Positions 1 through 64,000 of a stretch of 64,000 nt of DNA are shown here, piece after piece. The position numbers were made by a program, and so were the translations under genes. Under the pieces are notes generated by a model, which saw nothing but the letters and a program-made list of their open reading frames with translations, was not told where the DNA came from and ran no database searches. Positions within the stretch are counted from its first letter, which is position 1; the number at the start of each line of letters is the position of its first letter. Where the stretch lies: contig CM120640.1 of the NCBI GenBank assembly GCA_051362555.1, forward strand, positions 36,103,967 to 36,167,966. Direction: 5' to 3'. The stretch comes from Lingula anatina. Its lineage: Eukaryota > Animalia > Brachiopoda.

Positions 1-176
1 CATGGGGCCCGAGTAAAAACAAGTCACTGTTGCAACCATTTAGGAATTCAGCCTGTTGTGGTTTTTGGAAAAATAAAACGGTAGGCAAGTAACCGTGTTG
101 GGAATTTGCAAAATGCCTCTCATTCATTCAAGAAATTGGATTAAGATGATATATCACGGTTATTTAAAATACGCAC

Positions 177-768
177 CTTGGACACTCCCTGGGCGTTCCG
201 AGAGAATTTTTTATAGCCTTGTGTTTCTGCGTACTGGCTGCAAGACATTACTGTACCTTTCGTATCTCCCCACTAGAATGCACGTAAAACGCACTTTTAA
301 TGGCTCAAATTGAAAATCGGAAGAAAATATACCTTAATTTCAGTTGGACTGAAACTGAGGAACCTTAAGCGATTTAACACAGCATATTAAAATGGAAATA
401 ACACGAAAGTATTTAAAACCTGGAAGAACACACATAACTGTTTAGTTGAAATGTTGTAGAGATTCTGCTGTTAAATTGCGGTAGTAAAAATTTTAACAGG
501 TCTCGAAAAGGAACTACTACTACAATTTGTAATGCAATCGCTATACAACTTTGAGCAGTGAAAGAATAATAGTTTGGCTAATGCAACCCAAAGAAAATTG
601 CATTAATATTGCCATCATCATGCAATAATTTTGGGCATTTGTTTATTAGGTCTATTTGTGATCCGTCTCATACAGCAGGTACGGTGGCATGTCTGAGTTT
701 CTCCAACATGAGATGTCAGAATGTATACAATAATCATTGACGGACAACCTTTTATTTTTACGTTCATT

Positions 769-830
<62 letters not shown>

Positions 831-1797
831 CTGATGGATATCGTCCCAGCTTTCGCCATGGTAAACCAGCACACAAGCAATGCCCCATCTCCCATACATC
901 AGAGCTAAGTAGAGAGGCGACTGCCGATGGATCTGAAAAGAATCGAAGATTTAATTTAATCTGCATTATAAAATGATTCATTAGTGTCCTAATTGGGAGA
1001 TAAAACCATCTCTAATAAGCACAAAGAAAACAGACATATAAAGATACATGTATTAGAATAATCAAAAGTGTTAGAATGTGACTTTTTTTATTGCTTTAGC
1101 CTTTCTTACCATGTCCCGAAATTCGTTTGCTTTGATCCTTCCATCGATAAAGATTCTCTTTGCTGCCTCTGTATCCCCGTGTACTATCGCCTCTACCAGT
1201 TTGGAATATTGCAGTACTAGATGCAGCCGGTACAGGTCGGTGGTTTTGTCGTGGGGAGGATAAAGGGAGCGTTCAGAATCGATATTTGCAAGCTGAAAAA
1301 ACGATGGGCAATAAAAGAACGAACAAATAATTGCTTCCGTTAGCTCCTCTTTATACTTATATTCTTCATTTTTACGATAAACAATTTTGATGTGATGTGA
1401 TTATTAAAAAAATTCTTATGATCAAATGATGTATATAAATATGAACCATTTTGAACTCGGTTTTGTATTTTGATTTTCATTTTACATATCTTATTTTTCT
1501 CATTTTAATGAGGTGATGGCTTACTGCTGTTTCCGCCGATTCCAGCAATGCCAACATTTCACGGTTAGCAAAATCACGAGCATATTCTTGAGCGCTCTTA
1601 TCTGCGTGGTAGACGTTGAGGTAGTAATAGCCATTTTCAAAAAGTCTTCGTATTTCTTTGACATTTTGAGTTAAGATTAGGTTGAGAACGTGCTGAAACA
1701 GGGGAAAAAAGATTTAGTTAAATTGCAATAAGTTTGATATTTAAACCTGTTTAATCTAATTCTGTTTACAATTCTTTTTTAGATAGAAATATTCTCC

Positions 1798-1838
<41 letters not shown>

Positions 1839-4254
1839 GTACTGCCGAATGTAAATTACAATACACAAAACAGAACGAATAAAGCATTGTACCATCAGTA
1901 TTTTAAAATATATTTTTTGTGTGACCATCTCACCTCGTCAAGAGTTCTTTCAAACTCCTCTGTTGGGTTTATGCGGGCCAGGTCTCTAGCGTTCAAGCCG
2001 TCCTGCAACGAATGAATTGTAAGGCCTTATTAATCGTGTAAATGTTAGTTAAGAAATAATTATCAATTTTCGATAAATCGGAGAACAATAGAGAAGCGCT
2101 GTGATCTATTTACCTGGGTTTTGATGGCTGGGTCGCCCCCATACTCCAAGAGTTGCCAGATGCGTGGTGACAGCCTCAAACACGTGGATATGGCCAGCTG
2201 CATGCACGTTTTGCCATGCTGTAGAAATAAATTATATTTTAAGTTCTGTTGCTGATTTTCCATATTTGTATTTGGCTGTCAGATATTCATTGCGTCATTT
2301 CATCAAAGAAATGCTGTTGATATGGGTGGATTTTGAACTCTCCACATAAACAGTTATGTTCAATTGGCCAAAGACAAAACCATTATAAAACTGATAGAAA
2401 AAGGATTTGATACCTTATGATGCAAAAGGTTACATACATGTACCACCCAACTTTCCCGAATGGTGCACAATAACATCAGTAATTTCATTAAGAAAATTGT
2501 TTAGGTTGTGAGTGCACAGTACTTAGAAAATAACAATATCGAGCATGCTTTAACAATTTTAACAACATAAAATGAGGTAGTTTCAAACGTTATTTCCGTC
2601 TCATACAGCAGGTACGGTGGCATGTCTGAATTTCTCCAGAAGTGTCAGTACGAACACAATAATCATTGACGGATATACGCTGTCCCGCTTATACTTTTTT
2701 CAATACAAAGAAATAAATTAAAAGTACATAAATAGTAAGTTGGACATTGCTTACAATGGCAAAACGCTCATCAAATATGTACTCATTTGGACTAGCCCCA
2801 CCGTGTAGCAGGATCGCTGGCAGGTATAACTCGTCTTTCTGGTGTGCCTTTAGAATGCTAAGCGATAGTGGAGTGTGGCCTCGGTAGGACTAAAACATAT
2901 AATGAAGTAATTAAAAGGGCAATTGATACAAAATATCTCTTCATTGTTTACTGTTTAAGTTGTACAGAAGCAGGCTTAAGAGTTCAAAGGAAGCCAGTGC
3001 CATGGTTTATCCGTCTCATACAGCAGGTACGGTGGCATGTCTGAGTTTCTCCAAGATGAAATGTCAGAATGTATACAATAATCATTGACGGATATCACGG
3101 TGCACTACTTCTGTTGCTACCAATGAGAGAGAGAGAGAGAGAGAGGCTGGGTGACAAAGAGAGAGAGAGAGAGAGAGAAAACGAGAGAGAGAGAGAAATG
3201 TGTAATAAACGAAACGTATATCGTACCGTATCTGTGAAGCGCGCGTTGTAAGGCTTTGCCTGCAAAACCTCGGCAAGTCTTCGTGGGTTCTGTTCAAGTA
3301 CTGCAAAATACACTTCCTGCACCGAAAAGATGAAATAGACATTCAGACAGCATATTATGCTCGAAATCACTCTGTATATAGTGAGAGTGAACGGTTTTCA
3401 ACAATTCTATCTTTCTAACTTACTAGCTCCTTTCCTCTTTCTGAAAGTTTCATCTTCTTTTGACATAGTATTTGCAATTGTCATTGCAAAGCTAATTATG
3501 AGTTAACATTCATATCACCTGTCTCTCCCTTCCTTCCTCCAGAATGCGTAATATCGAGGTGTGCCCGAGCTGTGTAGCTAACTGCATCAATGTCTTCGAG
3601 CCCTGACAAAAGAAAAATTGATATTTAATATAATTCAGACCTACCAGTATGTACATTTCCGACCTGTGTACACTGGGATTATGGATCTCATCTGGATAAA
3701 AAAGACCATTTATTTGTGTAAAATTAACCGAGTTGATGTGTTTTTTTTCTTCAAGCTTTAAATGGTATGAAATCATTACTTATTTAAAACTACGTTTGCC
3801 ACTATCCGTTACAACATTTTCCCCTAATCATTACAAGATATCAGTATTGATATTTCCCTGATTGAAGATGCTTATAACAATAATAAAGACAATACTATTA
3901 CCCTTGATATATTGACATTGCACCAATATTCCATGACCATTTTTCTTACACGTGCTTCATCGTTATTCCGAACCGCGGTCCACAGGTCCGGCTAGAGGAA
4001 CAGTAACAACAGGTTAGCATACCGTAGCATTCTAACATACACTAGCAAACAGTCTATGTAAACAAAACTTATAATGCAAATCTGGGTAATCAAAACAACG
4101 CGACATTTTAATGTATTTTTCATTCAGGTCAATGATTACAGTTTTTTTTTGACAAAAGAACAAGATTTACGTCGTTAGATGCCCTAATTTCTGCAACATA
4201 AATTGTCATAGGGAACGCAATCATCATTGATTATTGATCTAACTTTCATTGCTG

Positions 4255-4295
<41 letters not shown>

Positions 4296-6836
4296 GTGGT
4301 GATGGTGGTGGTGGGGGTTATACAAGAAAAACGTGCAGACAAACCTCGTATTTTTCAAAAATTTGAATCACTTCTTGTCTTTTACTTCTCAGGGCGTAGT
4401 CCTTTGCTCTGCGTCCCTTCTACAAAATAAGACACACATTTTCTCAGATATTTCAAATGTTTTTTTTTTCATATAGCAAAAATAATGACCACAGTGCATA
4501 TCTTAAAGTAGAGCTCAATATCAAGTAAAGTAATGTGAATCAATGGATGTAAATAAAATGATAATATTAGATACTACAATGTACCTCATTGTCAATTGAC
4601 AAATGTATAAACATAATCTTTCTAAAAACAGAACTAAAAGAATAACTTAATTAGCATAAGAAGTTAAATCAAATCCTCTATGGCAAGGCATGACATGTCA
4701 CTTATTTTTAGGAGACAGGCATTGCTAAAGATAATCACATAATCATGCAGACCATTCTTTATAATAAATGAAATAAATGTGACAAGCTCTGATATTCAGA
4801 CACGACAAATCAATATTTTATTACTCGCCTTATTCTTGATGGTAGCGTCTGCTCCAGACCTCAGGAGAGACTCCACAAGACACTCGTCCGTCCCCGGGTA
4901 GGCGGCATAATGGAGGGCAGTATTACCGTCCTGAAAATGAGGCGCGCTTTGTTTAAACAAAATGAAAGCTAGGCATAAGGCATAGTCATATAACATCCAA
5001 ACACACGAGTAAATTAAAGTTTTGATTTTTTTTCATATTTCCAGAAAAAATAATCAATGCTTTCTATTTGAAGCTTTAAGAGGGAGAAATAGTAGAGGGG
5101 GAAGAAATACTTCATAAACTGATTGTGATATTTTCATTTTAATTAATGTCAAATCTAAACACAATCTTATTCATTCACCCAAAGAATACATACTTTAATT
5201 CTTACGTATTTCGGCGGTCCGTGCAATCTTTTCAATTATAGACTTTCTACAGATTTTAAGTACGACAAATGTATGCCAAATTATGGTTATCAATCATAGA
5301 ACCCAATCTTTTGTGATACTTGAAAACTGCCCAATAGGCCTTTAATAGTTAGCCATAGAAATATACATAGCATGCGTAATTTTTCTTCTCAGACACTCCG
5401 GTACACGTACCTGCTTCATCCGAAGAGCATTAAGAAAATCCACCAATTCTTGGTCTTCTGTTTGAACAGCCTTCAATGTGGCTCTGCTTTCATTCTGATG
5501 CAAAAGAAATGGAGTGAGCACATATCATTTCTCATGACATGTAGATTCTAATCAATAGATCAAAATGAAATCTTCATATATATTGGAAAGATCTTGCGAT
5601 TTGGAAAAATGTTTCATTTAAGAACGTAGATGCAACGGGAGCGGGCGCTTACTTATTTAAAAACTCCATAAACCCGCTGCTGGATAGAGAAGAAAGTTGA
5701 GATGTCAAACATTTAAAGGCAATCTGATTGGAAGTGGCTAATATTCTAAAAGGACTTTTCGGAAAAAAGCAATTCTGCTGAAACATCAATATGCTCACTG
5801 CATATAAAGCAAGGCAAAAATAAAATCACGTTTTTGAAGTTGATAGATAAATGGGCATATGAATGAAATGATGTTTAAAATAAGTTCACAAACGCACCCA
5901 AGTGGCATTTACATCAATTCCTGCATTGACCAAACTGTAGATTTGTTCTTCGTGTTTGTTTCCCCACGACGTTAAAATATAAATCAAGCAGGTTTGTCCA
6001 GCCTGAAAATAAAGAAGGCATGATATCAGCAACAGCTGCGACCCTATCGTTGTTCAATTCACCTGTTACTGCTCATAATTTAGCTGTGATATGATGGCTA
6101 GTTTTAATAGCTTATAGAGTGAACCTTATATGGTAACGGCATATAATATATCACAACAATTCAGTTCATTTATGACTGTTTTTTACTTTTGGATTTTATC
6201 ACTGATATTGATAGAACAAATATGAGTATCTTCTATAAGTATCTGTGGTTGTGGTAGATCATTCCACATATTTATATAAGGTAGTTTAAATTTTCAAAAT
6301 CCTATCAATAAATATGGCTTACCCGCCGTTCATCCAAGTTGTAATTGTTCATCTTTGTAATCACTGTAGGGTTTAAAAAGGGACTAGATTGTAATTATCC
6401 TTTACCTTATTTTTCCGGTTGATGTCCAATCCTTTTGCTGGCGTGGTCAATGCATGCAAGCGTGTCCAATCGGTGGAGTTAGTGACCATTAGATCCATGT
6501 GAGTTTTGAACAGTGCTGGATCCTATATCAATATTCAATTGGATATTGAAAAAAGGCAGTTATGTTTCATACGCTGTAAACTATGTCGGAGGGAGGGGGT
6601 AGATATAGACATAAATAGCAATAGCCATGTGCATTATACTGATGACCATCACTTCCATTTACTCAAAACACGAGAATCTTCTTTTTTACAGGAAAAAAAT
6701 CTTCTTTTTTTTACATCTTCAATTCAAATTTCGAGCAAACACGACGCCTTGATCACTGTGGAATCCGAACAAGGGTCTAAAATGGAAAGATCCACGGTAA
6801 AAGAATACTTACCCCTCGACAGCACATGGGCTTCAT
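177..6836 (-). CDS. Multi-exon ankyrin-repeat protein (>=543 aa; 3' end lies left of the window)
   Basis: Hand-spliced exons, all with lengths divisible by 3 and AG/GT ends (one GC donor): 6813-6836, 6406-6522, 5898-6002, 5411-5494, 4829-4930, 4345-4419, 3902-3991, 3519-3602, 3227-3316, 2755-2889, 2114-2218, 1934-2002, 1525-1692, 1110-1292, 831-932, 177-272. Start codon sits in GCCACCATG. Ankyrin-like motifs: DINRKNK-AGQTCL, DGNTALHYAA...LLRSGADATIKNK, GHTPLSLS, HGKTCMQLA...LLEYGGDP, QSPLYLALMYG. Confidence 0.85.
662..744 (-). ncRNA. Candidate intronic box C/D snoRNA, copy 1
   Basis: Minus strand reads TCCGTC-a-ATGATTA (box C variant)...CTGA (D')...TGGAGA (C'-like)...GCCACCGTACCTGCTGT-ATGA (box D variant)-GACGGA. 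It has a 6-bp terminal stem and is sense to the host ankyrin gene. The guide is complementary to the conserved 28S sequence ACAGCAGGACGGUGGC. Confidence 0.75.
769..829. repeat. (AC)n(AG)n microsatellite; representative of many simple repeats
   Basis: Others: (AAT)n 1800-1837, 33618-33668, 46391-46433; (AG)n 3125-3195, 4260-4292, 8542-8578; (CT)n 33866-33907, 46629-46700; poly-T 29688-29733; poly-A 34227-34270; (TA)n 58990-59033. Confidence 0.95.
2595..2673 (-). ncRNA. Candidate intronic box C/D snoRNA, copy 2
   Basis: Same stem, boxes and D-guide as copy 1. Nearly all differences fall in the D'-guide (TTGTGTTCGTA) and the D'-C' loop. Confidence 0.75.
3010..3092 (-). ncRNA. Candidate intronic box C/D snoRNA, copy 3
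   Basis: Nearly identical to copy 1. The terminal stem extends to 7 bp (ATCCGTC/GACGGAT). Its 3' end is ~120 nt upstream of the acceptor at 2890. Confidence 0.75.
4165..4232 (-). pseudogene. Decayed or divergent relative of the snoRNA repeat
   Basis: Minus strand TCAATGATGA-TTGCGTTCCCT-ATGA-CAATTTATGTTGCAGAAATTAGGGCAT aligns with TCAATGATTA-TTGTATACATT-CTGA-CATCTCATGTTGGAGAAACTCAGACAT. The rRNA guide and 3' stem are lost. Confidence 0.45.
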
Positions 6837-7035
6837 GGTGGCTTATTATTACACGGGACCGCGCCCTCAGCTTGGAAATGAAAAGACAGAAAAAGCGTTT
6901 CATCCACTGAGGAAAAATAACAAAAGGCACCAAAATACTCATCCATTTCTGAGGAATAAGCACAATAGTTAGGTGGTTTCAAATCCGAGATAATCGATTA
7001 GATAAATCTGGCAGCAAGGCTTTGAGAACTCTCAC

Positions 7036-7152
7036 TGCAGGGTTATGTAGCGTTGCTGCACTGATAGTATGCTGGGAGAAAGTATTTATATATATACAGT
7101 CTGCAGCAGGTTTCCAGGTGAGGGTCTCAGCGGGGAATTTTCTCTCAGGTGA
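7036..7152 (-). promoter_or_regulatory. Putative TATA promoter and short 5'UTR exon of the ankyrin gene, with a kB-like site
   Basis: Minus-strand TATATAAATA at ~7083-7092, donor GTGAGA at 7035 and acceptor TTTTCCTCAG at 6907. GGGAATTTTC at 7133-7142 is flanked by two CAGGTG E-boxes. Confidence 0.35.
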
Positions 7153-8541
7153 GCAACTCTTATTATAACCTACAAATAATGCTGTAAAATCACATAAAAT
7201 ATGCTTTTGCTGTTTGTATATTCACTTTTAAAAACTGCATCTCATTGTGTTTCATTGACAATTTGATTTTATCCACAAGCAAAATTAGATACAGTCAATT
7301 CAGCCTGCCAGAAATCTGAATGAATGGATCCCCACTGTGCGAACCCTTTAACGTAAACTATATTTGGTTGTTAGAGATCGATACCCTGACAGAGAGAGCG
7401 AGGATCGTCGGCACCTGGTCGAGATACTGGAGATATCATATCGCTTTCAAAACAAAGGCAGGGGCATGCTTCCCAGGAAATATTAACGCCAAACATTTGC
7501 AGTATTTTCACTTTTGAGACCCTGAGTTTCAGAGCTTACTAGAAATTTCTAGAAACCAATCTCTATAGTCAGCATCATGCTGCATGCCCTCAATATCCAA
7601 GTAACACCATGAGTTTCATAGTTTTGTGGAGTTTACTGTTAATTATATCGCTATTATCAGGATGGAGGCAGCAGAGGGTCGCGATGCATGTTGATAGTGG
7701 TGGTCATTTTTTTTTTTAGGTTCTAAAACTCGTGGTTATTTTGAGAACGTTTCGTCTTTCGGTACAAACTGTTTCTACGTACTGTAGGCCACCTGGGAGG
7801 GGGGTGCATATTGATGGTTGTGCACTCATGTTTGCGTGCGTGCGATGTAAATGGGATATTACCGTATCAGGATGCGTGATCAAGTTAAAGGTTTTGAACT
7901 ATTCAAATTAATAATTGTAGTGATTGGTACAAATTTAGAACTTCAACGTACGTTTACGTAGTATCTTTAAAACATTTGTAGTATTGCACAAGTTCATTTT
8001 TGGGGTCAAATTGTGATGAGCAGTAACGCCGACTAAATTTTATGAGGATATATCTTTCTCTTGTGTCACATTTCCCACCAGTCTTTACCATAGCAACAGT
8101 GCGAAGTAAACAATATACATGTACATACCTGCGCAGAGTTGGTGAATTATTACACTTTCAACCCAAACCCGTAGTATTTGGATAGCGCTACCTGCATGCA
8201 CAGCACAGAGAGAGTTCTGTTACCAAGTGTGCCGATCTTGAAAGGAAATGTCCTCTTGTTTATACTTGTATTCATTTAAATGTACACTTTCTATTGATTG
8301 AATGGGAACCTTTTCTGTTTATCTGAGGGGCACGAACTTTTATTAAAGGAACGCGGTGTTGTGATTTAGTGTGACACAAAGGAAACATTAAAAACATTGA
8401 CTGAATCAAAAGCGAACTGTTACTGTGCCTTACGCCAGTTTATTGAAAAGAACTGTTTATCAATACGAAGGAAATACTACCTCGTAAACGGTATTGATAT
8501 TTTATTGAAGTAAACAGTGATAAGCTCCATCCAATGCTTCC

Positions 8542-8574
<33 letters not shown>

Positions 8575-9292
8575 GAGAATTGCAATGACAGAACTGCTTT
8601 ATAGTAAATTAATTCAATTAAATCCATTGATTTTTTAAAGATATTACACAAATTACATATTTAATAAATTAAATACAATATAAATCAAGGCACAAACTGG
8701 CAACAAGACATACTTTAGGCTTACATACAAAAGCAGCACCTTGGACTGAACTATAATTGTTTGAGCAAACACTAAAAGGTTACAAAAAATACTTTGGCAC
8801 CATTTTATGATCACTACCATAATTTCTCCTGGCAGTCAAACATGCCAAATATTCTTTTACAGAGATTATGCTAATTCATGAATCAGATGAATCACTTAAG
8901 TATTATGAGCTGTAGAAAAAATACACATCCTAAATTATTCTAAATGCCTTATATTATTGTCTAAAACCCCACATAACACAGTGAATGAACTGAATAACAA
9001 TGATAAACATAACTATGAATAAACCACAAATACATTTTTATTGAACACAAGGGTAAAATGCCATGTGCCCTTTTGAATGCCATCAAATAGTTGCAAATAA
9101 TTGAACTGACATAGACCTTCTGATAGCTAATCACCTCTGTGGGATTTCATAATCAGATACTGACTGTATATCATTCTGCATTATCATTTAAAAGGCATGT
9201 ACACTTATATTACTACACAAATGCTGATAATTTTAGTTATATACATATTCTCTTAAAGGTCATTCTGAAATCAATGTGCTAGGAAGCATAAC

Positions 9293-9536
9293 CAAGCCTG
9301 TAGCCAGCAGTTTCATGGGGGGTCATCTACAATAGCCGACCTTTCTACCTTTTTATTTCTTTACTTGGAACAGCTCGAAGTGACACAGCTCCTAGATCAA
9401 ATTTTGACTCAGAATGGACCTCTTATGGCCAAAATGATAGTTCCTTAGGACCCCCCCATCCTTGTCTATGAACCTCATAAAAGTCAAGTACCCCCACCCC
9501 CCATCCCTGTCTAGGAACCTCATAAAAGTCAAGTAC
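9293..9536. repeat. Degenerate hAT-like MITE remnant plus a ~47-bp direct duplication in the 3'UTR
   Basis: Starts CAAGCCTGTAGCCAGC, resembling the reverse complement of GCTGGCTACGGGCCTG at 37918 and 51251. CCCCCATCC.TGTCTA.GAACCTCATAAAAGTCAAGTAC occurs twice (~9452-9491 and ~9498-9536). Confidence 0.45.
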
Positions 9537-9552
9537 TTCAACCTAATTCCCA

Positions 9553-12128
9553 CTAAATAGTCATCTCAAAGTCAAAGGCAATGTTATCATGTCCCCAGTC
9601 TCTCCTATTATTGGCACCTGAATGTGCTGGAGAAAACAGTGGTTCTGTGGCATGATTCTGTGCACTATGTGTATGGTCAACTACACCATCTTCCAAACCT
9701 ACATCTTGATCCAGGGAATTGATATCAGTTTCCAGATATATTGTATGGTGGGTACGTTGCCCATCCACTCTGGATGTTCTTTCTCTATGATCATTTAAAC
9801 CATCACATGCATTATCCCGACTAGTTTGTGAATGAATTTCTTTATTAGAAACATTGCCATATACAAGTGATGAAGCGGGAGCACGAGATGATGATGATGA
9901 TGATGATGACCGTAGTTCTGTTTCATTTGAGCACCTGTCTGTAGAAGTCATGTCTGCCACAGTATTCTTCATTGTTGATGGAGACCACTTCTTGTTGGCA
10001 GTGTCTGATACATGTGTATGGAGAGGGTTCTGGGAATCAGGTCCTGTACTGTCTGCACCACAGTCAGCAACTGTGGCCCTTTCACTGCTGGTATCACGAC
10101 AATGATTTCTATCTGTCTCCACCACCCATATGTCAACCGCCTCTTCTCTTGCACGGACCCCGGGTCCCTCAGTGGCACAACTTGAATTCATCTGAGCACC
10201 AGTGCTGGCAAGTTCAGTTTCCTCTAAAGCATACAGGGTTGAATCTTGCTCTTGAAAATTGCGCATCGAACTCATCCGTGATCGACTGCAATGAGGACTC
10301 GTTCTCTGTTTTTTGCGATTCTTATACCTTGTCCTCCCACAGGGAGAGTCGAAACTTCTGTCCACAGCACTATAGGGTGGAGGGGGCTCGTCATCTGTGG
10401 GGAGCATTCCTATTTCAGAGTAAGGTGGAGGGCTCCTTGCTATACTGATATACCCATTTTCCTGCACAAAGTGTATGTTTTGAGATAGATTAGGCACACA
10501 GCAGGTTGTGTTTGCTTGGGATTGACTAGTGGAAGAAACTGTGTCCCTGTCTCTCTGCGCCCTCGTTTGACGTTCCAGTGACTGCTGCCAAAAATGGCGA
10601 TTGGTGCGACTCCTCCTACGTCGTAGTTCTGACTGTGTCTGAACCTCACGAAGATGGTGCACACGGGCTCGGCAAAATGCTGTGATGGTGATGACTAAAA
10701 TCAAGAAGAAAGCCACAGAAATGCCCATTGCTATATACAAGGGCGTTGATATACCTCCCTGCTCAGAACTTGGGGCTGAAATAACTAAAAGAAAGAAAAT
10801 ATATGAAAAATAAACCAATGTGAAATTTAAAATAGTGACATCAAATACTGAAGAAACTTTCCAGAGAAAATATCACCTTAATACTTAGCATCAAGTTCAA
10901 TCTTTAAAGAGAAAAAGACAATGTGGGCTCGTGTCTTACTATTACATTACCATGAAAGAGAAGTGGAATAAACTATAATACCAAGTCCCATCACACTTAT
11001 AGTAGCCAGGCATTCAAACATAAACATGGGGTTCAAATAGTGCAGAAAGATAAAAAAAAAAAAAAATCACAGTATTTTGCAGAACTGAACTTACTACATC
11101 CATCCTCATCTTTCTGGTTCAGGCACTGGTGGTGTCCATCACAGCGGTCCATCAATGGAACACATTGACCATCACCACAGGAATAGTGGTCACTGTCACA
11201 AGATATTGAATTGTTGCCTATGGAGTTAAAGAAAGGCATCATCCATAGTGAATTAAAAGACCTGAAGTTATCGATTTCCCAAATATTAGGGCTGGTTGCA
11301 CTCTTTAATTAACTTATCAATTTTGCCTGGCCTAACTAAACCAATTTTCAAAATTTAGCTTTCCCAAACTTTATGTTGCCAGTTTATATGTCGCAGACTG
11401 AAACAAAAGTCAAACTGAATTGTCCTGCATTTTCCTATGCCTCACCTTGCACAATAACCTCCACCCTCCCCTCCTCCACAGACAGGTTCTGATGTAGCAC
11501 TTGGCATGTCAAGACAGCACTGTCCCTGACATCCACGGCCGTCAACCTTGTGGTATACTGGTTTATGGGGGTCTCCTGGTACTTGCTACCATACACCCCT
11601 CGCCAGTCCACTGTCCTAGGAGGCACAGTTGAACTCACACTGCAGTTGACATCTAATCTGGCTCCATACTGTACGAAGATGGGACTTCGTGGGGTAAAAA
11701 TAATGACAGCAGTAGTGACATCTGAAATGGAAATTTGAAAAAAAAATTATAAAATGGCTGCAGTTTAAATTAGAATTTTACACACATGTTTATGATGTAC
11801 ATATTGTTAAATTTCTTTAGTTCTGGTAAGGAGGTCAAAATAAAAATATCAAAGAAATTTTGAATAAAAAATGATATTTGCAACAGAGTACGTGCACTTG
11901 TCAAATTACAAGTCCCCCCCCCCCCCTTAAACACTTTTGGAAATTCAACAGTCAACAAGATTTAGCACTACCGTGGGCACTGCTAGATGATCAGGTTAGT
12001 TAGCTCAGTCATTAATATTCTTTTATATCAACGTTCAATCAGGCATCAACATGCGCCAATGCAATCAACTTACCGAAAAATATCAATAAGTAATTTATGA
12101 CACGGAGCAGGATCACACGACCAACCAT
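9553..12128 (-). CDS. Type I membrane protein: signal peptide, Ig-like domain, LDL-receptor class A module, TM helix, long tail with two PPxY motifs (LDLRAD-like)
   Basis: Exons 12074-12128 (MVGRVILLRVINYLLIFF), ~11446-11721 (C...W...DSAVLTC Ig fold), ~11095-11217 (CDSDHYSCGDGQCVPLMDRCDGHHQCLNQKDEDGC) and 9553-~10784 (TM LYIAMGISVAFFLILVITITAF; SPPPYSE; PPPPYSA). Introns are phase 1. Confidence 0.85.
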
Positions 12129-13113
12129 TTCTGTCCCACAATGCCCTGCTTTGTTTGGGTTCAAATTTCACCGCCAGGTGGCAGTCGACAGTCTGAGAGC
12201 ACATGGCTCAAGAGGAGTCAATCACAACAAAGCGGGTTATCTTCTTTCTTTAACGCAAGTTTTAATTTACTCAAGGTGAGTTCGAAAAGCGTGGTCAAAA
12301 TTTGTAAACACACATTTATTACTTGTAAAATGCACTAAAACCACCATCCTGTATATTTTCGACATTTTTCAGAGTACCCACGTACAGGTACATGTGTACC
12401 ATCCCGCTTAGACCTATACTACTAGACAGTAGTTGTCTAGATGGCAAACTGTGTCGTGTATTTTGATCTGGTCACTCATCCCCATCCTTCAAATGCCATT
12501 TTGAACGTGCCGACTTAGATATGTCCAGGGTTATCAGAAGCTTATCTTTATTTGTTGCTAACAATAACTTTTAGACGTGCTTGAATCAATTTTAATTGTT
12601 TGTAAGAGGTTTCTGTCATTTTCTTTGTTTCAAATTTTTATAAAAAAAAGAAATACACAGACTCCAGTTTGACATGCGTTTAATTGACAAATCTTAGCAT
12701 CTAAAAGCCAATACAGCATAGGTTAGAGTACACCTGAAAATGTTTTCTTTCAATATGACACATTTAAAAAGTTTTTCATGACTTCCTACAACCAAATTGG
12801 GAAACAGATACAATTTTTTGTGCTGTAAACTTTTGATGTACTCCTCCCTGTCATAAAGAACGTGCCCTTTCTGGAACCATATAAAAAATGCATGCACAGT
12901 TGATGAGATTTGTGTCTTTATGTACATAAAAAAGTTAAATGTCACTGGAGCTTGATTCAGTATTATCACACTCTGAGGTCAAAAATAGCATAGTTATTCC
13001 AAATTGAACTATGAATGCTTTAAATTCCACCATTTTTTCTTGTATATTTTTTAAAGTTGGCCTGCAAAAAAGGGGGCAATCCATTCTGCACCTCCTCCTC
13101 TCTCTGTCTGCAA

Positions 13114-14299
13114 TTATTCAGTCTTTTCTAAATGGTCCATGTATGCACCAGTCACAAGCTCTTTCTTGTCTATACCCAACTTCTGCATGAGATCTTCGGC
13201 TATTGCCTGCCCTTCCTCAAGGCTTTGTCCATCCTTCATCATTACCTAAAAACAGAACATGTCATCATTATTGTATTTCTCTGTTTTTGTTTACTAATAG
13301 CAACAAATTTATCTTAGGACAAAAGGAGGTGAACAGTGTTTGCATAAAAACTTTTATCTTTGAGAATAGCAAATGAATATGAACTGCAGCGTTTCCAGCA
13401 ATAAAATATTTGTCAAAGTCTGATACCTCTAGCTCCATAAAATCTCCTAGGCCATTTACTTGGTCTACATGAACCCTTGTCTGTCCCACCATAAAGAAGT
13501 ATCGGGTTTTCTTTACAACTCCCCTTATACCAATGGCTTGCCTAAGCGTTTCCTAAATTCACAAAAAAAAAAAAAGAATGTATGGCCATTTCAGTCAATC
13601 AGAATAAATCCTTTGCAGTATACAAAGTAATACTTTGAGCAAATTAACAATTAGTGACATAATGAGAACTTATCAAAAATAGATAAAAATAAAATAATAA
13701 TAGGTAAAATAATGAATAAAAATAAATGTTATTTTTATTACCTTAAAACCAGATGGATCTGGAATTGGTGTTTTCACAAAGTGACTGGATTTTGGACCCT
13801 CTGTATCTTCTCTTTCATAGTAAACCAACTCTGCACCTGTTGACTGTTAATAAAAGACACCTTATCTTTAAAAATAATTTATATACAAGAACTTTGTGTG
13901 AAATGAACATATATATATACACACAGTAGTTCAGACAGCTTGGAATCCAAAGCTATATTTTTCCTGATGATACAGCAAAATTCAGTGTAATGTAAATTAA
14001 ATAGAGACCCCATAGGAACCTGATGAATGTGCCCAAATAAAAAATGTTAATATTTACCACTAAAAGAAATCAAGCTAAAAAAATGGATGAAAATAAATTG
14101 ACCTTTTATAAATTTGATCAGATATTCATAAACTTACTTGTCGACTTTTTTGCTCCCGTAATTTCAGCCTGCCATTTGGTGTGACAAAGAAGGTGTCCTC
14201 CTGAACGAGTACATCTGAAGAATCGCTCAAGCTGGCTGCCTTTGATTTTAGCTCTTCTAAATTCGCTACCTTCGCCTTGATCTCTACATTTGTTGGCAT
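13114..14299 (-). CDS. CYTH-domain protein, CyaB (class IV adenylate cyclase)/triphosphatase-like, 173 aa
   Basis: Exons 14138-14299, 13742-13843, 13427-13552 and 13114-13245, all phase 0. Motifs NVEIKA, QEDTFF, RLKLR, ELVYYER, VKKTR, HVDQV..LG.FMELEV, AYMD. Confidence 0.9.
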
Positions 14300-14860
14300 G
14301 ATAACAGATTTATTTTGAAATTTAGCTAATTGATAATGCAAACAAAACAAAATTCGATTACCACGCATGAAGTGTTTTTTAATGCTCAGCAAGTAAGTTG
14401 TGTTTCTTACTGAATGGAATAACGTATCAGTTAAATATGTCAATGTTGTTTACACTTGTATTTCCCTCTTCTTTCGACCCACATGGCAGTGCTTTTCGAT
14501 CTCCATACAGTAAAGAATGGCACCACACTGTATTATTGCGCATAAAGTAGTTCCTTGTAATTTTACAGAATTACACACTTGTAAATTATGCATCTTTCGT
14601 TTTTATGTTATTTTAGTTTTAATAGTGCACATTTAAAGTTAATTAATCAGATAAAACATAACAGAATGAATGTGTTTTGTATTTATGTTCGGTAGATTTA
14701 AAGATTTCTTGTTCGCCATTTTGAATATTCAAAAAATCGTTTCCTGAATTTCCAACATATGAAATTTTATGTCTAAGCTTATTGTTTTAAATAATGAGAA
14801 TTCTTTAAAGCTGGATCAGGTCTTGGACATAATATATTTGAGTTTATTACAAGATCAGGT
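14300..14860. promoter_or_regulatory. Probable bidirectional promoter between the CYTH gene and KMT5B
   Basis: Head-to-head start codons ~1.1 kb apart. YY1-like CGCCATTTTG at ~14714. A + strand non-coding exon donor CAG|GTAGGT at ~14858. Confidence 0.45.
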
Positions 14861-15391
14861 AGGTATTTGCTGGGTTTACCCTGTTGTGATGCTTCTCATG
14901 TCGGTTCGTTGACGTAGCTAAAAAATCGATTAACTTTTTTTTTCGCCGTAACCTTAGCATTAAGGACACTGGCATGATAATTATTGATAACGAAAATTCA
15001 TGATATCAAATCAGTTTTCATGCTGCCAGGCGTCACGCTTTGAGACTGATGCTGACCCTCGACGTGATTTTGATTCTTCCCTTATTCATTCTGTTCATCC
15101 CGACAGCTGTGGGTTACGCAATCTGCGATGTACCAACCGATCGCATTTATTCGTGCTGGGATTTGGTGAAATATTTCTAGACAACCCACGAAACGCGAAT
15201 CAAATGTTAAAATCACTGGCATAAATATCTTATAAAATACAATATAAACAGCATTTCAAAAACATTTCAGTAGAGAGGCTTCCAGAAAAACGATAAGAAA
15301 CTTAGCAGTTTGCCATTGATGCAGAACATGAAATCTTAGCTGAATTGAAATACATGCAGTAAAAAATTTTTAACTTTTATTTTCAGCCAGG

Positions 15392-18300
15392 ATGGGGATT
15401 GAAGGTGGTAGATCTATCCCTTCTACTGGAATGACCCCTAAAGAACTGTGTGAAAATGATGATCTTGCAACCAGTATAATAGTCGACCCATACCTAGGAT
15501 TTGTGTCGCACAAAATGAACACACGGTAATATTGCTGACACTGAAAGAATAATAATTGAAAGAATACATTTAAATCATATGTATAATTTTTGGGGTTTAA
15601 GTTAACACGATAGTTTGTTTTGGAGACTGATTTGCCATGTGATTTTATGAGCAAAACCTCCACTTATTACCACCATTGTAGCACACAGTGATTGAAAGTG
15701 ATCCACATGCACACTGCAGCTGTGAAAAAAAGTCAATTCTGCCATTAAAATGTTGCTGGTAGTAAAATGGATTCATTCCTGATATACAGTTACTATACAA
15801 CTTAATGGTGAACGTATGATATTTTAAGTCAGATTTTGATAATAACTTGTAGCCATGAGTGAAATGTGATAGAAATCATATTTCTACAATAATATGAAGA
15901 CTATTATATAAATATATACTTTTCATAGTGTTAATTTCTTTGGGAATATTTTAATTTGATTATTTTGATTTTAGGTTCCGCCCAATCAAAGGTATGCAAG
16001 AAGAATGGAAAGGGTGTGTAGAGAGGTTTAAGAAGCACCAGTGTTATGAGAAAGCATACAAGGAATTGATGTCAGGAGACTGGGGAAGAACATGTTTACT
16101 CACCAAATCCAAAGCACAACAGAAAACAATGAAGGAACATGTAAGATTCAAGGGACAAATGCTGGACTAACATGAGTTGGAGAATTAAAAATTAAAAAAT
16201 TTAGAAATGTTTGACTTTTATTTAATGAAGATGAATTGTGATAACTTGTTGATTGTCTTCAGTATTATCCATGACAAACACAACTGTTTTGGAAAAATAT
16301 GTAATTGTCTTCTCATTTCAGATGTTCAGGTTCCTTCAAATGTTTGATGCACAAGCTGGGTTTGAAATCATGGCATGTCATCGTTACTCTGCAGAGGGGG
16401 AAATGGGTGGAAAGCTAGTGGCAACTAGAAAGTGGTATGAACTACACATTAATATGTAAATTTGTTAAACTCTTAATTCATTTACATATTGAATTGTTTT
16501 TGTTCACATCATTAAGTCTACCTAGGCAGACATCATTTTAAGTCTCCGGGGAGAATCCCTGTAACTTACAGTTATTTTGTATGATTTTGAAACAGGAAGA
16601 AGCAAGAAAAGATAAAAATGCTAGTGGGGTGTATAGCTGAGCTGACAGAAGAAGAAGAGGCACAGATCTTAAGACCAGGGGAAAATGATTTCAGTGTGAT
16701 GTACTCCTGTCGTAAGAATTGTGCTCAGCTTTGGCTAGGTCCTGCTGCCTACCTCAACCATGACTGCAAAGCCAATTGCAAGGTACCACCTATTCTAACT
16801 TGATTGCAGTGCTTAAACAAAATAATTTTCTTGTGCTCTGCATTAGTTTTAGAGATCCGTTTATAATTCATTGGTCACAATCATATTTACAAGTGTGAAA
16901 GAATGGTGGAAGCTGAAAAAAGACATTGGTTACAGATTACCTAATCAGTCTCTTTGTGCTAGAGTATTTTGCAGAAAAAATAGTAACACAGTGCCCACAT
17001 GAGATAAAAGATGATGAGGCCACTTATAAGACATTGCTGTCTTTGAGCAAAGTTGTTGGCAAACCTGTTTAACCCAGAATTTATTATTATTTTTTCCAAA
17101 GTTTGTGTCGACTGGTAGAGATACCGCTTGTGTTCAGACCCTGAGGAATATTGATCCAGGAGAAGAGATAACTTGTTTCTATGGAGAAGATTTCTTTGGA
17201 GACAACAACTGCCTGTGTGAATGTGAAACTTGTGAAAGGTAAAACTGATTAGCTGTTTGTCTCTGTCAATTAATCAGCTGGGAGCTGGGGAAATGGGACA
17301 TGTTTCATCTATATCTCTGTCCTCATGTCATAACTTTGTAAATGGTTTATCATTAGAAGAGATAGAACTGAAATCGCCCTTAGGAATTAAATAACTCTAC
17401 ATGAGGCTTTTGAATGGGTTTATGAAAAGGTCACCTCTGCTTACTTTTGAAAACTATATATTTGTTGTCAGATGGTCAGAGCTCATTGATCCCATACATC
17501 ATCACTCTATTTACATGTATACATTATTTTCATCTTGGTTGATATCATGTATTATTTTGAGAACAAGTTTATTCTCTTTTTATAAGACTTCAGCAAGGTG
17601 CCTTCAAGCCAAAGCATACTCCTCAGAAAAAATTAGCCAATGGCTACAGACTCAGGGAAACTACTGACAGAATCAAGAGCAATCAGAATCAGACCAATAG
17701 TCAAAAACCTTCTGCAAAGTCTGTGATACCTGTACCAGGGATAGGTAAGGGTCATTGTGAAATGTGGTAAATAAAGCGTCTTCAGTTTGTGTACAGTTAT
17801 GGTGTAGGAATTAGTGTAAGAAAATTCTGCTGCAAATGCAAAGACATACTGGAGCAGTTTAATCGTATGTAAGAAAACCTGAATAAAACGTAATTAATGC
17901 CATGCACATGAAAAAAGGAAGGAAATTAAGATGTTTTCATTGGATTCAGCTGATAAAAATTACTGATGCATTCTATATTCACAGTATTAACAATATTGTT
18001 TCTTTTCATTTTGTGTTTAGACAACTGGGATAAGCGGTCCAATAACCTGACCAAGCACGCACACCTTCTGACTAAGGCCGAGTTGAAAAAGCGAGGGATT
18101 ACACGCTATGACGCGGAGATGCTGCTTTCTCAAGGTCACAAACTACCTGACCCTAAAGCTTTCACGGAGAGAGAATCAGGAAAGAGGGGGACAGAGAGTA
18201 AGATAGCAGACTTAGCCCAGAGAAGGGGAACAAGGGGAGACACATCACAAACAAGAAAGAACTTGTCTCCATCTCACTTTAGCTGGTCTCCTTCCAGGTT

Positions 18301-18934
18301 CAATGGTTCTCCGACAAGATTTGGAACTTCTCCCACGAGACGCACACGGTTTAATTCCTGTGATGCTGATTCAACAACGGAAAATTACGTAGAGAACAAT
18401 ATTGTTTGTAATGCATCACCATCTAGAATAACAAGGCGGATGCTTAGTGCCCCTGAGACATCCTTGAGATTGTATGACGATTCTGAATTCAAAGATGGAA
18501 GTGAGACTAGTGGTAGCATGGGAAGTGAACTGTCCGAGTCCAGTTCAGATATACAAGACATCGGAGCAAAACTTCGCAGCTCTCATGGGAAATATGGATT
18601 TCACAGTATGAACGGTGATGCAACAGATAGTCAATGTGGAGGAATGCTACAGCTTAAAATTCCCAAATTGAAAATCAAAATAAGGAGAGACCAGGATGAT
18701 GAAGGCTATGAAATTTTGGGCACAACAGCATACAGACGTAAATCCAAGAAGAAAAAATCCAAGAGCAAGAAGCACAGGGACAAGAAGCGGTTTAGTGAGA
18801 GCTTTTATGCAGGGAGTGATGAAGAGGTTCTGGAGAGAAAAACTAATTTGAAGAGACTGAAGCTGAAGTTTGGAGGAGACTCTATTGACATTGACACATG
18901 TATTCCCCCTAGCAAAAGGCAGCGTATATATTAA
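15392..18934 (+). CDS. KMT5B: Histone H4K20 methyltransferase Suv4-20 (KMT5B/C family), ~602 aa
   Basis: Exons 15392-15525, 15975-16140, 16322-16434, 16596-16782, 17102-17238, 17587-17744, 18021-18934. Family motifs [85 protein letters not shown]. Confidence 0.95.
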
Positions 18935-21316
18935 TGATAACCATGTGTTAATTTCTAAATTTTGATAGCGTAGATATTTTGCTGGATTCAAATGGCAACA
19001 TAGGTTGCTGAAAAAAAAAAGTTCTAGGCTCTCTGGTTATACTTTTTAGTAATTTGGTGCAATATCTTGGATTATTCTTGGCAAAAGGAGATCATTTGTT
19101 TGTTCTCTAAAATCATTAAGTGCAATTTACTTTCATTGTATGTTTTTTTGATGTGTTCCACCAATTTGACTTTCATCTTGCTGAAAACATGCACATTTCA
19201 AGCACTCCTATGTATTCAGAATTATCATTCAGTTCATTTTTAGGCATCATGGTTTCATACTTTGCTATATGGATATCAGTTTGCTTTCAAGAGCATTTGG
19301 AACTTGGTCTTAATAGATATAGTACTATTAATGAATTAGTGTGGATCTCCTTTGTTTTTGCAATTCTGTCAAATGTTAAGATGTTGCTTAAAAAAAAACA
19401 AAAAAACAATGGGTAAGCTTGTTTGGAAGCAAAGTCTTAAGAGAAGTTACCTTTCACTAAAGTAAATAAGATGACTTGTAGACAATGCACGTTGATAAAA
19501 ATGGTTATGTCAATATTGTTCTCCAGATGTTTGATACCAGCAAATACTGAGTTTCAGAAATTGCATTTCACCATGTTCTTATTCAAAACCAATGTATCAC
19601 ATATATAACACTGGTAGAATTGCAACTTACGGGATCACTGAAGTTCTCACAAATCTTTTCATTTTTTACGGTACTTGTGTCAGAAAATTAACCATTCTTG
19701 CCAGCAGAGGGAGATTGTTGAATGCATTTTTTCTATGACTACATATTTATTTGGTTTGGATTATTACCTGAACTGTCACTTGCACTCAGTTTTTCCAATT
19801 TGATTTCATAAATTTTAATCTTGAACAGATGCTGTAGGCTTATTTACTCAGCATATTTCAAATTACAGTGCAAGTTATGATTAAATTAATTTTCTGGTAA
19901 TTGTGGACACATTGCCAAAGTGTTCCCTAAAATTACTTTTAAAGTGGGGGTCTAGCGAGTGCAGTCACTCACATCAGTTGTCATTTGGGGAAGTACGAGC
20001 AACATGCACGCAGTATTACATGTATGTACACACTGTATGCTGTAAGATATAGAATTTAGTAGTTATGAAAATGCTTTGGAAGGCATTTTATTTATGGTTT
20101 TTGTAGGCTTGTTTGAGAGATCATATGGATGTTTGCTAAAATATTGTAGCATTAATATGTTGGACTGGAGTGGAATTCTGAATTGTAAAGACCTGTTGTT
20201 TATTTGAGAATTGGCTTGTGATAACCATTTTTATTAGAGATTTTAATATCAAACAAGGTCATAACCTCATTCATTATAAAAGATTCATGAATAACTACAG
20301 GTTATGGATTATTTAAACTCACTGTTATGTAAATTATTTCATTGCAACTGTTTGACTTGAACGTAAAACATTTGGGGAGTGCTGAGATTGTGAATTGTGC
20401 TTGTGAACAAAATTTGAAATAGTAGTTTTTGTAACTGAGTTGATATTATTTGCTGTTTTATTATATTATTGAAACATTTAGAGCCATGAAGATGTGTATG
20501 AATGCATTTCATAAATCTTTGAGAGTTGAACATTAAAACTATTGAAATGTTAATTATCTTTGGTTAATAAATGCTAAAACATATGGATCCCGGATTTTAC
20601 TATTGGTGGAGGGCTGGGGGCGCAGAGTTAAAAATGTTTTTTTTTTAAATATATGTAAATGAAAAGCTTGACATTAATGTATGTACAAACTATATTTAAA
20701 AAAAGGAAAATAAGGATTGGTAATATGGATACATCTTAAAAATGTGCATTTTAAATCTGTGCTACAACTTATTTAACAGTTTTGCATGTACATTACCTCT
20801 CGATCCAATATAGTTTAGTCTCTTATGTTCAAAGATACTTATATTCAACACAGTCTACTGTATGAAGTTTGCTACATGGTATTTATTTTCTTTTACATCT
20901 TGTAGATAGTCGATCTTACCTGCTGTCAGGTTCATCATGATCTCAGTTTACTAAGTTTTGGGAAGTAATTAGCAGTGTATTGTATTGTTAGTCAATTATT
21001 TGTTGATGAATAAAATCTCAGTTTAAATTCCTTTAAAGTATCTGGCTGTGCTCTTTTGTGTCTTAAGACAATTTTATTATCTCATTTTTCATAAAAAGTA
21101 CTTGGAATTAAGACGGTGAGACCTTTCAGAACAAGTTAATCTACAGACTAACAGATCTGCCGACTAAATATGGCTGACTCACATGTAGGCAGTGCTGATT
21201 AAGTCCATGGCCTCCCTGCCTCCACATGCTGTCGCTGCAGGGGGCCATCCAATTAAACCTTGGAGCTAAGATTTAAGCCCTTTAATTTTGTTGATAGAAG
21301 TGAAATAGGAGTGTAA

Positions 21317-21482
21317 AGCCCCATTTAGAAAAGGGACTAACTAGTCCGAGGGTCAAATCTGATGACCTGCTAAAAAGCTTGTTGCCTAATCGACACTGAA
21401 TAGATATCCTGTGGGGAAGTATTAAAGTGGATCGGCCATATTTGACCCTCGGACTAGTTAGTCCCTTGTTCTGAATGGCCCC
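21317..21482. mobile_element. MITE with ~40-bp terminal inverted repeats
   Basis: GCCCCATTTAGAAAAGGGACTAACTAGTCCGAGGGTCAAAT (21318-21358) is inverted to ATTTGACCCTCGGACTAGTTAGTCCCTTGTTCTGAATGGCCC (21440-21481). Confidence 0.75.
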
Positions 21483-22157
21483 TGACAAAAGAAAAATTGT
21501 GTAAACTGTCTCTTTATTCAAGGTGAACAGTGATAATAATTTCATCAATGTAAAAAGAAAGTGTCATTTGTTTTAAATCTCGGACTAGGCTAGACCAAGG
21601 CATTAGATTTCTATCCAATCATTCCTTGGGGAGAGCTACCTCAAAAGCAATGGATGATAAAAAAAAAAAAAAAGAAAAAAGAAAGAAAGAAGAAGAAAAA
21701 ACTTCTTCTAAATTAAAACCTGCATAGAGTTGCCGAAAAATAATAAAATTTAACAAGATTACTTTGTAAAGTAAACAATATTTTAGAAGGTGGGAGTGGT
21801 TAGTTATTTCAACGCTACCAAATGGGGATTTTGGACTACCGATCTTCAATCATGGGAGGTTGTCAAGTACAACTACCGCAATGGAGATGTGACGTCAGGT
21901 TTTTACCACCCCAGTCGAGAAAACAAGATATACATGCATTTGGTTTTAGTGTTTAAAGACCAGTCTGTAAGTCTGCAAGATCACAGTTCACTACAAAACA
22001 GTAAAATACTTGAATTATACTCTTGGTGGCCTAAAAATTATTTTGGTAGCTTCATAGCTAAAGAAGCAATAAATATCGTGTTGCATGGATTGTGGTAAAA
22101 TGAGTCGTGCTCAACACACGTGAATTTGCCTTTATTCGAGTTGTTGCTGTTGAAAGG

Positions 22158-25100
22158 ATGCCTTCTGCCGCTGCGAAGAGCGACGTTAAGCCCGTTTTTG
22201 AGGGCGACAGCCCCATCAAAGCTGCACTTATCGTTGTGGATAAGAAAGTTAGAAACCTGGAAAAGAGGAAGGTAAAGCCAATTCGATCGATTATGCCTTT
22301 AGTCACATAATTGACAATTTTTAAATGAGGTGTAGTAGACGATGGTTTTGGAATGAATGAAGTGAAAGACGTAAGACCAAAAAGAAGTTGAAAAACGTTG
22401 AGTAACAATCGGGAAAATTTTAATGTTTTGATGTAAAAATCTTACAAGTGCTGATGACGTTGCCCTTAGATCGGATGTATGCCCTTTTGGCTTTATTTAT
22501 TCGAAGGTTTGTAATTGTAAGGGGTTGGGAACCAGGATATGAAAAATGCAAAATGGCGGATGCGGACATGTGCTCGTTCGATCTGTCATCTCTCAGTGGA
22601 CAGACACTCGAAGTTGATTCGAAAAACTTGAATATGTATTGAAGCCAATTTTGTTGTCACTGTTGACTGTTCACTGCATCATCTTCCGATCAGACTGAAA
22701 TGTCACCCTGTCACTTGATCAGAACACACTGCTGAGTCAGCCTTTGTTTACGATTCATTTACATGACGTAGTTCTAGTTAATAAGGTGAAATGAAATTGT
22801 TACTGCTAAATATATCTCCAACTGCGGCTCTTGCTGTTCACTGTAATTGCCATAGCTTGTAATTGAAGTAATGGGTATGGTGTGGTTTATGTTGATTTGA
22901 AGTTTATAAAGATTTTTAGCAAGGCTATATTTGAAGTTAAAGCAGGCTACAAGGGGTGTTTTAAGGTCATTTTGTTTAACATCAAAAGTGTGTTGACAAG
23001 ATCTTAATGGTCACTGTTGTTTGTAACTGTGTAAGAGAAATAGTTGTTTGTAATTGATTATTACATTGTGAAAAGAATATCTAACTATATTTTATGTTGA
23101 TTATTAAATTACAGGGCAAGCTAGATGGTTACCGTGAGAAATACAACAATGGAGAAACGCTCAATGAAGACCAAAAGGTTGGTATTGGTTTCTATTTGCA
23201 TTTTTTTGTGCTTGTCCCTGTCTATAGTGATATTTAGATGCATATCTGATATTGGTTAGTTCTTTTGGTTGTATTGTAGGTTTATTTTATGCTATGACTA
23301 CTGTAAAGTCTGAAGTGATTTTAAATTTATTGACAAACCATTTTTAAACAGTGAAAATGAATTCAAATATTTAACTATAATTTGTTTATTAAATGACCAT
23401 ATAACATTCCTCTTCCCTGCAAAGTCCTGTCACCTGGACTAAAAATACAGCTTGATATGAATAATAAGAATTAGATTAATAGATAATTGTCTTTCTATCT
23501 AAAAATGCATGAAACAATTCAACTAAACTTACTTGGTTCGTTTAAAGTTTTTTTTATTCTTGAGTGTTTTTGATTTTGACATTAAGACTTCCTCTCCCTA
23601 TATACAGAATGTGCACTAACACAAGCATGGTGTCTTCTACAATTTACTAATGGAAACTGTTATATTAATGAATTACCTGAAGTTAAGCTATCTTCTAATG
23701 GCTTCCCACGCAGACAGACTTCCAAACTGCCGCATTATTGAAAGTCGGTGAATTTACTAGTATTCATCTTAATTGTAATTGAAACTTCACGTTTAAATTA
23801 CATCTCACAGAATTTTTCCTTTGTTAATACAATTTAGGTACATAGGGTAAGGAAATATCTGGGTGTTAATTTCATCACATTGAAGATGGCACAACTCATT
23901 ATTTTTTAAAAAATCATACAGGTTAATAAACATAACACATTTTACAATATTTATGTACAGCAATCAAGCAAATTTTATTAGATCCTGGTTATCTTAAAAT
24001 TAGTACATGTACATGTGGGATTGAAAATTGTCACATCATGTGGTAGGCTTGATCAATTTGACTTAGACCCCATTCCCACAGATTTTAGATTGATCTATCC
24101 CTGTGGAGAGTCCATTAGATTGCTGTCAGCTTTGCCAGCTTAAGCGGCTGTCCCGCCTACTAAAAGCTGTAAGGGAGTAATTAAATGTCGTGCCCGCTCG
24201 GCTGACTGCAATTTAGCGTGAACCTCCTGGGAGTTAGGTCGATCCAGAGGATCGATCTAAATCTATGGGAATGAACTCTTAATTTGTTCCAATCAAAGCT
24301 AAGTTAAGACACCATGTTTTAAGTAGTTCACATGTCGTGATGTCATCAGTTTTTTCTTCCACAGAAAAACAAAATTAAATATTATTTTGAAACTCTATGA
24401 AAATGTAGTGAGAAAGCCCTCCTCTTGTGCACACAGTCTTGCAAGAGCAAAAGCTATTGGTCAGCTAACAACTCAATGAAACACTGTCGACTAATGAAAA
24501 TAGGCAAAGGATATTAAGCAAGGGAAGGTGATGAAAGATGTCCATGGCCAAATGCAAATCGAAAGTGAGGTTTTGATGACATATTGATAAGGATGTAAAA
24601 TTAAATCTCTGTTCTTTTGTTTAAATTTTTTTCTTTTGCCTGGTCAGACAAGCATTCAGGCAAGTGGACTTGCCCAAAATCAGTATGTTCTCACTCTGGG
24701 CAATCTTTTTTGTCAAGGCCTGTTCCTACTGTTAATGTAGCCAAATGTATTAAACATCAAAATTGAATTTTCTGTCCTAGGTGCGGAATGTATGAAAGCC
24801 TGCTAACTGGAGTACCTCAGATGACACAGCCCTTCTAGATCACACTATCGATGTGATAATCAATGCTTTTTTTTTGTAATGAAACTTTCTGTGGAAGTAC
24901 ATGTTTGATATCTAGTTTTTTTTATTTCTTTTGTTTTATTACCTTAGCATTGCTTATTGCAGTGTTGTGCATAGATTGTCTCTCAGAATTGATGCAGATG
25001 TAAATAATCAATTCCTGACTTTTATATAATATTTTGACAGCTAATGGTGGTGGAATATTGAAGGACAGGCCATTTATTCTTATTACATATTAGTTTATTG

Positions 25101-28100
25101 CATGTAGTTAAATAAGAAACATCACACATTATGTTTTTCATTTTTCATTTTCATTTATGTTTTTCATTTCATATGAAATGTTTGCATACTGGGGCAACAG
25201 AGTGAATTACAAGTCCATGTATTCATTTGCTATTTCAGGAAGCCATAGACAAGTATGATTCTGTGATCATCAATCTGGAGTTTGCAAGGGACCTGCAGAA
25301 ACAGTTTATGCAAATTCAGGCGGAGGTAGGATCCGTGTCTTCAAATAAATGAAATTCCCAGTTCTTCAGAATATAAAAATAAACGTTGCTTTATCATTAT
25401 TGTTTTGATTATTGAGTTGTTTTTTTGTACCCAAAAATCCAATTATGGAAATGTTAATTGTATTGTTAATTGTATTGTTTAAAGTATGATCTTATTGTAC
25501 CTTGTTTCAGTCTGAAAAGATGCTGAAGAAGCAACAGAAGCGTGAAAAGGGTGAGAAGCAAGCACAAGAGGCACGGCGAATGCGTGAACTTTTACATCTT
25601 CAGAACGTCTTGGACAACATGGGGTCTGAAGCTGTGAGGCAGGACTTTAAGGAAGGGAAAAGAGGCGCAGTGGTTAGTATCTTTGAAACTTGGGACTTTA
25701 GTGAAAAAGTGACTTGACCACGATGTAGAACCTTGTAGAGAGCTGGTATTATTTGAAATATTGGACAGTCTGCATTTTATCTTTCAAATATCTCCATCTC
25801 AGATAGTTTCATAAAATTCTAGTAGAACCTTCCCTCACAAATATAATACCAAAAATTATAAATTCAAATTTACATTGAATTTAAATGCTTTCATATGATT
25901 TTATTCAATTGTTCCAGGTTTTGACTGATGAGAATCTTAACCATCTGGACGAGCTGTTCAAGTTAATCAGTCCAACCAGAGAGGGAGAGACCAGGTGAGA
26001 AATTTGCATGGGTCATCCTGAAAGTTATGCGTTTGGTTGTATCCATTTTCATTAAGAAGATGGAATGCAATCATGTTAAAATTGACAATTTTTTACCAGC
26101 AATACAGTGCACGTAAATGTCATTCTTTCAAACAGTCAGATTTCAAATTTGAATTGAAAAATGGCAGATATAAATATCACGTAACATAAGGCCAAGTTTG
26201 ACAAGTGGTCAGTTTAACTTTAAAGTCGAACAAACCAGAAGCAAGTCCTTGAATATTAAGCACTAAGCAATCCTGTGCTGCTTCAATCTTTCAAGTTATG
26301 AGAAACAGCTGAATGAAGCCTCTGAACACATTGTAAACCTGCTGGATGCCAAGGACAAGCCAGTCTTGGGGACCACCTACAAGGCTCTGAAAGAACTCCT
26401 GAGCAAGATTGATGGCTGTGGCTATTTTACCAACCCCCCTGCTGAAGAAACGGCAGACCAGCAAGACAATGGTATGGATTTGTCTCTAATTAAGTACACT
26501 GAAAAGACATACATAAAATAGCATTAAAACCAATTTTTATTTTGAAAGGGGGAAAATATTAAAATTTAAAAAAAAGTAGAACAGCTTTACTCTGAGAGTA
26601 GAACAGCTTTACTCTGTGTGCTATGGTTAAAACTGACCTAATATAGCAGAATTTTGATCAGGTTTCATGATAAATTCCAGCTTCTGAGGACAGCAGCGGA
26701 AACAGTGAGGAGTATGTGATGGTGAAGACGGATGAAGTCCCTGATCAGAGTTCCTCTGAGGTGCGTATGACTTCCCTGCCTCAGGACAGTGCAACCCATC
26801 CTCCTCAAACCCAGCAACCCCCACAGACCCAGCAGCAAGGCAACGGAACAAACATGGTGGGCATCTCATTCTATACTGAAACCCCCTCCCAAGAAGCCAT
26901 GACTGCAGCCGTTGCTGCAGCAGCGTATCAAAATCAGCAAAGGCCATTCCAGGAGATTGTGTCGTCGGTTCAGGGCACGTACGACTTTCTCCAGGAATCC
27001 CAGATTGAGCCAGACTCCCCCCATGTGGACCCAGCAGTTGTAGCTGCTCAGCCCATGGTGCCAAAGATTCCTCATCCACAATCACAGACAGGTAAGTTGC
27101 TGTTGAAGGTCAGATAGTCATAAAACAAAATATAAAATGCCACTCAGGCATGGAACTTCAAATGTGAAACACATTTTTTGTGCGTGGGTCTTTCATTGTG
27201 ACAAAGGTGTATTTATGTTTATGGGGCTACACCTGAAGTTTTGAATATGTTAGATGACCAATGATCTTCTTGAGCTCTAATGACCAGTTTTTCCTTTCTG
27301 TAGTTCTTGGATAAAAATTTTTTTTCTGCAATATTATAGATGGCAGTGGTCTCTCCTCACAGTCTTGGGGTGACCAGGCCGATCATCATAGCGAACAGCT
27401 GCAGGAACAGCAGCAGCAGCAGTATTTCCAGTCAGAATCAACACAACCACAAAAACAAACATTACAAAGTCAGCAGCAATCCAGCTATGACACGTCTGCC
27501 TATGGCAGTCAGGGCTATGACATGATGTCACAAAATGCGCCATCCTCCTACGGCAGCACTGGCCTGGAACATACACACATGAACTTGAATGACGGAGATA
27601 GAACGCTGCCTGATGTGCCCCCTAGTATTCCTTTACCAAACCAGACGACCCTCACAGATCAACAGGCTGACGTAAGTAATATGTGAGATTAAAGAGTATG
27701 ACTGGCACTGTTTTAAAAATTTTTAAAACAAATATGAATATTTGGAAAATTGGTCAGTATATTAATACCATTGCTATTTAAAAAATAAGTATTGATGCCA
27801 AACATGGGAATATTTCCAACTTGTTCGATTGGGCATTGGATCATAATTTTTTCTTTAGACAAAAATACCAGACTCTACTGCTCATTTTCCATCCATGTTG
27901 CTTCCAGGAGAAGAAGACATTCACAATGAACGCCAGTGCCCCTGTATTCCAGTCTATGTATACTCAGGCTCCAGCAGCTCACACAGAATCCAGCAGCATT
28001 GCTACCACAGTGGATAGCATGGGACAGCAAGACATGACGTCAGACTATAACTGTAAGGACATGGATAGGTGGTTTTAATGAGTAGTGTGAACTGAAACAG

Positions 28101-29686
28101 ACATGGACTTTTTCTATGTAATAGCAGAATTCCAAGATTTGGAGTTGAATTCTGATAGAGCCGAAACTGACCCCTGGCTGAATAAGTGTAGGACTAAACA
28201 TTTTTTTTGAAAACCCAGAATGAGTTAGTTGGGTCTAGCTAAGTTGACCCAACTCCACCGGGACTCTCACTAAAAGATTGGCTTTGAAGCTGATGAAATA
28301 TTCCAGTTAACATTTACAGTAGTCACTTGTCTATGTTTATGTCTAACTGACTTGTGAAGTCATTTTAATGCAGAAATTTTTGTGAATTGTTTGACATGTT
28401 TCTTGACATATTGTTAAATATCTTTTAATGTCTTGGTATCGTAATTATATTTTAAAATATGAAGGGAAAGAATCATTCCTATTTTTAGTTTTACTAGTAA
28501 ATTATTCATTTTCCAAGCAGCAGGTGGCTATTCACGGAATCAGTTCAATGGCTATGGTGGACGTGGTGGCTCAAGAGGTGGACCACGTGGAGGACGAGGA
28601 ATGAACTCTGGATACCGTGGTGGTAGAGGTGGCCCCCCTTTCAATTCAAGAGGGGGTTTCCGGGGAGGAAGAGGCGGAGGAGAATCGAGGGGAGCAAGGG
28701 GTAAGTCATTCTTTAACTGCAGACTTTTTCTGACATTTGTGGCTTTGGAAGAAGTGATGATTGCCTTGTTGGTGACCATGTTAAAAATGTTTGTCTTCAG
28801 TGTACTAATAGATATTTTGCTAAGAGTAAGGAGAGAAAAATGTGTGCAGTATGTGCTTTTTCTTTTTCCTGTTCCCTGGCATTTTGCTTCACTAATCAAT
28901 AGGAATAAGAGGAGGAGGTGGGAGTGCTTATTTTGTTTGAGCACGCAAATCATTGGCCCAATGCCACACTGTACCTCACAAAATATTTTCTACCTATCAG
29001 TTCTGGGTGGAAGGCTCTCACAAAAATGCTTCAGTTTGCTTTGTTTCTCCTGTTATGAAGTATGAGATGTGATTTTCACAAATATATTTTTTTGGGGGAA
29101 ATTTGGTATCATGTTAGTCCTGTTTAATTCCCATTGCCCCATTTTATCCAGCATATGAATTGTCCAAAGTATGTAAGTTGTCCCAACTGTTTTTTCAGAT
29201 TTTCAAGGTCTGTTTCTAACCTATCAGAAACCAACTGAATGAATAAAGAAGCTGAAGCTTTGCCTTTTCCTTTGTGATGAATACCATTTGCTTTCTTTCC
29301 ACCTGTTGATCTCTTGCATTGAATAATCTTTCTGATTTGTCTAGGTTTGAGTAAGACAAAAAAAAAAAATAATATACTATATTTTAAAAACCCTATCGGT
29401 TTTGCCCCCCCCCCCTTTTCCCCCTGATCACCTGAGCATGCTGCGTGTTAACTGTGTGCTCCTCTGTGATTTGTAGGCACATATCATGGCTACCCGCCTC
29501 GTAGCAACTACAGGCCTGAAGGATACCAGGGAGTGAATGGTGGGTTGGACACTTATAACAAGCAAGGCAGTGGTGCACACAGGGGTGGAGGTGCGTGGGA
29601 GCACTTGGGCAATATGGAGTTTCCATTTAAAAAAAAAAAAAAAAAGAGTTGAAAGAGGAAGCTCTTGGTGTTAGGGATGGAATTCT

Positions 29687-29734
<48 letters not shown>

Positions 29735-30578
29735 TGGGATATAAATATTGATTATCAAAATATGTCCCCTGAGAACAGCAGTTGATAAAGGAAGCTTTTG
29801 ATTTTTCCTTTTTGCATGTTGGATTTTATTGAATTTGTTTTGAAAAATTTAAAAAGGAAAGGACCTCTATGTATTTATATATATAACCATTTTGTTGGCA
29901 CATCCTGTCTATGTTAGCTTAGATTTGCAGCAGATATGGTAGATACTTCAGATTGGAGAGGCAAGTTGGTGGGCTGAGATGTTCCCAGTTTTTATTTGCT
30001 TAATGTTTAAGTATTTTATATGTTTGTCTTGTTTGCAAAAAAGATGCATTGATTTTTAAAAAATGTTTTTATATGAATAGCATGGATGCTATGATATGTT
30101 CACAGATATGTTATTTACAACAGGCAGTATTGTTATATATTATAGTGCTAATGAATAACACTTGAGATTGAAATGTCACAGAACTTAGTCCCAAGTCAAT
30201 TTAAGATTAATATTGTATGGAGTGTGGTGTAAAGGTGGGAGTTGTAGCAATAAATGCTACAGATGATAATTGAGACGTCATAACTAAATTGTTATTGGGG
30301 AAGGGATAATGGTGGTGAAAATTACAATAATGATAATTCTGAGTAGATGAACTAGATCGGTCAACACAGTCTGCCCTTTTTGTTAACCAGTCCTTCCTGT
30401 AAATGTAGAACATTAACATAAGTTTGCTTTTTTTTTCCTTTTTGTTTACATTTTCTCTGGTATTTCAGGATACAGAGGTGGACCCCGTGGTGGTAGTGCA
30501 GGAAGAGGGGGAAGGGGAAATTATGGCGGAAAATCCAACAGCTATGGTGGGTCAACACCTCCACAAGTGGCAGCATAA
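22158..30578 (+). CDS. CAPRIN1: Caprin-1-like RNA granule protein
   Basis: Exons 22158-22271, 23115-23177, 25239-25325, 25511-25672, 25918-25994, 26296-26471, 26681-27091, 27340-27671, 27908-28052, 28518/21/24-28700, 29477-29590, 30469-30578. HR1 motif VDKKVRNLEKRKGKLDGY...LNEDQKEAIDKY...NLEFARDLQK, G3BP-binding-like YDFLQES, MNASAPVFQSM and C-terminal RGG boxes. Confidence 0.93.
24066..24278. mobile_element. 213-bp PIF/Harbinger (Tourist-like) MITE, copy A
   Basis: TTA on both flanks (24063-65 and 24279-81), imperfect TIRs. Colinear with 45755-45967. Confidence 0.8.
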
Positions 30579-31388
30579 CAAGAAGCAACAACAACAAATA
30601 TTAAGTCTCGAATTTGAAAGTCCAGTAAAAAAGAAAACAACAACAGCAGGAGAATAGTGTGGTGTTAGAGACAGCTTTCTCCTTTTAGAGCTTGGATGTT
30701 TGGAGTATGAAGGAACGTACTCCTCTAACTTTTCAGTTTGAGGCTAAAGATCAGCGAAGTTAGAAGGCAAATTTCAAGAGCAACAACAAAGTTGGAAGAA
30801 AAAAAATATTAAAAAAAAAAAAACAAAAAAAAAGTATTTGTCATGACCAATAGGGAAAGTAAAAACAAGACTATCAGACCCAAGTGGATTGCTTGATCTA
30901 GAGTCATCTCAGCAACAGTGTTTTGGTTCTATAAGTATAACTAACAACTTAACTGTGTTGTTCGTAAGTATATATTTAAGAAAGCATGAAATCCCAAACT
31001 GGGAATTTTCAGTTAAGAGAAAAAAAAAGTAAAAAGCAGAAAAAAAAGAGAAAAACCCACTGATGTGACAGAGCACTTTGTTATTTAGCTGTGTTTCCTC
31101 AGGATAACAATCTGTTGCAGCGGTTCTTTTACTACATCCACTCCATAGATGCTTGAAAGCTATGTTGATAATTTGCTTAGGGGATTGGGGAAGGGGGTGG
31201 GACCTGTACAGAGTTGGACTGTGGCAGAGCATCTTTTGTAAACTAATTTTTAGGGTTCCTTGTCAAAGGCAGTATGTTAGGTATCATATATCGGATGTAT
31301 TGCGGATGTAAATTTAAAGTGATGGTCCTGTCTTTATTTGCTCCCATCTCTGCTTTTGTATGTGCATACTCAGATGTTTATAGAAGCC

Positions 31389-31394
31389 AAATAA
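31389..31394 (+). terminator. Putative Caprin polyadenylation signal (AATAAA)
   Basis: AATAAA ~0.8 kb after the stop codon, followed by a GT-rich tract. It is duplicated at 43775-43780. Confidence 0.55.
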
Positions 31395-33616
31395 ATTCTC
31401 TCAGTAAAATATGTGTGGCTTTTCTCTGTAACAATCTCTGAAAAGATTATAAAAAATAAATAATAAAAAAAAATAACTAACTTTGAATGTTGGAATGAAT
31501 TAATTTAACATTGGTAAATGTGAGAAAATCGTCATTAACTTCACCAAAATGAGAAGTTTTTATCCCTTTTATCAAAACTTGACTAGAAATGTTGCAGTAT
31601 GTCATGTCGATTTAAATTGGATATATAAAAATCTCTATTCGGTGAGATGGGGATGTTTGAATAGACAACTTTTTAGAAGCCTTTACCTTTGATTCGCCTT
31701 TTACCTTGCCTCGGTGAATGCATTTGTTTTCAGCTGTGGATTTTTTAAAACTCGTGGGTACATCACTTAAAAGTCGGCTGGTCCGACGAAGTGGAATATG
31801 CTACCAAATGAATCGACTGAAAATTTTAAAGGAGTTGAGAACAGCTTTTAGGAAATTTTATTATTAATTACCTTAATTGAAATTGTTTTTATGTGAGAAT
31901 TGGGCACGTGATCAGATTTTATATGGCGGTCAGTTGGTGTGTCTTGACTTTTTTCGATCTGCGTAGACTGCTTGCCCAATTCCTTCCGATAACAACTGAG
32001 AATTAAGACCCATGCACTCATTCTCTCTATATACAATGTAGGTCCATTTGAAGAAAAGTGATATCGGCAATTATCTAACGGTTATAGGTGCAAGTTATTA
32101 ACCTGAAGAGGCGGAATATAAGCAATCTTAGAATATCGATACAATTGAATTGTTCAGTCAGAACAGTGCAAAGGGTCTGGTCTCAAAAATCTGGTTAATT
32201 TTTTGTGAAATTTGATGTTAATAAAATGATACCAGGAGCATATCATTCCACAGTCATTTATCTCCCCCATAGTATTGGCTCAGTAGAGGGTGACACTTCT
32301 ATTGTCCAGTGTGTGTATCTTTAACTGTCGCTTTGGATCTTCTACTGTGTTGACATGGAAATAGGGCTACACTATACCAGATCTCTCAAAGGCCATTCAG
32401 AACAAGCTTATCCGCGGACTAACAAATCTGCGGACTTCATATGACCGACTCATTTGAAACAAGCGAAACAAACTAATTTCATGATGGCTTCCCCGCCTCT
32501 ACACGCGCCGTCGCTGCAGGGGCCTTGCAATAAAACCTCAGAGATGTGGTTTAATCCGTTAAATGGCGCGTGCAGAGACGGGGAGACCATCAGAGGATTG
32601 ATCGGCGTTGCTTTGAAGTCCAGTTGGCCATATTTAGTCCGCGGATCATCTGTTCTGAATGGTCTCTTAGACTCGTTCTTAAACGTCACAAATAGGATCA
32701 CTGACCAAGTATTGTCACAACTTATAGTAAAAACCATTGTCACGACAATCACCACTTGCTCTGGAAGCATATAAAAATGGTCGCAAATCGAGCTGAACAG
32801 ACTATCTAGATTTTGTTAACTGGATAGATTTCGACTCAAACAAGCCCATGTCCATAGAGACTCCATAATTTGAATAGATGGACACTTGTTTCATACATAG
32901 GTGTAGAAACATCGGCAGCCCTGATCGCAGGAAGCAGGGCATGGTTGTGGTGATGGGGTGGTAGTAGGTGCTCCGTCCACCGTTTATGTCACTTACATAT
33001 TGCGTTGGGGCTCGACTCCAGACAACATATTTCCAACTTCATGTTGGCCCTACATAATATCCTTTGATACTCCCTCGCTTTTTCTTTTTATGATGCTTAG
33101 CCCTTCACAGAAAATTGCTTTCTTCGCGGCTGCTATCGCGTTCCCTTTTTTCTCCCTTTTTGGATTCAGTTAATAATGTATCTGAGGTTTATTTTAAATC
33201 TAGACATGTTAAGTTCTATTTGTTGAGTGCAACAAAGCACAAGCTGGTCCAAAGAGTATTCGAGAAAGCTACAGAAATTTGAATACTTTTTTACGTATTT
33301 GGAATGCGGAAGTTTGTATTAGCTACAGCTTAGTCAGTCGATGTTGAAAAAAACTTTTCTTTGTATCAAGTCTTCGTAGCCAATGAAATTTCGCCCTTGG
33401 AAGACAGATTTGAAAGGTGACAGGTAAAAGGAAACCCTCTTTCCATTTTTTCATTGAAATTCGATGACTTTTTGAATAGAACTAGGGGCTTGCATGAAAC
33501 GTCCTTTATACTCCTGTATGGGGTATGTACAGTTGTGCATACATCCGTGTTGGTCTTTTAAATATATGAAAAGAGTACCTTTGACAGTAAAACACGACCT
33601 TTGCAAAGTTTCATTA

Positions 33617-33669
<53 letters not shown>

Positions 33670-33781
33670 GGAGTAAATCTGCACCAAGTTAAAAAAAACA
33701 TCAACGGAGCTTGTCAATCTGACACGTAAATGTTGGAACTTCCTGAAAAGATTAGTGATTATTTGGCGCCCTTGGTCAGAC

Positions 33782-33863
33782 ATGGAAGGCGGTCTTGGCA
33801 GCCAAAGATATGGAAAGATTATTTTCCTAGTCCTCACAGTTTTTAGTGTTTGGTCAGCAGGTG

Positions 33864-33915
<52 letters not shown>

Positions 33916-34222
33916 CTTAGACTTAAATTTGAAGAACAATCGATAGGTAAGAATTCTAAATAACATCTTATATATTTAAGGGTCCAAATATTGACTTTTC
34001 CGAAGTCTAGAACTGATCTGTAACATGAACAAGAATATATGAAATAATTGCTAAACAATTAGGATAAACTTGAGACATAAGTCCTCATGGTAATTTCAAA
34101 ATCTATAGTTAACACTTTGAATTCAACAGAGAATTAAGTGGATGGTTTTGAAACTATCGTATAATATTTTAACAGAAACATACAATTATTGATTATGGAT
34201 GTCTATAAGGTGTCTCTCGACA

Positions 34223-34272
<50 letters not shown>

Positions 34273-37200
34273 CCGACCACAATGCACCTTATAAACGAAT
34301 ATATTTACTTTATAAATCTATTATTCGAATGGATCCTGGATAAATGAAAATGGAAAATCGAGCGCTCTTCTACAGTAGGGGCCTATAGATGTAGGGGGCC
34401 TACGACATGAGCAAAACGTGCAACCGTGGGACTGAAAAATCCCTATTAAATCAGTTTGACACATAACTCAGTTTTCATGGGGCTTCAAAAGCAATATTTT
34501 ATTAATTTCTTAAGTATAACATTGAAGGAAGGTACCTTTCGAAACATTTAAAAATAGGATGTGCTTGTTTACACGACAGATCATACGCCCAGTTTTGAGA
34601 AATGTTGACATACTGGTCCGCGGATTGCATGGAAGCCGATCCCCCCCCCCCCCCTTGGCGTGGGGTTTGGGGCCCGCTGAAGGGCCCCGAAAGTTTTTGG
34701 TATTTTAGAGGGCAAACGGTGCCGTTTGGTACGGTTTAGAACTATGATCCAGTGCAGGCCTACTACTAGTATAGTATATTTCAAGAGGGGACCATTAGTG
34801 TGATTTTTTCAGAAATCGAACGGGGGATCAGGACCCCCCTGACACCCCTCCTAAATCCGCCTCTGAAATCCATATTTGTTCGTTTAAATGCGTGAAAAAG
34901 AAGCGGATTATGTTGTTTAGTCTACGTCTTGTTGTTTACGCCAAATGCGCCATCTATAATGTAGTGGATAGTGTTGAATGAAAGTTCTGACAGCGTGGTC
35001 TTTGAATGTATTCCGTTCTATGACATGGTTTTAGAAGTCGTGTGAATAGGGGTACTAGAGACACACTTGTAAGAGAGGAAAAACAAGTGTTGCGAAGTGA
35101 GCGAAAATGAGAAAAGTAATCAGGCCAGAGGTAAGCATAAAGCTCAAGTGTGTGTGTGTGTGTGTGTGTGTGGGGGGGGGGGGGGGGTCTGTCTAATTAA
35201 GGATATTGTCACCCTTCGCCCAATAAAGAACAAACAAGATTGGGTAGGATTGATTCATTCATTGAATTTTATTCAATTTTATCCAGAAATGAATTTTATT
35301 ACCTGTTGTTTATATTCCAGCACAATCAAGCAAGTGCAGAGGCAACGTTTGTTACATTGAGGACCCTAGTTTCACAGACTTTCAGAGTGCAAGGCAGAGA
35401 TGCCAGTCATTTGGAGGCGATGTGGTTATGGTTGACACACTTGAAGAGAGAAGATTACTGACTGAAATATGTCTTCGTAGTAAGTACATGTATCTATATA
35501 TTACAAGAACTGCATATCATGATTGGGTTTATATTATGATATTGGTCCAATCAGGGAATTATATCAGATGGCTCATGCGGTACAGGTCCTGTTCCAGTTT
35601 GTCCCGTATTTTGGTACTATTAATAACTCCAGTCAGTTCAAACATAATAAGCTAGCCACATGTAGCTATGCCTTTTTCTTGTCTTAATAGAAAAAACGGA
35701 ACAGTGATGATGCCAGTAATGGTATGTTCAGACTGTTACATATACTAGTACTAGTATCTCTCCATAAAAAGATAACTAAAAAGAAATAAATATTGTAGTT
35801 GACATCATTTGGGAAACCAGCCATTATATACTGTGGAACAGTGTATAAGTAATTTGTGCATTGTATTAATAGCTATTATATAGTTTTATAGAATTACAAT
35901 ATTTAACTGAAGAAATAGTTTTCTCAGTCATTTTGTTGTACAATGTAATACACAATACATTATATACAATAAAGTTTATTTTCATGTCGGAAAGAATGAA
36001 ATTAGCTATATTCACCAACAGAATAAATTAAATAATGATACATTAATTGTTTACTACTACTTAATGTAATCTGTTAGGTAACTATACTGCACCGTATCTA
36101 CTGATGGGAGCAACTTACAGTTCAGAACAATGGGTGTGGTTTACTGGAGAAGCAGTAAGTCCATCAGTCATGTCTTGGGCAGTTGGGCAGCCAGAAGATC
36201 CTTCTGCACAGCCATTTCTGTGTATTGATTCCACAACTGGTCTTTGGCATGATTGTGCAAGTGATTTACAGGGAGTTTTGTGTGAGACCCCATCATTCTG
36301 TTCAGGACTGAGCTGCTGCCCTGGCTTAAATAGTACCTGTAGAGTAAACTTACCTGGACATGGCGGCTGTTATTGTGATGAACACTGCTTAACAGTAAGA
36401 GATTGTTGTGTAGACTATGTGGATACCTGTGTAGGTATGCAAATTTTGTTTTTATATTATACTCAACATTTTGTTATCTCATATAAGTTAAAGAGAAGTA
36501 CTGTTTTACTTAAAATGAACTGCTAGTAGAAAGTCAAGTTCCTCCCTCTGGTCATTGACTTGCACCATAAAAAAAACACATTTTTTTCATGTAGGACATC
36601 CATGTATAATAGGATGATTTTTACACATCCCTGGACACTGAAATGCATATTTATGTTAAATTTCTGTTTCTGATAGTAATACATTTATTCTTTTCCTCAG
36701 TGATTGATGAGTGCTTTGCTTACACAACTGTTACTGGTGAAATATCAAGAAGTTCAATGTACCACAAGAATTCTGTTGAAGCAGTAGCATGTGATGATAA
36801 AATAGACCACGGCTGGTTAAGATTTGACATGATAACTGGGAATGATATGCCTGTGACCTGCCATTTTGAAGGTGACTGTGGTACAGATAATACCATATGG
36901 CTTAATGGTAGGTACCTTTAAATATATATCTTTCATTGTTATAGACAGGCACTGTATATAAAAAGTGTCTGAATAGTGTCTATATATATTCTGATTAGTA
37001 TGGCTGTCCACAGTCTGTCTCTCCCTGTCGTTGCTGTCGCCGTCGCCATCCCTGTCACTATCAACGTTTTCCCCATAACTGCCAAACCATATTTTTGTTT
37101 TACTTTAAATTTACTGAGTGACCTTGTTTGGTAAAGAGGCAGGATACATTTACATTTTTCGGTAATTATTCTGTTTTTTTTCCACAATTTTTTTTTACAT

Positions 37201-39875
37201 TGGCCCCATAACTTTTAAACTGTATTTTTGTTTTACTTTCAATTTACTGAGTGGCTTTGTTTGGTAAAGGTGCAGGATTTTTATAAAAAATCAGCATGAT
37301 CGCTTTACATTTATAGTTATTATTCTTTTTTTTGTGTAAAATTTTTATTTTTCACACAGTAACATTTCCATTGGCTTTTATATCCCACATGGAACTGAAT
37401 CACTTCCTAGTTTTTCAATGGCCATGTTACCTGTAGTACATAATGTGAGAGGGTGAGAGTGATTATGCTGCTTGAAAGCATTATGTAACAGTGCATCAAA
37501 ATTGTCCAAAACATTATTGTTTGCACTTTTTTCTGCAAAATGTCTGAACATTTGTCAGCTTTTCTGCCTTGTTTCCTGTATGGTGTCTGTATATTTGTTA
37601 TCTGTGCTGTCTAGTTATAGAAATGTGTCCTAAATGTGTATACCAACTCGGAAAACTGTAATCAAAAGCTCACGTAAGGTGCATTCACAATGAATCTGTC
37701 ATACTAACTATGTAGTGCACACTAATTCCACTGGGACTCTCTTGGCATTGTGAGAGAATATAACCGCCCGGGGGGGGGGGGGGGGGGGTTTGTTCGAAAG
37801 AACCACTCTTTTTGGTGGAAAAATTTCCACTATGGGTAAAATTTATCTATCTACTTGAGGATTTTGTGGTAAAAGGTCCACTTTTTCAGAAAACGACCCT
37901 CCCCCCCCTCTGAAATTGCTGGCTACGGGCCTGCCACCTTATAACTGTAGTGAATTAGAGGCCAATTGAATGATGTTGTGATTTTATAGTTTTTTGAAAA
38001 TTGCAAAGGGGCTTTCCAATGTAAAATAAAAAAAATTCCTGTGACTGGATCCAATCCAGGTAAAACATGTTTTGTGCAATGTTATCCTATGGGGATTTTT
38101 TTTTAATTTCAGGATTTTTTATTCAGAATAAGATAAGGGCCATCAACTAAATTTGGTGGTCAGATCTGGGTACCAGCACATTGATTAAAAAAAATCTGAG
38201 CAATACATTCAGTATTATGAGCCAGACAGTGTAAACAGACATACCTATAAACAAACACACAAGCACACACACACACACAAACCGACCAAACAACATACCT
38301 TGCAATTCTGGAAAGGGGATTTAAAAAAAAAAAAATAATAATAATAAAATAAAATAAAATAATAATCCATCATGGAGGTCATGAAATAGCAAAGAAACAT
38401 TACCATTTATCACTAAATAGGGGAAGTTCAAGCACTTACTTTATCACAATTTTTGCATCACAGGTTCCTTACCCTCTGCTGCTGATGGTATCATTAACAG
38501 AACTGCATGTGTAAAGAATTCCACTGTTTGTTGTGCCAAGACGTATGACATACAGATTAAGAACTGTTCTACATACAATGTGTATCATCTGCCACCTGTG
38601 ACTCAGTGTCCTGAGCGTTACTGTATAGGTCAGTGCTTGTCTCGTAATTTTTCATTGATAATGAATTAAGATACATATACTAGTTCCTATATGTATCTGG
38701 GTACATGTATTTACAATGTACAAGGTGACTGTTTGAATTTTAATTTGTCATTTGTTCAAGTTTTCACCATGGCACAAAAATACACAAAATAAACATTAAT
38801 GTTATATATGGGCATGCTAGTATACAGCAATTTTATGCATTGCATGTAACTGATGTTAAAATGATTGAACTGACTGTAAAATTTAATAAGATGCACATTT
38901 TTAATGGTTGTACATGTAAAAAAAATTCTTATTTCCTCATCTGGTTTACAATTCATTTAGGTGATAAGGCACTCTGTCCCCCAGGAACTGTCTCAGAAAA
39001 TGGATTTGAACCAGGTTGCTCAGGTTAGGTCCATACATTTATTAAATTTAAAGAGTTATGCATATGATGAAGGTTTTATAAAGGTCACACTTTGTCTAGC
39101 ACTTGACAAGCATAAAAGTATACTAAGATGGATAAATTAAATAATTGAATATATTTACTCAGTTTTTAAGAATTGGCAGCATTTGGTTAACTCATATTAC
39201 AGTAAAACAAAAGGGAGAACAACTGTTCTTATTATATACGTATTTCACATTAAATACATTGTAAACAACTCACAAAAATATGATAAATTCTATTTTACCA
39301 CCAAAACGGTGGTTATTCTGGAATTTGTGCTTGCCATCAGATCACGTTACCTCCATAGATGGCTACACTCTGTAATAATCTCTAAAGGGAATATTACAAA
39401 AACAAAAACAAAAAAAAACTTTTTAGGAAAAAACCAGGGACTAACTTTGAATGTCGGAATGGATTCATTAACCAATGGTCAGTATGGTAAAATTGTCGTT
39501 TACCCCAGGAAAATCCATTTTTTTTGGCCAAAATGAACCTTTTAACAAACATCCCTTTAAATAAACAGTTTGCGTATAAAAGTTTTCATTTTGTTAGATA
39601 ACTTCCCAAATATAACGCAGCAACCAGACATTCAAGTGGATGAAAGAGTTGTACGCTATACTTTTGGAAATATACCAAAAAAAGAGCTTATGTTCACCTG
39701 CCTGCCCTACTATGATGAAGTTCCTCCAGAGCGGCTGTCTCAGCTTGTCTTTCATGTGGAATGGTACATTGATTCACAACTTGTCCATGAGGAGGACAGC
39801 GTCAATGTTACTGATTTGCCTGCTCAGCTCAGAGAAAGTGTCTGGCTGAGCAAATCAATTACTCTTGGTTTTCAG
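33782..39875 (+). CDS. Truncated duplicate of the VWDE-like gene (SP-CTL-SMB-D8C-partial Ig-like, 436 codons, no stop); may splice to 40379-40567
   Basis: Exons 33782-33860 (signal peptide MEGGLGSQRYGKIIFLVLTVFSVWSA), 35321-35479, 36078-36434, 36701-36907, 38464-38628, 38961-39023, 39598-39875. The frame is open throughout and splice sites are intact. Confidence 0.8.
36940..37614 (+). mobile_element. Degenerate Helitron/Helentron-like non-autonomous element (also at ~50130-50945)
   Basis: 5' ATAGAC...GTCTAT inverted motif, GTCGCC-type microsatellite, two ~135-bp internal repeats, ends with CTAG-T. Confidence 0.5.
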
Positions 39876-40378
39876 GTAAGAGGATATGTGATATTTTTAT
39901 GGCTTTTATAGGCTACATTTAAAACCAGAAATTTGGCAGAAATAGTTTGTCTGGGGTCATATCTTTGTGTGTTCACATTCTTACTCCCCACCCATCTGCA
40001 CCAATTGATCCTCACCTTTATCATTACTCCTCCACACCATTCCTTCTCCAAATCAACACATATCTAACACACTTGAGACCAAAATGTCGCAGAACTTAGT
40101 CCTAAGTCAATTTAAGATTGATATTGTATGGAGTGTGGTGTAAAGGTGGGAGTTGTAGCAATAAATGCTACAGGTGATAATTGAGACGTCATAACTAAAT
40201 TGTTATTGGGGAAGGGATAATGGTGGTGAAAATTGCAATAATGATAATTCTGAGTAGATGAACTAGATCGGTCAACACAGTCTGCCCTTTTTGTTAACCA
40301 GTCCTTCCTGTAAATGTAGAACATTAACATGAGTTTGCTTTTTTTTCCTTCTTGTTTACATTTTCTCTTGTATTTCAG

Positions 40379-40567
40379 GATACAGAGGTGGACCCCGTGG
40401 TGGTAGTGCAGGGAGAGGGGGAAGGGGAAATTATGGCGGAAAATCCAACAGCTATGGTGGGTCAACACCTCCACAAGTGGCAGCATAACAAGAAGCAACA
40501 ACAACAAATATTAAGTCTCGAATTTGAAAGTCCAGTAAAAAGGAAAACAACAACAGCAGGAGAATAG
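40379..40567 (+). other. Orphan duplicate of the Caprin terminal (RGG) exon; open 62-codon alternative frame ending at TAG 40565-67
   Basis: Near-identical to 30469-30657 with an intact acceptor TATTTCAG. The Caprin frame stops at 40486-88. The phase-0 frame reads DTEVDPVVVVQGEGEGE...TTTAGE*. Confidence 0.85.
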
Positions 40568-40781
40568 TGTGGTGTTAGAGAAAGCTTTCTCCTTTTAGAG
40601 CTTGGATGTTTGGAGTATGAAGGAACATCTACTCCTCCAACTTTTCAGTTTGAGGCTAAAGATCAGCGAAGTTAGAAGGCAAATTTCAAGAGCAACAACA
40701 AAGTTGGAAGAAAAAAATATTAAAAAAAAAACAAAAAAAAAGTATTTGTCATGACCAATAGGGAAAGTAAAAACAAGACTA

Positions 40782-41974
40782 CGGTAAAGTCTTGAAAATT
40801 TCGTCGTTCTTAAAAATTTCGTCGGCAGACGATTTTCCGCCGACGTAATTTTTTTCCCTTTGAAAACTTCGTCGACCTTGAAAATGAGGTACTCGATAAT
40901 TTTTGAAAAGTTCGTCACCAAATATGGCCGCGTTGTCCGGCTCAAACATGAAGGTAATGCGTCAGTTGATTCAAGACAATGATACGATCAGGATATCATT
41001 GCCGATAACACTCTCAATGGGAGATAGGAACAATAGTGCGCCCCTGCGAGCGGTTACTCACAATATAGATGGTTTAGATGTGAATTCCCGTTCTCAATTG
41101 CGGGAACGTCGGCCTTTTGTCTTTAGTTGCATTACTATTACCTGGCTTAAGGTGCGTTATCAAGCCGGCAAATAGAAGTCACAGGCCGCGGCTTTGTCAT
41201 TTGTAACGCCGTTATTGTTATCGGCGGCTGTCCTAAATGAGGAAGACACAATGAAAAAATCAAGATATTATCTCGAAGTGAAATGTACCCGTCACTTCTA
41301 TTCATGTCCATGTTCAATTTAGGACCATTTAACGATTACCTGGCTCGTACATGGAGATCGTTCGCAATGCGAATGGGACGAGATGGCAATTTTCATATCT
41401 TCAGCGGAGAATCGTTCGCGTAATATCGTCAACAGATCGTTCGCGATCCAAAAGAGACGAGAAGATAATTTTCATATTTGTAGCGGACTCCGTTCGCATA
41501 AGATCATCAGCGGGAGATCGTTTGCGATTCGAGAGAGACGAAAAAGCAATCTTCATATCTTCAGCGGGAGATCGTTCGCGATGTAAGTGAGAATAAAATG
41601 CACTTTTCATATTTGTTCAAGGGAACTTCGTTCGTGGAAGATCGTCAACAGGAGATCATTATTTTAACCCCCCCCCCCCTTTGAATTTTATAAATAATAT
41701 ATATTTTTCATTTTATCTTTAACCCCCCCTTCCCCCGCTCACGGCATATCTTCAGCGGAAAATCGTTCGCGTAATATCGTCAAGACTTTGTTCGCGTAAG
41801 ATCGTCAGAGGGAGATCGTTCGCGATCCGAGCGAGACGAAAAGGCAATTTTCATATCATCATCGGGAGATCGTTCGCGATGTAAGCAAGAATGAAATGCA
41901 ATTTTCATATTAGTTCAAGGGATTTAGGGAACTTCGTTGGCGGAAGATCGTCAGCGGGAGATTATTTAACCCCC

Positions 41975-42005
<31 letters not shown>

Positions 42006-43257
42006 ACTTTGGATTTTTAAAAAATATTCGTTTTCATTTGATCTTTAATCCGCCCCCCCTTCCCCCGCTCACGGTATATCTTCGGCGGAGAATTGTTCGC
42101 GTAATATCCTCAGGACTTCGTTCGCGTAAGATCATATCAGAGGGAGATCGTTCGCAATCCTACATGTAGCTTGACGTAAAGGCAATTTTCATATCTTCAT
42201 CGGGAGATTGTTCGCGATGTAAGCAATAATAAAGTGTAGTTTTCATATTAGTTCAAGGAACCCAGTTTGCGAACGATCGTCAGCGGGAGATCATTATTTT
42301 AACCCCGCCTCCCCCTTTGAATATTATAAATAATAAATATATATTTAGTTTTATCTTTAACCCCCCTTCCCCGCTCACGGCATATCTTCGGCGGAGAATC
42401 GTTTGCGTACTATCGTCAGGACTTTGTTCGCGTAAAATCGTCAGAGGGAGATCGTTCGCGATCCGAGCGAGACGAAAAGGCAATTTTCATATCATCATTG
42501 GGAGATCGTCCGCGATGTAAGCAAGAATGAAATGCAATTTTCATATTAGTTCAAGGGATTTAGGGAACTTCGTTAGCGGAAGATCGTCAGCGGGAGATCG
42601 TTCGCGATCCTTGCTTAACTTACTGTACCCGAAAAGGCAGTTTTCACATCTTCATCGGGAGATTGTTCGCGATGTAAGCAATAATAAAATGCAGTTTTCA
42701 TATTAGTTCAAGGAACTTAAATTGCGGAAGATCGTCAACGGGAGATCATTATTTTAACTCCCTGTAAATTTTTAGGAAGTTACAGATGGTAATTTTAGAA
42801 GGCCTGACACTCAATCCTGGGAAAAGCCCTGCATGCGACAAACGTTCCCAAGTGCGTAATTTTTTTTAACATGTTGCGTCCAGGTTATGATGCAAGGTTG
42901 CAATTAGGCTTATCTTCATCCTTCCGATCTCCTCTATCAGGAGGTATGTTTCTTACCGAGAAAATAATTCTCAACATGTTTTCGGGTACAGTAAGTTAAA
43001 TATAACTTAATCGAGATACACTAATAAATTGATTATTATTTACCACCAGAAAATGACTTAGGAAGTAGTAATAAATATCCCACCATATAGGAGGGTCAAA
43101 GATAACAGTCGCTAAGGATAAAAGCCCAAAGGCCGGATTTTTGAAAATTTCGTCATACCCAGGAGTCGGGGAGAGGTAATTTTGAAAAATTAGTCGGATT
43201 TACACAATTAAAAATATTAATTAATTTTTAAGCGACGAAATTTTCAAGACTTTACCG
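40782..43257. mobile_element. Non-autonomous DNA transposon (Tc1/mariner-pogo-like, TA TSD), 2476 bp, carrying an internal satellite
   Basis: Perfect 25-bp TIR CGGTAAAGTCTTGAAAATTTCGTCG / CGACGAAATTTTCAAGACTTTACCG with TA on both sides. The empty site AAGACTATCAGACC is at ~30867 in unit 1. Subterminal GAAAA.TTCGTC motifs; no transposase ORF. Confidence 0.92.
41350..42760. repeat. Complex tandem repeat inside the transposon
   Basis: Recurrent GGGAGATCGTTCGCGAT / TTTTCATAT subunits (~30-65 bp) in ~305-330-bp blocks. Anchor GGAGAT(CAT)TATTT(T)AAC at 41651, 41957, 42286 and 42741. Confidence 0.9.
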
Positions 43258-45754
43258 TATCAGACCCAAGTGGACTGCTTGATCTAGAGTCATCTCAGCA
43301 ACAGTGTTTTGGTTCTATAAGTATAACTAACAACTTAACTGTGTTGTTCGTAAGTATATATATAAGAAAGCATGAAATCCCAAACTGGGAATTTTCAGTT
43401 AAGAGAAAAAAAAAGTAAAAAGCAGAAAAAAAGAGAAAAACCCACTGATGTGACAGAGCACTTTGTAATTTAGCTATGTTTCCTCAGGATAACAATCTGT
43501 TGCAGCGGTTCTTTTACTACATCCACTCCATAGATGCTTGAAAGCTATGTTGATAATTTGCTTAGGGGATTGGGGAAGGGGGTGGGACCTGTACAGAGTT
43601 GGACTGTGGCAGAGCATCTTTTGTAAACTAATTTTTAGGGTTCCTTGTCAAAGGCAGTATGTTAGGTATCATATATCAGATGTATTGCGGATGTAAATTT
43701 AAAGTGATGGTCCTGTCTTTATTTGCTCCCATCTCTGCTTTTGTATGTGCATACTCAGATGTTTATAGAAGCCAAATAAATTCTCTCAGTAAAATGTGTG
43801 GCTTTTCTCCGTAACAATCTGTGAAATGATTTAAAAAAAACTAACTTTGAATGTTGAAATGGATTAATTTAACATTGGTAAATGTGAGAAAATCGTCATT
43901 AACTTCACCAAAATGAGAAGTTTTTATCCCTTTTATCAAAACTTGACCACAAATGTTGCAGTATGTCATGTCGATTTAAATTGGATATATAAAAATCTAT
44001 TCGGTGAGATGGGGATGTTTGAATAGACAACTTTTTAGAAGCCTTTATCTTTGATTCGCCTCTTACCTTGCCTCGGTGAACGTATTTGTTTTCATCTGTG
44101 GATTATTTGAAACTCGTAGGTACATCACTTAAAGTCGGCTGGTCCAACGAAATGGAATATGCTACCAAATGAAATCCGCTCAATTGAATCGACTGATAAT
44201 TTTAAAGGAGTTGAGAACAGCTTTTAGGAAATTTTATTATTGATTACATTGATTGCAATTGTTTTTATGTGAGAATTGCGGTGTATTTTTCTAGAATCTT
44301 AAGTTGAAACGCCCGTAAAGTGGGCACGTGATCAGATTTTATTTGGCGGTCAGTTTGTGTGTCTTGACTTTTTTCGATCTGCGTAGACTGCGTGCCCAAT
44401 TCCTTATGATAACAGCACTCATTCACAATACGTACAATGTAGGTCCATTTGAAGAAAAGTGAAAAATGAAGTTAAATATAAATTCCACACTTCTTTTTCT
44501 AAACCTCTGGGTAATGATAAATGATAAATCGAGCTTTTTGTATAAATCGTGGAAAATTTTTAATTCATGCCTTGCCATTATGGGAAATTTTCACATACAG
44601 TAACGAAGGTTTTAGTAACGAAAGTGTTAAAAAGAACCCTATCACTGTATGGTTTAATATTTACACGTTATGAATACTAACAATATAGTTTGCAAATTAC
44701 TCTATGAGACAGCAGTTTTCGTGCTCTGTCACCTTATCGTCTACCTAACCATGGATGTAACCGAATGGAAGATTTTATTAATGACTCAAATATTGCAAAA
44801 ACATCAAGCAACTTAAAATAATGACCTGCAGCAAAAGACGTTATGAAGGTTTTTTCAAAATTTTAAGAACTGGGCGACACCGCGAAAGTAGCCGCAAGCT
44901 TTTTGTCGAGTTATTTAAAATAAACATTCCAGTCATTTTCTGAGACGTTAGATATCATACTCGCTTCTTGAAAAATTTCAGATTTTTTACTGTAGTAAAA
45001 ATACACTAGATCAATTGGAGAATGTGAGATGGTGCTGCAAGCGACAGTAACGAAGGCTTAAAATTTAGACTGTTTATGTTTTTTTTTTTGTGTGTATGTG
45101 AGAACAAATAGATATAGTAATACTTCTTTACTTTTAAGTTGTAAGTCTGATATAAGTTAAGATCCAATTGGGCAAACAATTCTTTCGCTTGCTTAATTTG
45201 TAAATAATAAAACAAATTTTGAATGACCCTATATGGAGAATGAGTGACAGTGTACCTTTAACTGTCGCTTTGGATCTTCTACTGTGTTGACATGGAAACA
45301 GGGCTACACTATACCAGATCTCTCAAAGGCCATTCAGAACAAGCTTATCCGCGGACTAACAAATCTGCGGACTTCATATGACCGACTCATTTGAAAGTAG
45401 CGCCGACTAATTCCGTGATGGCTTCCCCGCCTCCACACGCGCCGTCGCTGCAGGGGCCTTGCAATAAAACCTCAGATATGAGATTTAACCCGTTAAATAG
45501 CGCGGGGGGAGGGGGGGGGGCAGTAGGGGCTCTGTCCACCGTTTATGTCACTTACATATTGCGTTGGGGCTCGACTCAAGACAACATATTTCCAACTTCA
45601 TGTTGGCCCTACATAATATCCTTTGATACTCTCTCGCTTTTTCTTTTTATGATGCTAAGCCCTCCACAGAAATTTGCTTTCTTCGCGTCTGCTATCGCGT
45701 TCCCCGTTTCTCCCTTTTTGGATTCTGTTAATAATGTATCTGAGGTTTGTTTTA

Positions 45755-45967
45755 GGGTCTATTCCCACAACTTTAGATCGATCTATCACCGCGGGGAGTC
45801 TCACTAGATTACTGTCAGATAATCCCCCTTAAGTGTCCGTCCCCGCCTACTACAAGCTGTAAGGGGTAATTAACTTTCGTATCCGCCCGGCTGACAGCTA
45901 TTTAGCGCGAACCCCGGGGAGTTAGGTCGATCTAAAGTAGGTCGATCTAATCTATGGAAATGGGGTG
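45755..45967. mobile_element. 213-bp PIF/Harbinger (Tourist-like) MITE, copy B
   Basis: TTA TSD (45752-54 and 45968-70). Absent at the paralogous site ~33194 in unit 1. Homologous to 24066-24278. Confidence 0.85.
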
Positions 45968-46389
45968 TTAGATTTAGACATGTTTAGTTCTATTTGTTGA
46001 GTGCAACAAAGCACTAGCTGGTCCAAAGAGTATTCGAGAAAGCTACAGAAATTTGAATACTTTTTTTACGTATTTGGAATGCGGAAGTTTTTATTAGCTA
46101 CAGGTTAGTCAGTCGATGTTGAAAAAACTTTTCTTTGTATCAAGTCTTCGTAGCCAATAAAATTTCGCCCTTGGAAGACAGATTTGAAAGGTGACAGGTA
46201 AAAGGAAACCCCTTTCCATTATTTCATTGAAATTCGATGACTTTCTGAATAGAACTAGGGGCTTGCATGAAACGTCCTTTATACTCCTGTATGGGGTATG
46301 TGCAGTTGTGTATGCATCCGTGTTGGTCTTTTGAATATATGAAAAGAGTACCTTTGACAGTAAAACACGACCTTCGCAAAGTTTCATTA

Positions 46390-46433
<44 letters not shown>

Positions 46434-46544
46434 GGAGCAAATCTGCACCAAGTTAAAAAAACATCAACAGAGCTTGTCAATCAGACACGTAAATGTTGGA
46501 ACTTCCCGAAAAGATTAGTGATTATTTGGCACCCTTGGTCAGAC

Positions 46545-46626
46545 ATGGAAGGCGGTCTTGGCAGCCAAAGATATGGAAAGATTATTTTCCTAGTCCTCAC
46601 AGTTTTTAGTGTTTGGTCAGCAGGTG

Positions 46627-46704
<78 letters not shown>

Positions 46705-47021
46705 GACTCCAGTTTGAAGAACAATCGAATCGATAGGTAAGAATTCTAAATAACATCTCATATATTTAAGGGTCCAAATATTGACTTTTCCGAAGTCTGA
46801 AGGACTGATCTGTAACATGAACAAGAATATATGAAATAATTGTTAAACAATTAGGATAAACTTGAGACATAGTCCCTCATGGTAATTTCAAAATCTATAG
46901 TTAACCACTTTGAATTCAACAGAGAATTAAGTGGTTGGTTTTGAAACTATCGTATAATATTTTAACAGAAACATACAATTATTGATTATGGATGTCTATA
47001 AGATGTCTCTCGATACTGTTT

Positions 47022-47055
<34 letters not shown>

Positions 47056-50000
47056 CCGACCACAATGCACTTTATAAATGAATATATTTACTTTATAAAT
47101 CTATTATTCGAATGGATCCTGGATAAATGAAAATGGAAAATCGGGGCCTACACATGTACGACATGAGCAAAACGTTGTGCAACCGTGGGACTGAAAAATC
47201 CCTATTAAATCAGTTTGACACGCAACTCAAAGTTTTCATGGGGCTTTAAAAGCAATCTTTTATTAATTTCTTAAGTGCTGTATAACATTGAAGGAAGGTA
47301 TCTTTAGAAACATTTCAAAATAGGATGTGCTTGCTTACACGCCCAGTTTTTGAGAAATGTTGACATACTGGTACATGCACAGATGCACTAAGGATAGCGG
47401 TTTATTATCATCTAGATACCGAAAATGAGTTTTTTCCTACCTCTGTGCTGATTTTAAACAATGTTAAAAATAAAAAAATCCCTTTGAAAATATAAAATAT
47501 CGTCTATTATATTTCTCGTTGCTATGTATAAGAATAGGCAACTCAAAGCTTTTATCGTCAGTTTAACATCTTTCTATTTTTATATGAAATTACAATCGAT
47601 ATGGGGCGTAACTTCATCCCAGAATGAAATTTTATCACAAAAATTGGCATAGTTGACCACAAGTGTATGGGTTACAATCACGTTCCACTATTTTGGTTTA
47701 AATGTTTTTGTTATGGGGTTATTAGCCCCTAATTGCAGTTTTTCAATAAACAAAGGCATTATTTTGCTTTATCAACGATAAAATCTGAACTAAGGCTTTG
47801 AAGAGAAATTGTTAGTTTAGATCCAGTGTAGGCCTACTACTAGTAGGCTATATTTCAAGAGCTGCAAGGGACCTTAAGTGTGATTTTTCAGAAATCGAAC
47901 GGGGGATCAGGACCCCCCTGACACCCCCCCCCCCCTAAATCCGCCACTGGAATCCATATTTGTTCGTTTAAATGCGTGAAGTAGAAGCGGATTTTCTAAT
48001 GGTTATCATATGTATGCTGTTCAGTAGTTTAGTCGACGTCTTGTTGTTTACGCCAAATGCGCCATCTATAATGTAGTGGATAGTGTTGAATGAAAGTTCT
48101 GACAGCGTGGTCTTTGAATTTATCCCGTTCTATGACATGGTTTTAGAAGTCGGGTGGACAGATGAACTCTAGTGGTACTAGAGACACATTTGTAAGAGAG
48201 GAAAAACAAGTGTTTCGAAGTGAGCGAAAATGAGAAACGTCATCAGGTTAGAGGTAAGCATAAAGCTCAGTCAAGTGTGTGTGTCGGTGTGTGTATGTGT
48301 GTGTGTGTGGGGGGGGGGGGGTCTGTCTAATTTAGGATATGTGTCACCCTTCGCCCAAAACTAACAAACAGGATTGGGTAGGATTGATTTATTCATTAAA
48401 TTTTAGCAAATTTTATCCAGAAATTAATGTTCTTACATGTTGTTTATATTCCAGCACAATCAAGCAAGTGCAGAGGCAACGTTTGTTACATTGAGGATTC
48501 TAGTTTCACAGACTTTCAGAGTGCAAGGCAGAGATGCCAGTCATTTGGAGGCGATGTGGTTATGGTTGACACACTTGAAGAGAGAAGATTACTGACTGAA
48601 ATATGTCTTCGTAGTAAGTATTTATGTATTACTGGAACTAGATATCACATAATGACAAATGTGATGAGATATGGGCCCAATGTGAGCGAATGGCTTTATA
48701 ATATTGGTCCAATGTGACTCATTGGCAATTTAATTGACTTGACTTGCTATCTGAGTTTGCAGTACAAAGTTGCACCTTGTAAAACTTCAAGAAGAATGGC
48801 TCATGTGGTACAGGTCCTGTTCCAGTTTGTCCTGTATTTTGGTACTATAAATCACTCTAGTTAGTTCAAACATAATATGCCAGCCACATGTACATATGTA
48901 GCTACTGTATATGCTTTTTTGTCTTAATAGAAAAAAGGGCACAGTGATGGTGCCAGTAATGATATGTTCAGACATATACTAGTATCTCTCCATAAAAAGA
49001 TGACTAAAAAAAATTAAATATTGTAGTTAATGGGAAACCACCCATGACACCGTTATGTACTGTAGTACAGTGCATAAGTAATTTATGCATTGTATTAATA
49101 GCTATTATATAGTTTTATTAAATTACAGTATGGTACTGATGAAATAGTTTTCTCAGTCATTTTGTTGTACAATATAGTACACAATACAATAAAGTTTATT
49201 TTCATGTTGGAAAGAATGAAAGTAGCTATTAAATAATGATACATTGTTTACTACTACTTTTTGTAATCCATTAGGTAACTATACTGCACCTTATCTACTG
49301 ATGGGAGCAACTTACAATTCAGAACACTGGGTGTGGTTCACTGGAGAAGCAGTAAGTCCATCAGTCATGTCTTGGGCAGTTGGGCAGCCTGAAGATCCTT
49401 CTACACAGCCATATTTGTGTATTGATTCCACAACTGGTCTTTGGCATGATTGTGCAAGTGATTTAGAGGGAGTTTTGTGTGAGACCAAACGCTCATCATT
49501 ATGTCTAGGACTGGGCTGCTGCTCTGGTCAAAATAATTCCTGTAATGTAAACTTACCTATACTTGGCAGGTGTTTTTGTGATGAACATTGCTTAAGAGCA
49601 AACGATTGTTGTGAAGACTATGTGGACACCTGTGTAGGTATGCAAATTTTGTTTTTATATTTTACTAAAAATTTTGTATTTTATATGTAAAGAAATGTTG
49701 TTTAATGTCAAATGAACTACTAGTACTAAATCAAGCTCCTGGCCAATAAACCTTCTTGCACCATAAAAACATTTTTTTTCATACAGGGCATCCATGTACA
49801 GTACAGTAGTAGGATGATTTCCACACTGAAATGCATATTCATGTTAAATTTGTTTCTGATGGTAATACATTTATTCTTTCCTCAGTGATTGATGAGTGCT
49901 TTGCTTACACAACTGTTACTGGTGAAATATCAAGAAGTTCTATGTACCACAAGAATTCTGTTCAAGCAGTAGCATGTGATGATAAAATAGACCACGGCTG

Positions 50001-50683
50001 GTTTAGATTTGACATGATAACTGGGAATGATATGCCTGTGACCTGCCATTTTGAAGGTGACTGTGGTACAGATAATCCCATATGGCTTAATGGTAGGTAC
50101 CTTTAAATATATATATATATCTTTCATTGTTATAGACAGGCACTGTATATAAAAAGTGTCTGAATAGTGTCTATATATATTCTGATTAGTATGGCTGTCC
50201 ACAGTCTGCCTCTCCCCGTCGTTGCTGTCGCCATCCCTGTCACTATCCACGTTTTCCTCATAACTGCCAAACCATATTTTTGTTTTACTTTAAATTTACT
50301 GAGTGACCTTGTTTGGTAAAGAGGCAGGATGTGTTTACATTTTTCGGTAATTATTCTGTTTTTTTCCACAATTTTTTTTGACATTGGCCCCATAACTTTC
50401 AAACTGTATTTTTGTTTTACTTTCAATTTACTGAGTGGCTTTGTTTGGTTAGGGTGCAGGATTATAAAAAAATCGGCATGGTCGCTTTACATTTACAGTT
50501 ATTATTCTTTTTTTTTTGTGTGTAAAATTTTTATTTTTCACACATTAACATTTCCATTGGCTTTTATATCCCATATGGAACTGAATCACTTCCTAGGTTT
50601 TCAATGGCCAATCTCTCTCACCCTCTCACATTATGTACTACAGGTAACATGGCCATTGAAAACCTAGGAAGTGATTCAGTTCC

Positions 50684-50721
<38 letters not shown>

Positions 50722-53700
50722 ACTGAATCACTTCCTAGGTTTTCAATGGCCATGTTACCTGTAGTACATAATGTGAGAGGGTGAGAGAGATTATGCTGCT
50801 TGAAGGCATTATGTAACAGTGCGTCAAAATTGGCCAAAATATTATTGTTTGCACTTTTTTTTTTTGCATAATGTCTGAACGCTTGTCAGCTTTTCTGCCT
50901 TGTTTCCTGTATGGTGTCTGTATGTTTGTCATCTTTGCTGTCTAGTCATAGAAATGTGTCCTAAATGTGTATACCAACTCAGAAAACTGTAATCAAAAGC
51001 TCACGTAAGGTGCATTCACAATGAATCTGTCATACTAACTATGTAGTGCGCACTAATTCCACTGGGACTCTCTTGGCATTGTGAGAGAATATAACCGCCG
51101 AGGGGGGGGGGGGGGGTGAGTTCGAAAGAACCACTCTTTTTGGTGGAAAAATGTCCACTATGGGTGAAATTTATCTATCTACTTGAGGATTTTGTGGTAA
51201 AAGGTCCACTTTTTCAGAAAACGACCCTCCCCCCCCCCCCCTCTGAAATTGCTGGCTACGGGCCTGCCACCTTATAACTGTAGTGAATTAGAGGCCAATT
51301 GAATGATGTGATTTTATAGTTTTTTGAAAATTGCAAAGGGGCTTTCCAATGTAAAATAAAAAAAAATTCCTGTGACTGGATCCAATCCAGGTAAAACATG
51401 TTTTGTGCAATGTTATCCTATGGGGATTTTTTTTTAATTTCAGGATTTTTTATTCAGAATAAGATCAGGGCCATCACCTAAATTTGGTGGTCAGATCTGG
51501 GTACCAGCACAATGATTCAAAAAAAAAAAAAAAAAAAATCAGAACAATACATTCAGTATTATGAGCCAGATAGTGTAAACAGACATACCTATAAACAAAC
51601 ACACAAGCACACACACACACACAAACCGACCAAACAACATACCTTGCAATTCTGGAAAGGGGATTTCAAAAAAAAAAAATAATAATAATAATAAAATAAA
51701 ATAAAATAAAATAAAATAATAATCCATCATGGAGGTCATGAAATAACAAAGAAACATTACCATTATTACTAAATAGGGGAAGTTCAAGCACTTAATTACT
51801 TTATCACAATTTTTGTATCACAGGTTCCTTACCCTCTGCTGCTGATGGTGTCATCAACAGAACCGCATGTGTAAAGAATTCCACAGTTTGCTGTGCCAAG
51901 ACGTATGACATACAGATTAAGAACTGTTCTACATACAATGTGTATCATCTGCCACCTGTGACTCAGTGTCCTGAGCGTTACTGTATAGGTCAGTGCTTGT
52001 CTCGTAATTTTTCATTGATAATGAATTAAGATACATATACTAGTTGCTATATGTATCTTGGTACATGTATTTACAATGTATAAGGTGACTGTTTGATTGT
52101 AATTTGTCATTTGTTCAAGTTTTCACCATGGCACAAAATACACAAAATAAACATTAATGCTATATATGGGCATGTTAGTATACAGCAATTTTATGCATTG
52201 CATGTAACTGATGTAAAAGTGATTGCACTGACTGTAAAATTTAATAAGATGCACATTTTTAATGGTTGTACATGTAAAAAAAATTCTTATTTCCTCATCT
52301 GGTTTACAATTCATTTAGGTGGTAAGGCACTCTGCCCCCCAGGAACTGTCTCAGAAAATGGATTTGAACCAGGTTGCTCAGGTTAGGTCCATACATTTAT
52401 TAAATTTAAAGAGTTATGCATATGATGAAGGTTTTATAAAGGTCACACTTTGTCTAGCACTTGACAAGCATAAAAGTATACTAAGATGGATAAATTAAAT
52501 AATTGAATATATTTACTCAGTTTTTAAGAATTGGCAGCATTTGGTTAACTCATATTACAGTAAAACAAAAGGGAGAACAACTGTTCTTATTATATACGTA
52601 TTTCACATTAAATACATTGTAAACAACTCACAAAAATATGATAAATTCTATTTTACCACCAAAACGGTGGTTATTCTGGAATTTGTGCTTGCCATCAGAT
52701 CACGTTACCTCCATAGATGGCTACACTCTGTAATAATCTCTAAAGGGAATATTACAAAAATAAAAACAAAAAAAAACTTTTTAGGAAAAAACCAGGGACT
52801 AACTTTGAATGTCGGAATGGATTCATTAACCAATGGTCAGTATGGTAAAATTGTCGTTTACCCCAGGAAAATCCATTTTTTTTGGCCAAAATGAACCTTT
52901 TAACAAACATCCCTTTAAATAAACAGTTTGCGTATAAAAGTTTTCATTTTGTTAGATAACTTCCCAAATATAACGCAGCAACCAGACATTCAAGTGGATG
53001 AAAGAGTTGCACGCTATATTTTTGGAAATATACCAAAAAAAGAGCTTATGTTCACCTGCCTGCCCTACTATGATGAAGTTCCTCCAGAGCGGCTGTCTCA
53101 GCTTGTCTTTGATGTGGAATGGTACATTGATTCACAACTTGTCCATGAGGAGGACAGCGTCAATGTTACTGATTTGCCTGCTCAGCTCAGAGAAAGTGTC
53201 TGGCTGAGCAAATCAATTACTTTGGGTTTTCAGGTAAGAGAATATGTGATATTTTTATAGCTTTTATAGGCTACATTTAAAAGCAGAAATTTATCAGAAA
53301 TAGTTTTTCTGGGGAGAGTATTGTTTTTCTTAAAAAGTAATGGTATAAAAAATAAAGAGAAAATTGTCCAAATATAATGTTCTGTAACTATTGGTCAGTC
53401 ATAAAACTTTTTAAAAAGAGCGTTTAGAGCTTTTTAAAAATCACATGCTGCAAGAGCTTATATTTCTTAGTTCTCATATGGGGCTGAGTATTCAAAAGAT
53501 ATTTCTCCAAATGTTTTAGGCCTTGCACAATTAGGTTTTAATTAAAGCTGGTCATTAGATCTTAATGTGGTGAAACATGAGATACAATTTCACAAAAATA
53601 ATCGGGTGCAAGTCCATAAGCAGCAGCATGGTATATTAAAAGTTTGAATAAAATCCGTGCATTGACAGGTAACCAGTGAAGTTTTATTAAAATTGGTGTC

Positions 53701-56700
53701 ATGTGATTCCCCACAGAAGTTCGAGTAAGAAGACGAGCTGAGATATTTTTGATGCGTTGAAGTTTCTTTCTTCTTTCTATGCTGCAACAGCAGAGTTAGT
53801 TAGATTGTTGCGCAGAGTACTGATGTTTCTGATATGATATATGCAGGATTTTTTTTGCATATTTGGCTGTTTATTTATGGTTGAGGTGGTATTAAAGTAA
53901 ACGCCCAAATATTTTTTATGGTGTGAAACTATGAAAATCAGATTTGTAGAGATGGTCTTTCAGCTAAATGTTTAGAGTTTAGTTGGGTGATAAATTCTAT
54001 TTAACCATCATATTTAATTTACCTGCAAGGTACCTACAGTAGTTCCTGGTGCTGCTGTCAGTCAAGGTACCATACTGTACGATTTGAGGCCAATTTTTGG
54101 TATCAAATTTTATTCAAAGCCAGTAGCTTGTATCAGAATCTCAACTAATATTTACCTTTTTACTGAGCCATATAAGATGTTTAAAAAAAATTATCATTCC
54201 AGGTAAAATGCAGAGTAAAGGGAAAGTATGTACAAGATGGACAACAAGTTGGTGCCAGAAGTTTAGCTGTTGAAAGTCCAGAGTTTTTTGCAGGAATAAA
54301 GGTAAATGTTGCATTAGTGCCTGAAAAAAAAACTGACTACTTAAGAAACATGTTGAAATTTATTATTGTTATTATCATAAATAATAATAATGATAATTGT
54401 AATTATTTTTATACCTTATTATTTTATTGCAGTAAACTAATTATACCTTATTATGCTATTGCAGTAAACTAAAGTTTGACAAGAATATACATAATGGAAT
54501 GTTACAATACTATATAATGAGATGACATTAGACTATACAAAACAATAACAGTAAACTTCAATATAACTATGTTAATAAGGTATTTTTGTTTACCATACAC
54601 TGACATATTACACCTTATAGATGTAAACTCAGTATGTATGTGTACACTTAGCATTATGGTTATAGTCAATATTTTTATCATTATATCTGGAGTATTGATT
54701 ATGGATTTTATTGTTTTATTACTTTGTTTACATTTATAGTGAGCATAGAAAGATTTTTTTCTTTGATTATGCTGTACATATCTTTATTTCAGGTGCTGAA
54801 TTCAAGTGACTTTCCAATTAGAATGAAAGAAAATGATCCCAATCCTGCCATTATAGCTTTTCAACCAACAGTGCCAATCCTGTGCACAGACAGTCCATCG
54901 CATGGCTTGTTTTGCGAAGACATCTTCCTCCAAGTGGAAGTCCGCATTCCACAACAATGGAAACAAGCACTGTGTCCATCAGAGGGTGGAGTTAGTCAAA
55001 TACAACAAGTGGTGGTGGAGGCATGTGGCATAGAGATAAATGCTAAGTACTGGAATAAAACTGTCACCTTGAAAATAGCCCCAGTCATAGATGGAATATA
55101 TGATGGAAACCAAATCACCAAAGTGTTGCTGTCAACAGCTGAGTTCAATGATCATCAAGCCTGGAGCAACTACAGACTACCAGATATACCAGTAAGATTG
55201 TTTTTTATTTTAAACTGGTTTTACATTAATGATGAAGTTACAGTTGTATATACCCATATAAGGATTTATAGCTGCCGAACTGCTTTTTGGATGTATCATT
55301 ACTACAATTGTTCCCTGGGTTCAGCAGGGGGGTGTTTAAAGATGAGGGGGTTGTAAAGGGCATTGCAGCCCACATGTTTTTTACAACTTTTAAGGAACTT
55401 GGCCACTTCTATGAAAGGAAAAAACTGCAAAAGTGTGTGTATTTGCTAGGGAGTAATGTAATGAAAAATGGTGGCAGATACTATATAATTATACAGAATT
55501 ATTTTTATTGCTTCTTGTAACGGATTAACTGATTTTCATAGGTATTGGTGGTTGATGCAGACATAGCTTTACAAGGACATGTTTGTATGGCAAACAGTGA
55601 CCCACACATGGTGACCTTTGATGGAGTGTAAGTATCAAAATGTGTGCTTTGTATGTTATATCAAGGAATCTGATAACCTCAATTATACTTAAATTTTGGA
55701 ATTGAGAAAATGCCTTGCATATGCAGATGTTTCTATACATATAGCTGTCACCAGTCCTTGCTGTCATATCCGTGCGCTTTCACTGATAACATGATTAGTA
55801 GAAAACCATTTTACCTTTTGGCTTTAAACTTACAGAACTGAAAAATATTTATAAAATGCAGGTTTAGGTCGAAAATCAGCTTCATCTAACCATTTTTCAA
55901 AAAGTTATGCTGTTTTTTGCTTTATTCAGTGTTTATGCAGTACAGATTTCAAGGAAAGTACACATTTCAAGGAAACTACACATTTCAAGGAAATCCAGTT
56001 GGCCTTTTGTCTTGAAACTCACAGGAGTGATCAGTCTTACTAAAACAAAGGTCGAGTTAAAAAAATCGGCTTGATGGACCATTTTTCAAAAAAAGTTATG
56101 CTTTTTTTTTGTGCTTTTTTATGTACAGACACAGATGTGTCTGTACATATAGCCGTCATCTGCGTCTGTCGTCGCCGTCGTCGCCGTCGCCGTCGTCGCC
56201 GTGCACTTTTACCGATAACACGATAAGTGGAAAACTGTTTTTTCTTTTGGCTTGAAACTTACAGAACTAATGAATATTCATAATACGCAGGTCAAGTTCG
56301 AAAATCAGCATGATCGGGTCACTTATAGGGAATTTATGCTGTTTTTTCACTTTTTTCAGCATAAATGAAGCACCGATAACACGATAAGTGGAAAACTGTT
56401 TTACTTTTTGGCTTGAAACTTACAGAACTGATGAATATTCATAATACGCAGGTCAAGTTCGAAAATCAGCGTGATTGGGTCATTTTTAGTGAATTTAGGC
56501 TATTTTTTCTCTTTTTTCAGCATAAATGCAGCACCGATAACATGATAAGTGGAAAACCATTTTACTTTTTGGCTTGAAACTTACAGAACTGATAAATATT
56601 CATAATACAAAGGTCAAGTTCGAAAATCGGCATGATTGGGTGATTTTTTAGTGAATTTAGGCTATTTTTTCTCTTTTTTCAGCATATATATAGCATCGAT

Positions 56701-58987
56701 AACACGATAACTGGAAAACCGTTTTGGCTTTTGGCTTGAAACTTACAGAACTGATAAATATTTATAATATGCAGGTCAAGTTCGAAAATCAGCATGATCA
56801 GGTGACTTGTAGGGAAGTTAAGCTGTTTTTTTTTTTACTTTTTTCAGCATATATGCAGCACTGATAACACGATAAGTGGAAAACCGCTTTACTTTTTGGC
56901 TTCAAACTTACAAAACTGATGAAGATTCATAATCCGCAGATCAAGTTCGAAAATCAGCATGATCAAGCCATTTTTAGGGGAGTTATGCTATTTTTTCACT
57001 TTTTTCAACATATATGCAACACTGATAACACTATATAAGAAAAACAGATAGGCCAATTGTCATTATACTTACAGGAGTGGTCAATCTTACTAAAATGCAG
57101 GTTGAGTTGGAAAATCAGCATAATCTGGCCATTATTTTAGAAGTTATGCTGTTTTTTCATATTTCCTCAGATTCAATTCTTAAGCATGTTAACAGTCTCA
57201 TTATTTAACTAATATGATACGTAAAAGTGTTTGTTTGATATTTCCTGCATCTTTACAACATTGTTAGTTGATTATGTAAAAATGATGGTAAACTTGATAT
57301 CGTGTATTGTGTAATAAAGTGTCAAAAATGGAAATAAACTCATATCATATCATATTGCAGTTTGTTAGATTCAATCATCAACTATGTTCAGAATCTCAGA
57401 ATGGAGGAAATTGGACATTTAACACTGTTCTATTGATATTTTTCCTATCTCATCAATTTTCTTAGTTGGTCATATAAAAATGGAAGTATACTGTTTATTT
57501 TGTTTTGTTTAAAAAGTGTTAAAATGTAAATAAACCCATTTCAGAACAGTGCTGTCTTTTTTACAGTTTGGCATTTTTAAGATGTGACTTTGAAGTTCCA
57601 TGAGCCTGCAGATCTTTGCTAGTCACATTTTCTGAATATCCATGATACTAATATTTTATGATTAAAAATTGATGGTCATTATGCTGTTAAACATTATGTA
57701 ATATTGCATCAAGATTCGAAGAAACCCATATTTTGGGCACTGCTCCCATGATGACCATTTAAAGAAAATCATGTCACTTACTGTTATCAAACTTACAGGA
57801 AAGAAATGTGGGTCTAAAATACAGCTTCAGTAGGCAATGCAGTCTGTTTGGTAATTTTTTCTGGCAGTTAAACAGTTTTTTGTGAAAATTTAATTTTTCA
57901 CTTATTGGCATTTTCAAGGTGTGATTTTGAAGTTCCATGATTCTGAAGACCTTTGCTTGTCATGTTTTCTGAAAGTCCATGTTACTAATATTCTATTAAA
58001 TAAAAATTGATGGTCATATATGCTGTTAAGCATTATGTAATGTTGCTTCAAAATAGAAGAAAACACAATTTTTGGTGCTGCTGCCATGATGACCATGAAG
58101 GGAAAACCGTGTTACTTATGACTGTCAAACCTTAAAAAAAGAAACACTGTACTAAAATGCAGCCTGAGTTGGAAAAGCAGTCTAATTGGCTTCTTTTTCT
58201 GGAAGTTATACATTTGAGTGAAATATTCATTAACTTTTTGACATATTCATTGTGGGACTCGGAGCTCCCATGGACATGAAGCCTAATGGTAATCAAATTT
58301 TCTACATGTCCATGCTATTTGTAATCAATAATCAAAAATTGGTGATAATTATTCTATAATATATTATGCAATGTTACATCAAAATTTACAATAATCTTTT
58401 TGTACTGCTACTGCAAACATTATGAAAAGAAAACTGTGTTACTTATTATTATTTTTAACTTATGAGAATGATTTTTAGGATTGGCATGCAGTTAAAATTA
58501 GAAAGCTAGGTCAATTGGGTTATCGTTTATAATTGAATTTATGCAATTTTGTGTGAAATTTTCATTTTTTTATTCTGGCACTTTCTAAGTATAAACTTGA
58601 ACTCTGATGGGCCTGAAGCCTTATGCTTTTACTTTGGTTGGTGTTACCTGCTGTGCATAATTAAAATATGATGTTGACTTTGCAGTTAAACATAATGTAT
58701 CATTTCATCAGAATTGGTAGTCTCCTATTTTGTGCATTATTGTTTTGTGCTTTTCTTAAGATGTGACTTATGGGCCTGAAGGGTCTTTGAGAGGGTCAGT
58801 CTGTAAATTTCCCTTGGGTATCACTTAGCTAAGCTCTGAGTTATAAGTAATTTGCCTAATTGATTATTAATAGGCCATTAAATGAGATTACATAAAGCAC
58901 ACTTGTTGTAAACTCCCAAAGGTTAAGCTCTCTGCTAGATTAATAATAAGGAAGCAGTGATAATTATGGAGGTAAATTATGCAGGTA

Positions 58988-59038
<51 letters not shown>

Positions 59039-62000
59039 CAACAATTGCTGCCTGGGCAGAGGTCTGCACTCTCGGAGTGCTTTTCTAGTTTTGTTTATTT
59101 TCCTTAATAACTTTTTTTCTCAAACACTTGCATTTGTGATATTTAACCGCCTGAAGCTCTGCACATTTTCTGTATTTCCACATAAGCAGTTGTATGTTAT
59201 TTATGTTTTCAAACATTATGTAATATTATTTTATGCACTGTCATCATTTTTCAAATATTGAGACTTTCATCATGTGACTTTGGTCTCTCATGGTCCTGAT
59301 ACTGTAATCTTATTGAAGGGATGGATTGAGACCATCTTCTGGGTCAGCTTCCAGAAGACGTTAGGATTTTTAAGTTTATATTGACTGATATTTATTTTTT
59401 TTTCTGTTGGAAGATCATCAAAATAGAGGATGGATCAACAAAGATACTTTGGAATACTGTCAGAAAATATCTCTGGGTCAGCTCCTGTTATTGACCATGT
59501 TACCTGTTGTGCATGATTAAAATTCAGTGTTGACTAACAGTGCTATTATAAGCATTATTTATTATTGCATCAAAATTGGCAAAATGACCGATTTTGCATC
59601 ATTATTTTCTGTTTTTTGTCTGTACATTTGACAGCTTTGCTGCCTTGTTTAGTATATTTTATCCACCATTTTGCAGATATCATGAAAACAGTATCTTTTT
59701 TTGTTTTACAACTTGTAGGACTGGTTCAAGGAATCATATATATATATAGATCAAGTTAAAAAATAAGCTTGATTGGTTCAGTTTTGATGAGCTATGCCTT
59801 TTTTTGTACATTATTAAGTGGTTTTTCCTTTTTCCTTCAATTCTTAGGCATGTTAAGTCTCATAATTAGATACATAAAAAGTGTTGTTTTTTTACATTTT
59901 CTCCATCTTAACAATATTTTTAGTTGATATAAAAATAATGGTAAACCTGTTATTGTGTATTGTGTAATAAAGTGTCAAAAGTGGAAATAAACTCATATAT
60001 CATTGCAGTTTGTCAGATTCAACCCTTCACAATGTTCAGAATCTCAGAATGGAGCTAATTGGACATTTAAAATTGTTCTATTGATATTTCTCCCATCTCA
60101 GCAATTTTCTTAGTTGATAACATAAAAATTTCAGTCAATTGACTTTTTTGTTTTAGGTTAAAAAGTGTTGAAAATGGAAAGGAACTCATTTCAGTACAGT
60201 CATCTCTTTTTTACATTTTGGTCTTTTCAAGGCAGACATGCTGAAACTGTCGGTCTGATCGGTCATGCCCGGTATAATTTGTCTGGACCGGTAAAAAATT
60301 GGACTTGGTCAGCCCAAAGGACCGATAAGAGTTTTAAGAGCCACCATTTTGAATTTACAGTCATCATTCAACATACTTCACTAATAAAATAATATAAAGC
60401 CCTAAGTGTTTTTTCCCTTCCATTTCAAACGGACCACATTTACAAAGTAAGCTACCTAATCGTAGTATCTGTCTCAAACAAATAGGGTGATTTTTGGTCT
60501 GGCAAAAATCCATTTGGTCCAGCAAATTTTTCATTACTGCCGGTCCAAATGTCCGGCCATTCTGAAAAGTTTTCAGCATGTCTGTCAAGGTGTGACTTTG
60601 AAATTCCATGGGCCTGAAGACTTGTTAGTCACATTTTCTAAATATCTGCAGTGCATTATTAAAGATTGGTGGTGATTATGCTGTTAAGCATTATTTAATA
60701 CTACACCAAAATTGAAGAAATCCTTATTTTGGGCTCTGCCTCTTAAGTCATTTTCAAAGTGTGAACTTGAAATCTCATGGGCCTGAAGCCCTATGCTTGT
60801 TACACATTGTACTTACATCGGTATTACCTGTTGTGCATAATTAAAATTTGTTGTTGACTTTGCAGTTAAGTATAATGCATTATTGCATCAGAATTGACAG
60901 TATCCTATTTTGTGCATTATTATTTTCTGCTTTTTGTCTGTACATTTGACAGCTTTGCTGCCAGGTTTTTACGTAATGTTCTCCAGTAAATTTTGTAACC
61001 CCTTTTGAAGAATTTCTATAAAAAATTATTCTTCACATATTCCAGTGGGTATGAATGCCAGCTTCCAGGAGAATTCATACTGTATAAACACCAAACACTA
61101 CCAATCCAGGTATGATTACATTGTATGACATTTATACCCTAAACCTTTGATGTAGGTGGTACATATATGCTTGGTGTCATCAAATTTAGTTTCACTTCCC
61201 ATTTTTTTTTTTTCAAATTTGTTTGGTGTTATTATTATTATTTCATATCTTGTCTTGTATTCTTGCAGTAACTACTACTGTAGTATGCACTGTGATGTAA
61301 TTTCAAACCTAAGAATGGTAGGTTGGCATAGTACTTTTTTTATAAAGGCAATAATTTTCTCTGTATAATTTCCTTACCTGGTCTCCATATTTCTCATTTC
61401 TTTACAGGTGCATGGTTTCTTCAAAAAGTGTAATGGTGGATGGGCTTTTTGTCCCTGTGCTGTCACAGTCATGTCAGGGGGCGATCTGTTTATATTTGAC
61501 AGATGCAGATCTGGAACAGGATCTGAAACTACTAAGGACATTAAAAAACCAATGCGTTCAGGACTTCTTGGTTGTGAACATGGACAAATGAGAGTGGAGT
61601 CTTTTAATAATGCAAAAGACTACAAGGTTTGAGCTTTATTTTAAATGCTAATTTATGATACTGAATTACAGGTTACTAACTTTAAATCCACAAAACTGGT
61701 TTTGTAGTTCACCTTTTAATGAATGATACTTGGATGCTTCCTTTGCTATATAACATAGGCTAAGGCTGTGTTTAAGAGTATAAGTTATAGTACTAGCAGG
61801 ATCAATGTATCTCATCGGGAATTCTTTTTAGGGCGCATTTGATGTAATCAGTTTCCTTGTTTGGCCTGCCCCCATGCAAAGCAACATGAACAGCATCATG
61901 GATCACAAAGTTTTCCCAACTTTACCCAGGTACTTAAAGTTACGGGGGGGCATGCCAAACAATTAAGCTGATTACATTGACTGCGCCCTAGCAAGAATCA

Positions 62001-63338
62001 ATCCTGCTAGTACAATAACTTCAGTTCTGAACACAGCCTTAGTGTGCAGTTCCAGCTACAATTGTTAGCTGTACTCACTATAGCAGAAACTTTATCATTT
62101 AGCCTAATCAAAACTTCTCTGTTATAATTTGAACTTTTCTTATCATTATCTGTAGCAAATCGTCATTTATGGTTATAGTTATAGTTCATGATTCAGCGTC
62201 AGTTGTGTATAAACTAATCCGAGAAAAAAAAATAATACTACAGATAGAATCAACAAGAAAAATAATTGGTTTCATTGTACATCTGATATTTATCATTTTG
62301 GACCTGTATTTCAGATATATTTGCCAACAGGAGGTTATGTATATGCCAGGTCATATTATTACATAGATGACTATTACATGAATATCCACATACACCCAGG
62401 ATCTAGGGATGTAGAATCTACTGTGGGACTCTGTGGAACTCTAAATGGAATCAAAAATGATGATTTTCTACGACCTGATGGTACAGTAGACTCTATCTCA
62501 AGGCACCCCAATGAATTCTCACTTTCATGGAGGTGAGGCATGTTTCACACTTTGGCGAGCAAAATCAGTAAACCCAGGGTATTCTAGCTATTACATATGT
62601 ATCAACAATATAACAGACTTGTCTTCATTGAACAAACAGCTTTTAAGCCTTACTTAGTTTTATTCATATGACCTCATTGCTGCTAGAGGTGTGTCATTTA
62701 GTTAATGTGATTGCATTCAGGGAATCAGTCTTAGTTGAATGATCATTACATTGGGAAGAACTAGCACTCTCAACTCACTCCTAACACACTGTATCTTGCT
62801 TTAAAGCAAAGCAGCTGTGAAGGATTACGGTACATAATTACAAGATGTTCTTTATCATATAAGGCCAAAACTATTCCTTAAACTATTCCTTGTTATAAAC
62901 ATGGTACTTGTGGTATGTTATGTTATGAAAGACGATATTTGTCACAATTTCTTATAAGTTATTTATCATTATGCTAAAATTTTTCTTTTATAATTATTAT
63001 CTATGATCAATGAATAAATAGATATGTATTTCAAAAAATCTCAAAATTTCAGAGTGTCAAATGCCTCGGATTCAATGTATAATGGCATCCCAGCATCTGC
63101 CAATGTGGCTTCCATTCAAGGAGAGTATTGCAGATGCCCCAACATGGGTGACCAGATTGTGTTTAACAGTACCCTTCCTGTGGATTGTAGCTACACCGAG
63201 AATGTGGCAAAGTGTGCTTCAGACAACAGTTACTCAGAGAAACAACTAGCAAAATGTCGAAGAAGAAGGGCAGCTGCTGGTCATGATGAAATATTCGAGA
63301 TACGTAAATTTGAATATAACCCAGATGACAGATTAGAG
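46545..63338 (+). CDS. Secreted multidomain protein SP-C-type lectin-somatomedin B-D8C(UMOD/GP2/OIT3-like)-Ig-like-VWD (VWDE-like); continues beyond the window
   Basis: Exons 46545-46623, 48455-48613, 49275-49637, 49886-50092, 51824-51988, 52319-52381, 52956-53233, 54203-54301, 54793-55191, 55542-55627, 61046-61109, 61408-61626, 62315-62532, 63053-63338. CTL W..GQPE...WHDC; SMB CFCDEHC....DCCEDY; D8C GWFRF...CGT.NPIWLNG...IKNC..YNVYHL...RYC; VWD C...SDPHMVTFDG...GLCGTLNG...DDF; RRRR furin-like site. Confidence 0.9.
50575..50792. repeat. Inverted triplication giving a perfect 76-bp palindrome with a (GAT)n spacer
   Basis: 50610-50685 is the exact reverse complement of 50717-50792. The spacer is GATGAT..., and an extra direct 36-bp copy lies at 50575-50610. 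Only a single copy exists at ~37389-37465 in unit 1. Confidence 0.95.
55725..57160 (+). repeat. ~160-165-bp satellite array within a Helitron/Helentron-like element
   Basis: Units start at ~56212, 56372, 56533, 56696, 56861 and 57022, with a degenerate block from ~55782. They are preceded by the 12-bp-arm palindrome ATGTACAGACAC-AGAT-GTGTCTGTACAT (56121-56148) and a (GTCGCC)n microsatellite. Confidence 0.9.
59047..59090 (+). mobile_element. Helitron-type 3' terminus
   Basis: Hairpin GCACTC-TCG-GAGTGC (59066-59080) followed by CTAG (59085-88) and a T-run. Which 5' end it pairs with is uncertain. Confidence 0.7.
60233..60584. mobile_element. 352-bp MITE with 14-bp TIR and 6-bp TSD
   Basis: CAGACATGCTGAAA...TTTCAGCATGTCTG flanked by TCAAGG on both sides (60227-32 and 60585-90). 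The paralogous empty site is at ~57575-57590. Confidence 0.88.
61764..62038. mobile_element. Fold-back MITE, Harbinger-like (TAA/TTA flanks)
   Basis: Outer inverted arms GGCTGTGTT...TACTAGCAGGAT / ATCCTGCTAGTA...AACACAGCC, plus inner arms TAGGGCGCA...TGTAATCAG / CTGATTACA...TGCGCCCTA. Confidence 0.8.
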
Positions 63339-64000
63339 GTGAGATGCTTTTTAACATTAATAACATAATGAGTGAAAACACAGTTTTTGAGCTGAAAATT
63401 TGCCATTGTTGTATTCAAGCTACATTGCAAATAAAGTTGACAAAACTGCAATACTGCTTCCAAAAATATATTGTAGGCATATCAATAAGTTATACGTTTT
63501 AACCATCATGTTATGTTACAAAAGTATCAAAAGGTAGAAATAAAGATTTTTGGATGGATATTTTGAAACATAAACAAGATGGCCACCTATGCATCTGCTT
63601 GAAATTTGTTAACATACATGTACTGAGTAGTCCTTTCCATGGCCACAAGTTTATAAATGCTTATTAGGATATAAAGACTTTTATCTTATACTAGTACTAC
63701 TAGCATGAGCATTTGTAATGAAGTTGAAATATTTTTCTTGAAATTTTTATCTCCTGACTCCACTTCAGGAGATTGGTGAGAAACTGAATACTTAATAGGG
63801 AGACCTTAATGGCATATCAGTTCAAATTTACACATTTACACATAACAATGAATTTAAAAGTTCTTGCCTGTTTCTGAGAACCTTATCCAACATCATATAC
63901 TTTTCACTCTGCTCTTCTCGCGTTTTAATATATTTTAAACGCATTTTAATTTGCAACCTCAAGTCACGCAAGTGAACACACATCATCTCTCATTGTTTAC

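Follow-up and report, generated by a model that had tools for sequence, protein, structure and literature searches.

Three closely similar copies of a C/D snoRNA-like gene, lying one per intron in an ankyrin-repeat gene of the brachiopod Lingula anatina, are probably (at roughly 0.6, by our own estimate) paralogous intron-encoded C/D guides, in which the D guide would pair with 28S rRNA and mark the human C1966-equivalent cytidine for 2'-O-methylation by fibrillarin. Judged from their sequence, the copies are a well-supported candidate for a C/D guide family that is new, lineage-restricted and absent from Rfam. What is new is the predicted site; the C/D class, the box variant and the clustering of paralogs in one host are known. 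The case is carried by rRNA complementarity and the pattern of conservation rather than by uniqueness of the C/D pattern, which taken alone is modest evidence.

Genomic context of the copies

The window (the whole 64-kb stretch of DNA that was analysed) carries on its minus strand a multi-exon ankyrin-repeat gene (177..6836) matching Lingula anatina LOC106168592 (541 aa). Exon limits were taken from tblastn of the Lingula protein, which extended over 6836-177 with AG acceptors and GT donors (one GC), the last codons falling outside the mapped part. The exons adjoining the copies were placed at 4419-4345, 3991-3902, 3316-3227, 2889-2755, 2218-2114, 932-831 and 272-177 (all minus strand). One host exon was 98% identical to LOC106168592, which identifies the source as Lingula or a close relative, a brachiopod rather than the mollusc implied by an earlier note on this DNA, and a Pfam Ank domain was present. 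The 29 other matches included no full-length relative of the host and were generic ankyrin proteins covering 11-55%; judged from these matches, the host is a lineage-restricted ankyrin gene. To our knowledge, an ankyrin-repeat gene is not a typical ribosome-related snoRNA host.

All three copies lie on the minus strand: copy 1 at 662..744 (83 nt, intron 273-830), copy 2 at 2595..2673 (79 nt, intron 2219-2754) and copy 3 at 3010..3092 (83 nt, intron 2890-3226), reproducing the coordinates and the 79-83-nt lengths first proposed for them. The earlier claim that each occupies an intron of its own in sense to the host was upheld by the tblastn exons and splice sites, which leave 81-134 nt between copy and donor and 120-389 nt between copy and acceptor. 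In four of nine listed RNA runs, chosen by species label, there were no reads over 1850-3115, exons included; this result carries no weight, as the runs have no control for the organism's presence and poly(A) or 150-nt libraries would lose an 80-nt RNA.

Box C/D anatomy

Read in the RNA sense, each copy consists of a 6-bp stem, AAU, GAUUA, an 11-nt D' guide, CUGA, a loop, a 17-nt D guide, AUGA and the closing stem, with box C ATGATTA, box D' CTGA and box D ATGA common to all three, so that the box C/D anatomy originally described, terminal stem included, is present in every copy. In copy 1 (all positions minus strand) the 5' stem (744-739) is followed by box C (737-731), the D' guide (730-720), box D' (719-716), a weak C'-like element (705-699), the D guide (688-672, with a bulged A at 680 and the D+5 G at 676), box D (671-668) and the 3' stem (667-662). 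The corresponding parts of copy 2 are box C at 2666-2660, the D' guide at 2659-2649, box D' at 2648-2645, the D guide at 2621-2605 (bulge 2613, D+5 2609) and box D at 2604-2601, and those of copy 3 are box C at 3085-3079, box D' at 3067-3064, the D guide at 3036-3020 (bulge 3028, D+5 3024) and box D at 3019-3016. The terminal stem is 6 bp long in copies 1 and 2 and 8 bp in copy 3, and the D' box is invariant in all three whereas C' is a weak match only.

The kink-turn geometry is exact in all three copies, with a 3-nt bulge, tandem G.A pairs, a U.U pair and then a U-A pair replacing the usual G-C (C6:D1), and the pair probability of the stem is about 1 in five of six pairs. In naked RNA the 3' half of the guide can pair with box D (probability 0.78 in copy 1 and 0.49 in copy 2). 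Whole-RNA folding energies were no better than those of shuffled sequences (z -0.8 to -1.7), as is usual for C/D RNAs. A search for the kink-turn C/D pattern with a stem of at least 6 bp returned three places in the 64 kb, all of them the copies, against a mean of 0.125 in 40 Markov-resampled windows; since the three copies count as one event, however, the pattern alone reaches only about p=0.1.

The box C/box D substitution had been put forward as co-varying, novel and liable to be missed by motif scanners. Its compensatory reading holds, in that U-A retains the kink-turn pair in all three copies, but both positions are invariant among them and no covariation is therefore visible here. Nor is the substitution new. 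The identical AUGAUUA/AUGA pair occurs in five Dictyostelium snoRNAs (CD30, CD33, CD34, CD37 and OR6; supplement of PMC8817022) and in three snoRNAs of the Guillardia nucleomorph, GtNM-R12-14, where it is termed compensatory (PMC6461891), and archaeal double mutants are cited as having regained L7 binding (Kuhn 2002, cited in PMC6461891). In Dictyostelium CD30 the AUGA D box is reported to serve 26S-Um2683, a site mapped by RiboMeth-seq (PMC8817022). The snoScan box scores given for the Dictyostelium AUGAUUA and AUGA boxes are positive (7.81 and 3.77; PMC8817022), so that a probabilistic scanner need not miss them.

Conservation among copies and their origin

Copies 1 and 3 are 97.6% identical (2 of 83 bases differ), and copy 2 is 87-88% identical to either. 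The alignment has 11 variable columns out of 83, made up of seven substitutions and one 4-nt deletion, and all of them lie between box C and the D guide. The stem, boxes and D guide together make up 45 columns and contain none of them (P about 0.001, for columns defined after inspection), in agreement with the earlier statement that variation is concentrated in the D' guide and loop. The D' guide is identical between copies 1 and 3, while that of copy 2 differs from them at 4 of its 11 bases. Compared with three LSU proxies, the D' guides of copies 1-3 gave chance-level, G.U-rich matches of 8-11 nt and no shared site. Because these guides differ between copies at their own +5 position and matched nothing convincing in the rRNA proxies, the D' guide of copies 1-3 is likely idle.

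The element had been called triplicated, and the three copies are real, but a fourth, diverged paralog was overlooked. It was found by an nhmmer profile of the copies at about 4161-4232 (E 8.5e-5) and extends over 4124..4232 on the minus strand, in an intron of about 3992-4344. Its 5' half is retained, and in it box C is canonical (ATGATGA, 4227-4221) and is followed by a D' guide (4220-4210) and a D' box ATGA (4209-4206), whereas the D guide and box D expected in register from copies 1-3 have decayed; the CTGA at 4127-4124 could serve as an alternative box D. Box D and the D guide were lost together here, which we count for guide function. The paralog's 11-nt D' guide can pair along its whole length, two G.U pairs included, with conserved LSU sequence close to the peptidyl-transferase centre (-16.0 kcal/mol), a predicted pairing equalled by 308 of 5000 shuffles in a 3.4-kb pool and to be taken as a lead only. 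No Rfam family was found for the fourth paralog, and a profile search of the remaining 59 kb of the window gave no further copy at E below 0.4.

The flanks of the copies had been described as unrelated, which is correct for their unique sequence. Ungapped comparison of the 40-nt flanks between copies gave 7-16 identities of 40, and local alignment of the upstream flanks gave no significant match in any of the five pairs tested (355-1778 of 2000 shuffles scored as high). Copies 1 and 3 and the fourth paralog nevertheless share an upstream (CT)n run on the minus strand (785..829, 3125-3196 and 4260-4292, respectively), which lies 25-35 nt upstream of each and has no counterpart at copy 2; the whole window holds one other such run on the same strand. 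With the flank homology not significant, none is claimed beyond the shared (CT)n.

These features bear on the explanation that the copies do no work, being either a small dispersed MITE-like repeat, for which the 6-8-bp terminal stem would be an inverted repeat, or silent snoRNA retrocopies. The sharp copy ends within unrelated unique flanks, the TA on both sides of copy 3, the near-identity of copies 1 and 3 even in the idle D' guide and the atypical host gene all fit such an origin. Against this, a flanking direct repeat of at least 4 nt is present at none of the three copies (copy 1 has none at all, copy 2 has 3 nt, offset, and copy 3 has 2 nt, the TA), and there is no poly(A) tail in the sequence. 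Moreover, all copies have one orientation within one gene and are spaced one per intron with none in the other 59 kb at E below 0.4, their sequence changes avoid the boxes and the guide, and a MITE leaves unexplained both the kink-turn and a 16-nt rRNA complement directly before box D. We consider this explanation quite improbable. Instead, stretches of intron were likely duplicated locally inside the host gene, and the copies spread in this way and not by transposition, with the flanks drifting later and the fourth copy decaying or being re-targeted.

The D guide and its predicted 28S target

Sixteen nt of large-subunit rRNA are complementary to the invariant D guide, in two blocks of 8 bp separated by one bulged A, with a further 3 bp past a bulge in the target. 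The duplex energy is -31.4 kcal/mol when the 17-nt guide is taken and -33.4 when 20 nt are, whereas elsewhere in a 3.4-kb LSU proxy the best site reaches only -21.7, and none of 3000 shuffled guides reached 16 paired nt (best shuffle 14), which bears out on LSU proxies the complementarity with one bulged A that had been proposed. Antisense matches of 16 nt with at most one bulge were confined to the copies for three of four LSU proxies, and the fourth proxy added two sites in the window. The target stretch named by the earlier reader is real: it is invariant in the Rfam LSU_rRNA_eukarya consensus, where the D+5 G pairs with model position C1241, in a 5-bp helix. This supports, as a predicted site, the C in ACAG-C-AGG to which the D+5 rule had been said to point; it is equivalent to human C1966 (a number counted from a published fragment) and yeast 1227, and in 37 of 65 proxies the U38 site precedes it by 95 nt. 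The stretch belongs to what we take to be helix 42/43. In human 28S it spans 1962-1977, within the fragment 1939-1986 of PMC11364045 (Table 1), and flatworm and general 28S primers contain it as well (PMC3607561); the GTPase centre is placed at helices 43-44 in PMC8351944. A captured antisense 28S fragment was considered as the origin of the guide and rejected, as the similarity ends at about 19 nt.

On the preferred reading, an RNA of about 70-80 nt would be freed from the spliced intron, Snu13/15.5K would bind the C/D kink-turn, and Nop56, Nop58 and fibrillarin would assemble on it. The D guide would then pair with the 28S strand entering the GTPase-associated centre, where the fifth base before box D would mark the cytidine for 2'-O-methylation; the proximal 8 bp would keep the site in place within the enzyme, while extra pairing over the distal 8-11 bp would offset the bulge.

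The chief reservation about this reading concerns the bulge, which lies at position -9, so that only 7-8 uninterrupted pairs are next to box D, out of 16 bp in total, as counted on proxy rRNAs. Bulges are reportedly tolerated in GC-rich duplexes, a result said to go back to Cavaille and Bachellerie in 1998. Common prediction rules are stated as 7-20 pairs with bulges excluded (PMC5027482, PMC8817022), and human guide duplexes are given as 8-19 bp, the shortest being 8 bp (PMC5027482).

Guides do not usually carry a fixed bulge, and with a perfect partner there would be none. The copies might thus be C/D snoRNAs with another target that pairs all 17 guide bases, such as a 28S variant with an extra U, an snRNA or a pre-mRNA 5' splice site, the last being suggested by the complement of the guide, which reads CAG/GUA. 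The 16-nt match to the invariant LSU core (unequalled in 3000 shuffles) speaks against another target, however, and perfect 17-nt complements within the window are the copies themselves only. A base opposite the bulged A, which would close the bulge, is present in none of the 82 rRNA-like loci, which were selected by pattern and none of which is known as Lingula. Such a target appears very improbable to us.

Predicted site versus known methylations

The predicted C is absent from the site lists compared, may still be known from Euglena, trypanosomes, nematodes or archaea, and no ribose methyl is listed in this GTPase-centre region for human, mouse, frog, fish, fly or planarian. The nearest entry is 26S-Am1463 of Dictyostelium, which is the base one 3' of the predicted C on identical rRNA sequence (PMC8817022), is found in Dictyostelium only and corresponds to fly 1444 and yeast 1228 (Sklias Table S4). 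Am1463 is a mapped, development-dependent Nm for which the only assigned guide pairing is a weak one, with CD9/CD13. In planarian 28S, position 1361 is either the predicted C or the next A (one-base offset) and is protected at both read ends, at 0.88-0.92 and 0.80-0.83 in controls. On fbl-1 knockdown this protection did not fall, and on fbl-2 knockdown it barely did, whereas Am1266 fell clearly; position 1361 was not called by the authors.

These sites raise the alternative that the copies are real C/D snoRNAs on the same 28S stretch with another outcome, either methylation of the A at +6 or a chaperone role in opening helix 42/43. The mapped Am1463 is that adjacent A, a +6 exception has been described in Dictyostelium (CD16; PMC8817022), and the double protection of planarian 1361 could be of either base. 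A chaperone would fit a duplex that exceeds the 10 bp given as fitting the enzyme (PMC8817022) and a bulge kept in all three copies. Nevertheless, the general D+5 rule points to the C and not to the +6 A, planarian 1361 hardly responds to fibrillarin knockdown and is uncalled, and known chaperone snoRNAs are described as mostly longer, independently transcribed and conserved (PMC7038934). We regard either of these outcomes as unlikely relative to methylation of the C1966 equivalent.

Searches for related families

No Rfam match reached its gathering threshold in the 64 kb, and the earlier suggestion that the element belongs to no known family stands as far as Rfam is concerned. Weak matches over the copies were all to C/D families, at 10-21 bits, the best being 20-21 bits against gathering thresholds of 49-58, and had other guides. 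SNORD100 aligned end to end with copy 2 (20.4 bits vs a threshold of 58) with a different guide, and none of SNORD100, snoR1, snoR77Y and SNORD38 combined a score above threshold with the same guide. In a comparison with the Rfam LSU model, no family was seen with its guide on the antisense of the target. An origin from SNORD38 was rejected: the Lingula guide gives -13.9 at the U38 site vs -33.4 at its own, and there was no SNORD38-type Rfam match at E<=10.

The guide-plus-box-D pattern occurred at 106 metagenome loci (LSU rRNA in antisense at 82, no snoRNA context at the others) and at three bacterial loci in genomes; none of these 109 matches has a box C upstream. The guide-only pattern gave 69 loci in viral contigs (one of them LSU rRNA), and the profile of the three copies gave only two partial matches of 24 nt over all 185 loci. 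The collections searched contain little animal DNA, and missing homologues therefore mean little. By title or abstract start, the Lingula snoRNA literature held nothing on this element, and no RiboMeth-seq study of Lingula turned up there; a search for mollusc or lophotrochozoan snoRNA literature found none, and literature containing the guide or target letters included no snoRNA paper by title.

Implications and comparison with known systems

If real, the copies would mean that an animal ribosome is ribose-methylated within its factor-binding centre, for which the lists compared hold plant and amoeba sites only. They would also provide a natural bulged guide duplex under purifying selection, of a kind that standard target predictors filter out, and would indicate that lophotrochozoan snoRNA sets include families missing from Rfam. 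The general view of C/D snoRNAs would be unchanged, box variant and one-host paralog clusters being already established. A bolder scenario, which we find doubtful and offer tentatively, is that brachiopods evolved an amplified snoRNA entering the 28S GTPase-associated centre, where its bulged 16-19-bp duplex would open helix 42/43 and either place a methyl that is a first for animals or chaperone the stalk base, while a sister with canonical boxes was re-aimed at the peptidyl-transferase region.

The copies resemble intron-encoded C/D methylation guides in general in size, stem, kink-turn, D' box, antisense element before box D, intronic sense position and paralogs per host, and differ from them in having no Rfam family, a bulged guide, a lineage-restricted ankyrin host and an unlisted predicted site. 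With Dictyostelium CD30, CD33, CD34, CD37 and OR6 and Guillardia GtNM-R12-14 they share the box C/box D substitution, whereas the guides and targets of those snoRNAs are different and the Dictyostelium ones are intergenic rather than intronic; there is no sign of homology, and the box pair is therefore likely convergent. Dictyostelium CD9/CD13 (SNORD38/snR61 type) pair with the same rRNA stretch as the Lingula guide but have canonical boxes, Am1370 (human A1871) as main target and a short H42 pairing with G.U pairs. Finally, Arabidopsis snoR22 and other plant guides (Am1260/1263, Um1275/1278) are, like the Lingula candidate, C/D guides on GTPase-centre rRNA, a segment reported to lack modification in human and yeast (PMC8351944). 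The plant sites are located some 26-41 nt 3' of the predicted C, with none listed near C1234.

A Fourth Paralog Upstream of the Three Intronic Copies

The three intronic C/D snoRNA-like genes (copies 1–3) have a fourth paralog on the same, minus strand at 4124–4232, which carries a canonical box C and a D' box reading ATGA. Its D' guide pairs at 11 of 11 positions, two of them G.U, with a stretch of LSU rRNA near the peptidyl-transferase center, a match reached by shuffled sequences at a rate of 6%. The CTGA at 4127–4124 (minus strand) could serve as box D, in which case the fourth paralog would hold a G6:C1 counterpart to copies 1–3; this tetranucleotide may equally be explained as decayed sequence. 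Directly 3' of the paralog, at 4128–4138, 11 nt repeat the box C region of copies 1–3 in inverted orientation. This stretch could pair with the paralog's own box C and, given an E of about 2 within the window, is possibly a chance occurrence.

Possible Alternative Folding of the Guide and Splice-Site Likeness of Its Complement

In the naked RNA of copies 1–3, the bulged A of the guide together with the AUGA form of box D permits a 5-bp hairpin between guide and box D at 668–682, 2601–2615, and 3016–3030 (minus strand), with pair probabilities of 0.49–0.78. This hairpin would compete with the kink-turn.

The complement of the guide at 672–688 was also seen to be 5' splice site-like (CAG/GUA), and the guide itself resembles the 5' end of U1 snRNA; both likenesses are probably coincidence.

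Host Gene and Neighboring Features

At 177–4930 (minus strand), every mapped exon of the host ankyrin-repeat gene is phase 0, with one donor apparently GC (near 4829) and a weak GT donor at 830 immediately followed by a (CT)n run. Elsewhere on the minus strand, an exon at 14126–14449 resembles a CYTH/CyaB-type adenylate cyclase domain. On the plus strand, the exon-like ORFs at 26627–29065 contain segments rich in Q and in RGG and resemble a caprin gene. Exons at 35293–39911 and 48400–53260 that resemble C-type lectin and somatomedin-B-like domains are tandem duplicates separated by about 13 kb; the exons that follow resemble a von Willebrand D/EGF protein. Tandem arrays occupy 56211–57035 (161-nt units, 5.1 copies) and 41354–41612 (79/54-nt units).

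Comparison with rRNA of Other Systems

Two viral-collection (IMG/VR) contigs, L016 and L177, carry eukaryotic LSU rRNA at one end, likely reflecting host contamination or chimeric assembly. In planarian 28S rRNA, position 1361 is an uncalled site with control scores of 0.88–0.92 and 0.80–0.83 (PMC11649923 Dataset EV2). This position, whose signal may be a structural artifact common to both data sets because it is nearly insensitive to fibrillarin knockdown, coincides with or adjoins the equivalent of Am1463, a mapped 2'-O-methylation of Dictyostelium 26S rRNA.

Follow-up and report, generated by a model that had tools for sequence, protein, structure and literature searches.

A tandem duplication in Lingula anatina that sets seven VWDE-like exons upstream of a copied, out-of-frame Caprin exon

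Background

When a partial duplication places the first part of one gene in front of the last exon of its neighbour, does the result amount to a new gene? The question is raised by a stretch of 64,000 nucleotides from the brachiopod Lingula anatina (the window, whose positions are used throughout), in which the first seven exons of a VWDE-like gene are followed by a copy of the last exon of Caprin. The first-pass annotation of this DNA proposed that the two are spliced together into a secreted protein and that the locus is an instance of gene birth by duplication and overprinting. Chimeras of this general kind are known as segregating variants in Drosophila, with 78 in D. yakuba and 38 in D. 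simulans, or about 10% of gene-capturing duplications, in the portion of the study available to us (PMC4069613). A published account of the Lingula locus was not met in the literature listings, and the terms heterozygos-, Caprin and VWDE do not occur in the main text of the Lingula genome paper (PMC13121700).

Results

Architecture of the duplication

Self-BLAST and alignment show that 30158-39956 and 40069-53314 of the window are tandem copies. Unit 1 (30158-39956, forward strand) holds the native Caprin last exon, a spacer and exons 1 to 7 of the VWDE-like gene with the original promoter, and unit 2 (40069-53314, forward strand) holds the copied Caprin last exon and 3'UTR, the spacer and exons 1 to 7 of the intact VWDE-like copy. 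The breakpoints lie in two different genes, both on the forward strand, namely in the last intron of Caprin (30158/40069) and in intron 7 of the VWDE-like gene (39956/53314). Between the units is a filler of 112 nt (39957-40068), which had been overlooked. No convincing source for it was found within the window; its best match, to the reverse strand of the right flank, has a score that was attained by 6 of 200 shuffles and comes from one of eight comparisons.

The coding part of the native Caprin last exon (30469-30578, forward strand) has a phase-1 acceptor, as the first-pass annotation had stated, followed by 35 further codons and TAA, and loose ends of RNA reads link it to upstream Caprin exons, one of which matches PF18293. 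Three alternative upstream donors for this exon are also seen among the RNA loose ends, at 28700, 29539 and 29591, corresponding to an exon skip, a short donor and a long donor. The intact VWDE-like copy (46545-63338, forward strand) continues from unit 2 past exon 7 into exon 8 and further exons. It has at least 14 exons, with 895 open codons to the last exon found in the window, and includes a VWD domain (PF00094). Its exon 8 (54203-54301, forward strand), which carries the second conserved cysteine and the last strands of an Ig-like domain, is missing from unit 1. Elsewhere in the window, intron 4 of unit 2 (50575-50792) has a 142-nt insertion composed of a GAT repeat and of neighbouring sequence copied in inverted orientation. 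Further upstream, open reading frames on the reverse (9553-14449) and forward (17957-18934) strands correspond to a membrane protein with Ig-like and LDL-receptor-like exons and to a long serine/lysine-rich exon; another gene near 9553-18934 is presumably of the CYTH type.

Presence of the duplication in sequenced animals

An assembly error had been named as one way in which the arrangement might be spurious, and the comparison with independently assembled DNA indicates that the duplication is real. Three DNA runs (X1, X3 and X6) were compared at the joint, as short-read contigs over the region 39545-40700. One contig of X1 spans 39853-40036 with no differences at a depth of 53, crossing the left joint with 104 letters on one side and 80 on the other, and a second spans 40007-40111, again with no differences, at a depth of 68, crossing the right joint with 62 and 43 letters. 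X1 resembles a proximity-ligation library, in that a third contig enters the filler at 40007 reading GATC-GATC. This position is the sole GATC in 39840-40130 and lies 50-60 nt from either joint, and the joints are therefore not ligation products. We considered the third contig as a sign that the filler originates elsewhere and rejected it as a likely ligation product.

X1 also carries the native continuations at both ends, mapping to 53315 and 30139, as expected of any carrier. The depths at the X1 joint, 53-68 : 85 : 167, are compatible with one or two copies of the joint and leave zygosity unsettled. X3 and X6, which come from two other studies, have the native continuations alone and zero depth over 39974-40051; absence from contigs does not prove absence of the joint. 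With the joint in one of three DNA runs, the duplication is likely a segregating variant, X1 being uninformative on its frequency if, as is possible, it is the assembled animal itself. In all three DNA runs we also observed further contigs that differ from exon 7 (39598-39875) by 8-18 letters, which fits close paralogues such as P0005; the VWDE-like family is multi-copy in this species.

The truncated copy and its predicted splice

All seven exons of unit 1 lie on the forward strand. Exon 1 (33782-33860), identical to that of unit 2, supplies the ATG and a hydrophobic N-terminal stretch that is likely a signal peptide. Exon 2 (35321-35479) encodes the first half of a C-type-lectin-like domain, and exon 3 (36078-36434) the remainder of that domain together with a hypervariable somatomedin-B-like domain. 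The D8C domain is divided between exon 4 (36701-36907), which has a private change, P263T, and exon 5 (38464-38628), in which PF23283 is matched. Exon 6 (38961-39023) is part of the exon model, and exon 7 (39598-39875) encodes the first two thirds of a predicted Ig/FN3-like domain, has a second private change, D396H, and ends in a phase-0 donor. The 436 stop-free codons and the donor at 39875 that had been reported are exact: the exons sum to 1308 nt and have AG/GT ends throughout, the last donor being GTAAGA, and all 436 codons, 30 cysteines and splice sites are intact. The upstream region is retained as well (557 of 589 columns identical between units 1 and 2). Transcription of unit 1 is likely, since the original promoter is kept.

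The splice that had been proposed, from 39875 to 40379, uses the acceptor at 40378 and enters the copied Caprin last exon in an alternative frame (40379-40567, forward strand) that is open for 62 codons to the TAG at 40567, and here too the earlier description is exact, with a joined model of 498 amino acids. Among the 14 YAG sites listed in 39900-40380, the copied Caprin acceptor is the richest in pyrimidines. It is also the nearest strong one, which makes the proposed splice a reasonable prediction. Read-through from exon 7 into intron 7 would meet a stop after 11 codons, and within the VWDE-like gene the sole in-phase acceptor for exon 7 is that of exon 8 (54203).

The tail and the borrowed 3'UTR

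The predicted tail had been described as arising de novo by overprinting. The open alternative frame exists, and its first 36 or so codons overlie the Caprin frame, but it is not new, because it is equally open in the native Caprin exon. When the bases of the exon were shuffled 5000 times, a frame of this length was open in 119 cases, which makes it only mildly unusual. The tail has no Pfam match, and two matches to repeat proteins among 1.84 billion representatives were judged spurious. Two bases of the tail have changed since the exon was copied, and each change replaces an amino acid when read in the new frame, a comparison based on few sites; native Caprin alleles of other animals have frame-breaking indels in the tail frame (40510, 40543). 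From these sequence comparisons the tail appears to be a pre-existing frame that bears no sign of constraint.

The Caprin 3'UTR attributed to the chimera has indeed been copied, including the AATAAA at 43775 (43775-43780, forward strand; native at 31390), but it is not intact. It is interrupted by a DNA-transposon-like insert of 2478 nt (40780-43257), also overlooked earlier, which has perfect inverted ends of 27 nt that include the TA target. RNA reads and an X1 contig skip over it. Six AATAAA motifs on the forward strand of the insert precede the copied one, and the 3'UTR to 43775 would be 3.2 kb, against about 0.8 kb natively. A long 3'UTR could invite decay even without an exon junction. 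The insert is of a non-autonomous type, with internal tandem repeats and, as judged from contig depth, a high genomic copy number. A search of Rfam over 29000-56000 found nothing. Many RNA molecules in three runs start or end at 43567-43569 (native near 31183), with depth dropping afterwards; this is about 200 nt before the AATAAA at 43775 and may mark either the principal 3' end of Caprin or an artefact of priming.

Domains of the predicted protein

The protein had been described as a C-type lectin, somatomedin-B and D8C protein that lacks VWD, and these labels stand to differing degrees. The D8C domain is firm (PF23283, E 0.0002 in exon 5 and E 3e-11 in P0001, the Lingula protein LOC106158796), and VWD is absent from unit 1 and present in the intact copy (PF00094, E 6e-6). 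The somatomedin-B match is weak (E 0.0008, under the Pfam cut-off), and the C-type lectin label is borrowed from a 68-70% identical paralogue, P0002, rather than obtained by a direct match in this gene. What does not stand is the picture of a protein trimmed cleanly between domains, since the break cuts a predicted Ig-like domain.

The elements FxC378, FDxxW399 and VxC439, together with an AG, are invariant in all six homologues. A predicted structure of residues 323-480 of P0001, made from a six-sequence alignment and of moderate quality (mean pLDDT 70.6), resembles Ig/FN3 folds over model residues 24-150 (best Z 9.4, rmsd 2.4, 86 aligned; 18 chains with Z of at least 8). In a Foldseek search with the same model nothing was found at E 0.001, and the weak matches were of the Ig/FN3 kind only. 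Exon 7 ends at model residue 114, and the strands at 113-125, 128-133 and 142-144 and C439 are lost from unit 1. The predicted Ig-like domain spans about residues 346-472 and unit 1 stops at 436, hence the domain would be incomplete. C378 is the final cysteine of the predicted fusion, and the tail has none; on this model the break strands a conserved cysteine in half an Ig-like domain. Secretory proteins in which half a domain leaves a thiol free usually fail to leave the ER and are degraded there. On these general grounds, ER retention of the predicted fusion product is likely.

Comparison with VWDE-like proteins of lophotrochozoans, which have D8C, Ig-like, VWD and EGF domains and include P0001, the paralogues P0005 and P0006 and the oyster P0007, shows that unit 2 is a member of this family and unit 1 a fragment of one. 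Unit 2 aligns over its full length and contains both D8C and VWD, and any EGF repeats that follow would lie past the end of the window, whereas unit 1, which is about 97% identical to P0001 over 436 amino acids (16 differing columns), ends inside the Ig-like domain and has neither VWD nor anything beyond it. The N-terminal lectin-like domain of the window gene is absent from P0006-P0009. A search for natural short forms yielded, among 852 candidates, only P0002 and an oyster D8C protein. The NCBI model of P0001 lacks most of the VWD domain that is present in the intact copy and in P0005, likely through a gap or an annotation fault.

Differences between the copies

The two units differ at 33 protein columns, and at these the intact NCBI allele P0001 agrees with unit 1 at 21, with unit 2 at 10 and with neither at 2. 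In the RNA run X15, about half of the native Caprin transcripts carry the unit-2 letter at 40542, 40582, 40638, 43275, 43362 and 43467; this run has no depth over exons 2, 3, 5, 6 and 7. Together these patterns suggest that the differences between the copies are mostly standing alleles, and the 1-5% difference between them therefore gives no date for the duplication. Several large indels also separate the copies, which could mean some age. Non-coding divergence ranges from 0.2% in intron 6 (1 of 574 sites) up to 9-12% around exon 3.

Exon 3 itself (36078-36434 in unit 1, 49275-49637 in unit 2) has 35 differing sites and a 6-nt indel. Within 50 codons of its somatomedin-B part there are 21 amino-acid-changing and 5 silent differences, giving a pN of 0.18 and a pS of 0.16, compared with 0.017 and 0.048 elsewhere. 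Positive selection on this region was not detected, the pN/pS of 1.12 being judged not above 1. The best protein match is P0001 (90% over exon 3), which is a mosaic third allele in this exon and shares most of the unit-1 states there, and a two-residue insertion in the somatomedin-B part is common to unit 2 and the paralogue P0002. This hypervariability may reflect balancing selection or conversion by paralogues, and we consider the exon a better lead than the fusion.

In amino acids 218-436, two of the three private changes of unit 1 (P263T and D396H) and none of the five of unit 2 fall at invariant columns (P about 0.1). The two columns are invariant in five homologues, and the private letters lack confirmation in X1 contigs; they may hint weakly at decay of unit 1.

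The search for fused RNA

RNA runs were picked by species label, and their reads were sampled (6% of X12 and X15, 25% of X18). The VWDE-like exons are barely or not expressed in X12 and X15, and X18 is the only sampled run that expresses this gene family. The RNA test that had been suggested for the 39875-40379 junction gave no listed joint of any kind in X18 over 39545-40700, where 62 reads exit exon 7 into exon-8-type sequence and 72 enter the Caprin exon from native Caprin exons; none of the runs is known to come from a carrier. The fusion joint was also absent among the 15 of 87 joints listed in a wider, repeat-swamped layout of RNA reads, in which a rare joint is still possible. At 40413, where the copied exon has G and the native exon A, the copied letter was found in 0 of 1036 reads of X12, 0 of 218 of X15 and 0 of 121 of X18. 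Three X18 reads that seemed to carry it were rejected, as all 121 reads were native in a narrower layout. At 39753 all 47 X18 reads have G and none has the C of unit 1, and many X18 exon-7 reads bear letters found in paralogue contigs. X18 thus gives no sign of the duplication haplotype and is not a fair test of the fusion. The native Caprin acceptor is heavily used, with 866 loose-end reads in X12.

Discussion

The locus is a partial tandem duplicate of a well-described and common chimera-forming class. As in the portions of the Drosophila studies available to us (PMC4069613; PMC5460883), the breakpoints lie in two parallel neighbours, the downstream gene contributes its promoter and 5' part and the upstream gene its 3' part, and the variant is polymorphic, here likely so; novel sequence at the joint is a feature described there and is represented here by the 112-nt filler. 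The Lingula case differs in that introns of unlike phase have been joined, leaving the borrowed exon out of frame, in that it is known from DNA, and in its brachiopod host. It also shares with orphan genes of Pristionchus a partial duplication that is able to bring a latent frame into use, but those orphans, in the parts of the source available to us, are annotated genes with supporting filters, whereas here the frame is predicted and has no sign of constraint (PMC6643871).

We think it probable, on balance, that this is a real and likely polymorphic partial tandem duplication bearing a truncated seven-exon VWDE-like copy, and that the fusion product, if made, is a misfolded dead end rather than a new functional gene. 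A non-homologous break-and-join event would have brought intron 7 of the VWDE-like gene together with the last Caprin intron, the filler lying between them, probably between two divergent homologous chromosomes or with later recombination with other alleles. Unit 1 would then be transcribed from the original promoter and exon 7 likely spliced, out of frame, to the copied Caprin exon. The predicted product would have a lectin-like domain, a somatomedin-B-like domain and D8C, followed by an Ig-like domain cut to two thirds of its length, in which one cysteine is unpaired, and by a junk tail; it would likely be retained and degraded in the ER. With an intact copy downstream, the haplotype would lose nothing and could therefore drift.

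False haplotypic duplication can arise in heterozygous assemblies, and an assembler might have stitched two haplotypes of one heterozygous animal in tandem. Such an error would resemble this locus in having tandem copies with allele-sized, segregating differences, and it would accord with the missing joint in X3 and X6; but here both joints are present in independently assembled X1 contigs (no mismatch, depths 53 and 68), with the only nearby GATC 50-60 nt off. This explanation is largely refuted and retains a very slight probability. If the duplication is real, the divergence of exon 3, with its 35 differing sites, 6-nt indel and introns 9-12% apart, could suggest an old and fixed pair of paralogues in which the somatomedin-B domain of the truncated copy diverged after duplication. 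We regard this as very improbable, given that P0001 shares most unit-1 states in exon 3, that intron 6 differs at 1 of 574 sites and that X3 and X6 lack the joint.

How unit 1 is processed is a separate matter. It may be transcribed mostly without the copied Caprin exon, by read-through of intron 7, by use of a cryptic or transposon poly(A) signal or by a 14.3-kb skip to exon 8, the last of which would give the gene a second, alternative N-terminal half. We hold this to be unlikely yet worth weighing. The stop 11 codons into intron 7 and the six AATAAA within the transposon are in keeping with it, as is the status of exon 8 as the only in-phase acceptor, to which all 62 listed X18 exits from exon 7 lead in kind. 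On the other hand, the copied Caprin acceptor is near and strong and its native counterpart heavily used (the 866 reads of X12), transcription would have to pass the Caprin 3' end before a skip to exon 8 could take place, and the X18 exon-7 reads lack the unit-1 marker (47 of 47 G at 39753) and many look paralogous. That the chimera is a functional secreted protein of 498 amino acids, a short lectin-somatomedin-B-D8C decoy with a new tail kept by selection, seems to us improbable. The open frame, original promoter, strong acceptor within range, stop in the last exon and reality in DNA all accord with such a function, the three N-terminal domains could fold independently, and 24 of 76 segregating D. 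yakuba chimeras have raised expression in the available part of PMC5460883. Protein anatomy nonetheless makes the proposed gene birth unlikely, given half an Ig-like domain and a stranded cysteine, and it is further opposed by the two private changes at invariant sites, by a tail in which both changes alter amino acids and whose frame is broken by indels in native alleles, by the copied-exon marker at 40413 seen in no read of any RNA run (0/1036, 0/218, 0/121) and by a joint unseen in two of three DNA runs. A bolder version is that a hypervariable recognition protein has had two of its deeply divergent somatomedin-B alleles locked on one chromosome, one of them now a short secreted decoy with a brand-new, out-of-frame Caprin tail, so that gene birth is still segregating; we give it a similarly small chance.

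Conclusions

The duplication in L. anatina is a base-resolved example of the raw material for chimeric genes, and it comes from a phylum little explored for variants of this kind. It also illustrates that tandem copies with differences at the level of alleles, in the assembly of a heterozygous invertebrate, can be genuine. It would be of little importance unless the fusion is expressed. If it is, carriers and non-carriers within one population would offer a direct test, from the start, of whether an out-of-frame tail is tolerated or selected. The somatomedin-B exon of this secreted lectin/D8C/VWD protein has deep mosaic alleles and may indicate a recognition or immune locus under balancing selection.
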